In this document: piece by piece, positions 1-64,000 of the stretch | How the letters are laid out: each line of letters starts with the position of its first letter | Numbering within the stretch: the stretch's first letter is position 1 | Assembly: GCA_964016885.1 (NCBI GenBank) | Contig: OZ024747.1 | Location: forward strand, 34,472,001 to 34,536,000 | Direction of reading: 5' to 3' | DNA length: 64,000 nt | Origin: Eledone cirrhosa | Taxonomy: Eukaryota | Made by a program: the position numbers and the translations under genes | The notes under the pieces: generated by a model | Told to the model about the DNA's origin: nothing | Database searches by the model: none | The model's input: the letters and a program-made list of their open reading frames with translations, nothing else

Positions 1-519
1 AAGTTATTTTCCCCTCGAAAATTAGATACAAAACTAATTCGTTTAGCTTGGATGAAAACCAGTTCTATCTGCACTAATGACTGAATTGAGAGAATTGGAA
101 TCGTAAAAATGGAATCCTCTACTTCACACATGTCACAAGCTTTCTAATTGGACAATAAGACAGCGAAGTTAATTCTACTTCAGGCTAAAATACTAAAATT
201 TATTTTAGATTATATAAGATATATTTATTTTATTGTTTTGTTATATATCTGTTTAGTTATATTTTACATCCATTCTCGATAATGCCTTTTACTTGTTAGC
301 GTTTGTACGTATGATATGTCTGCAATAATTATATTGAATTTATAATATTGGAACACGGCCAAACACAGGCAGGCATGGGGTGCAGTTGATCGAATTGATG
401 TCAGTGCAGTATTAAAAGATTCATCCTACTCCGATGTAATGTGAAACAACATCAATCACGCTAATATTTGCATACTGTATATAAGACGATATAATTACAC
501 ATTTGAACGCTCACATCCC

Positions 520-900
520 AAGATCTACGAAGTGCAAAGTCTTCAAACCTATGGTCGAAACCATCTTACTATATGGTACAGAATGTTGGACTCTCAGTTT
601 CGCTATCTGAAGGAAACTTGGTGGCCCCTACACCAATACATTACATGTGGTTTTCAACATTTCGCGGTAAAGTCGCGCTTTGAACAAAGATATTTATAGT
701 GATCTGCCATGAGTTTCATCGTAAGTTTGATCTTGTCACCTGGCTCTTGCTGGTTATGTTTCTAGCCATCATAACTTCTAGGGAAACTGCTTCCATCACG
801 ACTCTATTAGTTAGGATCACTAGCTTGCCTGGACAGGATCTTCTTGCTGTGATGAGAGATCGGGATGTCCGGAAAAATAACTTTGTGCATACTTCACCTT
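520..900 (+). pseudogene. Decayed 3' fragment of an RTE-clade LINE ORF
   Basis: Translates to KVFKPMVETILLYGTECWTL...MRDRD, similar to the C-terminus of the RTE ORF at 16104-17543 (LLYGSETWTL...MRDRDRW); frameshifted. Confidence 0.7.
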
Positions 901-1435
901 AGATGGAAAGATAACTCAGGCCAAACCAAGCCAAGCATTTTGGGAAGTGATATAAACATCAGAATCCATTGGATTCAAGTTTTGTATGCCGAGCCCATTC
1001 TTAACACTAACTATTGTTCTGTAAAGTAAGAATGTAACATTTTAAAAGTTGCGAGTTATGAACGGCTAACGTAATGTACTGGCCAAAACGTCAGTGCCCT
1101 AATGTTGTTATCATAGGGAGCAGTTACAAAATTGTTTTAACTATAAAAAGGTACATTGTAGGGTATAATTAACAGGTTTATAAAAGTACATTGGTGGAAT
1201 CAAATATCCGCAGATGAGACGACATAGATTAAAAATTATGTGGGATTAATTTCAGCTGATAACATTTTTCTAACACAAACATAGCGGTGTGCCAATGGGG
1301 AATCTCATTTTATTTTGTGATATTAGGAATGGCAACAAATTAAGTGAGGGTATAAAATGAAAAGCTGAAACATACATACAAAAATACACGGACATGTATA
1401 TGCTCTCTCTCTCACACACACACACACACTCACAC

Positions 1436-1512
<77 letters not shown>

Positions 1513-2074
1513 AAGCAGAAATAACAAAGCAAAAAATAGTACAATAGAAAAAATTATTAGTTTAAGGATTGAAATGATAGGAAAAGATTCTCAGTGTTTT
1601 AGACACAGGCCTACATCAGAAGATAGAATGAGAAATACAAGATAAAATGGAATAACAAAGAGAGAGTAGAGAAATACACGTTTGTATTCCGTCACCCATA
1701 TATGATAATATGTTCACGAAATACCAATGCCATGAGGTATATCTTTCAGGCATATTAATCAATGCTAACTGGGATGAATCAAGTCGCAAAGTGTTTCTCT
1801 GGGGAATCTGTGGTGTGATGGCAATAATAAACAGATTCGTAGGTTTATCAACAAGTATTGATATGGCCTAACGATCATCAAATCATCTAATTGTGACATC
1901 AAAATATTGTTATAGACCACAAATTAATATGGTCTCCAAGAAATCTTAATACAGCAAACATTAATCGATCAATAATCGGGTCAGTAAGTTAAAAGATAAA
2001 AACAAATATTGATATCTATCCAAGCCAGCACTAGTTTCACCAAAAGGTATATATATATATATATATGTGTGTGT

Positions 2075-2230
2075 GTAAAAGGTAAACAGAAATAACGACA
2101 CAATCGGTACAGTATATGGAAGGTGCATATTAGGTTAACGCTTGATATAGCAGGAAAGGGGTCTTAACTTTTCGGACGCTAGTCCTTCATCAGAAGAAAG
2201 AATGAGAAATAAAATAGATTAAGGGCACGG
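2075..2230 (-). repeat. Fragment of Neptune-like PLE 3' repeat (pLTR)
   Basis: Reverse complement matches ~51490-51645; a more decayed relative lies at ~1505-1650. Confidence 0.75.
2162..2197 (-). ncRNA. Minimal type I hammerhead ribozyme motif
   Basis: Minus strand: UCUU-CUGAUGA-A-GGAC(UAGC)GUCC-GAAA-AG-UU-AAGA; core, stem II and stem I present; stem III vestigial. Confidence 0.75.
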
Positions 2231-2376
2231 GCGGGGCAATATAGAACATATATATCAACCTGTCATTTTCTTTGATAATTCTATATATATATATGCTATT
2301 TATAGAGAGATTATTGGATTAGTTCATGCATTACATTATTATCACATACATACAAATATACGCATATATGTAAAAA

Positions 2377-2478
<102 letters not shown>

Positions 2479-2560
2479 TTAATGGTAGCTATGGTGCTTC
2501 CATAGGCGGTATGCCAGTTGAGCACTATATGCTCTTACAGAGCAGAGTGTGATATAATAT

Positions 2561-2826
2561 AAAACGAAAAATCAGTGATGCATCTAGACACAGTTTATTG
2601 TGTGTTACAATTGTTTCGCCGGCCGATAGCTCGAGACACGATCATTGTATGGATCTGTCTGATTATAGAACTGCGGGTTCTTCGGACACATGCAATGCTT
2701 TCGGAGCAAATGTTCTCACTAGAATCAGACAGATCCATACAATGATCATGTCTCGAGCTATCTGCCGGCGAAACAATTGTAACACACACTAAACGGAGTC
2801 TAGATGCATCCCTGATTTTTCGTTTT
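2561..2826. repeat. Long inverted repeat (hairpin cassette P1) beside (TA)n
   Basis: aaaacgaaaaatcagtgatgcatctagac... mirrored by ...gtctagatgcatccctgatttttcgtttt; arms ~105 bp, ~45 bp spacer; each arm has only the HHR-like 3' half GAAA-CAATTG-TA. Confidence 0.9.
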
Positions 2827-2828
2827 AG

Positions 2829-2902
<74 letters not shown>

Positions 2903-2940
2903 AAATAATAGAGGTGTAACACACAAGTTATGATATATTG

Positions 2941-3271
2941 GTAAACGGAAAAGAAAATGCTGACAAATTGTTCACAGTGAAAAATAGTTTAATTAGGAAT
3001 AAGTGAGAATTAGTAATAGTATTGGTTAGTATTCAGTTTTGGTTTTAAGTTTTACCGGTTTGAGATAATTTTGAGATAGAGCGTCCGTGATGTTTGAAAC
3101 ATCACGGACGCTCTATCTCAAAATTATTTTTGAAAAGCATTAGAAATGCGCAACCGGTAAAACTTAAAACCAAAACTGAATACTAACCAATACTATTACT
3201 AATTCTCACTTATTCCTAATTAAACTATTTTTCACTGTGAACAATTTGTCAGCATTTTCTTTTCCGTTTAC
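2941..3271. repeat. Near-perfect palindrome (hairpin cassette P2)
   Basis: gtaaacggaaaagaaaatgctgac... mirrored by ...gtcagcattttcttttccgtttac; apex gatgtttgaaacatc at ~3095; the right arm has an extra ~20 bp HHR-like segment. Confidence 0.95.
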
Positions 3272-3337
<66 letters not shown>

Positions 3338-3340
<3 letters not shown>

Positions 3341-3992
3341 TATGTATACGTACATATATGTATACAGACGTACAGTAGTATGTATAATCATACATACATG
3401 CACACGTATATATATATATATATATACGTATGGGTTTACCGAACATTTATTATAATGCTCGGTTTATTTGTAAACAAACAGCCCGAATTAAGCCCTACAG
3501 TGTTCGGCAACCATCGTTGCCATTTTGTTCAACACTGACAAAGGAACGACTAACTAGTTTCTAGCTTATTAGCTGTCAACAGCACCGTATACCTTCCGGT
3601 CAGATGATTGAACGTTTGAAAGTATATACTTTCCTTATGCATATTAACGGCTGAGCAGCCTAATTTGCATATCGAGTAAGTTAGTCGGCCGGGCGTACGG
3701 AAAACGATAAATGGAAACAATTAAATTTCATTTCTCACTCTTAGTACGGCTGATACTTAAATATAAGTATGTATACGTACATATATGTATACAGACGTAT
3801 ATATTTACAAACAAACCGAACATTATAATAAATGTGCGGTAAACACATACGTATATATATATATGTGTGCATGTATGTATGTATATACATACTACTTCAC
3901 GTCTGTATACGTATATGTACTTATACATACATATATTTAAGTATCAGCCATACTAAGAGTGAGAAATGAAATTTAATTTTTTTCCATTTATT
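3338..3992. repeat. Nested inverted repeats (fold-back rearranged element)
   Basis: 3338-3475 is inverted at ~3805-3930, and 3707-3798 is inverted at 3899-3992. Confidence 0.8.
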
Positions 3993-4011
3993 TATATATA
4001 TGATCGAGGTA

Positions 4012-4945
4012 AATAAATGTATTCTCTTTTCTCCTAGTTTATTTTACACCTAATTCTGTTTAATTGACTGTATATCTGGGCGATTACGCTGTCGAAATAT
4101 TCGATAAATATTCCGTCGCAGCCGACGCGAAGGGCTAGTTTCGGTTATTTGTTGGAGATTTCTTCATAGAAGCCTTATTCTTATAGCCTTGTCTATTCGA
4201 TTTTTTATATAGTTAATTATGCTAATTGCGAGAGGAAATGGTATTTATTTTATCTGGTGATTCTATAGACATGTTTTATGATATATAGCTCTGATTATTT
4301 AATTTATTAAATTTTCATTGAGCCACAAAGTGACCCGTTGCAAAACACGTATATGTATGTATGCATATATATATATATATATATGTAAACCTTTATATGT
4401 AATAATCTCCCGTAAGGTTGAGATACAAATTTGGCTGTATTGTGCTGTGCTTTCTAGCAAAAAGCCACCAGCTGTAAGCAACTGACTAAACACTCCTTCC
4501 AACCTGACCGCTGCAACGTCACGATTTTAGCCATTTTTTAACGTATTCTTGGCGCGATTACTTTGGAAAATTTATTGTCTAGATTTGAGCAAACTCTTGA
4601 AGAGTCCGGTGCTCGAGTTTCCGATGTTATTGGAAATCTCAAAATGCGGACGAAACCATGGTTGATGTAAATAAATGTATTCTCTTTTCTTCTAGTTTAT
4701 TTTACACCTAATTCTGTTTAATTGACTGTATATCTGGGTGATTACGCTGTCGTAATATTCGATAAATATTCCGTCCCAGCCGACGCGAAGGGCTAGTTTC
4801 GGTTATTTGTTGGAAATTTCTTCATAGAAGCCTTATTCTTATAGCATGCTCTATTCGATTTTTTATATGGTTAATTATTCTAATTGGTAGAGGAAATGGT
4901 ATATATTTTATCTGGTGACTCTATAGACATGTTTTATGATATATA
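4012..4945 (+). mobile_element. ORF-less HHR-bearing repeat in partial tandem (4012-4285 duplicated at 4669-4942)
   Basis: ~275 bp direct repeat; unit 4400-4945 is homologous to 63003-63520 (minus); HHR-like motif at 4594-4666. Confidence 0.75.
4594..4666 (+). ncRNA. Type I hammerhead-like motif (C3 to U)
   Basis: UUGAAGA-GUCCG...CGGAC-GAAA-CCAUGG-UU; the homologue at 63282-63360 has intact CUGAAGA. Confidence 0.6.
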
Positions 4946-4959
4946 TATATATATATATT

Positions 4960-5390
4960 TAATATAGAAAGGGCTTCTACAGGACTAGAACTGATTCATT
5001 CGGTAGAAATCAACAGGAGGCCGACTGTCCAAGTCAGTGGTATTTATACCTTTTCTGGTGGTAGGAGAGGCTAGTAATTGGGATGGGTGGAGGTCATTGG
5101 TTGATGGATTTAAAGAAAAGTGAATTCTTTAAAAACTATATTTAGAGTGACAAAGGCAGAAATAATTCAACCTAAGTGCCTGTAGACAGATTCATACTGG
5201 AGGTGTGTGTGTGTGTATGTGTGTGTGGGTTGGGTGGGGGGGGGCTACAGATTTTAAGGGTCGTTTATCCAAACAATAGCTATGTATAAGAGTGTGCGTA
5301 TGTGTGTGTGCGTGTCTGATTGTAGATACCTGACCATTTTGGCAGACCTACCAATGAATAGCTATTTTTTGTCTAAACGACCCTTAAAAT
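4960..5390 (-). repeat. Putative PLE-type 3' repeat family (also 29270-29560 and arms of 61762-62235)
   Basis: Shared ggtatttatac...ggtaggagagg...gggtggaggtcattggttgat; degenerate HHR at ~4983-5016. Confidence 0.7.
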
Positions 5391-5851
5391 TCATTGACAT
5401 GTAGAGCGAAATGTTCTTTTTTATTTGAATTTGACAAAGCCGGCCATTTATCGTTCGTATACAGGAAACTGACTGACCAGTCTGCCGATATGCAAATCTG
5501 GCTAATAAGTGGATCTGCTAATATGCAGATCTGACACATCAGCCAGTCTGCTAATATGCAAATCAGGCCGATCAGTCACTGTATTTTTGAAAATAGCATA
5601 TATTTTCACTAGCTGTGACAGTTTGGCAGGTGAACAGTGAGATGTACTGATGAAGGGTGATACCAAGAAACATTAGTGTCTGCAGTTCTGTTCGCATGCC
5701 AACACAAGAGCAAGAGTGAAGTGTTCATTCTACTGACATGGCTTTAAAATTGAGGCTTGTTTGCATAATTGCTAACGAATCGAATGTTATTATTAATATT
5801 CGAAAAACTCAGATTACATTTATTGTATTCAGCCATGTAGAGCGACATTTT

Positions 5852-5891
<40 letters not shown>

Positions 5892-5954
5892 TATGCACAT
5901 ACACAAATATACATATATATACTCATACAGATACACACACACACACATATATGT

Positions 5955-6011
<57 letters not shown>

Positions 6012-6204
6012 TGTATATATACATATACACATACATACACACATACATATGCATAAATACACACACATGTATATGTGTGTTTGTGTATGTATATGTGTGT
6101 ATATATATGTATATGTGTATATATGTATGTATGGGTCTGTAAGTATGTATGTGTGTGTATATACACACATACATAGATATATGTGTGTGTGTGTGTGTGT
6201 GTGT

Positions 6205-9200
6205 GACGTCGCTCTCCAGTGCTACTGGTAACATCTAACCCAGTCCAACCTCGCTCATGGTCGGATCGTCGGCGACTAAACCGGCAACCCCCATCAAGCT
6301 TGCTTGGTGAGGAGGGTGATATCTGGACAACCTGGGGGATGAAATACAATACCCTCACAGCACAGGCATTGCTTGTTCAGCATCTATTACAGGTTCGTGT
6401 TGCTGGCCGTAGCTTAAAAGTGCAACACACTCTAAACTCTGGAACATATTGTGAAGGTTCTGGCCCGGGAAGTGTCCCATGGCTACGCAGCGTGGGCCCG
6501 GTCGTCATCCTGCAACTGCAAGGATTTTCAAACCTATGAATATTGGTTGCTGGAATGTAAGAAATTTACTTGATTCCCAATCCAGTGAAACTCACTGAAA
6601 GAGGTGCACTGTTGTCGAGGGGACTCAATCGCTATAACATGGATATCGTTACTCTTTGAGAAAGGAGATTAGCAAGTGAGGGTGAATTCTCAGAACAGAA
6701 AAGAGGTTATACCTTCTATTGGAGTGGTGGTGCAGAGGGTTGTAGGATAGAGGCAGGGGTCGCATTTGCTGTCAGGAATGGAATCGTATCAAAGCTGGAA
6801 AACATCCTTGTGGATTCAATGATCGGATTATTTCCATGAGAATCCCTCTGACTCAAAACCGCTTTGTGACTATGGTCAGTGTGTACGCCCCTACGATGTG
6901 TTCTAGTGATGTTGAAAACCTAGCATTCTACATGTCTCTGAAAGGGGTCATCCATAGTATACATTATGCAGACAAGATTGTCATCCTTGATGATTTTAAT
7001 GCACGTGTTGGTAATGACTGGGAAGCCTGGAGTGTGATAGGCAAGCATGGAGTTGGTGAGTGAAATAACAATGGCCTACTTCTGTTGCAGATGTGCGCTG
7101 AGTTGGGTCTTGTTGGGAACACGCTTTTTCAGCAGAAAGACAAGTATAAGACAACTTGGATGCATCCAGGTTCCAAGAAGTGGCACCTTATTGACTTTGA
7201 TTTAACGAGGAAAAGCGATATCAGGGATATAACATTTGTTTATGTAAGGCGAGGCGCAGAATGTTGGACTGACGACCTTCTGGTGCACGCCAAGTTTCAA
7301 TTTGTTGTGAGGCCCAAAGTAAGGTGGAAGAAGGTTACACTTAAAAGACAACTAAGCGTGGCTCGTCTGAAAACATATGTCAGAGCTGAGCTGTCGAAGT
7401 CCCTTGAGTCCATGGAATGTGAAAAGACGTGGTTATCATTGAAGAAAATCATCTATGATGTTAGCGCTGGAGTGTTAGGTATACCAATAAAAAGCATAAG
7501 GACTGGTTCGATGAAAATGATACAGTGATCCAGACCATGCTTGAAGAGAAACAAAATGTGCTGACATCATTGTTGTGTGTGACACGTTCTAACAGGAGTG
7601 ACAGGTCATTCACGCAGATCAAGGCACATGTGCAACATCAATTGAGAGCCATGCATTATACCTGGTTGAGAAAAAAGGCTGATGAAATCCAGAAAGCTCA
7701 GATAGTCATGATACAAAACACTTATACAATCTGCTCAGGGAGGTGTATGGACCAACCGGTCCACAAATATCACCACTTCATTGCGAAGACGGCAAGGAAT
7801 TGCTCAGAGATCCGAAAGACGTCCTAATCAGGGGGCATGACCACTTTGCTGAGCTCCTCAACAGACCATCAGAAATCGGTGATGAGTTCATCCGGTCGAT
7901 TCCATCCAGACCTACAAAGCTGGCAATGAGTGATTCTCCTTCATTTGATGAGGTGGCGAAGGCCATTGCCAAATTAAACAGCGGCAAGTTACCTGGAACG
8001 GATGGACTGTGTGTCGAGATCTTCAAGTGTACTAGTGATAACTTCTTAAACCGCCTCACTGATCACTTTGTGAATGTTTGGAATGAAGAAGATGTACTGG
8101 AAAACTGCATTGATGGTGGTACTTTATAAAGGAAAGGGAGCCAAAGATGACTGTGGCAACTACAGAAGGATTTCTCTTCTATCTGTGGCTGGGAAGATCT
8201 TGTGCAGGATTTTGTTGGTCAGATTGATACAGCACATTGCTGTCGAGGTAATTCCTGAGTCCCAATGTGGCTTTAGAAATGACAGAAGCACTGTTGACAT
8301 GGTATTCTCGGCCAAACAACCTCAAGAGAAATGCATTGAGCAGCGCATGAAATTAAACTAGATTTTTGGCGCTCTGACCAAATCATTTGACACCGTAAAT
8401 CTGAAGTCTTTGTGGATTATTTTGGAGATATTAGGCTGTCCTGAAAACTTTGTGAACATACTGAAACTCTTCCACCATGACTTGCAGGTTTGGGTAAATA
8501 TTGGAGGTAAACTGTGTGACCCAAACTCGATTGAAAATGGTGTCAAGCAAGGTAATATACCTGCACCAACTTTGTCTGCCTTGTATTTTGCAATGGTGTT
8601 CTTCATGGCATTCAAGTATTGTCAACATGGTATCTATCTCAGATATCACAATACCGGCAAGCTGTTCAACCTCAGGCGCCTGAGTACCTTGATCAGAGAA
8701 TTTCTGTATACCGATGATTGTGATCTTGCACACTCCGAGAATGACATGCAACGCCTCATTGATTCTGTTTCCAATGCGTACAGTACTTTGGGACTGACAA
8801 TCAGTCTGAAGAAATATGTCGTAATGTACCAACCTGCTCCGGATACGGTTTTAAATGAGCCTTTCATATACGAATACGGTCAAAAGTTCAAGGTTGCTCA
8901 CAGATTTGTATATTTGGGTAGTACTCTGAGTGTGACCTGCTCTCTGGATGAAGAAGTTGGTCCACGTGTTAGTAAGGCAAGTGAGTCATTTGGAAGGCTC
9001 GGTGACCGTATTTGGTACATACGAGGAATCATAATGAGGACAAAGGTGAAAGTGTATGCTGTATGCGTACTGTCAGCTTTGCTGTATGCGTGTGAGACAT
9101 CGGGTTCGCTACAAAAGGCATATCCAAAGACTGGAAGTATTTCACCAGCAGTGTCTCAGAATATGCTCGGGATCAAGTGGCAAATACATGTGTGTGATGT

Positions 9201-9822
9201 TGAGTGAGTGTCGGAGCATTGAGAATATCATACACCAACAGCGTTTACGATGGACCGGAGACCTCTGCAGAATAGAGGATGATCCAATCCCAAAACAAAT
9301 TTTGCATGGAGGCTCTGTAAGGGTAAGAGACTACCTCATAAGCGAAGGCTCCGATTCAAGGATGTGTAAAGGTCTCATTGAAAAAAGACTGGTTTGATGA
9401 TGGTTGACTGAGAAAGTTGGCGTGGATGGAGAATGATGGGGGTCTATAATTTTGAGGACAGACGCAGAGAGCAAGAGAAGATCGAACGGGATGTGCGTAA
9501 GCCCTGGGGTATCTCTCGAAACGATCGGTGTCTCCATTGAATTGAATTGCTCTGAGTGTGGAAAAATTGGCTTGAGCTAATCTTCTCTGAGGAGTCACAG
9601 TCGCAGCCATGTCCAAAGAGAACCAGTGAACCATGACCTCCACGGTTTTGTTAGGGTTCACGGGTAACCCGATGCAATACCCCAGGGCAGAGAGATCCAT
9701 AGCTGCCGTCAGTGTGCGAAGGAGTGCAAGTCTCTAGCAGGCTTGAAATTCCATATCCGAACGTCACACATCTGAATTTGACAAGCGATTGCAATACTCT
9801 TAGCAGAGTTTGCAGCCATCAT
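6205..9822 (+). mobile_element. RTE/BovB-like LINE, near full length, degenerate (APE + RT)
   Basis: APE motifs MNIGCWNVRNL (6536), VSVYAPT, DFNARVG, TWMHPGSKKWHLID; RT motifs NYRRISLLSVAGK, ESQCGFR, GVKQG..PAPTL, GKLFNLRRL, LYTDD, FVYLGS; many stops and frameshifts. Confidence 0.93.
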
Positions 9823-9889
9823 GTAAATATATATGCATGTGTGTATGTGTATATATGTGCATATATATGTATATATATCTTGATATCTC

Positions 9890-10735
9890 ATTGAAGAATG
9901 TCTCGATCCCCTCAAGGAAACAATAGTTAAAACACTCCTCAGACGTATAGAAGAGTTCATTAATGAGAGTGCCATCTTTTCGACCATGCTGATGTAGAAT
10001 CTACCAAAGATGAGAGGTTTGGTTTCAAAACGGATATGGCACCACCCACCAACAGCCTACTTGAACCATTTGAGGAAGACCTCTTCAAATTGATCAGAGA
10101 CATACAATTTCGTAGAGACAACACACTATTCTAGGCCTATTTAAAAGACGAAATGCGGAAAATGAAACGTTCCCCCCAATCCCCATGTCCCCTCCGATAA
10201 AACCAAAAACGTATAGAAGACCTATAAAAAGCTCGCAAAAATGTAATCTCGAACACATACTAATAGGTGAATGAGATCGCTTTGACTGAGACCATTGTGG
10301 TAGGTATAGATATAGCAAAATCATTTAAACCTCATGACCGAAGGTAGCCTTAAGAGTAAAGAGCCCACACTTTACCCTGGAGGACCACAAAGGACATTTC
10401 CTTAACAAACCGTCAGTCAGACTGATCAACCCCACGTGTTCTGAGATCGGTTCTATCAAGAAAAAGATACTTGACAGTGTACTACTATTGCTGTGCGTGA
10501 CCTCACCTATCCCACTCTGGAGCAGAACTTCCGAGGCAATCTCTTGGCTCCAAGAATTTCCCGATAAATCTAACAGCCGCTTTCTGCAACTGGACATAGA
10601 AGACTACAACGCTTCTATCACAGTCCCTCTACTGAAGGATACACTCGCTTTTTCCATGCATTTTACCACCATAAATGACGCTGAGCAGGATGTGATCCTC
10701 CATGCCCGTATAACATTTTTACACTACGAGGTATT
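9890..10735 (+). mobile_element. Naiad-like PLE fragment (N-terminal RT region)
   Basis: TLEDHK.HF.NKPSVRLINPT.SEIG, LWSRTSEAISW, FLQLDIEDYNASI. Confidence 0.75.
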
Positions 10736-11560
10736 TTACAGATTAACAAAAGGTCTGAGTACTTGCAGAAACATGACAGCAACATACATAGGCGAGACAG
10801 CTCGTAGCAGAGGTGAAAGGATAGACCAACACTGGGGGGAACTAAAAGGACGAACAAATGGTTCAGTACTATACGAACATGCCAGACAGCAACACGACGG
10901 TAACATAGACAACATAGAAGTTAGAATAATATCTAAACATAGAAATGGCCCAGCAGATAGGCAAATCAGAGAAGCCAGCGAAATAGAACTTAGAAGGCCA
11001 AGGCTAAACAGAAAAAAATGAACGGAATAACAACCCCCAAACAAACTATACTGACCTAAGAAAAGTATAAATAAATAAAGAAATACATACACAAGCACAA
11101 TAACAACAAACACATATAAACACATACTAGTAAACTAAGTTAGAATACAATAACCAATACACAGTCACCAAAACACGAACACACATCAAACACTATACAC
11201 ACACGCAAACGCATGCGCAAAGAAGACAACAACTAATACATACATAAATAAATAAACAGACTAAATAAAGATGGCGTAGGCATACAATACAACGGGAGGA
11301 AACATAATAGCACAACTGACGATATTGCAGATGTGCAACGAAATAACTTTGTTAGACTATATATATGTGTTTGTGTCTATATTGTATCTATATTTTTGAC
11401 CGTTGGTCAGTCAATGGTAACATTGAGGACCGAATAAATTAAATTGACCGATATAAAAGACACAAGAGCGAAAACCAACCAAACAGTGAGTGTGTTCTGT
11501 TATTAATTCTGGCAATATTATTACACAAATATGACCCTCCCCATGTATAACAATATATAT
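10736..11560 (+). mobile_element. PLE family A 3' end: GIY-YIG endonuclease remnant + 3' repeat
   Basis: YIGETARSRGERIDQHW...SVLYEH...RQIREA...P.LN; HHR-like CUGACGA..UUGCA/UGCAAC-GAAA at 11316-11343; terminates atgaccctccccatgtataacaa(TA)n. Confidence 0.85.
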
Positions 11561-11577
11561 ATATATTTGACATAGAT

Positions 11578-14269
11578 AGTTACTATTCTTCAATTACCTT
11601 ACAGGTCCTTACGGCCGCCTTGGACTTTGCCGAGACGCTAGCGCTCATCACCGACCAGGAAAGAAATACCATCCTCCACGCCAGGAAGTCAGTCCTACTT
11701 TTCGACAACTCCAAATGGATAAATAGAGCTCCCAACTCCCTCTTCGACGTCAGTATGGGCGCGACGGATTCGGCCGAGGTCACAGATCTTATAGGATTAT
11801 TCCTAGTAGTTAAACTCACCGATATGTTTCCTGCATTCGGCGGTGGATTGTACTGCGATGATGGGCTCCTTACCCTTAAAGACCGGGTCCGTAAACAATT
11901 AATCAGCTTCTTCGCGACTGAGGATATAAAATAACCCTACAAACGTCCCTAACCCGAGTAAATTCCAGAACGTTACACTTGACCTCGATAATGATCTGTA
12001 CTACCCATACAGGAAACCAAACAACAACCTGCACTACATCCACCGCCGGTCAAACCATCCTAGAAACATTACCAATAACCTGGTTAAAAACATCTCCCTC
12101 CGCATATCTCCTTTGTCCGCTAATGAGCAGATATTCGAGGAACATGCGCCTTATTACAACCAGGCCCTCAAGCGGAGTGACTTCCGGGAGGAAATATCCT
12201 ACTGTCCAGCTTCCATTAGCGGAACCAGCAGGCGACACCGCCGCTAACGCAACGTGACATGGTTCAATCCTCCCCACAACGCCTAGATGACAACAACTAT
12301 TGGGAAAATCATCTTTAGGTTCATCGAAAAACACTTCCCACTACAACACCGCTACCACAACATAATCAACAAAAATACCATCAAACTCTCCTACAGTACC
12401 ACACCTAACGTTGCACAAAACATCGTCTCCTCTAACAATAAAAAACTGAACCCCTATGGAAGAAATAACCTAGATAGCAATGAAGATCCGACCAGGAGGT
12501 GTACATGTCCTGATGGATCCATTTTCCTCCTCGACAATAGATGCAGAGATCGTAATGTGATCTACCAGTGCAACGTGAGGACGGACACCTCCAACAAAGC
12601 TTATATAGGATTAACCCCTTGCGACTTCAAGACCCGGCTATACCAACACATACATACTTTCCGAACCCGGCCCGGTGTCACGCCACTACACTTTCGGGCC
12701 ACATATGGGACCTCAAAGATAACAATATAACTTATAATCTCACTAGGAGCATTTCTGTCCAGAGCCAACTCTTACACGGGAGGACGCCGTCCGTGTAACA
12801 TATGCTCGGAGAAAACATTAGAAATGTTGTTTTCGACGGATCAACTCCTAAACATGAAAGACGAACTGGTAACTGCATGCAAACACAGATTGCGTAGAGC
12901 TTACCTCGCCCTCAAACGCCATCTTGATCCGGGGGGGGGGGGGGTAGACAGGAGCTGTAACACCCCACTTGCCGACTTTGTAATGGGTTACCCCTGCTTA
13001 CAAAGGTAGACGTAAGATTTTCTTATATATTTTTTATCGTTTCCACTATATTTACTTCTTCCCCCATCCATTCCTAGTCCTTCCACCCCAGATCTCCTTA
13101 TTTGTCGTCGTTCTGTTCACCTTCTCGCCCACCCCGAGGCAGCCCTTCGGTCCTCTGTAGCCTCAGTACACCCCATCCCCAACCCCTATTCTATGATTGA
13201 ATTGGCCGACTCCGCTTTTTATAGCAGATGTGCTAGACCCCAGATACTTGCTTTCTTATCTCATTGCTGCCCTATTTCCGTGATTTCTAGATTTCTTAGA
13301 GGTATCTCTGCTTTAGTTTCTCGTATATCAGTATTTATTTTTTATTGTGAGGGGGGGGGGGGGGATTCTGAATTAATTTTTCGTATTAAATTTTTCGTAT
13401 TAGTTTTTCATATATATCGTACGTGCATTTATGTAGTTTGTATTAGAATGTATGTATTGTAGCGGTACTCTGATATATCGTATTTGTATACATTTTCGGG
13501 ATTCTGAATTAATATTTTGTATTAGTTTAGGGACTCTGAATTATTATTTCGTTTTAGTTTTTTTCTTTTTTTTAGTATTTTGGCCCCCTACTTGTTGACC
13601 TGTCATTGTAAGATAGATTTGGCCGATTACTACTAACTCATAAAATTATTTCACTACAATCTCGTATTTAGTATTCCGTCCAACCTATTAAACTTTTCTA
13701 TAGTTTAGCAGTACCATTGAGATATTTGATGATTGTGGTAGGGGAATACTAACCAGAAATTGTGTTTTTTATATTTTTAATATTCTTATATTTTTCTATA
13801 TATTTACTCCATATAGATTTACTTATTGTTTCGTTTTCCTCCCCCCCCCCCCTCCCCCTCTCTATTATACTTCTCTCGACCTCTTATCCTTAGGATTCTG
13901 CTGTAGTTGTCACTGTCGACGCACGACTGGGTTTCCTCCACTCCCTCTCCCTCTTTCTTTTACTGGCAAGTTCAGCTACCCCTTCCTTCCTCAAAATGCC
14001 TTGATGGAATTATGTGTCTCAACAACAAACTTTTAACCAATCCTTGCGACAATCACTTTTATCATATATGGAATTACCCCCCCCCCCCTGAGAAGCTCGG
14101 CTATTCATTTATCAGGATAAAAATATTTATTTAGTCCAGAATTAGCCGTCAAAACGGCTTGAGCTCAGCCGTCGGCGTCCTACTCATTCCTATTACTCAC
14201 TCTACTACCCTAAGTATTAAGTACTTTGGTGCGTTATGGTCCATCTGGTTCCTTACCACATTTCCTTCG

Positions 14270-14270
<1 letters not shown>
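11578..14270 (+). mobile_element. Naiad-like PLE, 5'-truncated (RT, GIY-YIG, long 3' repeat)
   Basis: FDVSMGATDSAEVTDLIG, GGLYCDDGL, WFNPP, HRYHNIINKNTIKLSYS, VIY..YIGLT..FKTR, LLN.K.EL..ACKH; frameshifted. Confidence 0.88.
14084..14177 (+). ncRNA. Degenerate type I hammerhead with full stem III
   Basis: CCCC-CUGAGAA-..CGGCUA...UAGCCG..-AAAA-CGGCU(UGAGCUC)AGCCG-UC-GGCG; two core positions mutated. Confidence 0.5.
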
Positions 14271-14316
<46 letters not shown>

Positions 14317-17300
14317 ATGTGGGGAATGTGGAGTTACCCCTTAGTTGTCATGACTCCCAGGGCTGCCCTGGCCCGGGGTGGTAGTAACTGTTAGGGCTCC
14401 ATTTATGGGTTAAATAACTACCTTATTCGAGTGGCGCCGGTAAGGTATTGTCAGCCATTGAAAAGAAATATGGAGAGTCGATCTAACAGCACTAGGGTTA
14501 GAGCCCCTAATTACACTGTCAAGGAGCAGCCTGGTCGTTATGACTCTGCTGGCTTAGAGCCACAGAGAGGGCCAGTGGATGATGGATCAGCTGTCTCTGA
14601 GACAAATATAAAGAATGCAGTTTTGTCCTGCAGAAGATCCATCAAAATGGGCACTTTGTATGTGAGGACTATTCGGACGCTGGAGAAGAGAGAGGAGTTG
14701 GGACATCTGTTCGAGGAGAGTGGTATACAGATACTTGCGATCAAAGAACACAGGATCCTACACGATGAGCCCGTAAGGAGTGTGATGATCGGGAAGAAGA
14801 GCCAGCTTATCACTACATCGGCAGTGAAGAACACAACAAATGCTGCAGTAGGAGGAGTGGGTTTTGTGTTCAGTTCAAAAACCAATCTGTTGGTGAGGGA
14901 AATAATGCTATTCCCCCGCGAGTGTTGAGGGTGACCTTCAATGGAAACCCAAGACTGACAGTCATCTCAGCCTATAGTCCAACCGAGGGGGACAGTGATG
15001 TGAGTGCGGAATAGTTCCATGAGGAGGTGTGTAGAGCTGTCAACACCACTTAGGCACACAATATCCTGCTTGTTTGGGGGGACATCAATGCACATGTGAG
15101 TAAGGAGGGCAGTGAAGATCCTTGCTGGTACTTCCATAACAACACCAACCGAAATGGAAGACTACTGAGAGACACCCTGCTGGAGGCGAACTTGACGGCG
15201 ACAAACCTAAGGTTTAGGAAGAATCTGGGGAAGATGTGGACCTACATCTCAGATATGCACCTGTCCAAGTCCCAGATTGATTTCATTCTGGTGAGGAAAA
15301 AGTGGCGGAATAGTGTTCTGAACACGGAACCATACAGCTATTTCAGTACACTGGGTAGTGACCACTGGCTTGTTATGAGTGAGGTCCGGGTGAGCTTAAT
15401 AAAGAACAATCTATGACTGGGGAGCTTTCAAGGAAGATGATAAGCTACAGGAGAGGTTCACAGTGGAAGTGAGAAACAGGTTTTAGTGCTCTGTGTGGAG
15501 AGTCAGAGGAGAGAGAGATTGGATGGACTGAGTAGAGGGTGACGAGGAGGTACGGGTACTTCACCAATGCAGTGGCGGAAGCAAGTGAAACCCTGGTGCC
15601 GAGGAAAAAGAACAAAGAGAAGCACGTCAGCTCTGCAAACCCAAAAGTGTGTGCAACCAGAGAACACCTGAAAGCTGCCAGGGACCAATTCTATGCTGAT
15701 CCTGCGGAGGAGAGGATGGAGATTGTGGAGATTTGATGAGGGAAGAGCTCTGTACCGCTTACACTGAGGTCAGAGAGGAGGCACTGATAGAGAAGATCAG
15801 AAGTGTGGAGAGAGCGGTTGACAGATCTGGATATAAGGAGAGCTGGATGATCATCAACGAGATCACAGGGAGGAAGATAAGGTGTTCGAGTCAGATCCAA
15901 GGAACGGGGCCCGAGGATAGGAAAGGAAATGGCTAGACCATTTAAGGACCCTACTTGGAGAGCCAACCTCCACAGCCCAGAGCACTGGGAAGATCAGGCG
16001 GCTGTTTGAGGAACTGGATGTTGAGACAGAGCCCTTCACCAGAGAGGAACTTCAGAGAGCCAAGAAGAGGATCAAGGAGGGCAAGGCTCATGGAGAAGAT
16101 GGAGTGGCATCAGAGGTGATGAAGAGGTGTGATTTTGATGATATCATCCTGGGATTCTGTAACGGGGCACTGGAGAAAGGAGTTGCCCCGAATCAGTGGA
16201 GGATCAGTAACATCGTCCCAGTGCCAAAGAAGGGAGATCTCTCTAACACCAACAACTACCGGAGCATCTCACTGACGTCACTTGTGGCAAAGACCCTCAA
16301 AAGGATGATTCTTAACAGGATCCAGCCTGAGATGGAGAAGTTCAGGGACAACCAGAACGGCTTCAGAGAGGGTAGATCAACCACCAATCACATCCTGATG
16401 CTGAGGAGGATATTAGAGGGAGCTAGAGCAAAGTGCTTTCCTGCGGTCATGGTTTTCATTGATTTTAGGAAGGCCTTTGATTCTGTGGACCCTTACTGCC
16501 TGATGAAGATCTTACATGCTTATGGAATCCCCAAGAAGATAGTGGACCTGATATCACTGCTCTACACCAACACCAAATCCCAAGTCATTACTCCTGATGG
16601 GATGACAGAATTCTGTGAGATACTGGCTGGAGTGCTCCAGGGAGATATATTGGCTCCCTACCTTTTTATCATTGTAGTGGACTATTGTATGCGCCTTGCA
16701 CTGGAGAAACACCAGGACTCTGGCTTTACTGTAGCACCGGCTCAGAGCAGGAGAGTTAGGGCGAAAAAGGTATCGGATGCAGAATTTGCCGACGACATAG
16801 TTTTGGTGACCAATACAGTGAAGGAGGCAGAAGATTTGATGCGGGAGGTTGAGACTGTGTCGATGAGTGTGGGGCTGAGAATGAATGAGACTAAAACAAA
16901 ATATCTGGTAGAGTATGTTGAGAAGCCAGAGGGGATCACTAATGTAGGCGGGAAGCCGCTGGAATTGGTTGAGGACTTCCTGTATTTGGGAACAAAGATT
17001 GGGAATACGGAAGATGATGTGGTTGAGAGGAACACCAATGCCTGGGCGGCGTGCCACAGCTTGAGATGGGTGTGGGAGTCGGATCTTCGTAGAGACCTGA
17101 AAATCCTGCTCTTCATTGCTGTAGTGGAGTCTGTGCTGCTGTATGGGTCTGAGACTTGGACACTAACCAAGAAACTCACTCAGATGGTGGATGGGTGCTA
17201 CACGAGAATGCTGAGGATGGCTCTGAACATTAATCAGTATACACTGAGGATGAAAAACTCAGAGCTGTATGGGAGCATCCCAAAAGTCAGCTCAAAAGTG

Positions 17301-17543
17301 ACACAGAGGAGACTGAGGTTAGCTGGACATGCTCACCGACATCCAGAGTTGACATTGCACTCAGTGCTCCTTTGGGAGCCCCTACATGGACACACTAGAA
17401 GAGGAAGACCAAGGTTAACGTATGTTGATTCCCTAAGGACAGACACTGGTCTGTTGGAGACGCAAGACATGGCACCGATAATGAGGGACAGAGACCGCTG
17501 GAGAGAACTCGTCCATGGATCTCGGGAATTTTACCCGCCTTAA
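14317..17543 (+). mobile_element. RTE-clade LINE, near full length
   Basis: APE (GT.YVRT, IKEHR, ISAYSPT, GD.NAH, SQIDFIL, SDH) and RT; flanked by (TA)n; sister copy at 56887-60140. Confidence 0.95.
16104..17543 (+). CDS. Residual open reverse transcriptase frame of the RTE LINE (479 aa)
   Basis: PKKGD..NYR.ISL, NQNGFR, FIDFRKAFDSV, GVLQGD.LAPYLF, EFADD, FLYLG, LLYGSETW, RRLRLAGH, RGRP; the upstream part of the ORF is disrupted. Confidence 0.85.
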   Translation: MASEVMKRCDFDDIILGFCNGALEKGVAPNQWRISNIVPVPKKGDLSNTNNYRSISLTSLVAKTLKRMILNRIQPEMEKFRDNQNGFREGRSTTNHILMLRRILEGARAKCFPAVMVFIDFRKAFDSVDPYCLMKILHAYGIPKKIVDLISLLYTNTKSQVITPDGMTEFCEILAGVLQGDILAPYLFIIVVDYCMRLALEKHQDSGFTVAPAQSRRVRAKKVSDAEFADDIVLVTNTVKEAEDLMREVETVSMSVGLRMNETKTKYLVEYVEKPEGITNVGGKPLELVEDFLYLGTKIGNTEDDVVERNTNAWAACHSLRWVWESDLRRDLKILLFIAVVESVLLYGSETWTLTKKLTQMVDGCYTRMLRMALNINQYTLRMKNSELYGSIPKVSSKVTQRRLRLAGHAHRHPELTLHSVLLWEPLHGHTRRGRPRLTYVDSLRTDTGLLETQDMAPIMRDRDRWRELVHGSREFYPP

Positions 17544-17569
17544 ATATATATATATATATATATATATTT

Positions 17570-17885
17570 AATACAATAACAGATATAGTTTAAAGCTAAA
17601 CTCTGACTGGTAACCATCTCACTCAACAAACATTAGGTTATATTAAAATATAAACCCAATTTAAGTGTTTGGGGTGCTAACAATATGTATAATGTGGAAA
17701 AACCAGTTGTATTATTTTATGAGATATAATTAAAGTTAAAGTATATCTCCCTTTCCAAACAATTGTTTCATTATAAATTTTCTACAAGTTTGGGAGAATG
17801 TTTCCAGTTTATGTAGAAGCCTAATATATATTCATGTAAGAATATATTTAGGTGGGCACTTATAAATCATCAGTGGAAGCCCATT
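17570..17885 (-). mobile_element. ORF-less ~310 bp HHR-bearing repeat (second copy 61345-61655, plus strand)
   Basis: The two copies are diverged reverse complements; both abut (TA)n at their 3' end. Confidence 0.8.
17753..17878 (-). ncRNA. Type I hammerhead ribozyme, long stem II
   Basis: UUCCA-CUGAUGA-U-UUAUAAG...UUUAUAA-U-GAAA-CAAUUG-UU-UGGAA. Confidence 0.85.
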
Positions 17886-18068
17886 AAACATTGATATAAG
17901 AAAACAATTTCTTACCGCTGTCAATAATCATGTCCGTAAAGTTGCTCTCTCTCACATCGAATGACCGCCAAATTTGAAATTCCATCAGTTTTTGACTGAG
18001 GAAGTATCGTAGCGACACGAAGCGGGAAGGTGGACAACCCACGAAATGAGGAAAAAAAATAATAATAT

Positions 18069-18425
18069 ACACGCGGGTTAATTAGTTTTTTTGAAAACAT
18101 TATCAATCCAACGTGTTTAAGAACTCAATTGAAAATAAAAAAATAAATATATGCTTGTATAAATTACACACGCATATAGATATTTTCTTAGGCTAAATCA
18201 GAAGTTGTACCCGAATAAGAACCGCTTCTCATAACCGCAGTAAATGCAGAAAGTTATGCTATAATGGGCAAATGGGAATATAATTCTCCGGTCGAATTAT
18301 TAAGAGTAAAATATAAAACACACGCGGGTTAATTAGTTATTTCAAAACCAATATTAATTCCTCGTGTAAAGAACTCAATTAATAAAAGAAAATAAATACA
18401 TATATGCATGTAATTATATACGTAG
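18069..18425 (+). repeat. Diverged direct repeat (~110 bp, 18069 and 18320)
   Basis: Both begin acacgcgggttaattagtt and share aagaactcaatt. Confidence 0.7.
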
Positions 18426-18560
18426 GCATATATATATATTTTCATATATATATGTGTGTGTGTGTGTGTGTCTCTGTTGGTAGCTAAGATGCTTCAACAG
18501 GCGGTTATCCCGGTTGAGCACTCTCTCTCAATCTCTCTCTCTGTCTCTCTCTCTCTCTCA

Positions 18561-18599
<39 letters not shown>

Positions 18600-19492
18600 T
18601 GCAGATCCACATATGCATCTATATATATATATATATATAGATGCATATGTGGGTCTGCATATATGTGCATATGCCCCTGAGTGCGTGTGTACACATATTT
18701 ATTTATTTATTTTCCTTTTTATATCCTTTCACACAATATGCCCTGAATCGGTAACTTTCCCCTACCCGCAGTGTTTTAACAACCCCTCCAAACAATATTT
18801 TTTAAATGAATATCTTCTTTATAGTCATTTCTATGGTCTTTTCAAACACTTGCCTCATACCATAATTCCTCATTTATACATATTTTCATACACTAACCTC
18901 ATACCATCTCATCACCTCATTAATTCTTTATAGCATAAATCTTCTTTAACGTTGTCTAAACGGTAAAAACTACCCTCTTATGTCCACCCACTATACCGTG
19001 ACAAACGGATGACCAGCAAAACCCCACTACCCTTAGTACAACACCTCATTTGTCCATGTCCTATCAGACTCAACCCTACCACATCCACACCACACACAGC
19101 ACCTCCGTCTCAACACGTACTCGCTGACATATCTATGGCAAGCCAAAACACCACACCCCAACTCACACCAACCATCGCTCCACCACCACTACCTCGTCAC
19201 TATGCTCAACCCCACCTATTATACATGCCAAAACATTCGTCATAACTAAACCACCAAGCAAAAAGACATATACTGACCAACATATGAACGCGAAACGTTA
19301 GACATTTCTATGCCTTATATATTCATTCTGTCATCACTACAGCAGAGGTCCAACGAGCCTTTGATTCCATAGTCGGGCCAGATTTATACAGATGGAAACT
19401 TGAGCTGATCAATAGTGAAACGCGCGTCACCAATCAATAAACGAAATGCGGGCTTAACAAATATTATATAAAACGGATAATGTCCCACTACC

Positions 19493-19687
<195 letters not shown>

Positions 19688-19694
19688 TACATAT

Positions 19695-22600
19695 ATGGTG
19701 AAAGAGTGAAGAATAACATGATCAACAGTACAAACAGGTTTTATTTACAGTATTAACAATTGTTTCATTGATTAGGGTGTCTAAAATGTGTTAATCACAT
19801 GAAATTGTGTCATTCAATTTTAAATACATACATGCCTAATCAAATCATCGGAATAACTGATAAAAATTATACGCGGCGTTTGTAATATACTAGGAGAATA
19901 CAAATAAAAACATCAGTAATAAAGAAAGAAAAAGAAAAAAGAGAAGAGAAAATGAGAGAGTGAAAATAAAAAAATAAAAATAATAAAAAATAATAAATAA
20001 GTTAGAATGACGATGGTAAAAAATAAGTAAAAAATATATATGTGAAAATAATGAACATAATATGATTGTTGAAAATAGTTGTGGTGGTGCTTAAAGTTAT
20101 AGTGGTGTGTAAGTATAAATATGTGGTGGTATAAATATGAAAATATTAAATATAGCACATAACTTAGATAAGGAATTTAATAACCTCCAAGGAGGAATTT
20201 ATAGAGACGGTACACTCCTTTTACCTAAAAACTTAAGTAATCAAAACTTGGAAAGATTACGTAAAAACATTAGGATCTTCTTCAATAAACGAAAGTAAAG
20301 ATGATGTTGATGGTGGGGATGATGACGGCGTTGGTAATATGGGTGGTTACACCTGGATGGTGTTAGTGCCGAAGTTAACCTATATGTAAGTCTGAATGTA
20401 AGGAAAAAAGATAGGAAAATAAAATATAATAAAGGAAAATAAATAGAATACAAAGAAGCAAACATATATAATAAACAAAAAATAGGCACAGTATTGGGTC
20501 GTCAAGTATGACATCTGTAGAAATTTGTTTTTTTTTGTTCTACACATCTCTACAAATTTGACACCCTTCGACCCAATAATAAAAAAGCTAAAGCAGAAAC
20601 TACCCACTGCAATAACCTTATGGCTAGGCCTAGGTATCACTTTCGAACTTAATTCTAAAAAAGCTAACTTCTTAGATGTATCACTCAACCTAAACACAGG
20701 ACTAATAGAGCCCTTCCATAATAATAACGAAAATCTAGCCTACATTAGTTATAACTCAAACCACCCTCGCTCCATAATTAACTCCATAGCATATGGTGTA
20801 TCCCTCTGTAATTTCACGCTTATCTTCTAACCTAGAGATGTTTAATGAACACGCGAACTACTATAACATAGCTTTACTTAAGGCAGGCCACAAAGAGAGG
20901 CTCAAATACATACCAGAAATAAACAACAACACACTTAACAACAATAACACCACCCACACCTATAGAAATAACAAATATAGGACTAAACATAGAAATAGAC
21001 AACGGGCAGGAGAAATAAATGAACCGAATACTAATATAAGGACCCCTAGGAACTATAGAAGATCCAGAGATAGCAAATACTTATTGTTCAATCCAATATT
21101 TAACTCCTCTATATAAACCAAACTACCTTCTACATTTTTAAACTAATTGACAAGCAGTTCGCTAAACTTCACAAATACCATAAAATCTTTAATAAAAAAA
21201 CTAGCAAACTGTCTTACTCTATTGCAACCAGCATAGAATCACACATACATAAAATTAACTATAAAATAATCTCTAATGAAAATAACCTACAAACAAACAC
21301 CATAATACCAAATGCAAAACATAAACACATAACAACATCACAACCACACACACGTCAGAACGCATCACAAAAAAACATCAACAAACCCTAATCTCAGTCC
21401 ATACATGACAACATACAAAACACCATCGGATAACATGCACACAGGAAGGCCTCCAAATATAACTGTCACTTACCGGATAAGTGCCCACCCAAAAATAGAT
21501 GCCTGTAATCAAATATAGTGTACCTGTGTACTATAAATTCGGGCAACTTAGCATGGCACTACATAGGTTTTACGGCTGGAGAGTTCAAAGAAAAGATGGT
21601 ACGTTCACAGACATTCTATAAAGAACCATAAACTAATGAACATAACGCTGGCCAATAAAATCTGGCAGCTAAAGGATACATACCAAGAATACAGGATTAG
21701 CTGGTCGAAATTATCGGTTGCAAAAGCATACGTTAATGGAATGTTCCACTGCGGACTTTGCAATATGGAGTTGTTCCATATTTTGAAGTATGACAAAATG
21801 CTGCTGAACAGCAAAATAGAACGATCAATTTTCATGATTCGATCCAACAATCCCATAATTCAAGCTGAACCATTTAGAGTCTTTTATAATAACCCACTAT
21901 TATTAACTCTCAATAGACCAACTAATCACTAAATCAACATTATAATCTCCTAACCTCTATTTCTTTCACTAAAACTATTTCACCTCTTCCATTATATCTT
22001 ATCATGTTCTCTTCACCTCTCACATAACTTCCAATTTATTAATTTATTCTTTATTTATCATTGTGTTATTTCTTCCTAATATAACCCTCTTTTATTTAAC
22101 CAATACATATGTATATATTTAATATTTTCATATTTATACCATCACATATAAATTTACACACCACTATAAATTTAACCAAGACACCACCACAACTACTATT
22201 TTCAACAATAATATTATGTTCATTTTTTTCACATATATAAGTTTTTATTTTTTTTTTACCATCTTCATTCTAACTTATTCATTATTATTTATTGTTTTAT
22301 TCTTTTTTCTTTTTCTTTCTTTATTGCTGATATTGTTATTTGAATTCTCCTAGTAACAAACGCCCTGCATAATTTTTATCAGTTATTCCGATGATTTCAT
22401 TAGGCATGCATGTATTTAAAATTGAGTGACACAACTTCAAGTGATTAGCACTTTTTAGACATCCTAATCAATGAAACAATTGTTAATACCATGTTATTGT
22501 TGTAATACCATGTTATTCTTCACTCTTTCACTATTATTACTCCAACATTAACCTGCATAGGAATTCCCGAGAACTCGCCACCTAACTAAGGAAACCTCTT

Positions 22601-22695
22601 GTTAAGTGAAACAACGCCGTACGTTAAAGCTATCCACAATACAGAGTACTCACAACCTCTAACTGGACTACCTATAACGATAATTTGTTATCCCA
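19695..22695 (+). mobile_element. Naiad-like PLE with inverted 5' copy of its 3' repeat
   Basis: 19695-20155 is the reverse complement of ~22110-22530; ORF remnants GGIYRDG (~20190), ANFLDVSLNL, SNHP, LFNP, KYHKIFNK..KLSYS, YIG, LANKIWQLK, CGLC; unrelated insert at ~20295-20620. Confidence 0.88.
22384..22488 (+). ncRNA. Type I hammerhead, CCGAUGA core variant (mirror copy 19751-19855, minus)
   Basis: UAUU-CCGAUGA-U-UU(C/G)AUUAGG...CCUAAUCAA-U-GAAA-CAAUUG-UU-AAUA. Confidence 0.7.
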
Positions 22696-22854
22696 TATAT
22701 ATATATATATATATATAAATTATATGTAACAACATATGAAATGTATCTGTAGTTCCTGGTACCTCATAAAATTCTACTCAATTTTTTTGAATGTGCTACT
22801 TCTCGTTTTAACCTCTATCCCCCTCACTCACCCCTTTGTTCTGTACACACACAT

Positions 22855-22896
<42 letters not shown>

Positions 22897-22959
22897 GCAC
22901 ACATACAAACACACACACACAGATATATGTATTCTTATTTATACATAAGAAAGTATATA

Positions 22960-24115
<1,156 letters not shown>

Positions 24116-24209
24116 CATATATACATATGCGTATATGTACGTAGCATGATATTTATATAAAACGTCTTTGATGTATAAAATATCTGGAAGATGAAACGGA
24201 CCAGTCAAC

Positions 24210-24385
24210 TGTTCAAAATTCATTGCGTCATTTGCCAGAAAATCCTTTGTGCAAATATTTCGAATTTATAACTTAATGATGAGATGAAAGTAGTTGTGTA
24301 AATTGTGAATTTCCTCAATGTACAATTTGCTTTCACTCATAGACAAATTCATACAATTCAAGAAGAAATACATACCCATTTTGAT
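24210..24385 (+). pseudogene. hAT (Charlie/SPIN-like) transposase remnant
   Basis: KIHCVICQKILCA...MKVVV*IVNFLN...THRQ resembles the HCxxHQExLC...VVKIVNFI...HRQF signature. Confidence 0.7.
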
Positions 24386-24398
24386 TGTATATATAAGT

Positions 24399-24431
<33 letters not shown>

Positions 24432-24483
24432 CTTCCATAGAATCACCTTAGGTGTAATTTTTGTAACACTACATTATTATACG

Positions 24484-24567
<84 letters not shown>

Positions 24568-24872
24568 TCATTATTCGTTTTATTCTCAACTGACATAAAT
24601 GTTAGTAATATTATATATATGTTATTATTAATGTTGTTATGAAAGTAGTTATTATTTAAGGTTATAGTATGAAGTTTCTGGAATTCCTGTTAGTAATGAT
24701 ATTCATGTTTTGGTGAACACGCGTGGTCGATCTTTGGCTCAACTTATCTCTAACTCTTTGTTGCTGTGTGGGATGATATGTAATTCAAGAATTGATAGTC
24801 AGGCAGTGAATAGTTCGCAGATTCATAATATATGGGAAATAAATGTATTAGATATATTGAATTTAAATTTAC

Positions 24873-25272
24873 TTTTGAAAGGAAACGATGTGAGTGAGTC
24901 CTTATAACATCGATGATCATTCTTTGATAAAGTTCGTTATTGTGAATCTCACTGATAACGAAATTTGTTACGAAAATCGACTCGTCACATTTCTTTGACA
25001 ACGAAGAGCAATCGAGTTTCTTGAGCAAGCTACTATGTTGGTCGAAGCTCATAGTACTGTGATTATGTTCTCTTTCTTTGGTAAGAAGACCTCTTAGTTC
25101 AATCAAGTATTCAGAAATGCCATCCGACAGGAGACCAGGGGTACACTCTGAGAAAGATGGTTGGCTAACGGGTGTTCCCGCATCGGCGTCCAGTCGGACT
25201 ATTTGTAGATTGTTGCTTCTGTGGCGATTCACTTGAAGGTGTTTGCGTGAGGACACCGCAGCTACGAACTTC
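24873..25272 (-). CDS. Candidate internal exon of an unidentified host gene (400 nt)
   Basis: Polypyrimidine acceptor ttttctgtttcttctttttag, stop-free frame KFVAAVSSRKH...RTHSHRFLSK, donor AAA/gtaaat at a codon boundary; non-repetitive, higher GC than flanks. Confidence 0.55.
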
Positions 25273-27156
25273 CTAAAAAGAAGAAACAGAAAAATCATAA
25301 TCCTCAAACACACTTTTCGGCGGTTCCCGTCCAAAGCAACCGGTTCCAACTGATCCGGCTCGATCCCCAGGTGAGATCAGCCGAACTCATACATCTTGCA
25401 CTGGATGTATCTCTGGGTCTCCTACCAGTAATATCTGTCAAGCGATTCTTTCCTTAGACTTTCAAACCAGTATATATTTTATTTCTTTTCTTTTAAATTA
25501 GAAATTATATGTCGTCTGATGCTCCCTATGATTCGAGCAATGCCTTATTAAGCTAATTTATTTATTTTGTATTGTCACTCTTTTGTGTGTTCTGTTACCG
25601 ATTTTATTAAGTAATGAGATATATTTTCTATTATTCTCATTTATTGTCAGTATGCTAGTGTCATACATTCATTTGTTTCAGTTTAGATATTTCCTTAGGA
25701 GACTTATTGATGAATCTTCCACTGTTCTATGTGGATGCTGCTACGTTTATTGGTTTACGCTGACGATATTATGAGTAGATCTGTTACCGGCATTTTTGAT
25801 TAAAGTAGACATTTTGTGATTTCTCTAATCAGTTTTGTCTTTAGGGGTATTTCATTTGTGTAAAGGACGATATATCAATTACAATTATTTAACTATAACT
25901 CGCTTTCGATTATTATTGTATCAAGAATATACGTTTTTGTTTTAACATTTGCACCAAGATGAATCTTATATATATTCTTATTTTTCTTAGTGTGTTCCTG
26001 CAGCGTCTTTGCTGATGGAGAATTCATTTGCGGTTGCGTTTTGTTTATACTTTGTATTTTTATGAATTATTATTTTACGTTTATCATGCGTATGTCTACT
26101 TTGTTATATATTAAGATAAATCCTGTCCTTGTATTGTCGCAGAATAATGTCTCAATACCATTTATATGCACATCAATATAAAAGAAGCTGCATGATAAAA
26201 TAATTTTTGGGGGTTGAAGTGAGATAACCTGAAAGAATGTGCCTATTCATATTTTACACGTTCATGGTAGATATTCAATTCTGTGCTTCAAGTAACAGAA
26301 ACACGTGATTGTCAAAATCATGGAAACGAAGCAAAAATCGTAAACTAAGAATTAATTATTGGCCCAGCCAAGATACAACATTATAATTGATCATCTTTGA
26401 AAGTTTAATATTCACAGATTCATCATATACAGAAAGTAAGCACTTGTGTGAACATCTAGATAAATGGTGTAACCCCACTCCACAGAAGTAAACTAATTAT
26501 ATGTAGTAAACCAATACCAAACTAACGGCAATTTTGTAGTGATATAGGAAAGCAGTGTTGTTGGTATACGAATACGTCAAACTTTCATTCGGTTGTCTAT
26601 ATTCTGCTTCTTAACACATGAAAAACTATAATGACGAATATACATAAAGTTTGGAATTTAAATGTAAGCGCTGGAATTAAAGTTTTCTGCTAGATTTAAA
26701 TATATTCATCAGTGTTATGTTACGGGAAGAAGGAAATAGAAATATCGATTTAAAACTGTATTTGATCAATGAGTTTAAAATGAAACTCTTTAAGTTTTAA
26801 TAGCGACTGATGTTATTAAGATACCCCAAAGTTCAGAGATCTTCCAGATTTGAAGTATCCAAGAAAAATTTAAATGTTCTTATGCTGGTACTTTGATCTC
26901 CTGACTCATCAGAGCGGATGAAATTCAATTCAATATTTGAAGAAAATTGCGCGCTATAATTTCATACTCTGCAATTCACTGATGTGTCTGTGAATGTTAG
27001 AGCAGAGAGCAGGGTGATGTTGCAATAGTATTTACATACAGTTAAATACGTTTTCCTTCAATCATTTTAGTTCTCATTGAATCCATATATACATGTTTAT
27101 ATTTACATTTATGTGTAAATACACACACACACACATCACACCCACACCCATCCACA

Positions 27157-27203
<47 letters not shown>

Positions 27204-27534
27204 TTACTCTGTCGATTGGCAAGTGAACGCTCCAAATCCCGTTTAAAGAGGAAAATATTCAAATATAGCCAAGCACTCTTTATCTACAGGATGAAAGAAG
27301 AGGTCAAACATGTCATTTATATATGAAATTTGAATCAATATTGAAGAGGCAATATCATAATATCCAAATTATATTTACACTTTGAATGAAAGGTATTATC
27401 GTATGCTTCTGTTGTATTTACCTTTATATGTCTGTAATATTAGTTTGTGTTCTTTAAGGGTTATTTACTGATGTGTTAACCTTTGAAATATTTGTAATAA
27501 GGATGCGATGATGTGTGAACTATAGGTGGTATTA

Positions 27535-27714
27535 TTGGCAGTATCGGTATTGGCAGTATCGGTTCTTTGCAGCAAAGAGTTATGGCCTTTTATGGTCTGA
27601 ATTCAAATCGCGCCGAGGTTAACTTTGCCTTTCATCCTTACGGGGTCGATAAAATAAAGTACCAGTAATGTACTGGGTGATTGCTGGCCTTGTGCCAAAC
27701 GTAGAAACAATTAT
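27535..27714 (+). mobile_element. tRNA-type SINE
   Basis: A-box-like tggcagtatcgg, B-box-like gaattcaaatc, conserved body gcctttcatcc...gtcgataaaa. Confidence 0.8.
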
Positions 27715-27824
27715 CTTTATATGAATAGTATAGACCTAGAATATTATTAACAAATATGGGAGGTTGGCTCTCCCTAATTCACCGTCGATAAAAGCCTCGG
27801 AAATATGTTCAGTAGCTGCTTTTG

Positions 27825-27897
<73 letters not shown>

Positions 27898-28199
27898 CTG
27901 GTTACTTTTATACATACATGTGCCTCTCATGTTCTCCTCTTATTCGGTATGTTCTTGGCGGTTTGTTTTCCTTTTTTTCCCTTCTGTTTAATTTTTTTTT
28001 TCTCTCCTTTTTTTTCAAATAACTTCCACAAGTTATTGACGCACTGGAGATACACGTATTGTCTTTAATGCGTTGAAATATCCGTGATCTCCAGCAGACA
28101 ACTGAAGAAGGGGTTGACCCGACTTGTATGTTTGTTTTACTTTTAAATACACTTTATCAAGTAACCACACAACTCCCTGTTTCTTCCAAAAGTAAAAAT

Positions 28200-28315
28200 A
28201 TATATTGTTATACTTGGGGAAGGTCATATTCTTATAATATTGCCAGACATAATAACAGAACACACTCAACGTTTATCATTGATTGACCAACGGTTAAAAA
28301 TACATACCCCACCCC

Positions 28316-28379
<64 letters not shown>

Positions 28380-28800
28380 TATAAAAAGCTCTTTCGTAAC
28401 ACATCTGCATCATCATCAGTAGAACTTTTGTGTTTCCTTCCAATGTATTGTAAAGTTTACGCCATTTTAATTTTAATTATACATTTATTTATTCTTTTCT
28501 CTGTCTCTGCCATTGCGTCTGCGTGTCTGTATAATGTCTGGTGATTGTGTTCTCGTTTGAGTGTATGTGTTTTTGTATTTGTATTTTATCTTTGTTCACT
28601 AGTGTGTGTTTATATGTGTTTGTTGTTATTTTACTTGTGTATATATATTTATTAATTTATTTGATTATATTTCCCTTAAATGGCTATTTTTTGTTCGGGT
28701 ATGGGTTTTGTGTTATTCCATTCGTTTTGTCTGTTTAACTTCGGTCTTTTTAGTTCTATCTCAGTTACCTCTCTGATTTGCCTAACTATTGACTCATTAT
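28200..28800 (-). repeat. PLE family A 3' end
   Basis: Reverse complement similar to 10960-11555; HHR-like motif at ~28390-28420. Confidence 0.8.
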
Positions 28801-28804
28801 ATAA

Positions 28805-28894
28805 CATATTACATGTCTTTCACTGTCGATCAGCTCGAGGAACAATCTATTAGTGATCGAACATGACTCTGAAATTGAAAGATCCTCAGATATG
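28805..28894 (-). ncRNA. Type I hammerhead motif
   Basis: CAUAU-CUGAGGA-U-CU...AG-U-GAAA-GACAUG-UA-AUAUG; plus-strand counterpart at 29154-29240. Confidence 0.65.
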
Positions 28895-29240
28895 CTTCAA
28901 TATGCAAGCTTGTCTTTGATGATATATGAATACCTCCCAATTCCTTTTAATATTTACCACATTCTATCAACGTGTTATACCACGGTATTCGACCATTGGT
29001 TCATTATCAATCATATAATTGGTTTATTTACAAACCAACGTCTATCCTTCATCCGGTCAAATAATCGCATCCATTCATGCGTGCCGGATTGTCTGCCCAT
29101 TTTCCCCAGCCCCAGGTATTCATACACCATCAACGACACCTTGCATATTGAAGCATATCTGAGGATCTTTCGATTCCAAAGTCAGGTTCAACCACTAATA
29201 GATCTTTCTTCGAGCTGATCGACAGTGAAATACAGTATAT
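28805..29240. repeat. Inverted-repeat cassette P4 with an HHR in each arm
   Basis: 28818-28910 mirrors 29140-29230 around a ~230 bp spacer. Confidence 0.8.
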
Positions 29241-29618
29241 ATAATGTGTTAATAAATATGTTTAATTCGGGAATATTCATCAGGAAGCCGACTGTCCAAG
29301 TAATATGGTGGTATTTATACCTTTTCTGGCGGTAGGAGAGGGTGGTGATTGGGAAGGGTGGAGGTCATTGATTGATGGATTTAAAGAAAAGTCTATTCTT
29401 TAAAAACTCTATTTAGAGAAAGAAAGTCAGAAAAAAATCAAGCTAAGAGCATGTAGACAGATTCATACTGGGGGGGGGGGGGTAATGATTTTTAAGGGTC
29501 GTTTAAACAAACAATAGCTATTCATTGGTAGATCTGCCAAAATGGTAAGGTATCTACGATCATGCACGCACACACACATACCCTCACACCCACACATAAG
29601 CACACACACAAACACACA

Positions 29619-29678
<60 letters not shown>

Positions 29679-29759
29679 CATATATATATATACATATATA
29701 TATACATATATATATACATACACACATGTATACAAATACACATATACATATATATATCT

Positions 29760-30722
<963 letters not shown>

Positions 30723-30727
30723 TATAC

Positions 30728-30768
<41 letters not shown>

Positions 30769-33239
30769 ATTGAGGTTGGTAATGGCACATGGAATATAAA
30801 AGAGACAGAATACTTTTTTGTGAAAAAACATATAATTTTATAAGGTAAGGAAAGAATAAAGGGTATAAAAAATGACCGGTTTCGATGAGTCTGCAAAAGC
30901 CATATTTTCAAATGTTCTTTAATATTAAGAAAAATACACACGAATGGGAAGAATTATTCACACTTAGAAACAACCCTGAGATAACCATCAAAAAGCCGAT
31001 AAAGGCAGTACTGTTGTCATTATGAATACGGACTACTATAGGACCCTCGCACTTAACATTTTAGAAAACAACACATACTATGAAAAAACATAAAACTACA
31101 AACACACCAAAACAATGGGGAACCTTTTGACCTTACTGAATAAATACCGCAACAGCTTAACCACAAAAGAGTTTAACTCTATAAGCCACTTCAAATGCAA
31201 TATCAGCTCCTTTTCCGGCTTACCGAAACTCCACAAATGTAAACCCATAAACGATGCATGTGACACCTCAACCAACAATTACATTGAACTAACACCACCA
31301 GAAGACCTAAAACTCAGGCCAATTATAGCAGGCCCTACATGTGAAACCCACAGACTTAGCAACTTTCTGGACATCCTACTGAAACCCTTTCTACAACATA
31401 TACAGAGCTACATACGAGATGACCTTGACATGCTGAAACACCTCCCTAAAACAGTAAGTGCAAATACAATTCTTGTCTCCTTTGACGTAATAAACCTTTA
31501 CACAAACATACCCCACAACTATGGAATAACAGCAGTCCAATACTGTCTTAACACACACCCATAAGAAATACCGACACGCATCAACAAAGATTTTATCACT
31601 AACGGACTCCGCTTTATCCTACAAAATAACTACTTCACATTCAATGGTTCAACATACAGACAAGTATCAGGTACTGCAATGGGCACGAAAGTAGCACCCA
31701 CATATGCCAACCTAATCATGGGATTCCATGAACAACAAATATACAGTCAGTCCCTTCTCTTATTTGGAGACTCTTTCCACACACACCTCAAAGCCAATGG
31801 GAAAAGATATCTAGACGACTACTTTATCCTATGGCAAGAAGACATGAACTCACTTACTATGTTTAAAAACATGATAAACAACCAAGATAATAACATACAA
31901 TTCACAATGGAATCCAATCCCAAGGAATTAGCATACTTGGATATTCTCATCTCTGTAATAGACGGGAAATTAGATACAGATATATTCTATAAACCCACAG
32001 ATTCCAAGCAATACCTCTTTTTCACATCAAGTCACCCAAAACATACAAAACTTAACATTCCTTACAATTTGGCCAAACGTATATGTAGCATAGTATCAGA
32101 TCCACCTAAACGGGAGCAAAGACTAAAGGAACTAAAATACACCCTTATCTTAAGAGCCTTTCCACTTGAAATAATCAACAATCGAATAGACAGGGCAAAA
32201 CACCTAAATCCCCATCAACTTAACAATCCAAAACAGAAAACCACACTCAACACCCTGCCATATGTATCCACGTTCAACCCCAGCAATACCGAAATGTTTG
32301 ATCACCTACACAAAAACCTCCCCATCCTACTTAAAGATGTAAAAATGAAGTCTATTCTTGAAACACACAAGATCCTTAAAAGTGAAAGACAACCCAAATC
32401 ACTAAAACGCATTCTCACTGGACCAAATATACCCAAACCAATCCTCAACCCTACAGTTACCAAATGTGGTAGAATAATAGAACAAACTGTGGAACGTGCC
32501 TCTACCTCACTGAAGGACAAAAATTTACATTTAAAGATGGCCAAACATTTACAGTAAAAAACAATTTCATCTGCAACTCGGAGAACTTGATTTACGCAAT
32601 AACTTGCGGTGGGTGCAAACACAACTACATAGGACAGAGGGGCACCTCATTACGCAAAATAATGACCATCCACCGCCAACAAATCCGGGACGCTAACACA
32701 AGAAAAATCCCCTTGAGCAGCCATATTGCGAACTGCGCAGGAGTGACACTACCCAACTTTAAAATCTTCCCCTTCTACAAGTGCTCAGATTCGTTCACAC
32801 AGCAACAAATAATAAACAAAGAAAATCTATTCCTTAACAAATTTAAACCAAAACTAAACGGGTTATCACCCCAATAGAATTGTCATAAAATATAAACACA
32901 CATACGCACGGAGTGACAGATATGTGTGTGTATGTGTGCATGTATATAATTATCACTACTATTAAAGACCAGAGACCAATTCTGTAGAATCAGGTTTATT
33001 CGTTGACAGACCATGCCTTTGTGTGACCAACACATCCATTTTAAGCCGTGCACGTGCACACACATATATCTATATATATATATGCGCACACATAATTCAC
33101 CACTGTCGGTTGCGGGGCCCAATCTACATGAAGAGCTCAATGTGATCAGAATGACTTGTATTTTAATTTCACTGTTCTAACTTCTTATATTATGGAAAAA
33201 ATATATGCGTGTGTATATATATATATTTGGAGGCCATTT

Positions 33240-33730
33240 CTCTATGTGTGTGGGTGTATGTATGTGTATGTGTGTGTGTGTGTATGGGTGTGCATGTGGA
33301 TGTATGTATGTGTATGTATGTGTGTGTGTGTATGTATGTGTGTGTCTGGATGTATGTGTATGTATATATGTGTGTGTGTGTGTGTATATATGTCTGTGTA
33401 TGTGTATATATGTGTGTATGTGTGTTTGTATGTGTGTATGTATATATGTGTGTGTGTATGTATGTGTGTGTATATATATATATATATATGTGTGTATGCA
33501 TATATATATATATATGTGTATGTATGTGTGTGTGTGTATATATATATATATGTGTATGTACATATATATATATGTGTATGTATGTGTGTGTGTGTGTATG
33601 TATGTGTGTATCTGGATGTATGTGTATGTATGTGTGTATGTATATGTATGTGTGTGTGTATGTATGTGTGTGTATATATATTTATATATATCTATATATG
33701 TATGTATATGTATATGTATGTGTGTGTGTG
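33240..33730. repeat. Compound (TG)n/(TA)n low-complexity tract
   Basis: Directly visible; explains the VCVC/YIYI ORFs. Confidence 0.95.
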
Positions 33731-34063
33731 GATGAGGGTATGTGTATATATAGGTGTAAGTGCACTAAATCCCTTTCTATCACTCTCCCCTCTCCTACCG
33801 ACCACATGGAGATATATGTATGTATATTGCTTCCACCCCCTCACTGACCAGCAGCTGGCCATCTGGCCATTGCTAAATCTGACCTTAATAAAAACCACTC
33901 CCCACAAATAATTCCTCATTCACTACCAGAAAGGGACACACAGCAGTTAACTTGCTGCTACCAAGATGAAAACTACTATGGAATCCCACACTGAATTTTA
34001 TACTTGAATTTTCAAATCTCAAATTTTAATTCTTCTTATTATTAATTTTTCTTAATATTAATC

Positions 34064-34111
34064 AACATTTGAAAAGATGGCTTTTGCAGACACATCGAAA
34101 CCGGTCAATTT
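34064..34111 (+). ncRNA. Type I hammerhead, U3-A8 core variant (mirror copy 30869-30916, minus)
   Basis: AACAU-UUGAAAA-GAUG...CAUC-GAAA-CCGG-UC; stem I imperfect. Confidence 0.65.
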
Positions 34112-34264
34112 TTATACCCTTTATTCTTTCCTTACCTTATAAAATTATGTTTTTTTACAAAAAAAGTATTCTGTCTCTTATATATTCCATGTGCCATTGC
34201 CAACCTCAATTTTCTCTATAACCTTCGCTTTGTGTAGAAACTTACACTTTTCATATATATATAT

Positions 34265-34333
<69 letters not shown>

Positions 34334-34387
34334 AGTTAATATAAATTAATATAAAGGACTACCTGAGATTTGAACTCATTATTAATA

Positions 34388-34437
<50 letters not shown>

Positions 34438-34449
34438 ATATATATACAT

Positions 34450-34609
34450 TTTTATAATTGGGGAGGGTCATATTGTTGTAATAATATTGCCAGAAACAAT
34501 AACAGAGCACACTCACTGTTTGTTAGGTTTTCGCTTCTGTATTTTTTATATCTCCATAGTTAATATATTTTCCAATCAACGTTTATCATTAATTGACCAA
34601 AAGTAAAAA

Positions 34610-34644
<35 letters not shown>

Positions 34645-35015
34645 ATCAAAGTTCTTTGGATGCACATCTGCAACATCATCAGTGGTACTATTATTATGTT
34701 CCCTCCCATTGTATTGTATTGTATTGTACCGTAATATCAACGCCATTTTTATTTCATTTTTGTTTATTATTTATTCTTGTATTCGTCTCCGCGCATGCGT
34801 TTGTGTGTGTGTATAACGTTTGGCGTGTGCGTTCGCGTTTGTGCTTATGTTTTTGTACTCTATCTTTGTTTACTAGTGTGTGTTTATATGTGTTTGTTGT
34901 TATTGTACTTGTGTATATATTTATTTATTTATATTTCCCTTCAGTCATTATTGTTTCTTTTTCTCTGGGTATGGTTGTTGTTGTTATTCCATTCGTTTTT
35001 TTCTGTTTAACTTTG
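34450..35015 (-). repeat. PLE family A 3' repeat (another copy at 41460-41860)
   Basis: Reverse complement similar to 11010-11550; degenerate HHR at ~34652-34683. Confidence 0.8.
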
Positions 35016-35042
35016 GTTTTCTATGTATATACGCACACAAAC

Positions 35043-35112
<70 letters not shown>

Positions 35113-35125
35113 ACACACACACACT

Positions 35126-35159
<34 letters not shown>

Positions 35160-35245
35160 TAAAGTAAACAACAACATCAACAAGGAGTACAGTATCGAAA
35201 GGTATGAAGTATTATGTTCACGCTTGAGAGTGTGGGGTGGGTGAT

Positions 35246-35277
35246 GACGTTTCGGGCATAAGCCCTTCATCAGAAGA
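35246..35277 (-). ncRNA. Minimal PLE-type hammerhead motif
   Basis: CUGAUGA-A-GGGC(UUAU)GCCC-GAAAC-GUC; stem I poorly paired. Confidence 0.7.
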
Positions 35278-35869
35278 AAGGTAGGTAGGAGAGAGGTTTC
35301 GAGAGGGTGTGAGTGGTGGGAAAAAATTAAAATAACATATATTAATAATAGTAAAAAATGGAAATATCACTATAGCATCATATTTATTTTATTATACATG
35401 TTTCAAGGATACCAAATTATGGCATCAGATAAAATACAATATTTGATGATTAAGGTAGTGACGTACCCAATATATAAACTTCCAACGTCAGCTTACAATG
35501 GGTACCTGGATTAAAATCTCAAAATTTTACAGGATATACCTTAACAGGGATATGTTAAACAGATAAAAAGACCATTATTTAGACCTTGAACATTTGGAAA
35601 AATAGCGTGTATATATTGGTCGTGGTGCGGCCGTTAAAGGGTGATGTATCAATTAATGGTTATTTATGCATAACTATATATATATAAACGCACAAATATT
35701 CGCGTATATACGGATATGTAGAACAACGTATATATACCCAGACACATATGTTATATTTTAGAGTTATGAAAAATATTTATATTCGTTATATAAAAGAAAT
35801 TATTGTAGGGTAATATATTTCGACATATAAGTATACATGGTTAAATATATGGATATATATTTACATAAG

Positions 35870-38800
35870 TAAACAACGACAGGGAAGTAACTCTAAGGAG
35901 ACATTGCAACCACAGAATCTCCTTCAACCACAGACTTAAACGCCCCCAAACCAGACTGGTACATTTGATCTGGGATAAGAACCTGAAGGATAAGAACCTG
36001 AAATGCTAGATCAAATGGTCCGTTAGGAGTCGCGTAACCCAAATTCCCACCGGGGGAAGCTACTGCAGAATGTGTCTGGCCGGATCGGCTGAGATGATTG
36101 AGTTAAAATCGGCCATAAATTTGAGATCAGATATTTGAGATCCTAATAAACTGCGGACTCACCAGGAAGAATACATTCTCCGCCTTGATATTCGGGAAGA
36201 ACAGATATATATCAACTGGAAAAAAGAAACATCTTGAACACAGAGACTATATTGACAGTAACAATCTAGCTAATATATGAAGAAATATTGTTAAGAAAAT
36301 GTTACTAACTTGATATAGAAATTGATCAGATCAAGCAATTAGTGCAAAGTCAGCGAAGGGAAAATGAAACATGTGTCAGTGAAAACGAAGTAAATTGTAA
36401 CACTTCAAATGCCAGGGTTGGGGCGGTATCACTGACAGTAGAACAAATTAAAGAAAGGATCGAAAAAGTGGAAGGAGTGCATGTTCAAGATGAAAACAAT
36501 GAGATCATCAATGATAAAGAAATGAATGAGAATGAACTCGCCAGCTTGAAGAATTTAATTATGATCGAATGGTTCAAAATCAAAGAACCTGACATAGGAG
36601 AACAAGACACTCTCCATAAAATCCAGAACTACAAACAAAACCAAAGGATAATACACAAGACTCACATAGCTCTCAAAGACATTACTCCACAAATAAACTA
36701 AACATCACTGATCTAAATCATTTCTACTATGCATCGGCTAAAGTCACCACTCAATTATGTGGAATTAAAATGAAAAAACGAAGTATTTCCTACAAAAAAC
36801 CTACTTGGCCAGAGAACATCAATCGACAAATAAACCTTCTCTGATCTGACAAAGAAATGTTAGCAAACTACAAAGTAGGTGAACATGTTAAACAAACTAA
36901 ACTTAGAAAATGAAAAAAGAAAATACAATATAAAATCAACAAGCGACGTAGACATGCTGATGGATAGACAGACAAATGAAAGATACAGCTCACCTTGAGG
37001 AACAAACATGGGAAAATATAACAGTTGAACAGTTGCGCTTTTGGCTCTAAGAAAAACCAGCAAATGGAAATCCCCAGGAAAAGACAAAATACAAAACTTT
37101 TGGATAAATGCCTTCACAGAGTCTCATGAGCTGTTAGCCCAACTTTACAATGAAATAGTTAAGGAGCCAGAAAAGATACCATCGTGGCTTGTTAAAGACA
37201 TTACATTCCTACTTCCGGAGAAATATGGGACAAACAATCCCTAAAATTACAGACTACTAACTTGATTGACCACAATGTATAAACTTTTAACATCTGTCCT
37301 AACTGAATATACATATGATCACCTGATAACAAATGACCTATTTCCCAATGAGGAGAAAGGGTGTAAACGAGACTCATATGGCTGTAAAGATCCGGTTCTG
37401 GTTAACAAAATTATATTGGAAGATTGTCATAATAGACACAAAAATCTATGAATTTTTTGGATGAATTACAAAAAGCATTCGATAGTTTGCACACAGTTGG
37501 ATTGAAAAATGTTTAGAGATTTTCAAAATATCTTCCGTTGCCAGGAAATTCCTGTCTTTCAGTATGAAGACATGGAAAACTACACTCCTTTTTAATAGTG
37601 AAAAACAATCCCTGGACGCTGGAGAAGTTAATATTAATTGTGGATTTTTTCAGGGTGACTCTTTATCATCGCTTTTATTCTGCATCGCACTTATAACATT
37701 AAGTAAAATGCTCAATCAAACAAAACATGGATATAAAGTCTATGACAAAACCATTAATCACTTGTTCTACATGGATGACCTGAAACTATTTGCAAAAAAA
37801 ATGATGAACAATTGCAAGGTCTATTATCCACTGTGAAGCAGTTCAGTGATGACATTAACATGGAGTTTGGACTAGATAGATGCGCCAAAGCAATGTTCAC
37901 CAGAGGAAAGCTGTTGAAAATTTCAGACATAAATCTTGATCGGGGGAATGTGATAAGAGAACTTGATCGAGAGGAAACTTACAAATATCTACTTGTTTGT
38001 GAAGGAGACGGAATCCAGCACTCGACAATGAGGGAAAGGATATGGAAGGAATGTTACCTTAGAGTAAGAGCAATCTTAAGAACGGAATTGAATGCAAGGA
38101 ATAGGATCATTACCATAAACACGCTTGCAATACCAGTAGTAACCTACAGTTTCAATGTCATCAACTGATCAATACAAGGCTCGATACAAAAATTAGAAAA
38201 TTCTTAACCATGCACAGAATGCAGATACAGATAGAATATATCTCCATAGGAAAGAAGGGGGACGTGGATTAATCCAGTTAGATATTGCTTTGAAAACTGC
38301 AACAATGGGATTATCTACATATCTAAGGGAGGCACATGATTGGATGATCAAACTCGTTTTGAAACACGAAAGCATCAAATGATCATACTCAATTATAAAA
38401 GATGCACAAAGATACAGTAATGAACTACACATTTCAGACGTTCCATTTACTACTGAAATGAAAAACACAAAAAAAGCAAAGCAGGTAAAAGTAACTGCAA
38501 AGAAAAAATCTGCTACAGAAACTGGCTAAGAAATGGCAAGAAAGCCTCTGTATGGAAAATACTCAGAAAGAGCTAACAATCCTAACGTTGAAAAAACATT
38601 AACCCATCAGAGACTGAAGGACAGATTATATCAGCACAAGATCAGTGTCTGCCAACAAATGATTATCAAGCCAACATAATAAAAAATGGATGCAACCCAT
38701 TATGCCGTGTATGTAAAAAACAACCAGAGACCATTGAGCATATAATTTCAATGTGCAGCTCTATAGCTCCAATCGAATACCTAAACAGGCACGAGAGAGC

Positions 38801-39405
38801 TGCACAATACATACATTGGATAATGTGTAAGCATTTTGACCTGCACCATGAAAAGAATTGGTGGAAGCATCAAACACCTCCCGTACTTGGAAAATATCAC
38901 ATCTCAATCTTGGGGAACTTTAGCATCCAAACAGACCGAAAAATAGATGCAAATAGACCTGATATAATACTGAAGGTCTTTAAAAAGAGGGTATGCCTGC
39001 TAATTGATATGTCCGTTCCAATAAACAAGAATGTATCTATTGAAAAATTGAGCAAATATACAGACCTGGAGTTAGAAATTGGAAAAATGTGGAAGTTGAG
39101 AACTAAAACAATACCAGTGGTTGTAGGCGCTCTAGGAATGATAACTAACCGGTCGAATGACTACTTATCGCAAATCCCAGGAAACCCGCGTATAGAACAA
39201 ATACAAAAGATATTACTAATGAGAACTGCCCTTATACTAAGGAAGATTCTGTCAATATAAGTACATCACAAGTCTAAACATCTAAAGATGCATGTGTGTG
39301 TATGTATGTTCTTTCTTAAACATGGCGTACCTTGTTGTCTCTTGAGGTCACTGGTTGTGACTTGATGATAACTCGATTGAACATAAAGCAAGGTAAATGC
39401 AGTAA
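35870..39405 (+). mobile_element. R4/Dong-like non-LTR retrotransposon (RT + restriction-like endonuclease), degenerate
   Basis: WKSPGKDKIQNFW, FQGDSLS, HLFYMDDLKLFAK, EFGLDRCA, GGRGL, CRVC...ETIEHI..C, RH, NRPDI, KY.DL, PVVVGALG; ends at (TAA)n. Confidence 0.9.
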
Positions 39406-39409
39406 TAAT

Positions 39410-39600
39410 AATTATTATTATTTCTACTTTTGGCACAAGGCCAGCAATTATCCAGTATATTAGTGATACTTTATTTTATCGACCCTGTAAGGATGAAAGG
39501 CAAAGTTAACCTCGGCGGGATTTGAACTCAGACCATAAAGGGCCGTAACTCTCTGCTGCAAACATGGCGTCCGACCCTCTACCAATACTGCCAATCCAAT
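39410..39600 (-). mobile_element. tRNA-type SINE, near full length
   Basis: Minus strand tggcagtattggtag (A box), gagttcaaatccc (B box), same body as 27535. Confidence 0.85.
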
Positions 39601-39609
39601 GGTGTCTTT

Positions 39610-41030
39610 ATTGACCACAAGGGCTAACATGGAGAAAAACATTGCAGACAGCAGAGAATGGTACCAGATGATACAAATTGTGATTTAGCCGCGTAAACAA
39701 GTAAGAAATCGGGATAGAAATAAACAATTTCAAACAACAACAATTACCCCCCTCATGGCGAAAACTACACAAAAGACAACGGCTACCCTGACCACCAGGG
39801 CAAGTGGCCTCTCTCATTTGTCCAACTCCTCAGTCTACAGGCGCATACACAGAGCGGGCCCGTTCACTCGGATCAGATTTGCCACTTTCACCCACCTTTC
39901 AAAAAACTTACTAGAAGACAGCACTTGCCTCTCCACCCTGGTTTTACTCTTCAAGTGAAACTTGAAAAAGTTAATCAGGGATTGGCCGAAGAGGAAAGTG
40001 TCCGTCTTCAACCCTTACAACTTGTCCACCACACAATCTATTTTGCCATGGCTACCAGGCAGAAAAAAGCTGTCTGTCCTTCCTCCTCTTTAAAGGAGGA
40101 TGGCAGGGCTATTTGCAAAATGGACTCAGTCGATAACGGAATCCGTCCTACACACAACAGCAGCTGCTCGACATAGCTCCACATGTCAGCAATCATCGGG
40201 CACTGAAGAACTGCGTGCAGGACGATTTCGTCGCCCTGGGCGCATCTCGGATAGGCTCGGCTGACAGTAGCTCCGTGCCTGTAGAGTTTATCCCGAACCG
40301 GCAACGCTCCCCGGTAGCACTGCCAGGCCAGGCATTTCTGGAAGTTGTCCATATGCACCGGGCTCGAAAGTTCTCTTGAAGAGAGCGAACAGCTGATCGT
40401 CTTCGACGCCCAGGGTCTCCCGAGTGACGTCGTCACTCGTCCCCTCCACTAGCCCTCCGTAGAACGCCTAGGGGGATGTTCCACCGATATTAGTGCCCGG
40501 TTGGTAGAGGGCGGTGAGCGCATCATCAGCTAATCATTTGTGCATCATCAGCCACGGCATGCCTAGTCCTCCACACAATGAGTGTTGACAGCAAATAGAT
40601 CGTCTGACCATGGGAGCACGTCCCTTCCGCAAAAAGCGGAAGAGAAGGCGCTCCATTTTTGTAAGGAGAAAGGGCAACGGTCAGGCGGTAGCAGATGATG
40701 GACGGGATGTACGCATTCGCGACCTCCTCCCGGCCCATTTCTGGGTGGGAGAAGCCACCCGGCTCGTCACCTCGCTCCAGGTTTTCTCAATCTGGAGGTC
40801 CAGACCGAACCATAGCCAGAACAATTTAACCGGTCCTTCTGTCCAGCGCCCCGCGACGCTGTCGGACGGCATGGTCTCGCCTCTCCAGGTGCCGTGCTGC
40901 AAGCACACCAACTTTTCCTGGTTTATCTTTGCTCCTGTCGCCTTGAGAGCGGTGTCGAGCATCTAGACGTGGTTGGTGCCCGACACCACCACGTAGACGC
41001 GGTCGGCGTAAGCTGACACGGATCTCCCGC
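39610..41030 (-). mobile_element. L1/Tx1-like LINE ORF2 3' fragment
   Basis: VSAYAD, GAKINQEK, LAWQCYRGALPV...PRC..GDE...HA...CP (zinc-knuckle-like C-terminal region). Confidence 0.75.
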
Positions 41031-41288
41031 AAACTAACAAAGTCAATCTGTGAACGCAAAAGTGAATATTTCAAAAAACGTTGCAACCGGAGGAAGACAG
41101 GAACGTGGTTTTGTCTTTGCGTGTAATTATTTTTCACCGCTCCAAATAATGACGTATTATATTCGTTTCTTTCCCGTTCTATGCAGGGAACGTTTCCACG
41201 AATCAAAGTATCGTCTTCCTGTCTTCCTCCGGCTGCAACGTCTTTTGAAATATTCACTTCTGCGTTCACATATTGACTTTGTTAGTTT
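41031..41288. mobile_element. MITE-like element with ~73 bp terminal inverted repeats
   Basis: aaactaacaaagtcaat...ggaagacagga mirrored by tcctgtcttcc...attgactttgttagttt; ~110 bp spacer; no HHR seen. Confidence 0.7.
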
Positions 41289-41860
41289 CAGAAGATCCCG
41301 TTAAGGGTGAAAGCAGCGATACTTAGCTTAAATTTTAATCTGTTATTTTAATAAATATTTGCTCTACGGTTCTTATATATTTGATATATATTTATCCTAA
41401 TCGAGCCCTCTTTGGATTTTAGTCTTCAAATTTATTATTATTACTATATATATATATATATATTGTTATACTTGGGGAGGGTCATATTTGTGAAATATTG
41501 CCAGAATTAATAACAGAACACACTCACTGTTTGGTTGGTTTTCGCTTCTCGCTGTCTTTTATATCTGCGATCTAACTTACTCGCTCCACAATGTTGCCAT
41601 TGACTGATCGACGGTCAAACATAATACAGATACAATATAGACACAAACACATATATATAGTTTACATAATTTACATAAATCTTCCGTTGCACATCTGCAA
41701 CATCGTCAGTGGTGTTATATTTTTTCCTCCTGTTGTGTTATATGTCTACGCCATTTTTTATTCAGTCTATCTATATATTTATTTATTTATTTGCTTGTTT
41801 GTTTATTATATTTTGTCTTATTTGCGCATGCGTTTGTGTGCGTGTATAGTGTTATATTTG

Positions 41861-41920
<60 letters not shown>

Positions 41921-41952
41921 CGCTCCATAGTTATATATATATATATATATAT

Positions 41953-42580
41953 ATAAAATATTAAAAATAATGAATAAAACAATGAAACAGTTCCTTATAT
42001 TAAACTAAAAAAGTTCATTATTTAACGATCGTTTCTAGGATATATATGTGTTAGAATTGGCATGCATATTCAACAGATCTATGTACAAAATTATACAAAA
42101 TTATACAAACTATCAAAATTAAATATACATACCAACACATATATATGCCGTCTTCAGAAATAATGAAATATATTTATTGATAATAACAACAATTCAGTTT
42201 TGAATTGTTGTTATTATCAATAAATATATTTCATTATTTCTGAAGACGGCATATATATGTGTTGGTATGTATATTTAATTTTGATAGTTTGTATAATTTT
42301 GTATAATTTTGTACATAGATCTGTTGAATATGCATGCCAATTCTAACACATATATATCCTAGAAACGATCGTTAAATAATGAACTTTTTTTGTTTAATAT
42401 AAGGAACTGTTTCATTGTTTTATTCATTATTTTTTTAATATTTTATCTTGACTCTGTATTCCGTTTATCTTTCACCGAAAGTGATTTTTCATTGCATCTC
42501 TTCTTTCCATGATATCCGGATTACATTGAGTTCTTCATACGGATTGGACACTACCGTAAACTCTTGGTAGATTTATCTAC
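41953..42580. mobile_element. Hairpin cassette P5: ~245 bp near-perfect arms (41953-42445) + unique tail, between (TA)n tracts
   Basis: Apex aattca-gttt-tgaatt at 42191-42206; only a couple of differences between arms. Confidence 0.95.
42230..42383 (+). ncRNA. Type I hammerhead ribozyme (mirror copy 42014-42167, minus)
   Basis: UUCAUUAUUU-CUGAAGA-[long stem II AUAUAUAUGUGUUGG/CUAACACAUAUAUAU]-GAAA-CGAUCG-UU-AAAUAAUGAA; perfect 10 bp stem I. Confidence 0.88.
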
Positions 42581-42616
<36 letters not shown>

Positions 42617-42796
42617 GAGTGTGCGTGTGTGTATATATATATATATATTGCTTAAACGTTAATCTGTTATTTTAATAAATATTTGCTCTAGGGTTCTTAT
42701 ATATTTGATATATATTTACCCATATCGAACCCACTTTGGATTTTAGTGTTCACATTTATTATTAACTCTATAAATATCTATCTATCTATCTATCTA

Positions 42797-44628
<1,832 letters not shown>

Positions 44629-45329
44629 CGTGTGTGTGTGTCCGTGTCCATGTATATATAATATATATATATTTATTTAGTTATTTTTCATGTATGTAAT
44701 TACATGAAATATAAAAACAAATAATAACAATAGTAGAAAACGCATAGTTTTGATTTGTATTTGTGTTGTTTTAGTAAACTGCAAAGAATTCATACGATTG
44801 TTATTGAGAAGAAAAAAATGAAAAATTCAGACTTAATGAAATTGTAATACTCAAAGCACAAATCACCGGAAATTTCGTTTGATGTTTGTGATTACAAGAC
44901 GATAGACTAATTGGAATATCTGGCTTTATGACTTTCATCTATAATGTTACATGCCTAGAAACCAATTAGACATTATAGTTATCTATAATGCTGCTAGTCA
45001 TTTTATTTTTGTGTGTGAAAAGCATAAAGATAAAAATGATGGTGATGGAAGTAGAAGCACAAAAACATACATACACATGCACGTACAGACACACGCACAC
45101 AAACAGATGCCTACTCAATTAGACAGAAACGTACATATCTTTTGAAATAGTATGCCATATATATATATATATATGCATATATATAGTCAAATACATATAG
45201 CTTCCTCCTCTTCCTCCCCCCCCCCCCCCTCCTCCTCCTCCTCCTCATGATCATCATCATCTTCTTCTTCTTCTTCTTCTTCTTCTTCTGGAACACGTCC
45301 TGTCAGAAACAACCGTTTTCAAATGATCC

Positions 45330-45700
45330 GGCTGGACCCACAAGCAACACTAGACAAGCTAATTGATGTTATCTAACCATCTTGCTCTGTGTCTTCACCG
45401 GACATGGTCCGAAGATTCTTGAACTTCTGCACAGAATTCAGCGGAACTCCATTCATATGTAGAGTGCATTGCGTTTGCTTCCCTGAGTGTCTCAGACTCC
45501 GCAGCGCTGAATTTCATTCCTACTGTGCAGTATTCATTAGCAGGGCTATCAAGTGCATGTCGAAGAACAGATTCCGACTAGTTAAGAAGTACCTTTACGG
45601 CTGCAAATTCCAGCCGACCGATCAAAAACCCGACAGTCTTGATGTCACTCCAGCCTTGCAGCTCATGTCAATTCTGTTCCTTTCAGGAGTCCGACAACAA
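45330..45700 (-). pseudogene. Possible highly decayed LINE RT fragment
   Basis: Minus strand VGMKFS... and MNGVPLNSVQKFKNL resemble the late RT (FKYLG) region. Confidence 0.35.
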
Positions 45701-46419
45701 TAATTGAATGGTTTCGACTTAGCACCATGTATCTGAATACAAGTGCTAGCTTACTCTTATAGAGGAATCAGAGCAACTGGATGCAGCCCATCGATCCCAT
45801 ATTTATATACATGTATATATAACCATATATGTCTGAATGTATGGATGTATGTATATATGTGTACGTGTGTGTATATATCGTGAGAGTAACTGTGTTTTCA
45901 AAGTGTTATTAATTCGGCTTCGTATTCGTTCCGTTCCGTTTTTGACTCCATTACGAGTCATTTACCTTAGTTTCAGGTTGTCCTAGGCCTTTAGAGTGAA
46001 TAAAATCTTCTCTAGACATTAAAAAACATTATACTTGACAAAAAAGTGCATTACCAGACATTCCGCACGTTATAAAGTAAAGAGCATGGGTTGGCGTATC
46101 AATATGTAAACTAAATGACTAATTCTGTTTTCCTTTTTAAAGAATCGGAGGAGACAGCCTAGAAAAATATCTATCCCACCCCACTATTATTTGGGACCCG
46201 AGAGTGTATAACAATGATATTGAGAATCACCTAGTTAATCCCTGGGCCAAAAGGCCAACATGCTTTCTCTAAAATTTCAGAATGAAATCAGATATGTATC
46301 AATATGGCTAAGCAATTCATTTTCAAATATGTTGCTTATGGCATCTCCCAGGCTAACGCCATGAGCAATATATAAAATGAAGTCATATCTCAAAATACGT
46401 AGACTCGCTGGGTCTACGT

Positions 46420-48435
46420 ACCAGCTTGGCTAGAACATTCTTTAGAGTACTGGATAAATGTTTCCCTAAGGCCCACAGGTACCATAAAATATTCAACAGG
46501 CACACGGTGAAACTTTCCTACTCAACCACACGTTCCGTAGCCCAGCTCATAGCCGGCATAAATAGGAATAGACTCAATGCCTCTAATACCACCGTAAACC
46601 CCGGAGCCACCCAACAGAACCACCACGCGGGATGCATCAGACCCCGGACAGGCCCAACTAACACAGCGGAACCCAACGACACTGTGCTGATTGCGGCGGC
46701 TGCCCAGATGGTAACCACGCGCTACATGTGCAGAGGCTTAAGAAGTCATGCAATTGCAGAGACCCATCACTATGCTCCCTTAGTAATGAATGCATGACGA
46801 AAAACGTAGTCTACAGGTGCAAGGTCACACCCCTAACTCGGAGCAGCACTACATAGGATCCACGGCGACGAGCTTCAAAGATAGGTGGTATAACTATCAG
46901 GACTCCTTTAACAGAATAGAAAAGAGGAAATGTACGGCCCTTTCTGAATTGATCTGGAAGCACAAACTTGAAAAGCCCCGCACTCTCTGGTCTTGTCCGT
47001 GGTTAGAAAGGTTCCCCCAGACAGAGGTGGGTCTGGTATTAGCAACAGCTGTCTTAGTGAGACACTCGAAATACTACATGGCGGAACCAAGCTATTAAAC
47101 AAAAGGGCCGACTTATTTGGCGCCTACGGACACCTAAGGACGGGAACTTTCCTCAAGGTATATGGATTAACCCCGGTTATGGCCTCCCACAACGCCCCCC
47201 CCTGTAGGTCCCCTACATCCCGTACCAAGACCAATGGGCAACAACACCCATCCATGGTTTGTGGTCCCTACGGTGGATTGTCCACCTCATACTCTACTGG
47301 TTAGGAGACAGCAAAATCACGTTTATTGAACCTGAGGATCCCCCCCCCGGGGAGTGGCCCGCTCGGTAAGAACAATCATCCTTAGGTACTAACCCTATAC
47401 GCATGAATGCGTGCCTGCAACCGTCGTTGTGTGTGTATACTGTGATTACGTGAATGTACACACTTATGTAAACGCAATGAAATAATAATACCACAGGTTG
47501 TATTTGAAAAATGTTCGAGTATATTTGAGTATAGAGTATATTTGTATATGCTCTCTTGTATGAGTTCACATGTGTATATAAACATACATACGCATCCAGA
47601 GGTATACAAGTGTGGGTGGGTGCTTGTACCTATATATGTCTGTACTAAGGGATTCACCTAAGCTCCAAAGACCCTAAGCTATTGCTGTGAAGATATATAT
47701 ATCACACTCTACTTTTGTCTAGTCTAAACAATAACTTTTCCAAACACCCACTTTACTTTTCTTTAAAAATAACACCCACCTTGTTTTATTTCTGCCATAT
47801 ACTTGGATTTGGGGGCCTCTGCTGTATATATATATACACTTGTGCGTACATACATATATATACACACCTGTTTGGATTTGTTTGTGTAGATATGTGTGTA
47901 TGTATGTGGGGGTAGGTGTGAGTGTATGTACAAGTCAACCAACATAAGTCTTTTTATTTGTAAACTTTCTAAATATTTGACTCTAACCATAATTTTCTTG
48001 TATTACCACCCCACATAAATTCCTCAATTTAAGAATGACCTGTAGTATCGAATTTCATACTATAAAACCTCAATTGAATATATATCTGACCAGGAATGAT
48101 TTTTGTGAAAAACAGTCATATGAAACTATTGTCATCTTGCCTCACGGTTTGAACTGTACAACACCAGCTGCCTCTTTGAAGTCAAATACCAACCCTACTA
48201 GTATGTACAAACTGACAAATTAGAATTAAGATTATTACTGCTGACTACATTAAGTTATCCCTAACAAGCTCATATGCCCCAAGGCTCTGAAACCATCAAC
48301 ACCATCAACACAGAGCTGGCATATCTAAGAACTGACTAAATGCCTGATGAGATAATAGCCATTCAATGGCTATCATCGAAATATATATAGCAGTAAATAA
48401 AGGATTATGAGTCCATGCAATTGACGGATGTTTCG

Positions 48436-48440
<5 letters not shown>
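46420..48440 (+). mobile_element. Naiad-like PLE 3' portion
   Basis: HRYHKIFNRHTVKLSYS, CNCR...C.L..EC...NVVY, YIGST.TSFKDRW, TALS..IW, LLNKR; 3' repeat ends at (TA)n. Confidence 0.85.
48341..48392 (+). ncRNA. Type I hammerhead ribozyme
   Basis: UGC-CUGAUGA-GAUAAUAGCCAU(UCA)AUGGCUAUCAUC-GAAA-UAUAUA-UA-GCA. Confidence 0.85.
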
Positions 48441-48507
<67 letters not shown>

Positions 48508-50159
48508 TTTAATTCCTGCATGTTTGTCTATTTTTGTTTGTTTGTTCAAGAACAACTCCTATGGTTTTGGAGAGAGACTCCCATGACCATTTTTATTCTG
48601 AAAGTACATTTCCCACCGTACTTGGATAAGTATATTTCATTTTTATTAAAGATAAGGAGAAATAACAGATGAGGAATTTAAAGATAAGAGATAAAGCGTA
48701 AAGGGTAGAGGTAGAAGTAAGGATAAACTAAAGATAACAATAAAGTGATGATAATATAAGAAAATATTAAAATATAATAAAAAATAATAAAAATAAAAAT
48801 GAGAATAAAATATGAGTATAAAAGGGGATAAACATAAACATAAAATAAAAATGAAGCATAAAAGATTATATAATCAATGCAAATAAATGCAAGCAAGTGT
48901 AGTTGTAGACAGTAAGGGATAATATTAACGAAAATAATCATATAGTGGATTCCATGTATCCATCACAGTATGGCAACAAGTGTTATAGGTGGCGTTCAAA
49001 TGCAATTTATATATGTGGTTCACAGAACATATAGGTCGCTAAAGCAAAGCGTAGTGGAAGCAGGTGAAAGCAATCATCATGGATATCAGTAGATTATAAC
49101 GTTTACGTGTGTGTGTGTGTTTGGGTGTAAGTCTACATAGACCTACGTACATACGCACACACTCATATATTTATATATAAATACATACATACATGTATCA
49201 ACATGTTCCATTCGTCCGTGATACCCCTTACGATTACAATACCATCCACTCCAGTCTCGTGTTGGGATCAATACCTCCGCATCATAGCTGTGGGGTTGTG
49301 AGTCCATGAAATCCCAAGATTCTCAGCATACCACATGGACGTAACTATACATATCAAGCTGTAAGGTACATTCGCCGCATCCACAGTATCGCTTACTATA
49401 TTCCAACCTGGTACAATGGTACTCCAATATGTTCTAATTTAATTAATTAAATCAAATCAATTGACCGTTTAATTCCAGTGTTTGCAGCGTTCCAGTGCTT
49501 CTATGTTCTTCACTTTGCTCACATTTAAAGATCAACACTCAGAATATGATGACGTAGTAAACATTTCGAGTGGACATCATAATGCTCTTAGCAGGCTGGC
49601 CATTCCCTTGGGGGAAGGATAAGGGAGGTCAGTCAGGCCGTCTATTTACGAAGATACAGATTAAATCATTCCGTGATAAGGGGGGACAACTCTAGATTGT
49701 ATCGATTTTGACCAAACACGCCAGCGACAATAAACGCAATATCAAATACCCCCCTCCCGCCGGTATGAGTTGTTTACCCACACTGAAGCCGGTTATGGCA
49801 TCAATGTTGGGTTCACTCATAGCACCAGACAGGAATAATCACTACAGTCTGTTATTTGAGCAATCCTTTTGGGACTGTTGTTAGCAGTATTCCTACATTA
49901 ATTGATCTCTATGAACGCAGGGTGATCTTACCACACTAAAATGTACCATTCCTCGAATTCCAGGTCAAATCCAGTGAAATCGAATTTGAGGTCCCCTTCT
50001 TACTAGTTGGGTGCGGGTACATTAAGGGGTATGCAAGTTGAAGAGATAAATGAGTGCTAAAGAAGAAGATAAATGAGTGTTAAAGAAAAGAAAAAGAAAA
50101 ATAACCTAAGTTAAGAACGGCTTATCTAGATACTCGGCTTAAAATAGAGGAAAGAACTT

Positions 50160-50920
50160 AGGATTATATGCGGACAGGAGGAAAATATGTCAGATTTCCT
50201 ATTGAGCAGGTTTTGTCTGGAGTAAACTATGGCTTGAGATTCCAAAAGGCAGAGGTTACACATTTTGCTCGGTGGGCGATAAGGTGCAGACCTAGCCAGC
50301 TGTCTCCAATTAAGAGTATAGGAGGTGCCGGCTTTTTTTTTAAAACGGAAATATAGCCTGCCAACGAGGTTGTATTCTTAAGCCTATCATGTCTAAAGGT
50401 GCTTCTATGTGAGTTATATCTCGTTTTAAACGAGGTGGATGTTGAGCGAATGTAGGTGTTGGTAGAGGTAGGTGTTGTGACGTCACAAGCGTAGACTATA
50501 TTTTTCATGAGGCAGTAGCCCCTGAGAGGGCAACTATCTCTCTGCCTACAATTGTAGTTGCGCGTTGTGTCATTCAACATGCTTCGGGGCGGGTGGCTAT
50601 TTGCACTATCCCGAAGGATTACTTATGCATTTGGTGGGTCACTACCTCCATCAGGCAACCTATTTCCCAGTGGGTTAGGTGGTTGGTGGTTATTTTTAGA
50701 TCTGATGGTCTCAAAACCTTCCCTAATTTTCCTATTATTTGTGCGTGCTAAGTGTGAGGCTAGATTAGGTGTAGTAGAATAGGATAATTTAATTGTAATT
50801 TTATTGATAATACTGTGATATCTACTGCCTGGCGGGAAGTTCTTTTCTAGTATCGAGAAGAATATTCTAGGAAGGTTGGTAAGGACTTCGGAGTTATAAG
50901 GTTGGTTGAAATAAGTGTCC
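50160..50920 (-). mobile_element. Naiad-like PLE fragment (GIY-YIG region)
   Basis: YFNQP, IKLSYSTTPN, NCRQRDSCPLRGYCLMKNIVY..YI.ST.TSFKTRYNSH, LLNRK. Confidence 0.85.
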
Positions 50921-50924
50921 TTTT

Positions 50925-51645
50925 ACATCATGGGTGTCCTTTTACATCCTGGGTGTCCTTTTACATCATGGATCACAGGCCTCGCGCACCAGGACTGAAC
51001 AATGTCTGTTTCCCCTCTTGACCTCAACTCACCTCCCCAATTTCTCTAATACCCCGACCATTATCACACCCCTAGATTCCTATCGCTTTCTCTTGATCAT
51101 TAACTTCTTCTCTTACAACTAATACAAGCCGACTCCACTTTTCCTTCACTGCTCTGTATACACACATACACACCCTTATATTAAGATACTTTTGCTCATA
51201 GCTTTGTACTTACATCCACACACATATTCTTTTACTTACATATACACACACATTTCTTCTTAGTTTCGTACGGACGTGTAATAACACACACACATGCTTA
51301 TGCACGTGCACAAGTATAGCTATTTCTACAAAACGCTTTTTCTCCATTTCAGGTAGACTCGCTCAATCATCCACTTTTGTAAAAAATAAATCATACACAA
51401 AAGGCCAGCACCAACAGTTTTGAAAGAGATGTCAACATGAATGGACCTGTTATTTTTATCTAAAGACATTTTTTTCCAATTCCCACCCGTCTGTCCCCTA
51501 AATCTATCTTATGTCTCATTCTTTCTTCTGATGAAGGGCTAGCGTCCAAAACTTTAAGACCCTCTTCCTGCTATATCAAGTGTTAACCTAATACATCCCT
51601 TCCATATACTGTACCGATTGTTTTGTTATTTCTGTTTACCTTTTA
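50925..51645 (+). repeat. 3' end of the Neptune-like family at 52810-56070
   Basis: Matches 55590-56068; contains degenerate HHR CUGAUGA-A-GGGC(UAGC)GUCC-AAAA at 51524-51559. Confidence 0.88.
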
Positions 51646-51742
51646 CACACACACACACACACACATATATATATGAGACTTATAAAAGAGAAAACGACTG
51701 TATTGGATGTGTTGTCTGGTATGACGTGGACAGTAATGTGTA

Positions 51743-51834
<92 letters not shown>

Positions 51835-51836
51835 TA

Positions 51837-52067
51837 TCATAAAACTTCCTTATTAGGCTGGGGGAGTAAACTGCCAATTAAATTGTAGCATTGGCCTTGG
51901 ATTTTAAATGTGAAATAACCATAGTCAGTATGATCTTTTTCAGCTCCAAAGGACGTCATCTGAAATGCAGCAATATACCGCATAACATTGCTTCTGAAGT
52001 GTTTAGCTTCGTTAGTACAGTCTGTAAATAGTTTATGGATAAAAACTGGAAGGTAGATTAATTTCAA
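51837..52067 (-). pseudogene. Helitron Rep/helicase remnant
   Basis: HFRSNVMRYIAAFQMTSFGA...TFKIQGQCYNLIGSLLP matches the Helitron motif AFQMTSFG...FKIQGQxYHxIGSLLP. Confidence 0.85.
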
Positions 52068-52281
52068 ATACTATCAATTTTTCTTTGTTCTGTGAAATCA
52101 AAGACTCTAAAATGAATTTATAAAAGCTAACGCAATATTGTTAAAACTTCTTATATATCAAAGGATCTATATTTTAAGCCGTTTCTAGACTTTCGTGGGA
52201 CGTCATTCTCTCTCTCTGAATATTTAACACTTTAATTGTATCGCCCTCTGTATAACGGCCTATCTCTCTCTTTCTGCTCTG

Positions 52282-52351
<70 letters not shown>

Positions 52352-52809
52352 TGTGTGTAGTTTTCGTGTGATTCAACCAACCAATCAGCCAATCATTTAT
52401 ATTCTTTTATATTATATAAAGATGTAGCCTACCAGATCTACCCGGCATTGACCCGGTTTAAGACAGTAACGAAATTTCACTCAAAATATTTTCAAGGTTA
52501 TATTTGAAACTAATCTTTATATTTCTTGTATGAAAAATATCTCAGCAGATCTCATTCAATTTATAGGCAATTTGGGCTCTGAAGGAAAGGGCTTGAAATC
52601 AAACCATTCTTACTGGGAGAAACATGACTGGTGATGGATCTTCGAGTACGATGCCCTCTCCGGCCGTGAAATCCATCAAGAGACCTGTGACGATGGAGTT
52701 TCTGGAGTAAATAGAGGCGTAGCAGAGAAGGATGGAAAGATTGCGTTAGCTTCAAGAAGGATTATTTCGAAGAGAATATTTGTAGTTTATAATTTGAATA
52801 TGAAATACT

Positions 52810-55800
52810 TTTGTTACGACCCCAGTCCAGTTTCACTTCTGACGCACCTCGTTCCCCGACTCACTACCACTTTTACTCTACTACATTCCTCTCAGCCGTC
52901 TATTTATCACTCCCGCACTAGTACCTTCAATATTCCCAATCTTAATTCTTTTCTCCGCCAGCTCCATTATACTCTCAATCGCTTCCACCAACCACTCCCT
53001 CTATATGCATCCAATCCTCCCTGCATCTCTCCAACCTCATCTTCACCAAAATACGATACCACAGTCACATCACATTTTTAAGTCGCTATCTCCACCACCC
53101 CCTCATTCCCCGTGGTTTCCGCCTTAAGTTTCACCGCACCTCTTACTCTGCTCCATTCACTGAGCCCATCCTTACCCACTCCTCTCGCCAGCTCATACGG
53201 GAGACCATTCGATCAACTCTCGCCCAAATCCGTTCTCTCGACCGAGATCTCCCCAAGGCCTACCTCCATCTCTCCTCCACTTGCCACCCTTTTCTCGCCC
53301 AAACCCTTTTCTAATTCATCTTTTACTTCAATCGCCTCCTTTTCAATTTCTTCAATTCCGCAAAAAATCATAAACTCGACTCTCTCCGCTCCCCGCCTGT
53401 CGTCACCACCCATACTCATATCACGCCCAACCCTAAGCCCTCTATCCCGTCACCTACCACTGAATCTGCACCCGCTTTGCCCAACCACTTTGACCCCTCC
53501 GCTTCCGCCTCTTTCACTACCTCACGTCCCTGCACTGTAATCACCATACCCCAGGACCTACCACTCTCCAAAGCTGAGAGCTCCCTCCTGACCATGGTTT
53601 GGGTTTTATACCAACCACATCTACCTGCGACTAGTTCCGCACACGTGCCGAGATTGAAGGGTTCTTCCGTCGATTAAAGCTGAAAGCTTTTTTTCATGAC
53701 ACGCCATCATCAACACAGACAGATGACTTCACTCGTCTCAGTCGCCGGCAATCACATTGGACCTCGAGCTCTGGCCAGTTCAGCACACTCGACTCCTTTG
53801 TCGATACTTGGCGGCGTACTGTGAATCGGTTCCGTTTCCACCAGCATTCTCGTCGCTCTAACATCCCGTGAACTGAGCTATCCACTCTTCGCAACCTTCG
53901 GTGTCGCGATGACATTGTCATCAAACCCGCTGACAAAGGTGGCGCTGTGGTGGTTTGGAGTGCTGATCTCTATAGTGCTGAGGCTCTCCGCCAGCTTCAC
54001 AATACCCATTGTTACCGCCCTTTATCCACCGACCCCACTCCTGGCTACCAACAACTCTTGTCCTCCACCATCCACGAGCTCAGCTCCTCCTCTCACCTAC
54101 CTCCCAGAGCCTCCAACCTTATAGTGTGCACCCCTCGCACACCCACCATCCACTTCCTCCCTAAAATACACAAACAAAATAATCTTGGCCGTCCTATCGT
54201 TTCACCGTACAACTGCTCCACCGAGATAATTTCTGAATATTTAGACACCATCCTCGCGCCATTGGTCGGCAATCTCCCCTCCCACATCCACGATACAAAT
54301 GATGCCCTTAGACTTTTCAACTCTTTCTCCTTCCCTCCTGGTCCCTCCCACCCTCTCTTTACCCTAGACATCACTTCTCTCTGTACCGTCATGCCTCATG
54401 ATGACGGCCTGCACTCTCTCCAGCATTTATTAGATTTACGCCCTACACCTTACCCCAGCACTACCACTCTTTTCTGTCTGTTTGAGCTTGTTCTGACCCC
54501 AAATGGATTTTCTTTTTCGGGTGAATTTTACCAGCAGGTCTCTGGGGTAGCGATGGGAACCAGAACTATGCCAACTTGTTTGTTGGCTACGTCGAAGCCC
54601 ATATCTTCTACCAATACGCTGGACCGACTCCTGAGTTATACGGTCGTTATATCAACGACTGTATCGTCACCACCTCTCTATCACGAGAACAGTTCGACTG
54701 TGTTCTTTCTTTTGTCCAACCTTTCCATCCTGCTCTCAATTTCACCGCGTCCGTCTCCGATTCTTCTGTCGCTTTTCTAGATATCTCTCTATCTATTAAT
54801 CACTCTCACCACACCTTCTCTACTTCCATCTACATTAAGCCAACATACTCCCAATCTTATCTCAACTTCACATCCTCCCATCCAACCCAAACCAAACACT
54901 CCATAGCTTATTCCCAATTCCTCCGGCTTCGTCGACTCTGTAGCCAGGACGACAATTTCGAAACCCATTCCCTTCGCATGGCTTCCTGCTTCATCCAGCG
55001 TGGATATCCCCACCTTGATCCAAGTTACCCTCACCTGAGCCCGTGAAACAGACCGCACCACAGCCCTCTCACCTCACCCCCGCCCTCCCAACACCCGTAT
55101 TCCTTTCCCTCTCACTTACCACCCCAGTACCCTACCACTCCGGCGACATATCCTCCGTTCCTTCCGAATCCTCTCTTCTGACCCCGTCACTTCTCGCTTT
55201 TTTCCCAACACACCCATTACTGCTTTTAAGCGCGCCCGAAACCTGCACGACCTCCTGGTTCGTAGTTCTTTTTCGTCCTCTCCCACGACTCCACCCAGCT
55301 CTCATCCTTGTCCCGTTCCCGCTGCAAAACTTGTCCCTTTATTTCCACCATCACCGATCGTACAGGCCCTAATGGGTCTTTCCGTATCCGCACTTCCTTC
55401 ACCTGCACATCCACCCACGTTGTGTATGCCCTCCGGTGTTCCCTTTGCGGTTTTTATATATCGGGCAAACGGGACGCCGTACGGCGGACCGTTTTTCCGA
55501 ACATTTGAGGGACATACAACTCGGTTTGGATACTCCTGTCGCCCGTTATTTCTGTTCTCCTGGTCATTCTTCCCTACATGTTTCAGTGCTGGGTGTCCTT
55601 TTACATCATGGATCACAGGCCTCGCGCACCAGGACTGAAGAACGTCTGATTCAACGCCTTGGGTCCTATTCCCTTCTTGGACTCAACTCACCTCCCCAAT
55701 TTCTCTAATACCCCGTCCATTATCACACACCTAGATTCCTATCACTTTCTCTTGATAATTAGCAGCTTCTCTTACTACTAATACATACCGATATACACCC

Positions 55801-56070
55801 TTATGTTAATATACGTTTGCTCATAGCTTCGTACTTACATGCACAAACACACATTTCTTCTTAGCTTCGTACGGACCTATAATAACACACACACACACAC
55901 ACACACAAACTCATGCTTACGCACGTGCTCAAGCATACCTCTTTTTACAAAACGTTTTTTTCCATTTCAGGTAGACGTGCGCAATCATCCACTTTTTTAT
56001 CAAGCGTTAACCTAATATATACCTTCCATATACTGTACCGATTGTGTTGTTATTTCTGTTTACCTTTTAC
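52810..56070 (+). mobile_element. Neptune-like PLE, near full length, degenerate
   Basis: FLSRYL...IPRGF, IKPADKGGAVVVW, FLPKIHK..GRPIVS, LDITSL, GVAMGT, RYIND, AFLD, SSHP, YSQFLRLRRLCS, RCKTC, FTCTS..VVY..RC..C..YIGQTGR, GLN. Confidence 0.92.
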
Positions 56071-56136
56071 GTACATCAAGCAAGATGGCGTAGTACAGAA
56101 CAAAGGAGAGGCACAAAACAAATACAATAATCCCCA

Positions 56137-56179
56137 GTCACTGAAGAGGTCACATAATGTGTGACGAAAGAACTTTGAC
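56137..56179 (+). ncRNA. Type I hammerhead ribozyme in PLE 3' repeat fragment (56075-56310)
   Basis: GUCA-CUGAAGA-G-GUCACA(UAAUG)UGUGAC-GAAA-GAAC-UU-UGAC; same family as 43066-43108. Confidence 0.85.
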
Positions 56180-56886
56180 AATCTATGAACAACCGTCCGG
56201 TTGTGGAACCAACCAACCAACTGGACATTTATAAATTCTTAAATTTATAATTTAATTCATAATACATTGGAGTGAAAGCAACTGGTGCGTGTGTTTCTTA
56301 TTGGCAAAGTGTAACAATATCGGTTTCAGCACACGTTTTCAGATAAATAATCTTGCTAAACAAATTCAGAAACGAAATATATATATATACATATATATAT
56401 ATGAGAAGAATATGAGGCACAAGATCATTGCGCGAATAATACAGATTAGAACTGTTCCCAAGTATAAAGATATTTGGTAAAAGGGGTCCTAATTGCAATA
56501 GTCACTTAGGTAATTTATTGACCTTAGTTGTTAACTCTTCTTTGAATGCAAAGCTAATGTATATATGTTAACTCTTGTTAACTTCAGAGGTCTCAAAATA
56601 TATAAGAGCAAAATCTAGTGTTTGTGTTATATATATATGATTAATATTTTATCAGTTTCTAAGGCAATCGATATATATATCTGTAATTAAGAAAACTCAG
56701 TTAATGCATCTGTTAATTCTGTTACGTTGATAATATTTAATAAATTCATTATGTGTTTTATGATTAAATAACGTAGTATATAATTTATGGTGCGGAATGT
56801 GTTGCGTTTCTTTGGAATGTAACATCGATTTTGGCGGGGAACATTTCCTGGTATGATACGCAATATATTTAGTATATTTTTTTTCT

Positions 56887-59800
56887 AGGGCGGGTAAAAT
56901 TCCCGAGATCCATGGGCGATTTCTCTCTAGCGGTCTCTGTCCTTCATTATCGCTGCCATGTCATGCGTCTCCAACAGACCAGTGTCTGTACTTGGGGCAT
57001 CAACATACGTTATCCTTGGTCTTCCACTTCCAGTGTGTCCATGTAGGGGCTCCCACAAGAGCACTGAGTGCAATGTCAACTCTGGATGTCGTGAGCATGT
57101 CCAGCTAACCTCAGTCTCATCTGTGTCACTTTTGAACTGACATTTTGGAGGCTCCCATACAGCTCTGAGTTTTTCATCCTCAGAGTATATTGATTAATGT
57201 TCAGAGCCATCCTCAGCATTCTCGTGTAGCACCCATCCACCATCTGAGTGAGTTTCTTGATCAGTATCCAAATCTGAGGCCCGTACAGCAGCACAGACTC
57301 CACTACAGCAATGAAGAGGCGGATTTTCAGGTCTTTACGAAGTCCGACTTCCACACCGATCTCAAGCTGTGGCACGCCGCGTAGGCTTTGCTCTTCCTCT
57401 CAACCACATCATCTTCCGTATTCCCAATCTTTGCTCCCAAATACAGGAAGTCCTCAACCAATTCTAGCGGCCCTTCGCCTACATTAGTGATCCCCTCTGG
57501 CTTCTCAACATTCTCTATTCATTCTCAGCCCCACACTCATCGACACAGTCACAACCTCCTGCATCAAATCCGCTGCCTCCTTCACTGTAGTTGTCACCAA
57601 AACTATGTCGTCGGCGATTTCAGCATCTGATATCTTTTTCGCCTTAACTCTCCTGCTCTGAGTCGGTGCTACAATAAAGCCAGAGTCCTGGTGTTTCTCC
57701 AGTGCAAGGCGCATACAATAGTCCACTACAATGATAAAAAGGTAGGGAGCCAATATATATCCCTGGAGCACTCCAGCCAGTATCTCAAAGAACTCTGTCA
57801 TCCCATCAGGTGTAATTACTTGGGCTTTGGTGTTGGTGTAGAGCAGTGATATCAGGTCCACTATCTTCTTGGGGATTCCATAAGCCTGTAAGATCTTCAT
57901 CAGGCAGTGACGGTTCACAGAATCAAAGGCCTTCTTAAAATCAATGAAAACCATGACCGCAGGAAGGCACTTTGCTCTAGCTCCCTCTAATATCCTTCTC
58001 AGCATCAGGATGTGACTGGTGGTTGATCTTCCCTCTCTGAAGCCGTTCTGCTTGTCCATGAGTTTCTTCTCCATCTCAGGGTGAATCCTGTTAAGAATCA
58101 TCCTGTTGAGGGTATTTGCCACAAGTGACGTCAGTGAGATCCCCTGTAGTTGTTGATGTTGGAGAGATCTCCCTTCTTTGGCACTGGGACGTGGGACGAT
58201 GTTACTGATCCTCCACTGATTCGGGGCAACTTCTTTCTCCAGTGCCCGGTTACAGAACCCTAGGATAATATCATCAAAAGCACACCTTTTCATCACCTCT
58301 GATGCCACTTCATCTTCTCCACGAGCCTTGCCCTCCTTGATCCTCTTCTTGGCTCTCTGAAGCTCATCTCTGGTGAAGGGCTCTGTCTCAATATCCAATT
58401 CTTCAAACAGCCGCCTGATCTTCCCAGTGCTCTGGGTTGTGGAGGGTGGCCCTCCAAGTAGGGTCCTAAAATGTTCTAGCCATTTCCTCTTCCTGTCCGC
58501 GGGCCCTCTTCCCTAGATCTGACTCAAACACTTTCTCTTCCTCCCTGTGATCTCGTTGATGATCATCCAGCTCTCCTTACATCCAGATCTGTCAACCGCT
58601 CTCTCCACACTTCTGATCTTCTCTACCAGTTCCTCCTCTCTGGCCTCAGTGTAAGCGGTACAGAGTTCTTCCATCATCAGCTCCACAGTCTCCATCCTCT
58701 CCTCCGTAGGATCAGCAAAGAATTGGTCCTTGGCAGCTTTCAGGTGTTCTCTGGCTGCACACACTTTTGGGTTTGCAGAGCTGACGTGCTTCCATTTATT
58801 CTTTTTCCTCGGCACCTGGGTCTCACTTTCTTCCACCACTGCATTGGTGAAGTGCCCGTACCTCCTCTTCACACTCTCCTCAGTCCATCTAATCTCTCTC
58901 TCCTCTGTCTCTCCACACAGAGCACTGAACCTGTTGCTCATTTCCACTTTGAACTTCTCCTGTAGCTTATCATCTTCCTTGAAAGCTCCCCAATCGGGGC
59001 TGAGCCTTGCTCTTTATTAAGCTCACCCGGACCTCACTCATAACAAGCCGCCGGTCACTACCCATTGTACTGAAATAGCTGTATGGTTCTGTGTTCAGAA
59101 CACTAATCTGCCACTTTTTCCTCACCAGAATGAAGAGAATCTGGGACTTGGACAGTTGCATATCTGAGATATAGGTCTACATCTTCACCGGATTCTTCCT
59201 AAACCTTAGGTTGGTCGCTATCAAGTTCGCCTCCAGCAGGGTGTCTCTCAGTAGTCTTCCATTTCGGTTCGTGTTGTTATGGAAGTACCAGCAAGGATCT
59301 TCACTGCCCTCCTTACTCAGATGTGCATTGAAGCCCCCCAAAACAAGCAGGATGTTGTGTGATTGTGTGGTGTTGACAGCTCTACACACCTCCTCATGGA
59401 ACTCTTCCGCACTCACATCACTGTCTCCCTCGGTTGGACTATAGGCTGAGATGACTCTCAGTCTTGGGTTTCCATTGAAGGTCACTCTCAACTTTCGCGG
59501 GGAGACAGGCATTATTTCCCTCACCAATAGACTGGTTTTTGTGCTAAAAACAAAACCCACTCTTCCCAAGCAGCATTGGTCATGTTCCTCACTGCTGATG
59601 TGGTGATGAGCTGGTTCCTCTTCCCAATCATGACACTCCTCACGGGTCATCGTGTAGGATCCTGTGTTTTTGGATCGCAAATATCTGTAAACCACTCTCA
59701 TCGAACATATGTCCCAACTCCTCTCTCTTCTCCAGCGTCCGACTAGACCTCACATTCAAAGTGCCCATTTTGATGGCTCTTCTGCAGGACAAAACTGCAT

Positions 59801-60140
59801 TCTTTATATTTGTCTCAGAGACAGCTGATCAATCATCCATTGTCCCTCCCTGTGGCTCTAAGCCAGCAGAGTCATAACGACCAGACTGCTCCTTGACAGT
59901 GTAATTAAGGGCTCTAACCCTAGTGCTGTTAGATTGACTCTCCATATTTCTTTTCAATGGCTGACAATACCTTACCGGCGCCACTCGTATAAATGGGGCC
60001 CTAACAGGTACGACTACTCCGGGCCAGAGCAGACCTGGGAGTTATGACATCTAAGGGGTAAGTCCACATTCCCCACAGCTCCTGAACTCCCGAACTGGAG
60101 CCTTGCCATTGGATGTAGTTTAATGTCATATTCAGGACAC
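56887..60140 (-). mobile_element. RTE-clade LINE, second copy of the 14317-17543 family
   Basis: Highly similar peptides (FIDFKKAFDSV, GVLQG, EIADD, ISAYSPTEGD); several frameshifts. Confidence 0.95.
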
Positions 60141-61353
60141 ATTTAGTATATTCGTTAACAAAAACGAAGTTGAAATTTTGAATTAGTTATTAATGAATAT
60201 TGCAATATTTGATAAACATGAAAAACATCTTCAGGATGTAGGGTGTAAAACTAATTTATATGTATTTTGGGTGAGTTTGGAATCAGATGCACTTTTCAAA
60301 TTCATATATTAATTATTTTTCCATCCTATTCTTATATGTGGCACCATTGTTACAGAAGTTAACAACTATTATATATTGAACCTTACTTTGCTAGTCATTC
60401 TCTCTAAAATAATCATCTCGAGTGATTTGATATTCTTTGATAATAACGACAATTTGGCAATTTAACGTCTATTTTGCTGATTATACCCAGTGGCTCTTGC
60501 TAGATTTGAAGTATAATGGATCGTCTATATGCTTAGAACTGCAGGTCCTTCAGGACAGCAACATCTGAATTAGCATGATGCAAGTGATTCTTAAGCTCAT
60601 AGAAGTAAAGCTGCACAAACTTGGGTTCAGCATAACTTGGAAGTAGTGATCAAATAAGATGACAGACCTTACCTTGGATCTTAATACTGGAACTAAATCT
60701 TCTCTGCCATAAATTGATATATGTCAATCGAAAAATAAAAAAAAGATAATAATTATAAAGCTGATATGGAAAAAAGAAATCTTTGAAATTGATAGAAATA
60801 CATGACGGTTTATTGCATCCAGAATATAATTTTTTGTAAAATAAGTTGCATTACTTTGAATAAATAATGAATGAATATTACATAATTTATCTACTAAAAT
60901 TCGTAACACATGATTAAACATATATTAAAAATATTATTCAAGATTTACTTTTAAAAGGATTCAAATTTCAACTATACTATAGAGAGAGAGAGAGTGAAAG
61001 AGAAGGATGAAGCGATTTGGAATTTTTTCAACACGCTGATGTGTATGTGTGCATGTGTGTATGTTGTTGTTCTTTGATTTTACAAAATTGCTAGAGCGAG
61101 AAAGAGAGATTGTATGTGTGAGTTTATAAAGAGAGGAGTGACTGGACAGATATATATATATATATATATATTATGAAGAGAGAAGGAACATTTAGATATA
61201 ATTAGTAATAAAATGTATCATATCTAAACTGCTCCTAGATTCCTCGACTACTTAGTTTCGTGGCATAAACAAAAACAGTACATCATAAAGATATAGAGCC
61301 TTTGCGACATCGGTAAGAACATTTTTTTTTCTTATATCGATGTTTGACGGGCA

Positions 61354-61475
61354 TCCACTGATGATTTATAAGTGCCCACCTGCATATATTCCTATGGAAT
61401 GTTGTGAAGGCTTCTACATAACCCGGACACATTCTTCCAATTTGTAGAAAACTTATAATGAAACAATTGTATGGA
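61354..61475 (+). ncRNA. Type I hammerhead ribozyme, long stem II
   Basis: UCCA-CUGAUGA-U-UUAUAAG...CUUAUAA-U-GAAA-CAAUUG-UA-UGGA. Confidence 0.88.
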
Positions 61476-61650
61476 AAAGGAGATATATTTTAATTGTGTC
61501 TCATATGAAATAATGCTACTGGTCTTCCGCAAAATACATATAGTTAGCACCCCAAACGTAAAATTGGGATTATACTAAGGTATATCCTAATGTTTGTTGA
61601 TTGAGATGGAAGCCTGTCAGAGTATAGCTTAAGGCTTTCTCTGTTAATGT

Positions 61651-61693
<43 letters not shown>

Positions 61694-61761
61694 GTTATTC
61701 CGAGTTGAATCGGAGGTAACCACAGTAAGTAAGGTACTCAATACATAGCAGAGTATAAAAG

Positions 61762-62235
61762 TTTTAATATAGATGAGAATCTACAGGACTAGAACTGTTT
61801 CATTCTTTAGAAATCATCAGCAATCAGGGTATCAAAAAATAAATATGGTATTTATAGGTCTCTTCAGGTGGTAGGAGAGGGTAGGGAGTGGGATGGGTAG
61901 AGGTCATTGGTTGATAGAAAAGGGAATTCATTAAAAGCTAATTCTTTAAATCTATTATTTATATTTAGAGTAACAAAGGCAGAAAGTATTCTGAACTTGT
62001 TTATAGAGTTCTTTCTGCTTTTGTTACTCTAAATATAAATTATAGTTTAAAGAATTAGCTTTTAATGAATTCCCTTTTCTATCAACCAATGACCTGTACC
62101 CATCCCACTCCCTACCCTCTCCTACCACCTGAAGAGACCTATAAATACCATATTTATTTTTTGATACCCTGATTCCCGATGATTTCTAAAGAATGAAACA
62201 GTTCTAGTCATGTAGAATCTCATCTATATTAAAAC
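61762..62235. mobile_element. Hairpin cassette P6 (~225 bp arms) with a minimal HHR in each arm
   Basis: Arms are near-exact reverse complements; HHR 61787-61825 (minus) GAUUG-CUGAUGA-UUUC(UAAA)GAAU-GAAA-CAG-UUC-UAGUC; mutated mirror at 62171-62209. Confidence 0.92.
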
Positions 62236-62244
62236 TATATATAT

Positions 62245-62283
<39 letters not shown>

Positions 62284-62285
<2 letters not shown>

Positions 62286-62594
62286 CGATATTAAATAAAT
62301 GGAAACTATATTTATAAAACCATATTTATTTCATTATATATATTTCAGGGATATCATATTAAAACTATGTTATGCCTTCTTCAGACAAAATACAAATATT
62401 GTATTTTGTCTGAAGAAGGCATAACATATTTTTAATATTATATCCCTGAAATATATATAATGAAATAAATATGGTTTTATAAATATAGTTTCCATTTATT
62501 TAATATCGTAAATATACTCCAAATACTTGTTGAGTGCTTTTATATCAGTTATAAATATTTACTCGTTGTTAACCCAACAATTTAAATAAAACTT

Positions 62595-62597
<3 letters not shown>
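62284..62597. mobile_element. Hairpin cassette P7 (~112 bp arms, 62284-62510) + tail, HHR in each arm
   Basis: Apex acaa-ata-ttgt at ~62397; HHR 62402-62467 UAUUUUGU-CUGAAGA-AGG...CCU-GAAA-UAUAUA-UA-AUGAAAUA. Confidence 0.92.
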
Positions 62598-62661
<64 letters not shown>

Positions 62662-62667
<6 letters not shown>

Positions 62668-62948
62668 CAACATAAGGTCTGCCTGTACGATCTAGAAAAT
62701 AATAAATCAATACTCACAGACTCATATGGGCAAAAAGCCCATATGAGTCTGTGAGTATTGATTTATTATTTTCTAGATCGTACAGGCAGACCTTATGTTG
62801 TTGAATTAAGATTTTTCACTCTAGCGATCTTATTAGTCAATTGCAACTATAACATGTAAATGTTTATCAAATATTAATTTATACTGCTCAGAAGCGATTC
62901 CTAGAGGTGAAATGATTGTAAATGACCTCCTTGAGTCTAAACTCTAAG

Positions 62949-62950
<2 letters not shown>
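62662..62950. mobile_element. Hairpin cassette P8 (perfect 70 bp arms, 62662-62806) + tail
   Basis: attcaacaacataagg...atatgggc-aaaaa-gcccatat...ccttatgttgttgaat; no convincing HHR core. Confidence 0.9.
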
Positions 62951-62998
<48 letters not shown>

Positions 62999-63002
62999 TA
63001 GA

Positions 63003-63520
63003 TCATCTCCTTAGAATTATTAGATACAATATATACCATTTCCTCTCCCAATTAGCATAATTAACCCCATATAAAAAATTCAAATAGTCCAGGCTATAAG
63101 AATAAAGGCTGCTATAAAGAAATATTTGATAAATAACCGAAAGCGGCCTCTTCGCGGTGACCTCAATAGAGTATTTACCCAACATTTCAACAGCATATAG
63201 AAACTGACTAAATATACCGTCAACCATACACAATTAGGTGTAAATTTAAACTTAGAAGAAACGTGTACATACCGTAATTACATTTCTACCATGGTTTCGT
63301 CCGTATTTTTAGATATCCTATTGTTAGGATGAATCTAGAGTAACATACTCTTCAGGAGACAAACTCAAGTTGGACAGTTAATTTTCCAAAGCGACCGCGC
63401 CAAAAATAGATTCAAAAATGACTAAGAATCGTGACGTGGCAGTGGTCAAGTTAGAAATAATGTGATTAGTTGCTTACGGCGGGTAGGCTGGTTGCTAGAG
63501 AGCGCAGCCCAATATCGCCC
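63003..63520 (-). mobile_element. ORF-less HHR-bearing repeat, homologue of 4400-4945
   Basis: HHR 63282-63360: CUGAAGA-GU...GGAC-GAAA-CCAUGG-UA; (TA)n on both sides. Confidence 0.75.
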
Positions 63521-64000
63521 TAATATATATATACATATATATATATATATGTACGTATGTATATATATATATATCTTACTGCTTCCCCGTTCTCTCTGTT
63601 TCTCTCACCTTCTTTCGCCCCCTCTGTCAGTTACACTTTCTCTCGACTGACCTCTTCCTCGCACTTCCACTCACTCACTCTCTGTTTCTCCCCTTCTCAC
63701 TAGATCCCGTTTGGCTAGTAGTGGGGTCCTTTCTTGCTCACATCTCACTCACGTCGGACGGTCTGTGTCTTGACCGCTCATGAAATCCACCCAGCTTATG
63801 CTGACCGGATAACCATATTGCTTGTTTATTTTTCTATCTTCAGTTTGCTTCCTTCTATGTTGTTTACTTGTCTCACTCGCTTTACGCGATTTACGTGTCC
63901 CAATAGCTTTTTTTAGTTATTGCTCGCACCAACCTGAGGTATATGATTTTTAATGCGATGAAATATCAATGATGGTTGGCAAATCACTGACGAGGGACTA

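Follow-up and report, generated by a model that had tools for sequence, protein, structure and literature searches.

Short inverted copies of a Penelope-like element in Eledone cirrhosa and their possible origin by twin-primed reverse transcription

How does a palindrome with a ribozyme motif in each arm come to stand inside a (TA)n microsatellite, and what kind of genetic object is it? The question is raised by a locus in a 64,000-nucleotide stretch of the Eledone cirrhosa genome (contig OZ024747.1, positions 34,472,001 to 34,536,000; the window below), in which an initial annotation, made from the letters alone, described a near-perfect palindrome with a 4-nt apex, bounded on both sides by (TA)n. 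The palindrome and its boundaries are as described: the two arms are identical apart from one substitution and a 2-nt indel, the apex reads GTTT, and (TA)n tracts are present on both sides (Table 1). Judged by its sequence, the cassette is the terminal repeat (pLTR) of an autonomous, protein-coding Penelope-like element (PLE) and not a new class of RNA. We propose, with a probability of roughly 65%, that it is a short head-to-head pLTR insertion into (TA)n that arose when a single capped sense RNA underwent twin target-primed reverse transcription.

Table 1. Features of the palindrome and of two further cassettes in the window (positions are those of the window; pLTR positions q are counted from q1 = 42201)
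Feature	Position	Strand	Remark
(TA)n target microsatellite, left side	41864..41955		with a short interruption
Tail-less arm	41953..42196	-	pLTR fragment q1-q246; stops at fixed site A (...ATTTTAT, then (AT)n)
Type I hammerhead motif, second copy	42167-42014	-	predicted cut between 42024 and 42023
Apex GTTT	42197..42200		TTT templated by upstream pLTR sequence, G extra
Tailed arm	42201..42446	+	pLTR fragment q1-q246
Type I hammerhead motif	42230-42383	+	predicted cut after 42373
Initiator-like TCATT	42231..42235	+	A at 42233 (q33) is the apex hot spot of the family and the inferred capped start
Tail, 5' UTR of the element from site A to site B, about 135 nt	42447..42583	+	ends in ...TCTACATA, then (TA)n
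(TA)n target microsatellite, right side	42581..42640
Second Hydra-like family, same architecture	62278..62598	+	hammerhead 62402-62467 and mirror
Stub of 567-bp non-coding tandem/inverted (TA)n-inserting element	62662..62952	+

The parent element

A 22-mer from the 3' half of the ribozyme occurs 7,362 times as an exact pattern in the 3.0-Gb genome. A similarity search of the same genome with the arm plus tail came back blank, which is uninformative since exact patterns gave thousands of copies. Full elements were located in the stretches between distant pairs of 22-mer matches. At locus L045, two pLTRs 7,081 bp apart flank an open reading frame of 813 aa that encodes a reverse transcriptase-endonuclease (P0001). 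The tail of the palindrome had been called unique, but it is the 5' UTR of the element itself and runs on in long copies into this reading frame, whose ATG lies at q534, about 150 nt past the tail.

The protein contains YRDD at residue 346 and, read from the translation, a C-terminal VY-x12-YIG, together with a set of motifs of the Hydra type, namely RWR at 37, DKT at 115, CNCRNKANC (the CxCx5C linker) at 673, CRLC (CxxC) at 771, and CNH (CxH) at 799. Pfam gave no significant match for P0001, a sequence search of the PDB likewise failed to recognize it, and none of its 118 homologues carries a name. The element shows the features of EN+ Penelope-like elements, i.e., a single reading frame combining reverse transcriptase with a C-terminal GIY-YIG domain, partial-tandem pLTRs with an inverted 5' copy and a tail at one end, and a hammerhead motif in the pLTR. 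Of the characteristics of the Hydra clade, it has the motif set (with RWR in place of RWK) and insertion into (TA)n, but not the length below 3 kb toward which the clade tends, the unit measuring 7,081 bp. In its protein motifs, the parent element matches the Hydra clade; Naiad and Neptune affiliations were considered first and dropped on the published clade definitions.

Compared with the Hydra clade as characterized in the available text of Craig et al. (2021; PMC8557442), the element shares RW(R), DKT, the CxCx5C linker, and CxxC plus CxH near the C-terminus, as well as the pLTR hammerhead, (TA)n insertion, and tandem or inverted copies with a tail. It differs in its unit of 7.1 kb, with a long microsatellite-rich 3' part, versus 'generally <3 kb'. 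For PLEs, the same text gives a tail of 30-40 bp, in contrast to about 135 nt here, and for the Hydra clade RWK, where RWR is found here. The earlier suggestion that such cassettes are extremely 5'-truncated, inverted PLE insertions with a terminal-repeat hammerhead is thus sustained, the autonomous parent being present in the genome.

Other remnants of mobile elements lie in the window. Broken Hydra-like reading frames, 30-50% identical to P0001, are found at 9979-12904, 20579-21821, 46405-46563, and 50132-50916, and further fragments that by eye look like Penelope-like reverse transcriptase or endonuclease at 31094-32557, 43701-44219, and 53872-55638. RTE-like LINE copies lie, oppositely oriented, at 15921-17543 and 57505-59749 and are 94% alike over 551 nt, additional LINE fragments occupy 7064-9207, 29522-30520, and 38592-39260, and a degenerate (TA)n tract of 1.2 kb extends over 22954-24128.

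The hammerhead motif and the other palindromes

According to the initial annotation, each arm contains a complete type I hammerhead. On the plus strand, the motif consists of a 10-bp stem I (42230-42239 with 42374-42383), CUGAAGA at 42240-42246, GAAA at 42362-42365, a stem II arm of 115 nt, a self-complementary stem III (ACGAUCGU), and a GUU cleavage triplet, and none of 30 shuffled windows contained such a motif at a stem I of at least 8 bp. So far the description stands, with some reservations: the stem II pair adjoining the core is C.A and not G-C, stem III is minimal and of the dimer type, and Rfam gave no hammerhead match in the 64-kb window or in four other loci, its only matches in the window being low-score, miRNA-like ones to hairpins and microsatellites. 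The C.A pair, at what we take to be positions 10.1/11.1, recurs in nearly all copies of the family examined, and the copies of the motif in this first family are too uniform for any covariation. In predicted folds of the isolated motif, the core is intact and the hammerhead lies at most 1.3 kcal/mol from the minimum free energy.

The metazoan PLE hammerheads described in the accessible part of Cervera and de la Pena (2014; PMC4209133) are likewise of type I, with a long helix II and a short palindromic helix III of the dimer type, and pairs on opposite strands 100-700 bp apart are reported there for Schistosoma. The motif studied here departs from them in its 10-bp helix I, its 115-nt helix II arm, and the C.A pair that takes the place of the conserved G10.1-C11.1.

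A ribozyme plus its antisense had been expected from transcription in either direction. Each strand does carry a motif, but on both strands the antisense arm precedes the ribozyme arm, and the predicted fold of the entire cassette is one long duplex that buries the ribozyme. As modelled, the hammerhead would be a passenger of the pLTR, locked in the duplex of a read-through transcript, and would not set the position of the apex.

Six further sites had been listed as having the same architecture with unrelated sequences. All six (2552, 2933, 28805, 61760, 62278, and 62662) are indeed palindromes, but in a relaxed scan 62278 alone yielded a complete hammerhead motif; 28805 yielded a degenerate one, and 2552, 2933, 61760, and 62662 yielded none. 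Nor are all of them unrelated, the palindrome at 61760 being 72-82% identical to the stretches 29309-29439 and 4939-5168. A related palindrome family with CTGAAGAGACC comprises 61760-62236 and these two stretches and also occurs at L006, L196, and L199; the scan found no complete hammerhead in it. The region 2933-3279 belongs to a dispersed palindrome-plus-tail family in (TA)n, also seen at L050, L064, L085, and L088, in which no hammerhead was detected. Further copies of the palindromes at 2552, 2933, 28805, and 61760 were met by chance in other loci examined.

Two of the sites represent families of their own (Table 1). The family at 62278 has 11,433 matches and its own reading frame, 46% identical to P0001 over 485 aa. 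Among 56 of its copies, N7 of the hammerhead varies freely while the other core bases are nearly invariant, a sequence pattern that selection on the ribozyme would give. The family at 62662 has 260 exact matches, tandem and inverted arrays, and two fixed (TA)n ends (unit L170:1501-2067). Its longest open frame is below 50 aa, and neither a hammerhead nor an Rfam match was found in it. It is probably non-autonomous and mobilised in trans by a PLE. The initial annotation had considered a distinct non-autonomous class, which is unsupported for the pLTR family of the main palindrome; the idea fits the 62662 family with its 567-bp non-coding tandem unit, though without a detected hammerhead.

Fixed ends, apex, and joints of the inverted copies

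Copies of the family terminate at one of two sites about 135 nt apart, either A (q246, ATTTTAT followed by (AT)n) or B (q381-383, TCTACATA followed by (TA)n). The same two ends bound inverted copies that range from about 100 bp to more than 10 kb, some with intact reading frames, and nearly every inverted insertion examined, including most of the kb-long ones, has one A and one B end. The exceptions are L037+38, with A at each end, and L036, without an A end in the stretch examined. At L037+L038, the inverted match reaches into flanking DNA, which suggests a larger inverted duplication. The B-site pattern has 4,789 matches; in a hand count of the first 100 listed, 93 enter A/T-only sequence, mostly TATA, and seven continue into the element (ATTT). 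From these first 100 matches, 56 B-anchored loci were drawn, the others continuing into the element or belonging to loci already collected. An adjacent inverted arm is present in 23 of the 56 (a spurious TA-only match, L113, was dropped). In 18 cases this arm stops at A and is flanked by (TA)n-like sequence; in the other five the alignment is broken at a subfamily indel, and no inverted arm ends at B.

The position of the apex is similarly restricted. At 1,083 loci, both arms end within a few bases of q33, the A of a TCATT that we take to be initiator-like. Exact arm stops number 1,531 at q33 versus 232 at q34, these counts being based on exact patterns that leave out G in the case of q33 and T in that of q34, so that arms ending at q34 and followed by T were scored as q33. 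Among the first 100 arms listed, 41 stop at q32-37 by hand count, one of them probably a chance match; the first 100 rows listed come from C1 (from C1-C4 in one search). A fixed apex had been proposed as the mark of a discrete family, a test that proves misleading: the apex is fixed at this large number of loci, but its joints vary among copies and may be blunt, show 2-4 nt of microhomology, or contain a few added bases. Some joints recur, namely AAATAAT-CTGAAG, AAAT-ATTT, and AAATAATCT-TTATTTC, the last in about 10 of 100 rows.

The base that follows the stop is C in the antisense direction (a non-templated G in sense) in 32 of 100 rows at q33 versus 10 of 100 at q34 (Fisher p=2e-4; hand counts on the first 100 matches listed per search). 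About 13 of the 32 possibly come from the partner arm through microhomology at q32, q40, q184, or q247, and about 19 are clear. An extra G stands before the A arm in L002, L020, and L108, and in L002 before the B arm as well. In LINE-1 insertions, an extra G at full-length 5' ends is described as a cap mark in the available text of PMC11702581. From the joints in the DNA, we infer a capped transcription start at q33. In the second family, 458 palindromes have their apex close to a TCACT situated about 90 nt upstream of the ribozyme; in 100 rows, 20 arms reach the A of TCACT, and C is the next base in 10 of these 20 (hand count). Since this family behaves alike at its own TCACT, the start-site apex with a cap-like G is repeated in a second family. 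A spliced 5' exon was also considered for the second family and dropped, the extra bases being subfamily variants of the upstream sequence.

The copy in the window is atypical in that its apex lies at q1, 32 nt upstream of the usual apex of the family, and may reflect a read-through template or a minor start. A few other arms (L040, L055, and L110) halt at q-7 to q4, as does the window copy (42197-42201), possibly at a minor upstream start.

Formation of the inverted copies

Taken together, the fixed A and B initiation sites, the apex at a start site with a cap-like G, and the non-overlapping arms favor twin priming. According to this proposal, the endonuclease would nick the symmetric (TA)n target on both strands, and the two 3' ends would prime on the same RNA, one at site B and one at site A, with both cDNAs extending toward the 5' end of that RNA. 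With priming in the 5' pLTR, the capped start would be reached after only about 210 and 350 nt, and the 3' ends of the cDNAs would then be joined bluntly, through 2-4 nt of microhomology, or with a few added bases, yielding a palindrome plus tail. The B cDNA would often stall at or behind the A primer and thereby leave non-overlapping arms, and priming in the downstream pLTR would give kb-long inverted copies.

Several observations on the two arms bear on this. The arms do not overlap in 9 of the 23 short inverted copies, 14 of the 23 A arms begin at q29-41, and copies with an intact A arm and a shortened B arm outnumber the reverse by 8 to 1 (p=0.04). The kb-long copies have unequal arms, and in L033+34, L043+44, and L055 the A arm contains sequence that is missing from the B arm. 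In 22 overlapping palindromes, 93 variants are common to both arms versus 18 in one arm; the arms of one copy share variants and hence derive from one template or source. Counting against twin priming, the recurrent AAATAAT-CTGAAG and AAAT-ATTT joints fit the snap-back of one cDNA equally well, and later one-sided deletion could be an alternative source of non-overlapping arms. With odds somewhat better than even, the stubs may constitute a genome-wide record of PLE integration, in which one capped sense RNA would be reverse-transcribed from a pair of fixed internal sites, each target strand using one of them, and the apex would mark the transcription start at single-base resolution.

Precedents for parts of this scheme exist. 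The Poseidon element PAc of Anolis, as presented in the available text of Frangieh et al. (2024; PMC11167929), begins reverse transcription internally on its RNA, at two sites corresponding to its tail, cleaves and extends both target strands, and is modelled as a dimer; hammerhead cleavage is dispensable in vitro. It thus shares with the present family two fixed initiation sites bounding the tail, extension on both target strands, an AT-rich target, and insertion without a need for hammerhead cleavage. It belongs to another clade, and that text derives neither the inverted structure nor a start-site apex and leaves the later steps open. LINE-1 twin priming, as outlined in the same part of PMC11702581, has in common the internal priming of a second cDNA by the other target strand, an inverted segment, and a cap-derived G; the copies described here differ in their fixed priming sites, frequent inversion, often full arm overlap, and lack of poly(A).

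The object itself is ordinary, inverted pLTR-plus-tail insertions and opposite-strand pairs of PLE hammerheads being already in print. What is added is mechanistic, as the formation of inverted PLE structures is stated to be open in the available texts of both Craig et al. (2021; PMC8557442) and Frangieh et al. (2024; PMC11167929). In the literature searched, which did not extend to subscription papers, Repbase notes, and supplements, neither a derivation of these structures from twin priming nor a capped-start apex was found. Twin priming, if true, would explain the inverted pLTRs and the one-sided tail together, would contradict the model of antisense self-priming, and would make PLE start sites mappable from DNA alone; two abundant families provide exact predictions for a test in vitro. 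In addition, thousands of long perfect hairpins could give double-stranded RNA, if transcribed.

The alternative that survives best is fold-back self-priming, which we regard as improbable. Here, one cDNA would run from B to the 5' end of the RNA, snap back, and copy itself to A, with later deletion removing the overlap. Many joints are short microhomology palindromes of the kind expected from snap-back, variants are common to both arms, and self-priming is argued for in the accessible part of Arkhipova et al. (2013; PMC3846280). Moreover, the arms of the window copy overlap fully and its apex lies at q1, so fold-back may have produced this particular copy. The initial annotation had offered insertions frozen at a self-primed fold-back step as one of two readings, but non-overlapping arms mean that fold-back copying cannot be the general rule. 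The absence of overlap in those nine pairs and the 8:1 bias toward intact A arms speak against it, as does the fact that in some kb-long copies the A arm exceeds the B arm in length. The extra G is found on tail-less arms (both arms in one copy), and its place at the 5' end of the sense strand is evidence against an antisense template. Penelope, as covered by the available text of Arkhipova et al. (2013; PMC3846280) and Schostak et al. (2008; PMC2377424), resembles the present family in its head-to-head inverted pLTRs, one-arm tail, initiator-like TCACT/ACATT, and start site within the pLTR; the difference is that antisense self-priming is invoked in the former paper, whereas the present joints speak for two priming events on a capped sense template.

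It is very unlikely that the cassette is a discrete palindromic element, non-autonomous and of a retrozyme-like or MITE-like kind, that is copied whole with a fixed apex. Such an element would account for the sharp apex at so many loci and for the recurrence of some joints, such as that with AAATAATCT, and the 62662 family is indeed non-coding. Heterogeneous joints are at odds with copying of a finished palindrome, and so are the asymmetric A and B ends, the fact that the same ends bound copies over the whole size range, some with intact reading frames, and the fact that palindromes are spread over several subfamilies, with the two arms of every pair agreeing with the subfamily they belong to. 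Two established classes were rejected on their definitions: the MITE/TIR class in view of the asymmetric ends and the variable lengths and joints, and the non-LTR retrozymes because the cassette is an inverted stub of a coding element and the tandem 567-bp family lacks a detected hammerhead. Non-LTR retrozymes share a type I hammerhead and an origin from PLE pLTRs but form non-coding head-to-tail tandems in the available text (bioRxiv 10.64898/2026.07.22.740005), in contrast to the head-to-head stub of a coding element described here.

Still less probable is a direct role of the ribozyme, either through hammerhead cleavage, with the resulting 5' end of the RNA becoming the apex, or through selection of the hairpin as a ribozyme/antisense switch. 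The apex lies near the predicted cut site at 23 loci, both arms coming within 1 nt of it at seven, falling at the centre of stem III at another seven, and being scattered at nine; besides, 2-3 of 56 B arms begin at q173-174. Seven loci are few beside 1,083, the usual apex lies 7 nt (first family) or about 90 nt (second family) upstream of CUGA and not at the cut site, and the predicted cut site is the centre of a TTAA, which favors microhomology joints there. The conserved core of the second family, with its freely varying N7, would fit selection on the ribozyme, but of the seven palindromes in the window, four or more have no detected hammerhead.

Finally, an assembly or library artefact, which amplification might produce since it can generate palindromes, is hardly credible and is ruled out at the level of the family, if not for this very locus, by raw short reads and contigs: the strand-switch joint at q32/33 is present in raw Illumina reads of X22 (4 reads with 3 starts, and 3 reads with 3 starts) and, at the main apex, in contigs of runs X1 and X4, both (TA)n ends, A and B, are visible in hundreds of raw reads of X21 and X22, and base-exact ends with hot spots in two families would not be expected from such an artefact. 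Run X4, labelled as another organism (B), contains the same family, with both the q33 joint and the A end (compared with L043:6050-6800).

Follow-up and report, generated by a model that had tools for sequence, protein, structure and literature searches.

Organization of the array

The window (the whole stretch of 64,000 nucleotides analysed) was AT-rich and microsatellite-rich (75 rows), and contained LINE-type reverse transcriptase (RT) fragments and other repeats; it looks like animal DNA. Near its right end lay an array of five units between (TA)n tracts, three of them head-to-head palindromes with a one-sided tail, and six type I hammerhead motifs were detected in four of the five units with our own descriptor (Table 1). 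(TA)n was the only kind of repeat array found in 61-64 kb, and no ORF of at least 130 aa was present in the array region. An earlier note on this DNA had reported five mutually unrelated cassettes with TA spacers, four of them with hammerhead cores. The tract coordinates and unit positions were recovered, the descriptor scan found motifs in all units except P8, and the five units were unrelated at the DNA level, the best cross-matches being AT-rich stretches of 20-21 nt (E 6e-4 to 4e-3). The proposed bounds held in position, apart from the start of unit 1, which was corrected to 61306 with 61173-61305 as a separate, high-depth unit; the three palindromes were confirmed, and to each a one-sided extension was added (67, 89 and 143 nt for P6, P7 and P8 respectively).

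Table 1. Features of the array and of the Penelope-like elements in the window (positions in the window).
Feature	Position	Strand	Description
(TA)n tract 0	61150-61172 (also given as 61150-61171)	none	At the 3' end of unit E0
Unit E0	61173-61305	-	5'-truncated end of a separate high-depth repeat
Unit 1 (C1)	61306-61654	+	Repeat end with type I hammerhead, 3' end at TA
(TA)n tract 1	61655-61692		
P6	61693-62235	none	Head-to-head palindrome, 67-nt tail on the left only
(TA)n tract 2	62236-62285		
P7	62286-62597	none	Palindrome, 89-nt tail on the right only
(TA)n tract 3	62598-62663		
P8	62664-62949	none	Perfect 70-bp palindrome, 143-nt right extension
(TA)n tract 4	62950-62996		
Unit 5 (C5)	62997-63522	-	Repeat end, 3' end at TA tract 4
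(TA)n tract 5	63523-63574		Interrupted
Probable further unit	63575-64000	+	Hammerhead core heptamer from 63987, cut by the window end
PLE-like element	19695-22694		TA, inverted end, decayed ORF, hammerhead end, 160-nt one-sided tail, TA
PLE-like element	30622-34353		RT/GIY-YIG ORF remnants between inverted ends stopping at TA

Relatives of four of the five units occurred in other parts of the window, in most cases with different neighbours. The unit 1 hammerhead (stem I at 61354-61357, core at 61358-61364, GAAA at 61460-61463, score 16) had a branched helix II of 95 nt, a palindromic helix III and a predicted cut after 61471. Left to fold freely, this motif did not adopt the hammerhead shape (z -1.52), as expected of a motif needing a partner for helix III. 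A relative of unit 1, 80% identical, was located at 17570-17922. Both copies started at the same base (61306 and 17922), with the hammerhead core about 50 nt further downstream, and this common start may be the 5' end of the RNA.

Unit E0 contained the second half of a hammerhead only (GAAA at 61259-61256, helix III, GUC and the 3' strand of stem I) and abutted unit 1 head-to-head without intervening TA; the missing first part of its hammerhead was not found in the window. The read comparison spanned 59800-61654, and so covered unit 1 and E0 within the array. Summed contig depth in run X1, which is not a copy number, was 1.7e4-2.6e5 over 61164-61654 (1.5e5-2.6e5 in E0) vs. 9-12 in the flank, with many variant contigs listed over this stretch. 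The loose ends of three X1 contigs and one X4 contig at E0 led into a first core box of the U3-A8 type, and the majority letter at 61252 in the reads made helix III of E0 palindromic. In sample X6, 512 raw reads had loose ends at 61653, followed by TA; among the listed pieces none spanned the read-compared stretch. Just left of the array, 60792-60915 was another small repeat, with very high depth (up to 6e5 in X1) and common loose ends at 60833-60837.

The arms of P6 (61760-61991 and 62006-62236) aligned with 222 matches, 9 mismatches and 1 gap column. Each carried one hammerhead, on the minus strand at 61820 (score 10) with a weakened stem I, and on the plus strand at 62176 (score 8) with a single change in the core and a mismatch in helix III; helix III was 4 bp long with an 8-nt loop. 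What we take, by eye, to be CCAAT-like and TATA-like words lay upstream of each. Single-arm relatives of P6 (73-75%) were found at 4958-5168 and 29309-29439, and a P6-family pattern gave no match in a metagenome scan. Directly beside the P6 relative at 29259 lay an inverted pair (28787-29254) whose hammerhead-like motif had a helix II of 61 nt.

The P7 arms (62286-62395 and 62399-62508) matched at 108 of 110 positions and both contained an intact hammerhead (minus strand, 62384; plus strand, 62410; score 17 each), with a helix II of 31 nt and a palindromic helix III; the 3-nt tip lay 11-12 nt upstream of the hammerhead cores, and a relative was found at 35338-35445. P8 had identical arms (62662-62731 and 62737-62806, 70 of 70 matches) around a 5-nt tip. 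Its left arm met TA, its right arm was followed by the extension before TA was reached, and there was no second copy to set its ends; the descriptor found no hammerhead in it and the window held no relative. P6 and P7 have the form of an inverted, 5'-truncated head-to-head copy, the direction being given by their hammerheads; P8 shares the shape only, with no marker of direction. Another palindrome built like P7 occupied 41953-42580 (242 matches, 1 mismatch, 4 gap columns, a tail of about 135 nt on the right). Its hammerhead had the best score of the window, with a 10-bp stem I, a 115-nt helix II and a palindromic helix III.

The unit 5 hammerhead (core on the minus strand at 63355, score 11.5) had a helix II of 50 nt, a palindromic helix III and a predicted cut after 63287. 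Relatives 74-76% identical, with the same end base, lay at 4438-4938 and 4028-4280; thus three copies of the unit 5 family share one end base, as do two copies of the P6 family, the tail being optional.

Detection of the hammerhead motifs

The type I hammerhead descriptor was written for this analysis, controlled by shuffling, and allowed a helix II span of up to 130 nt. This span mattered: a strict scan gave a single match, unrelated to the array, and with helix II limited to 75 nt the unit 1 motif was missed, whereas with the 130-nt limit the six motifs in four units were recovered. The helix II spans of the array were 95, 31 and 50 nt; motifs in other parts of the window had spans of 97, 78 and 115 nt. 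Nine matches in the whole window reached a score of at least 14, vs. a mean of 0.2 (maximum 1) in 20 shuffles, and 11 had both an intact core and a palindromic helix III, vs. 0-1 in 20 shuffles. The motifs of unit 1 and P7 are strong. Shuffles yielded a mean of 3.75 matches at scores of at least 10 and 1.9 at scores of at least 11; the P6 and unit 5 motifs score within this range, so that their support comes partly from conservation in second copies. The conserved core and helices I-III were recognized by our descriptor and by none of the Rfam models: there was no match at the gathering score in the whole window, and no hammerhead among 40 sub-threshold matches in 61000-64000 (E up to 10). Those 40 were mostly microRNA hairpins and were dismissed as chance.

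Polarity and clustering around TA tracts

For 18 of the 24 hammerhead matches with a score of at least 10, a TA tract followed the predicted cut within 300 nt, and for 5 one preceded it; the arms of one palindrome are non-independent in this count. On 19 hand-picked motifs the polarity was 18 of 19; the test quoted here uses all 24 matches. Outside the array, 13 of 19 matches had TA within 300 nt downstream, vs. 23% of random points. The motifs sat 20-290 nt inside the TA-facing ends of the units.

TA tracts were clustered in the window as a whole (33 of 55 gaps of at most 600 nt vs. 23.5 expected, p 0.0006). The spacing in the array is not exceptional within the window: random placement gives a run of five such gaps in 35% of cases, and nine short gaps in a row, the longest run, lay at 1.4-4.9 kb. 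Piles similar to the array were present at 1.4-5.4 kb and 41.3-43.5 kb. The first, a longer TA-separated pile (1438-5400), included palindromes at 2552-2835, 2831-3364 and 3707-3991; the unit 5 family was represented there by a partial tandem and P6 by a relative. A 1.2-kb degenerate (TA)n tract at 22954-24128 had no insertion inside.

Penelope-like elements with coding remnants

The anatomy of the array units recurred in two Penelope-like elements (PLEs), both decayed and with remnants of RT/GIY-YIG coding (Table 1). The element at 19695-22694 had a hammerhead with a 78-nt helix II in both ends, whose score was reached by none of 300 shuffles; its core ends were as in unit 1, and stems I and II differed from those of unit 1 yet paired. 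Its ORF matched other GIY-YIG-type fragments, including one at 12287 (E 7e-9). The Atlas neighbours of the 12287 fragment included GIY-YIG clusters (27% of the members of one cluster), which is a lead only. A CxCx5C-like linker with one mismatch was present in the ORF of the element, and three fragments outside the array units (12500, 21458 and 50556) had such a linker; it is a mark of the Hydra clade (PMC8557442, section 11). The other element, at 30622-34353, contained an ORF (31094-32877) between inverted ends, which terminate at TA and hold a hammerhead of the U3-A8 core type. The GIY-YIG domain of this ORF bore a CxxC motif and its Atlas neighbours were HTH_animal. Of the 15 ORF fragments scanned against Pfam, three were named (RVT_1 twice, and zf-RVT below the cut-off) and none of the 12 presumed PLE fragments was; the PDB search returned one match (E 0.21).

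No RT or endonuclease coding was detected in the array: 10 ORF fragments of the window gave no tblastn match in 61-64 kb, and no PLE-type RT plus GIY-YIG ORF lay inside the units. Therefore the units are described here as non-coding ends of PLE type and are not filed under a named clade. The array is linked to PLEs by anatomy, and by sequence only in the case of the unit 1 hammerhead.

The window also contained two LINE copies, 90% identical and in opposite orientation (14315-17563 and 56863-60080). The first had a 540-aa RT frame and ended in TA, tail-to-tail with a unit 1 relative. We take the LINEs of the window to be RTE-like.

Origin of the array

The array probably consists of 5'-truncated 3' ends (pseudo-LTRs) of several (TA)n-targeting, Hydra-like PLE families, piled up by repeated insertion into one microsatellite. 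PLEs are described as having 5' truncation, an inverted 5'-truncated copy, a one-sided tail, a bias for (TA)n and, in members of the Hydra clade, hammerheads (PMC8557442). PMC4209133 reports hammerheads with a palindromic helix III, and pairs of hammerheads on opposite strands at distances of 100-700 bp, ascribed to truncated PLEs. Palindromes at inverted junctions are ascribed to self-priming in PMC3846280. Two RT start sites that bracket the tail, and AT-rich targets cleaved in vitro, are described in PMC11167929. This published behaviour accounts for nearly all the features of the array. Insertion into (TA)n, a trait of the Hydra clade, was found for the array units; we infer their clade membership, as the units encode no protein. 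Repeated targeting of (TA)n by several families had already been proposed in the earlier note, and the relatives in the window, the 512 reads ending at TA and the hammerhead polarity all speak for it. The likely source, Penelope-like retroelements, had not been named.

Each insertion would have begun with a GIY-YIG endonuclease/RT from an intact member of the family, which would cut (TA)n and prime reverse transcription at a constant position a little beyond the hammerhead. Synthesis would halt before, or on reaching, the 5' end of the RNA. Fold-back or a second RNA would then supply an inverted second copy, whose start or stop at another fixed site would leave the one-sided tail. The hairpin tips of P7 and P8, of 3-5 nt, fit fold-back. 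By splitting a TA tract in two, every insertion would create halves that may regrow by slippage and offer new targets, which would lead to clustering. The hammerheads would be passengers of the element ends, and those of the array are predicted to be mostly inactive. Several points count against the PLE origin: the units hold no RT or endonuclease sequence, Pfam named none of the presumed PLE fragments, the tails are longer than the published 30-40 nt, P8 has neither hammerhead nor relative, and the P6 and unit 5 relatives adjoin elsewhere too. An empty site was not found, and a target-site duplication would be hidden within TA.

The mixed-family, head-to-head junction of E0 and unit 1 would fit two templates, although it is a single case that a deletion could also make. 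A broader proposal, which we regard as doubtful, is that the TA-targeting PLEs of this genome carry active hammerheads with branched helices II of 31-115 nt, missed by short-spacer surveys, and that E0/unit 1 is one insertion from two RNAs, so that PLE palindromes would be built by a dimeric enzyme on two templates and not by self-priming. The core search in PMC8557442 used a 7-17 nt spacer, with half cores 35-50 nt apart being remarked on.

Duplication of the array as a single unit had been raised in the earlier note; no duplicate of the whole array was found in the window, and P6 and unit 5 relatives did adjoin, at 4438-5168. This pair, in the same order and orientation as in the array, is joined across a 20-nt TA, and both members are about 74-75% like the array copies. 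It could mean that P7 and P8 were later insertions into an older composite element, made of P6 and unit 5 lying tail-to-tail with a TA tract inside, the array being partly inherited as a block. We consider this improbable, since a third P6 relative (29259-29474) has a different neighbour, both families have fixed 3' termini facing TA, and P6, with arms differing in 9 of 232 columns, looks much younger than its 25% distance to the copy at 4.9 kb.

An artefactual origin of the palindromes, most of all of P8, by assembly or amplification (as fold-back chimeras) is very unlikely, as is their being non-autonomous fold-back DNA transposons. The identical arms of P8, its lack of a relative in the window, and the end of the read comparison at 61654, before 61655-63522, would agree with these readings; however, the arms of P6 and P7 differ by 9 and 2 substitutions respectively, each of the three palindromes ends at TA and has a tail on one side only, and the palindrome at 41953-42446 has the same build.

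The earlier note had also viewed the array as a composite ribozyme/dsRNA cluster. As a working unit this would be a selected composite whose read-through transcript gives long dsRNA and self-cleaved fragments with a regulatory use (a source of small RNA, or a terminator). P6, P7 and P8 are predicted to form three long hairpins, so that long dsRNA would form if the array were transcribed, and four units retain hammerhead motifs, both of those in P7 intact. Against this, the motifs are oriented three per strand; helix III pairs between different units on the same strand are weak (-2.7 to +1.7 kcal/mol, vs. -3.2 to -12.8 for self pairs); the read-through fold, as predicted, leaves no part of the P6 and P7 motifs unpaired; each P6 copy has its own damaging changes; and similar piles occur at the two other places in the window. 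A working RNA device thus found no support here and is extremely unlikely.

Three other origins were rejected: a non-LTR retrozyme, a head-to-tail tandem of one hammerhead unit (the array units are unrelated and only TA arrays are present); Athena/Terminon elements, with telomeric repeats beside the hammerhead (the arrays in 61-64 kb are only (TA)n); and Naiad (the last ~700 nt of five records had no likeness to the units by eye, and three of the four helix III motifs had no occurrence in the supplement of PMC8557442, the fourth having one, within coding sequence).

On this reading the array is retroelement debris, yet a compact example of (TA)n-targeting PLEs feeding their own hotspots, and short palindromes of this kind can escape repeat annotation. 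Including hammerheads with a very long helix II would add to the number of PLE ribozymes and would matter for clades in which none are said to occur. Such piles also allow same- and mixed-family head-to-head junctions to be counted, which would separate self-priming from two-template models of the so far unexplained inverted PLE structure. A narrow literature search, by title and the start of the abstract, returned nothing on point for TA-flanked piles or a long helix II in PLEs.

Comparison with known systems

Athena/Terminon ends resemble the array in having a hammerhead beside a simple repeat, but as described in PMC8557442 they join telomeric repeats at chromosome ends, whereas the repeat of the array is (TA)n. 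The non-LTR retrozymes of bioRxiv 10.64898/2026.07.22.740005 are, like the array units, non-coding, PLE-related and equipped with a type I hammerhead; there they form head-to-tail tandems of one unit, whereas the array units are unrelated and face both ways. Closer to the array are the minimal and dimeric PLE hammerheads of PMC4209133, with type I motifs, a palindromic helix III, the U3-A8 variant and opposite-strand pairs 100-700 bp apart, although helix II is much longer and branched in the array, and helix III of P6 is 4 bp with an 8-nt loop.

Hydra-clade and Neptune/Nematis-type EN+ PLEs share with the array the (TA)n targets, a type I hammerhead near the 3' end, the inverted 5'-truncated copy and the one-sided tail (PMC8557442). 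A T after the first and before the second core box is, by our count, present in 14 of the 26 Hydra rows of File S2 in that paper, and in unit 1 and P6 too. Unlike Hydra-type PLEs, the array units have no ORF, and several families are stacked in 2.4 kb; their tails are 67-143 nt long, vs. 30-40 nt in the PLEs described in PMC8557442. By our own count, helix II spans 12-26 nt across the 26 Hydra rows of File S2 (one spike-moss row, of about 54 nt, is marked there as deviating), vs. 31-95 nt in three array units. Set beside these published motifs, the long helix II of the window as a whole (31-115 nt) and the mixed-family head-to-head junction are unusual.
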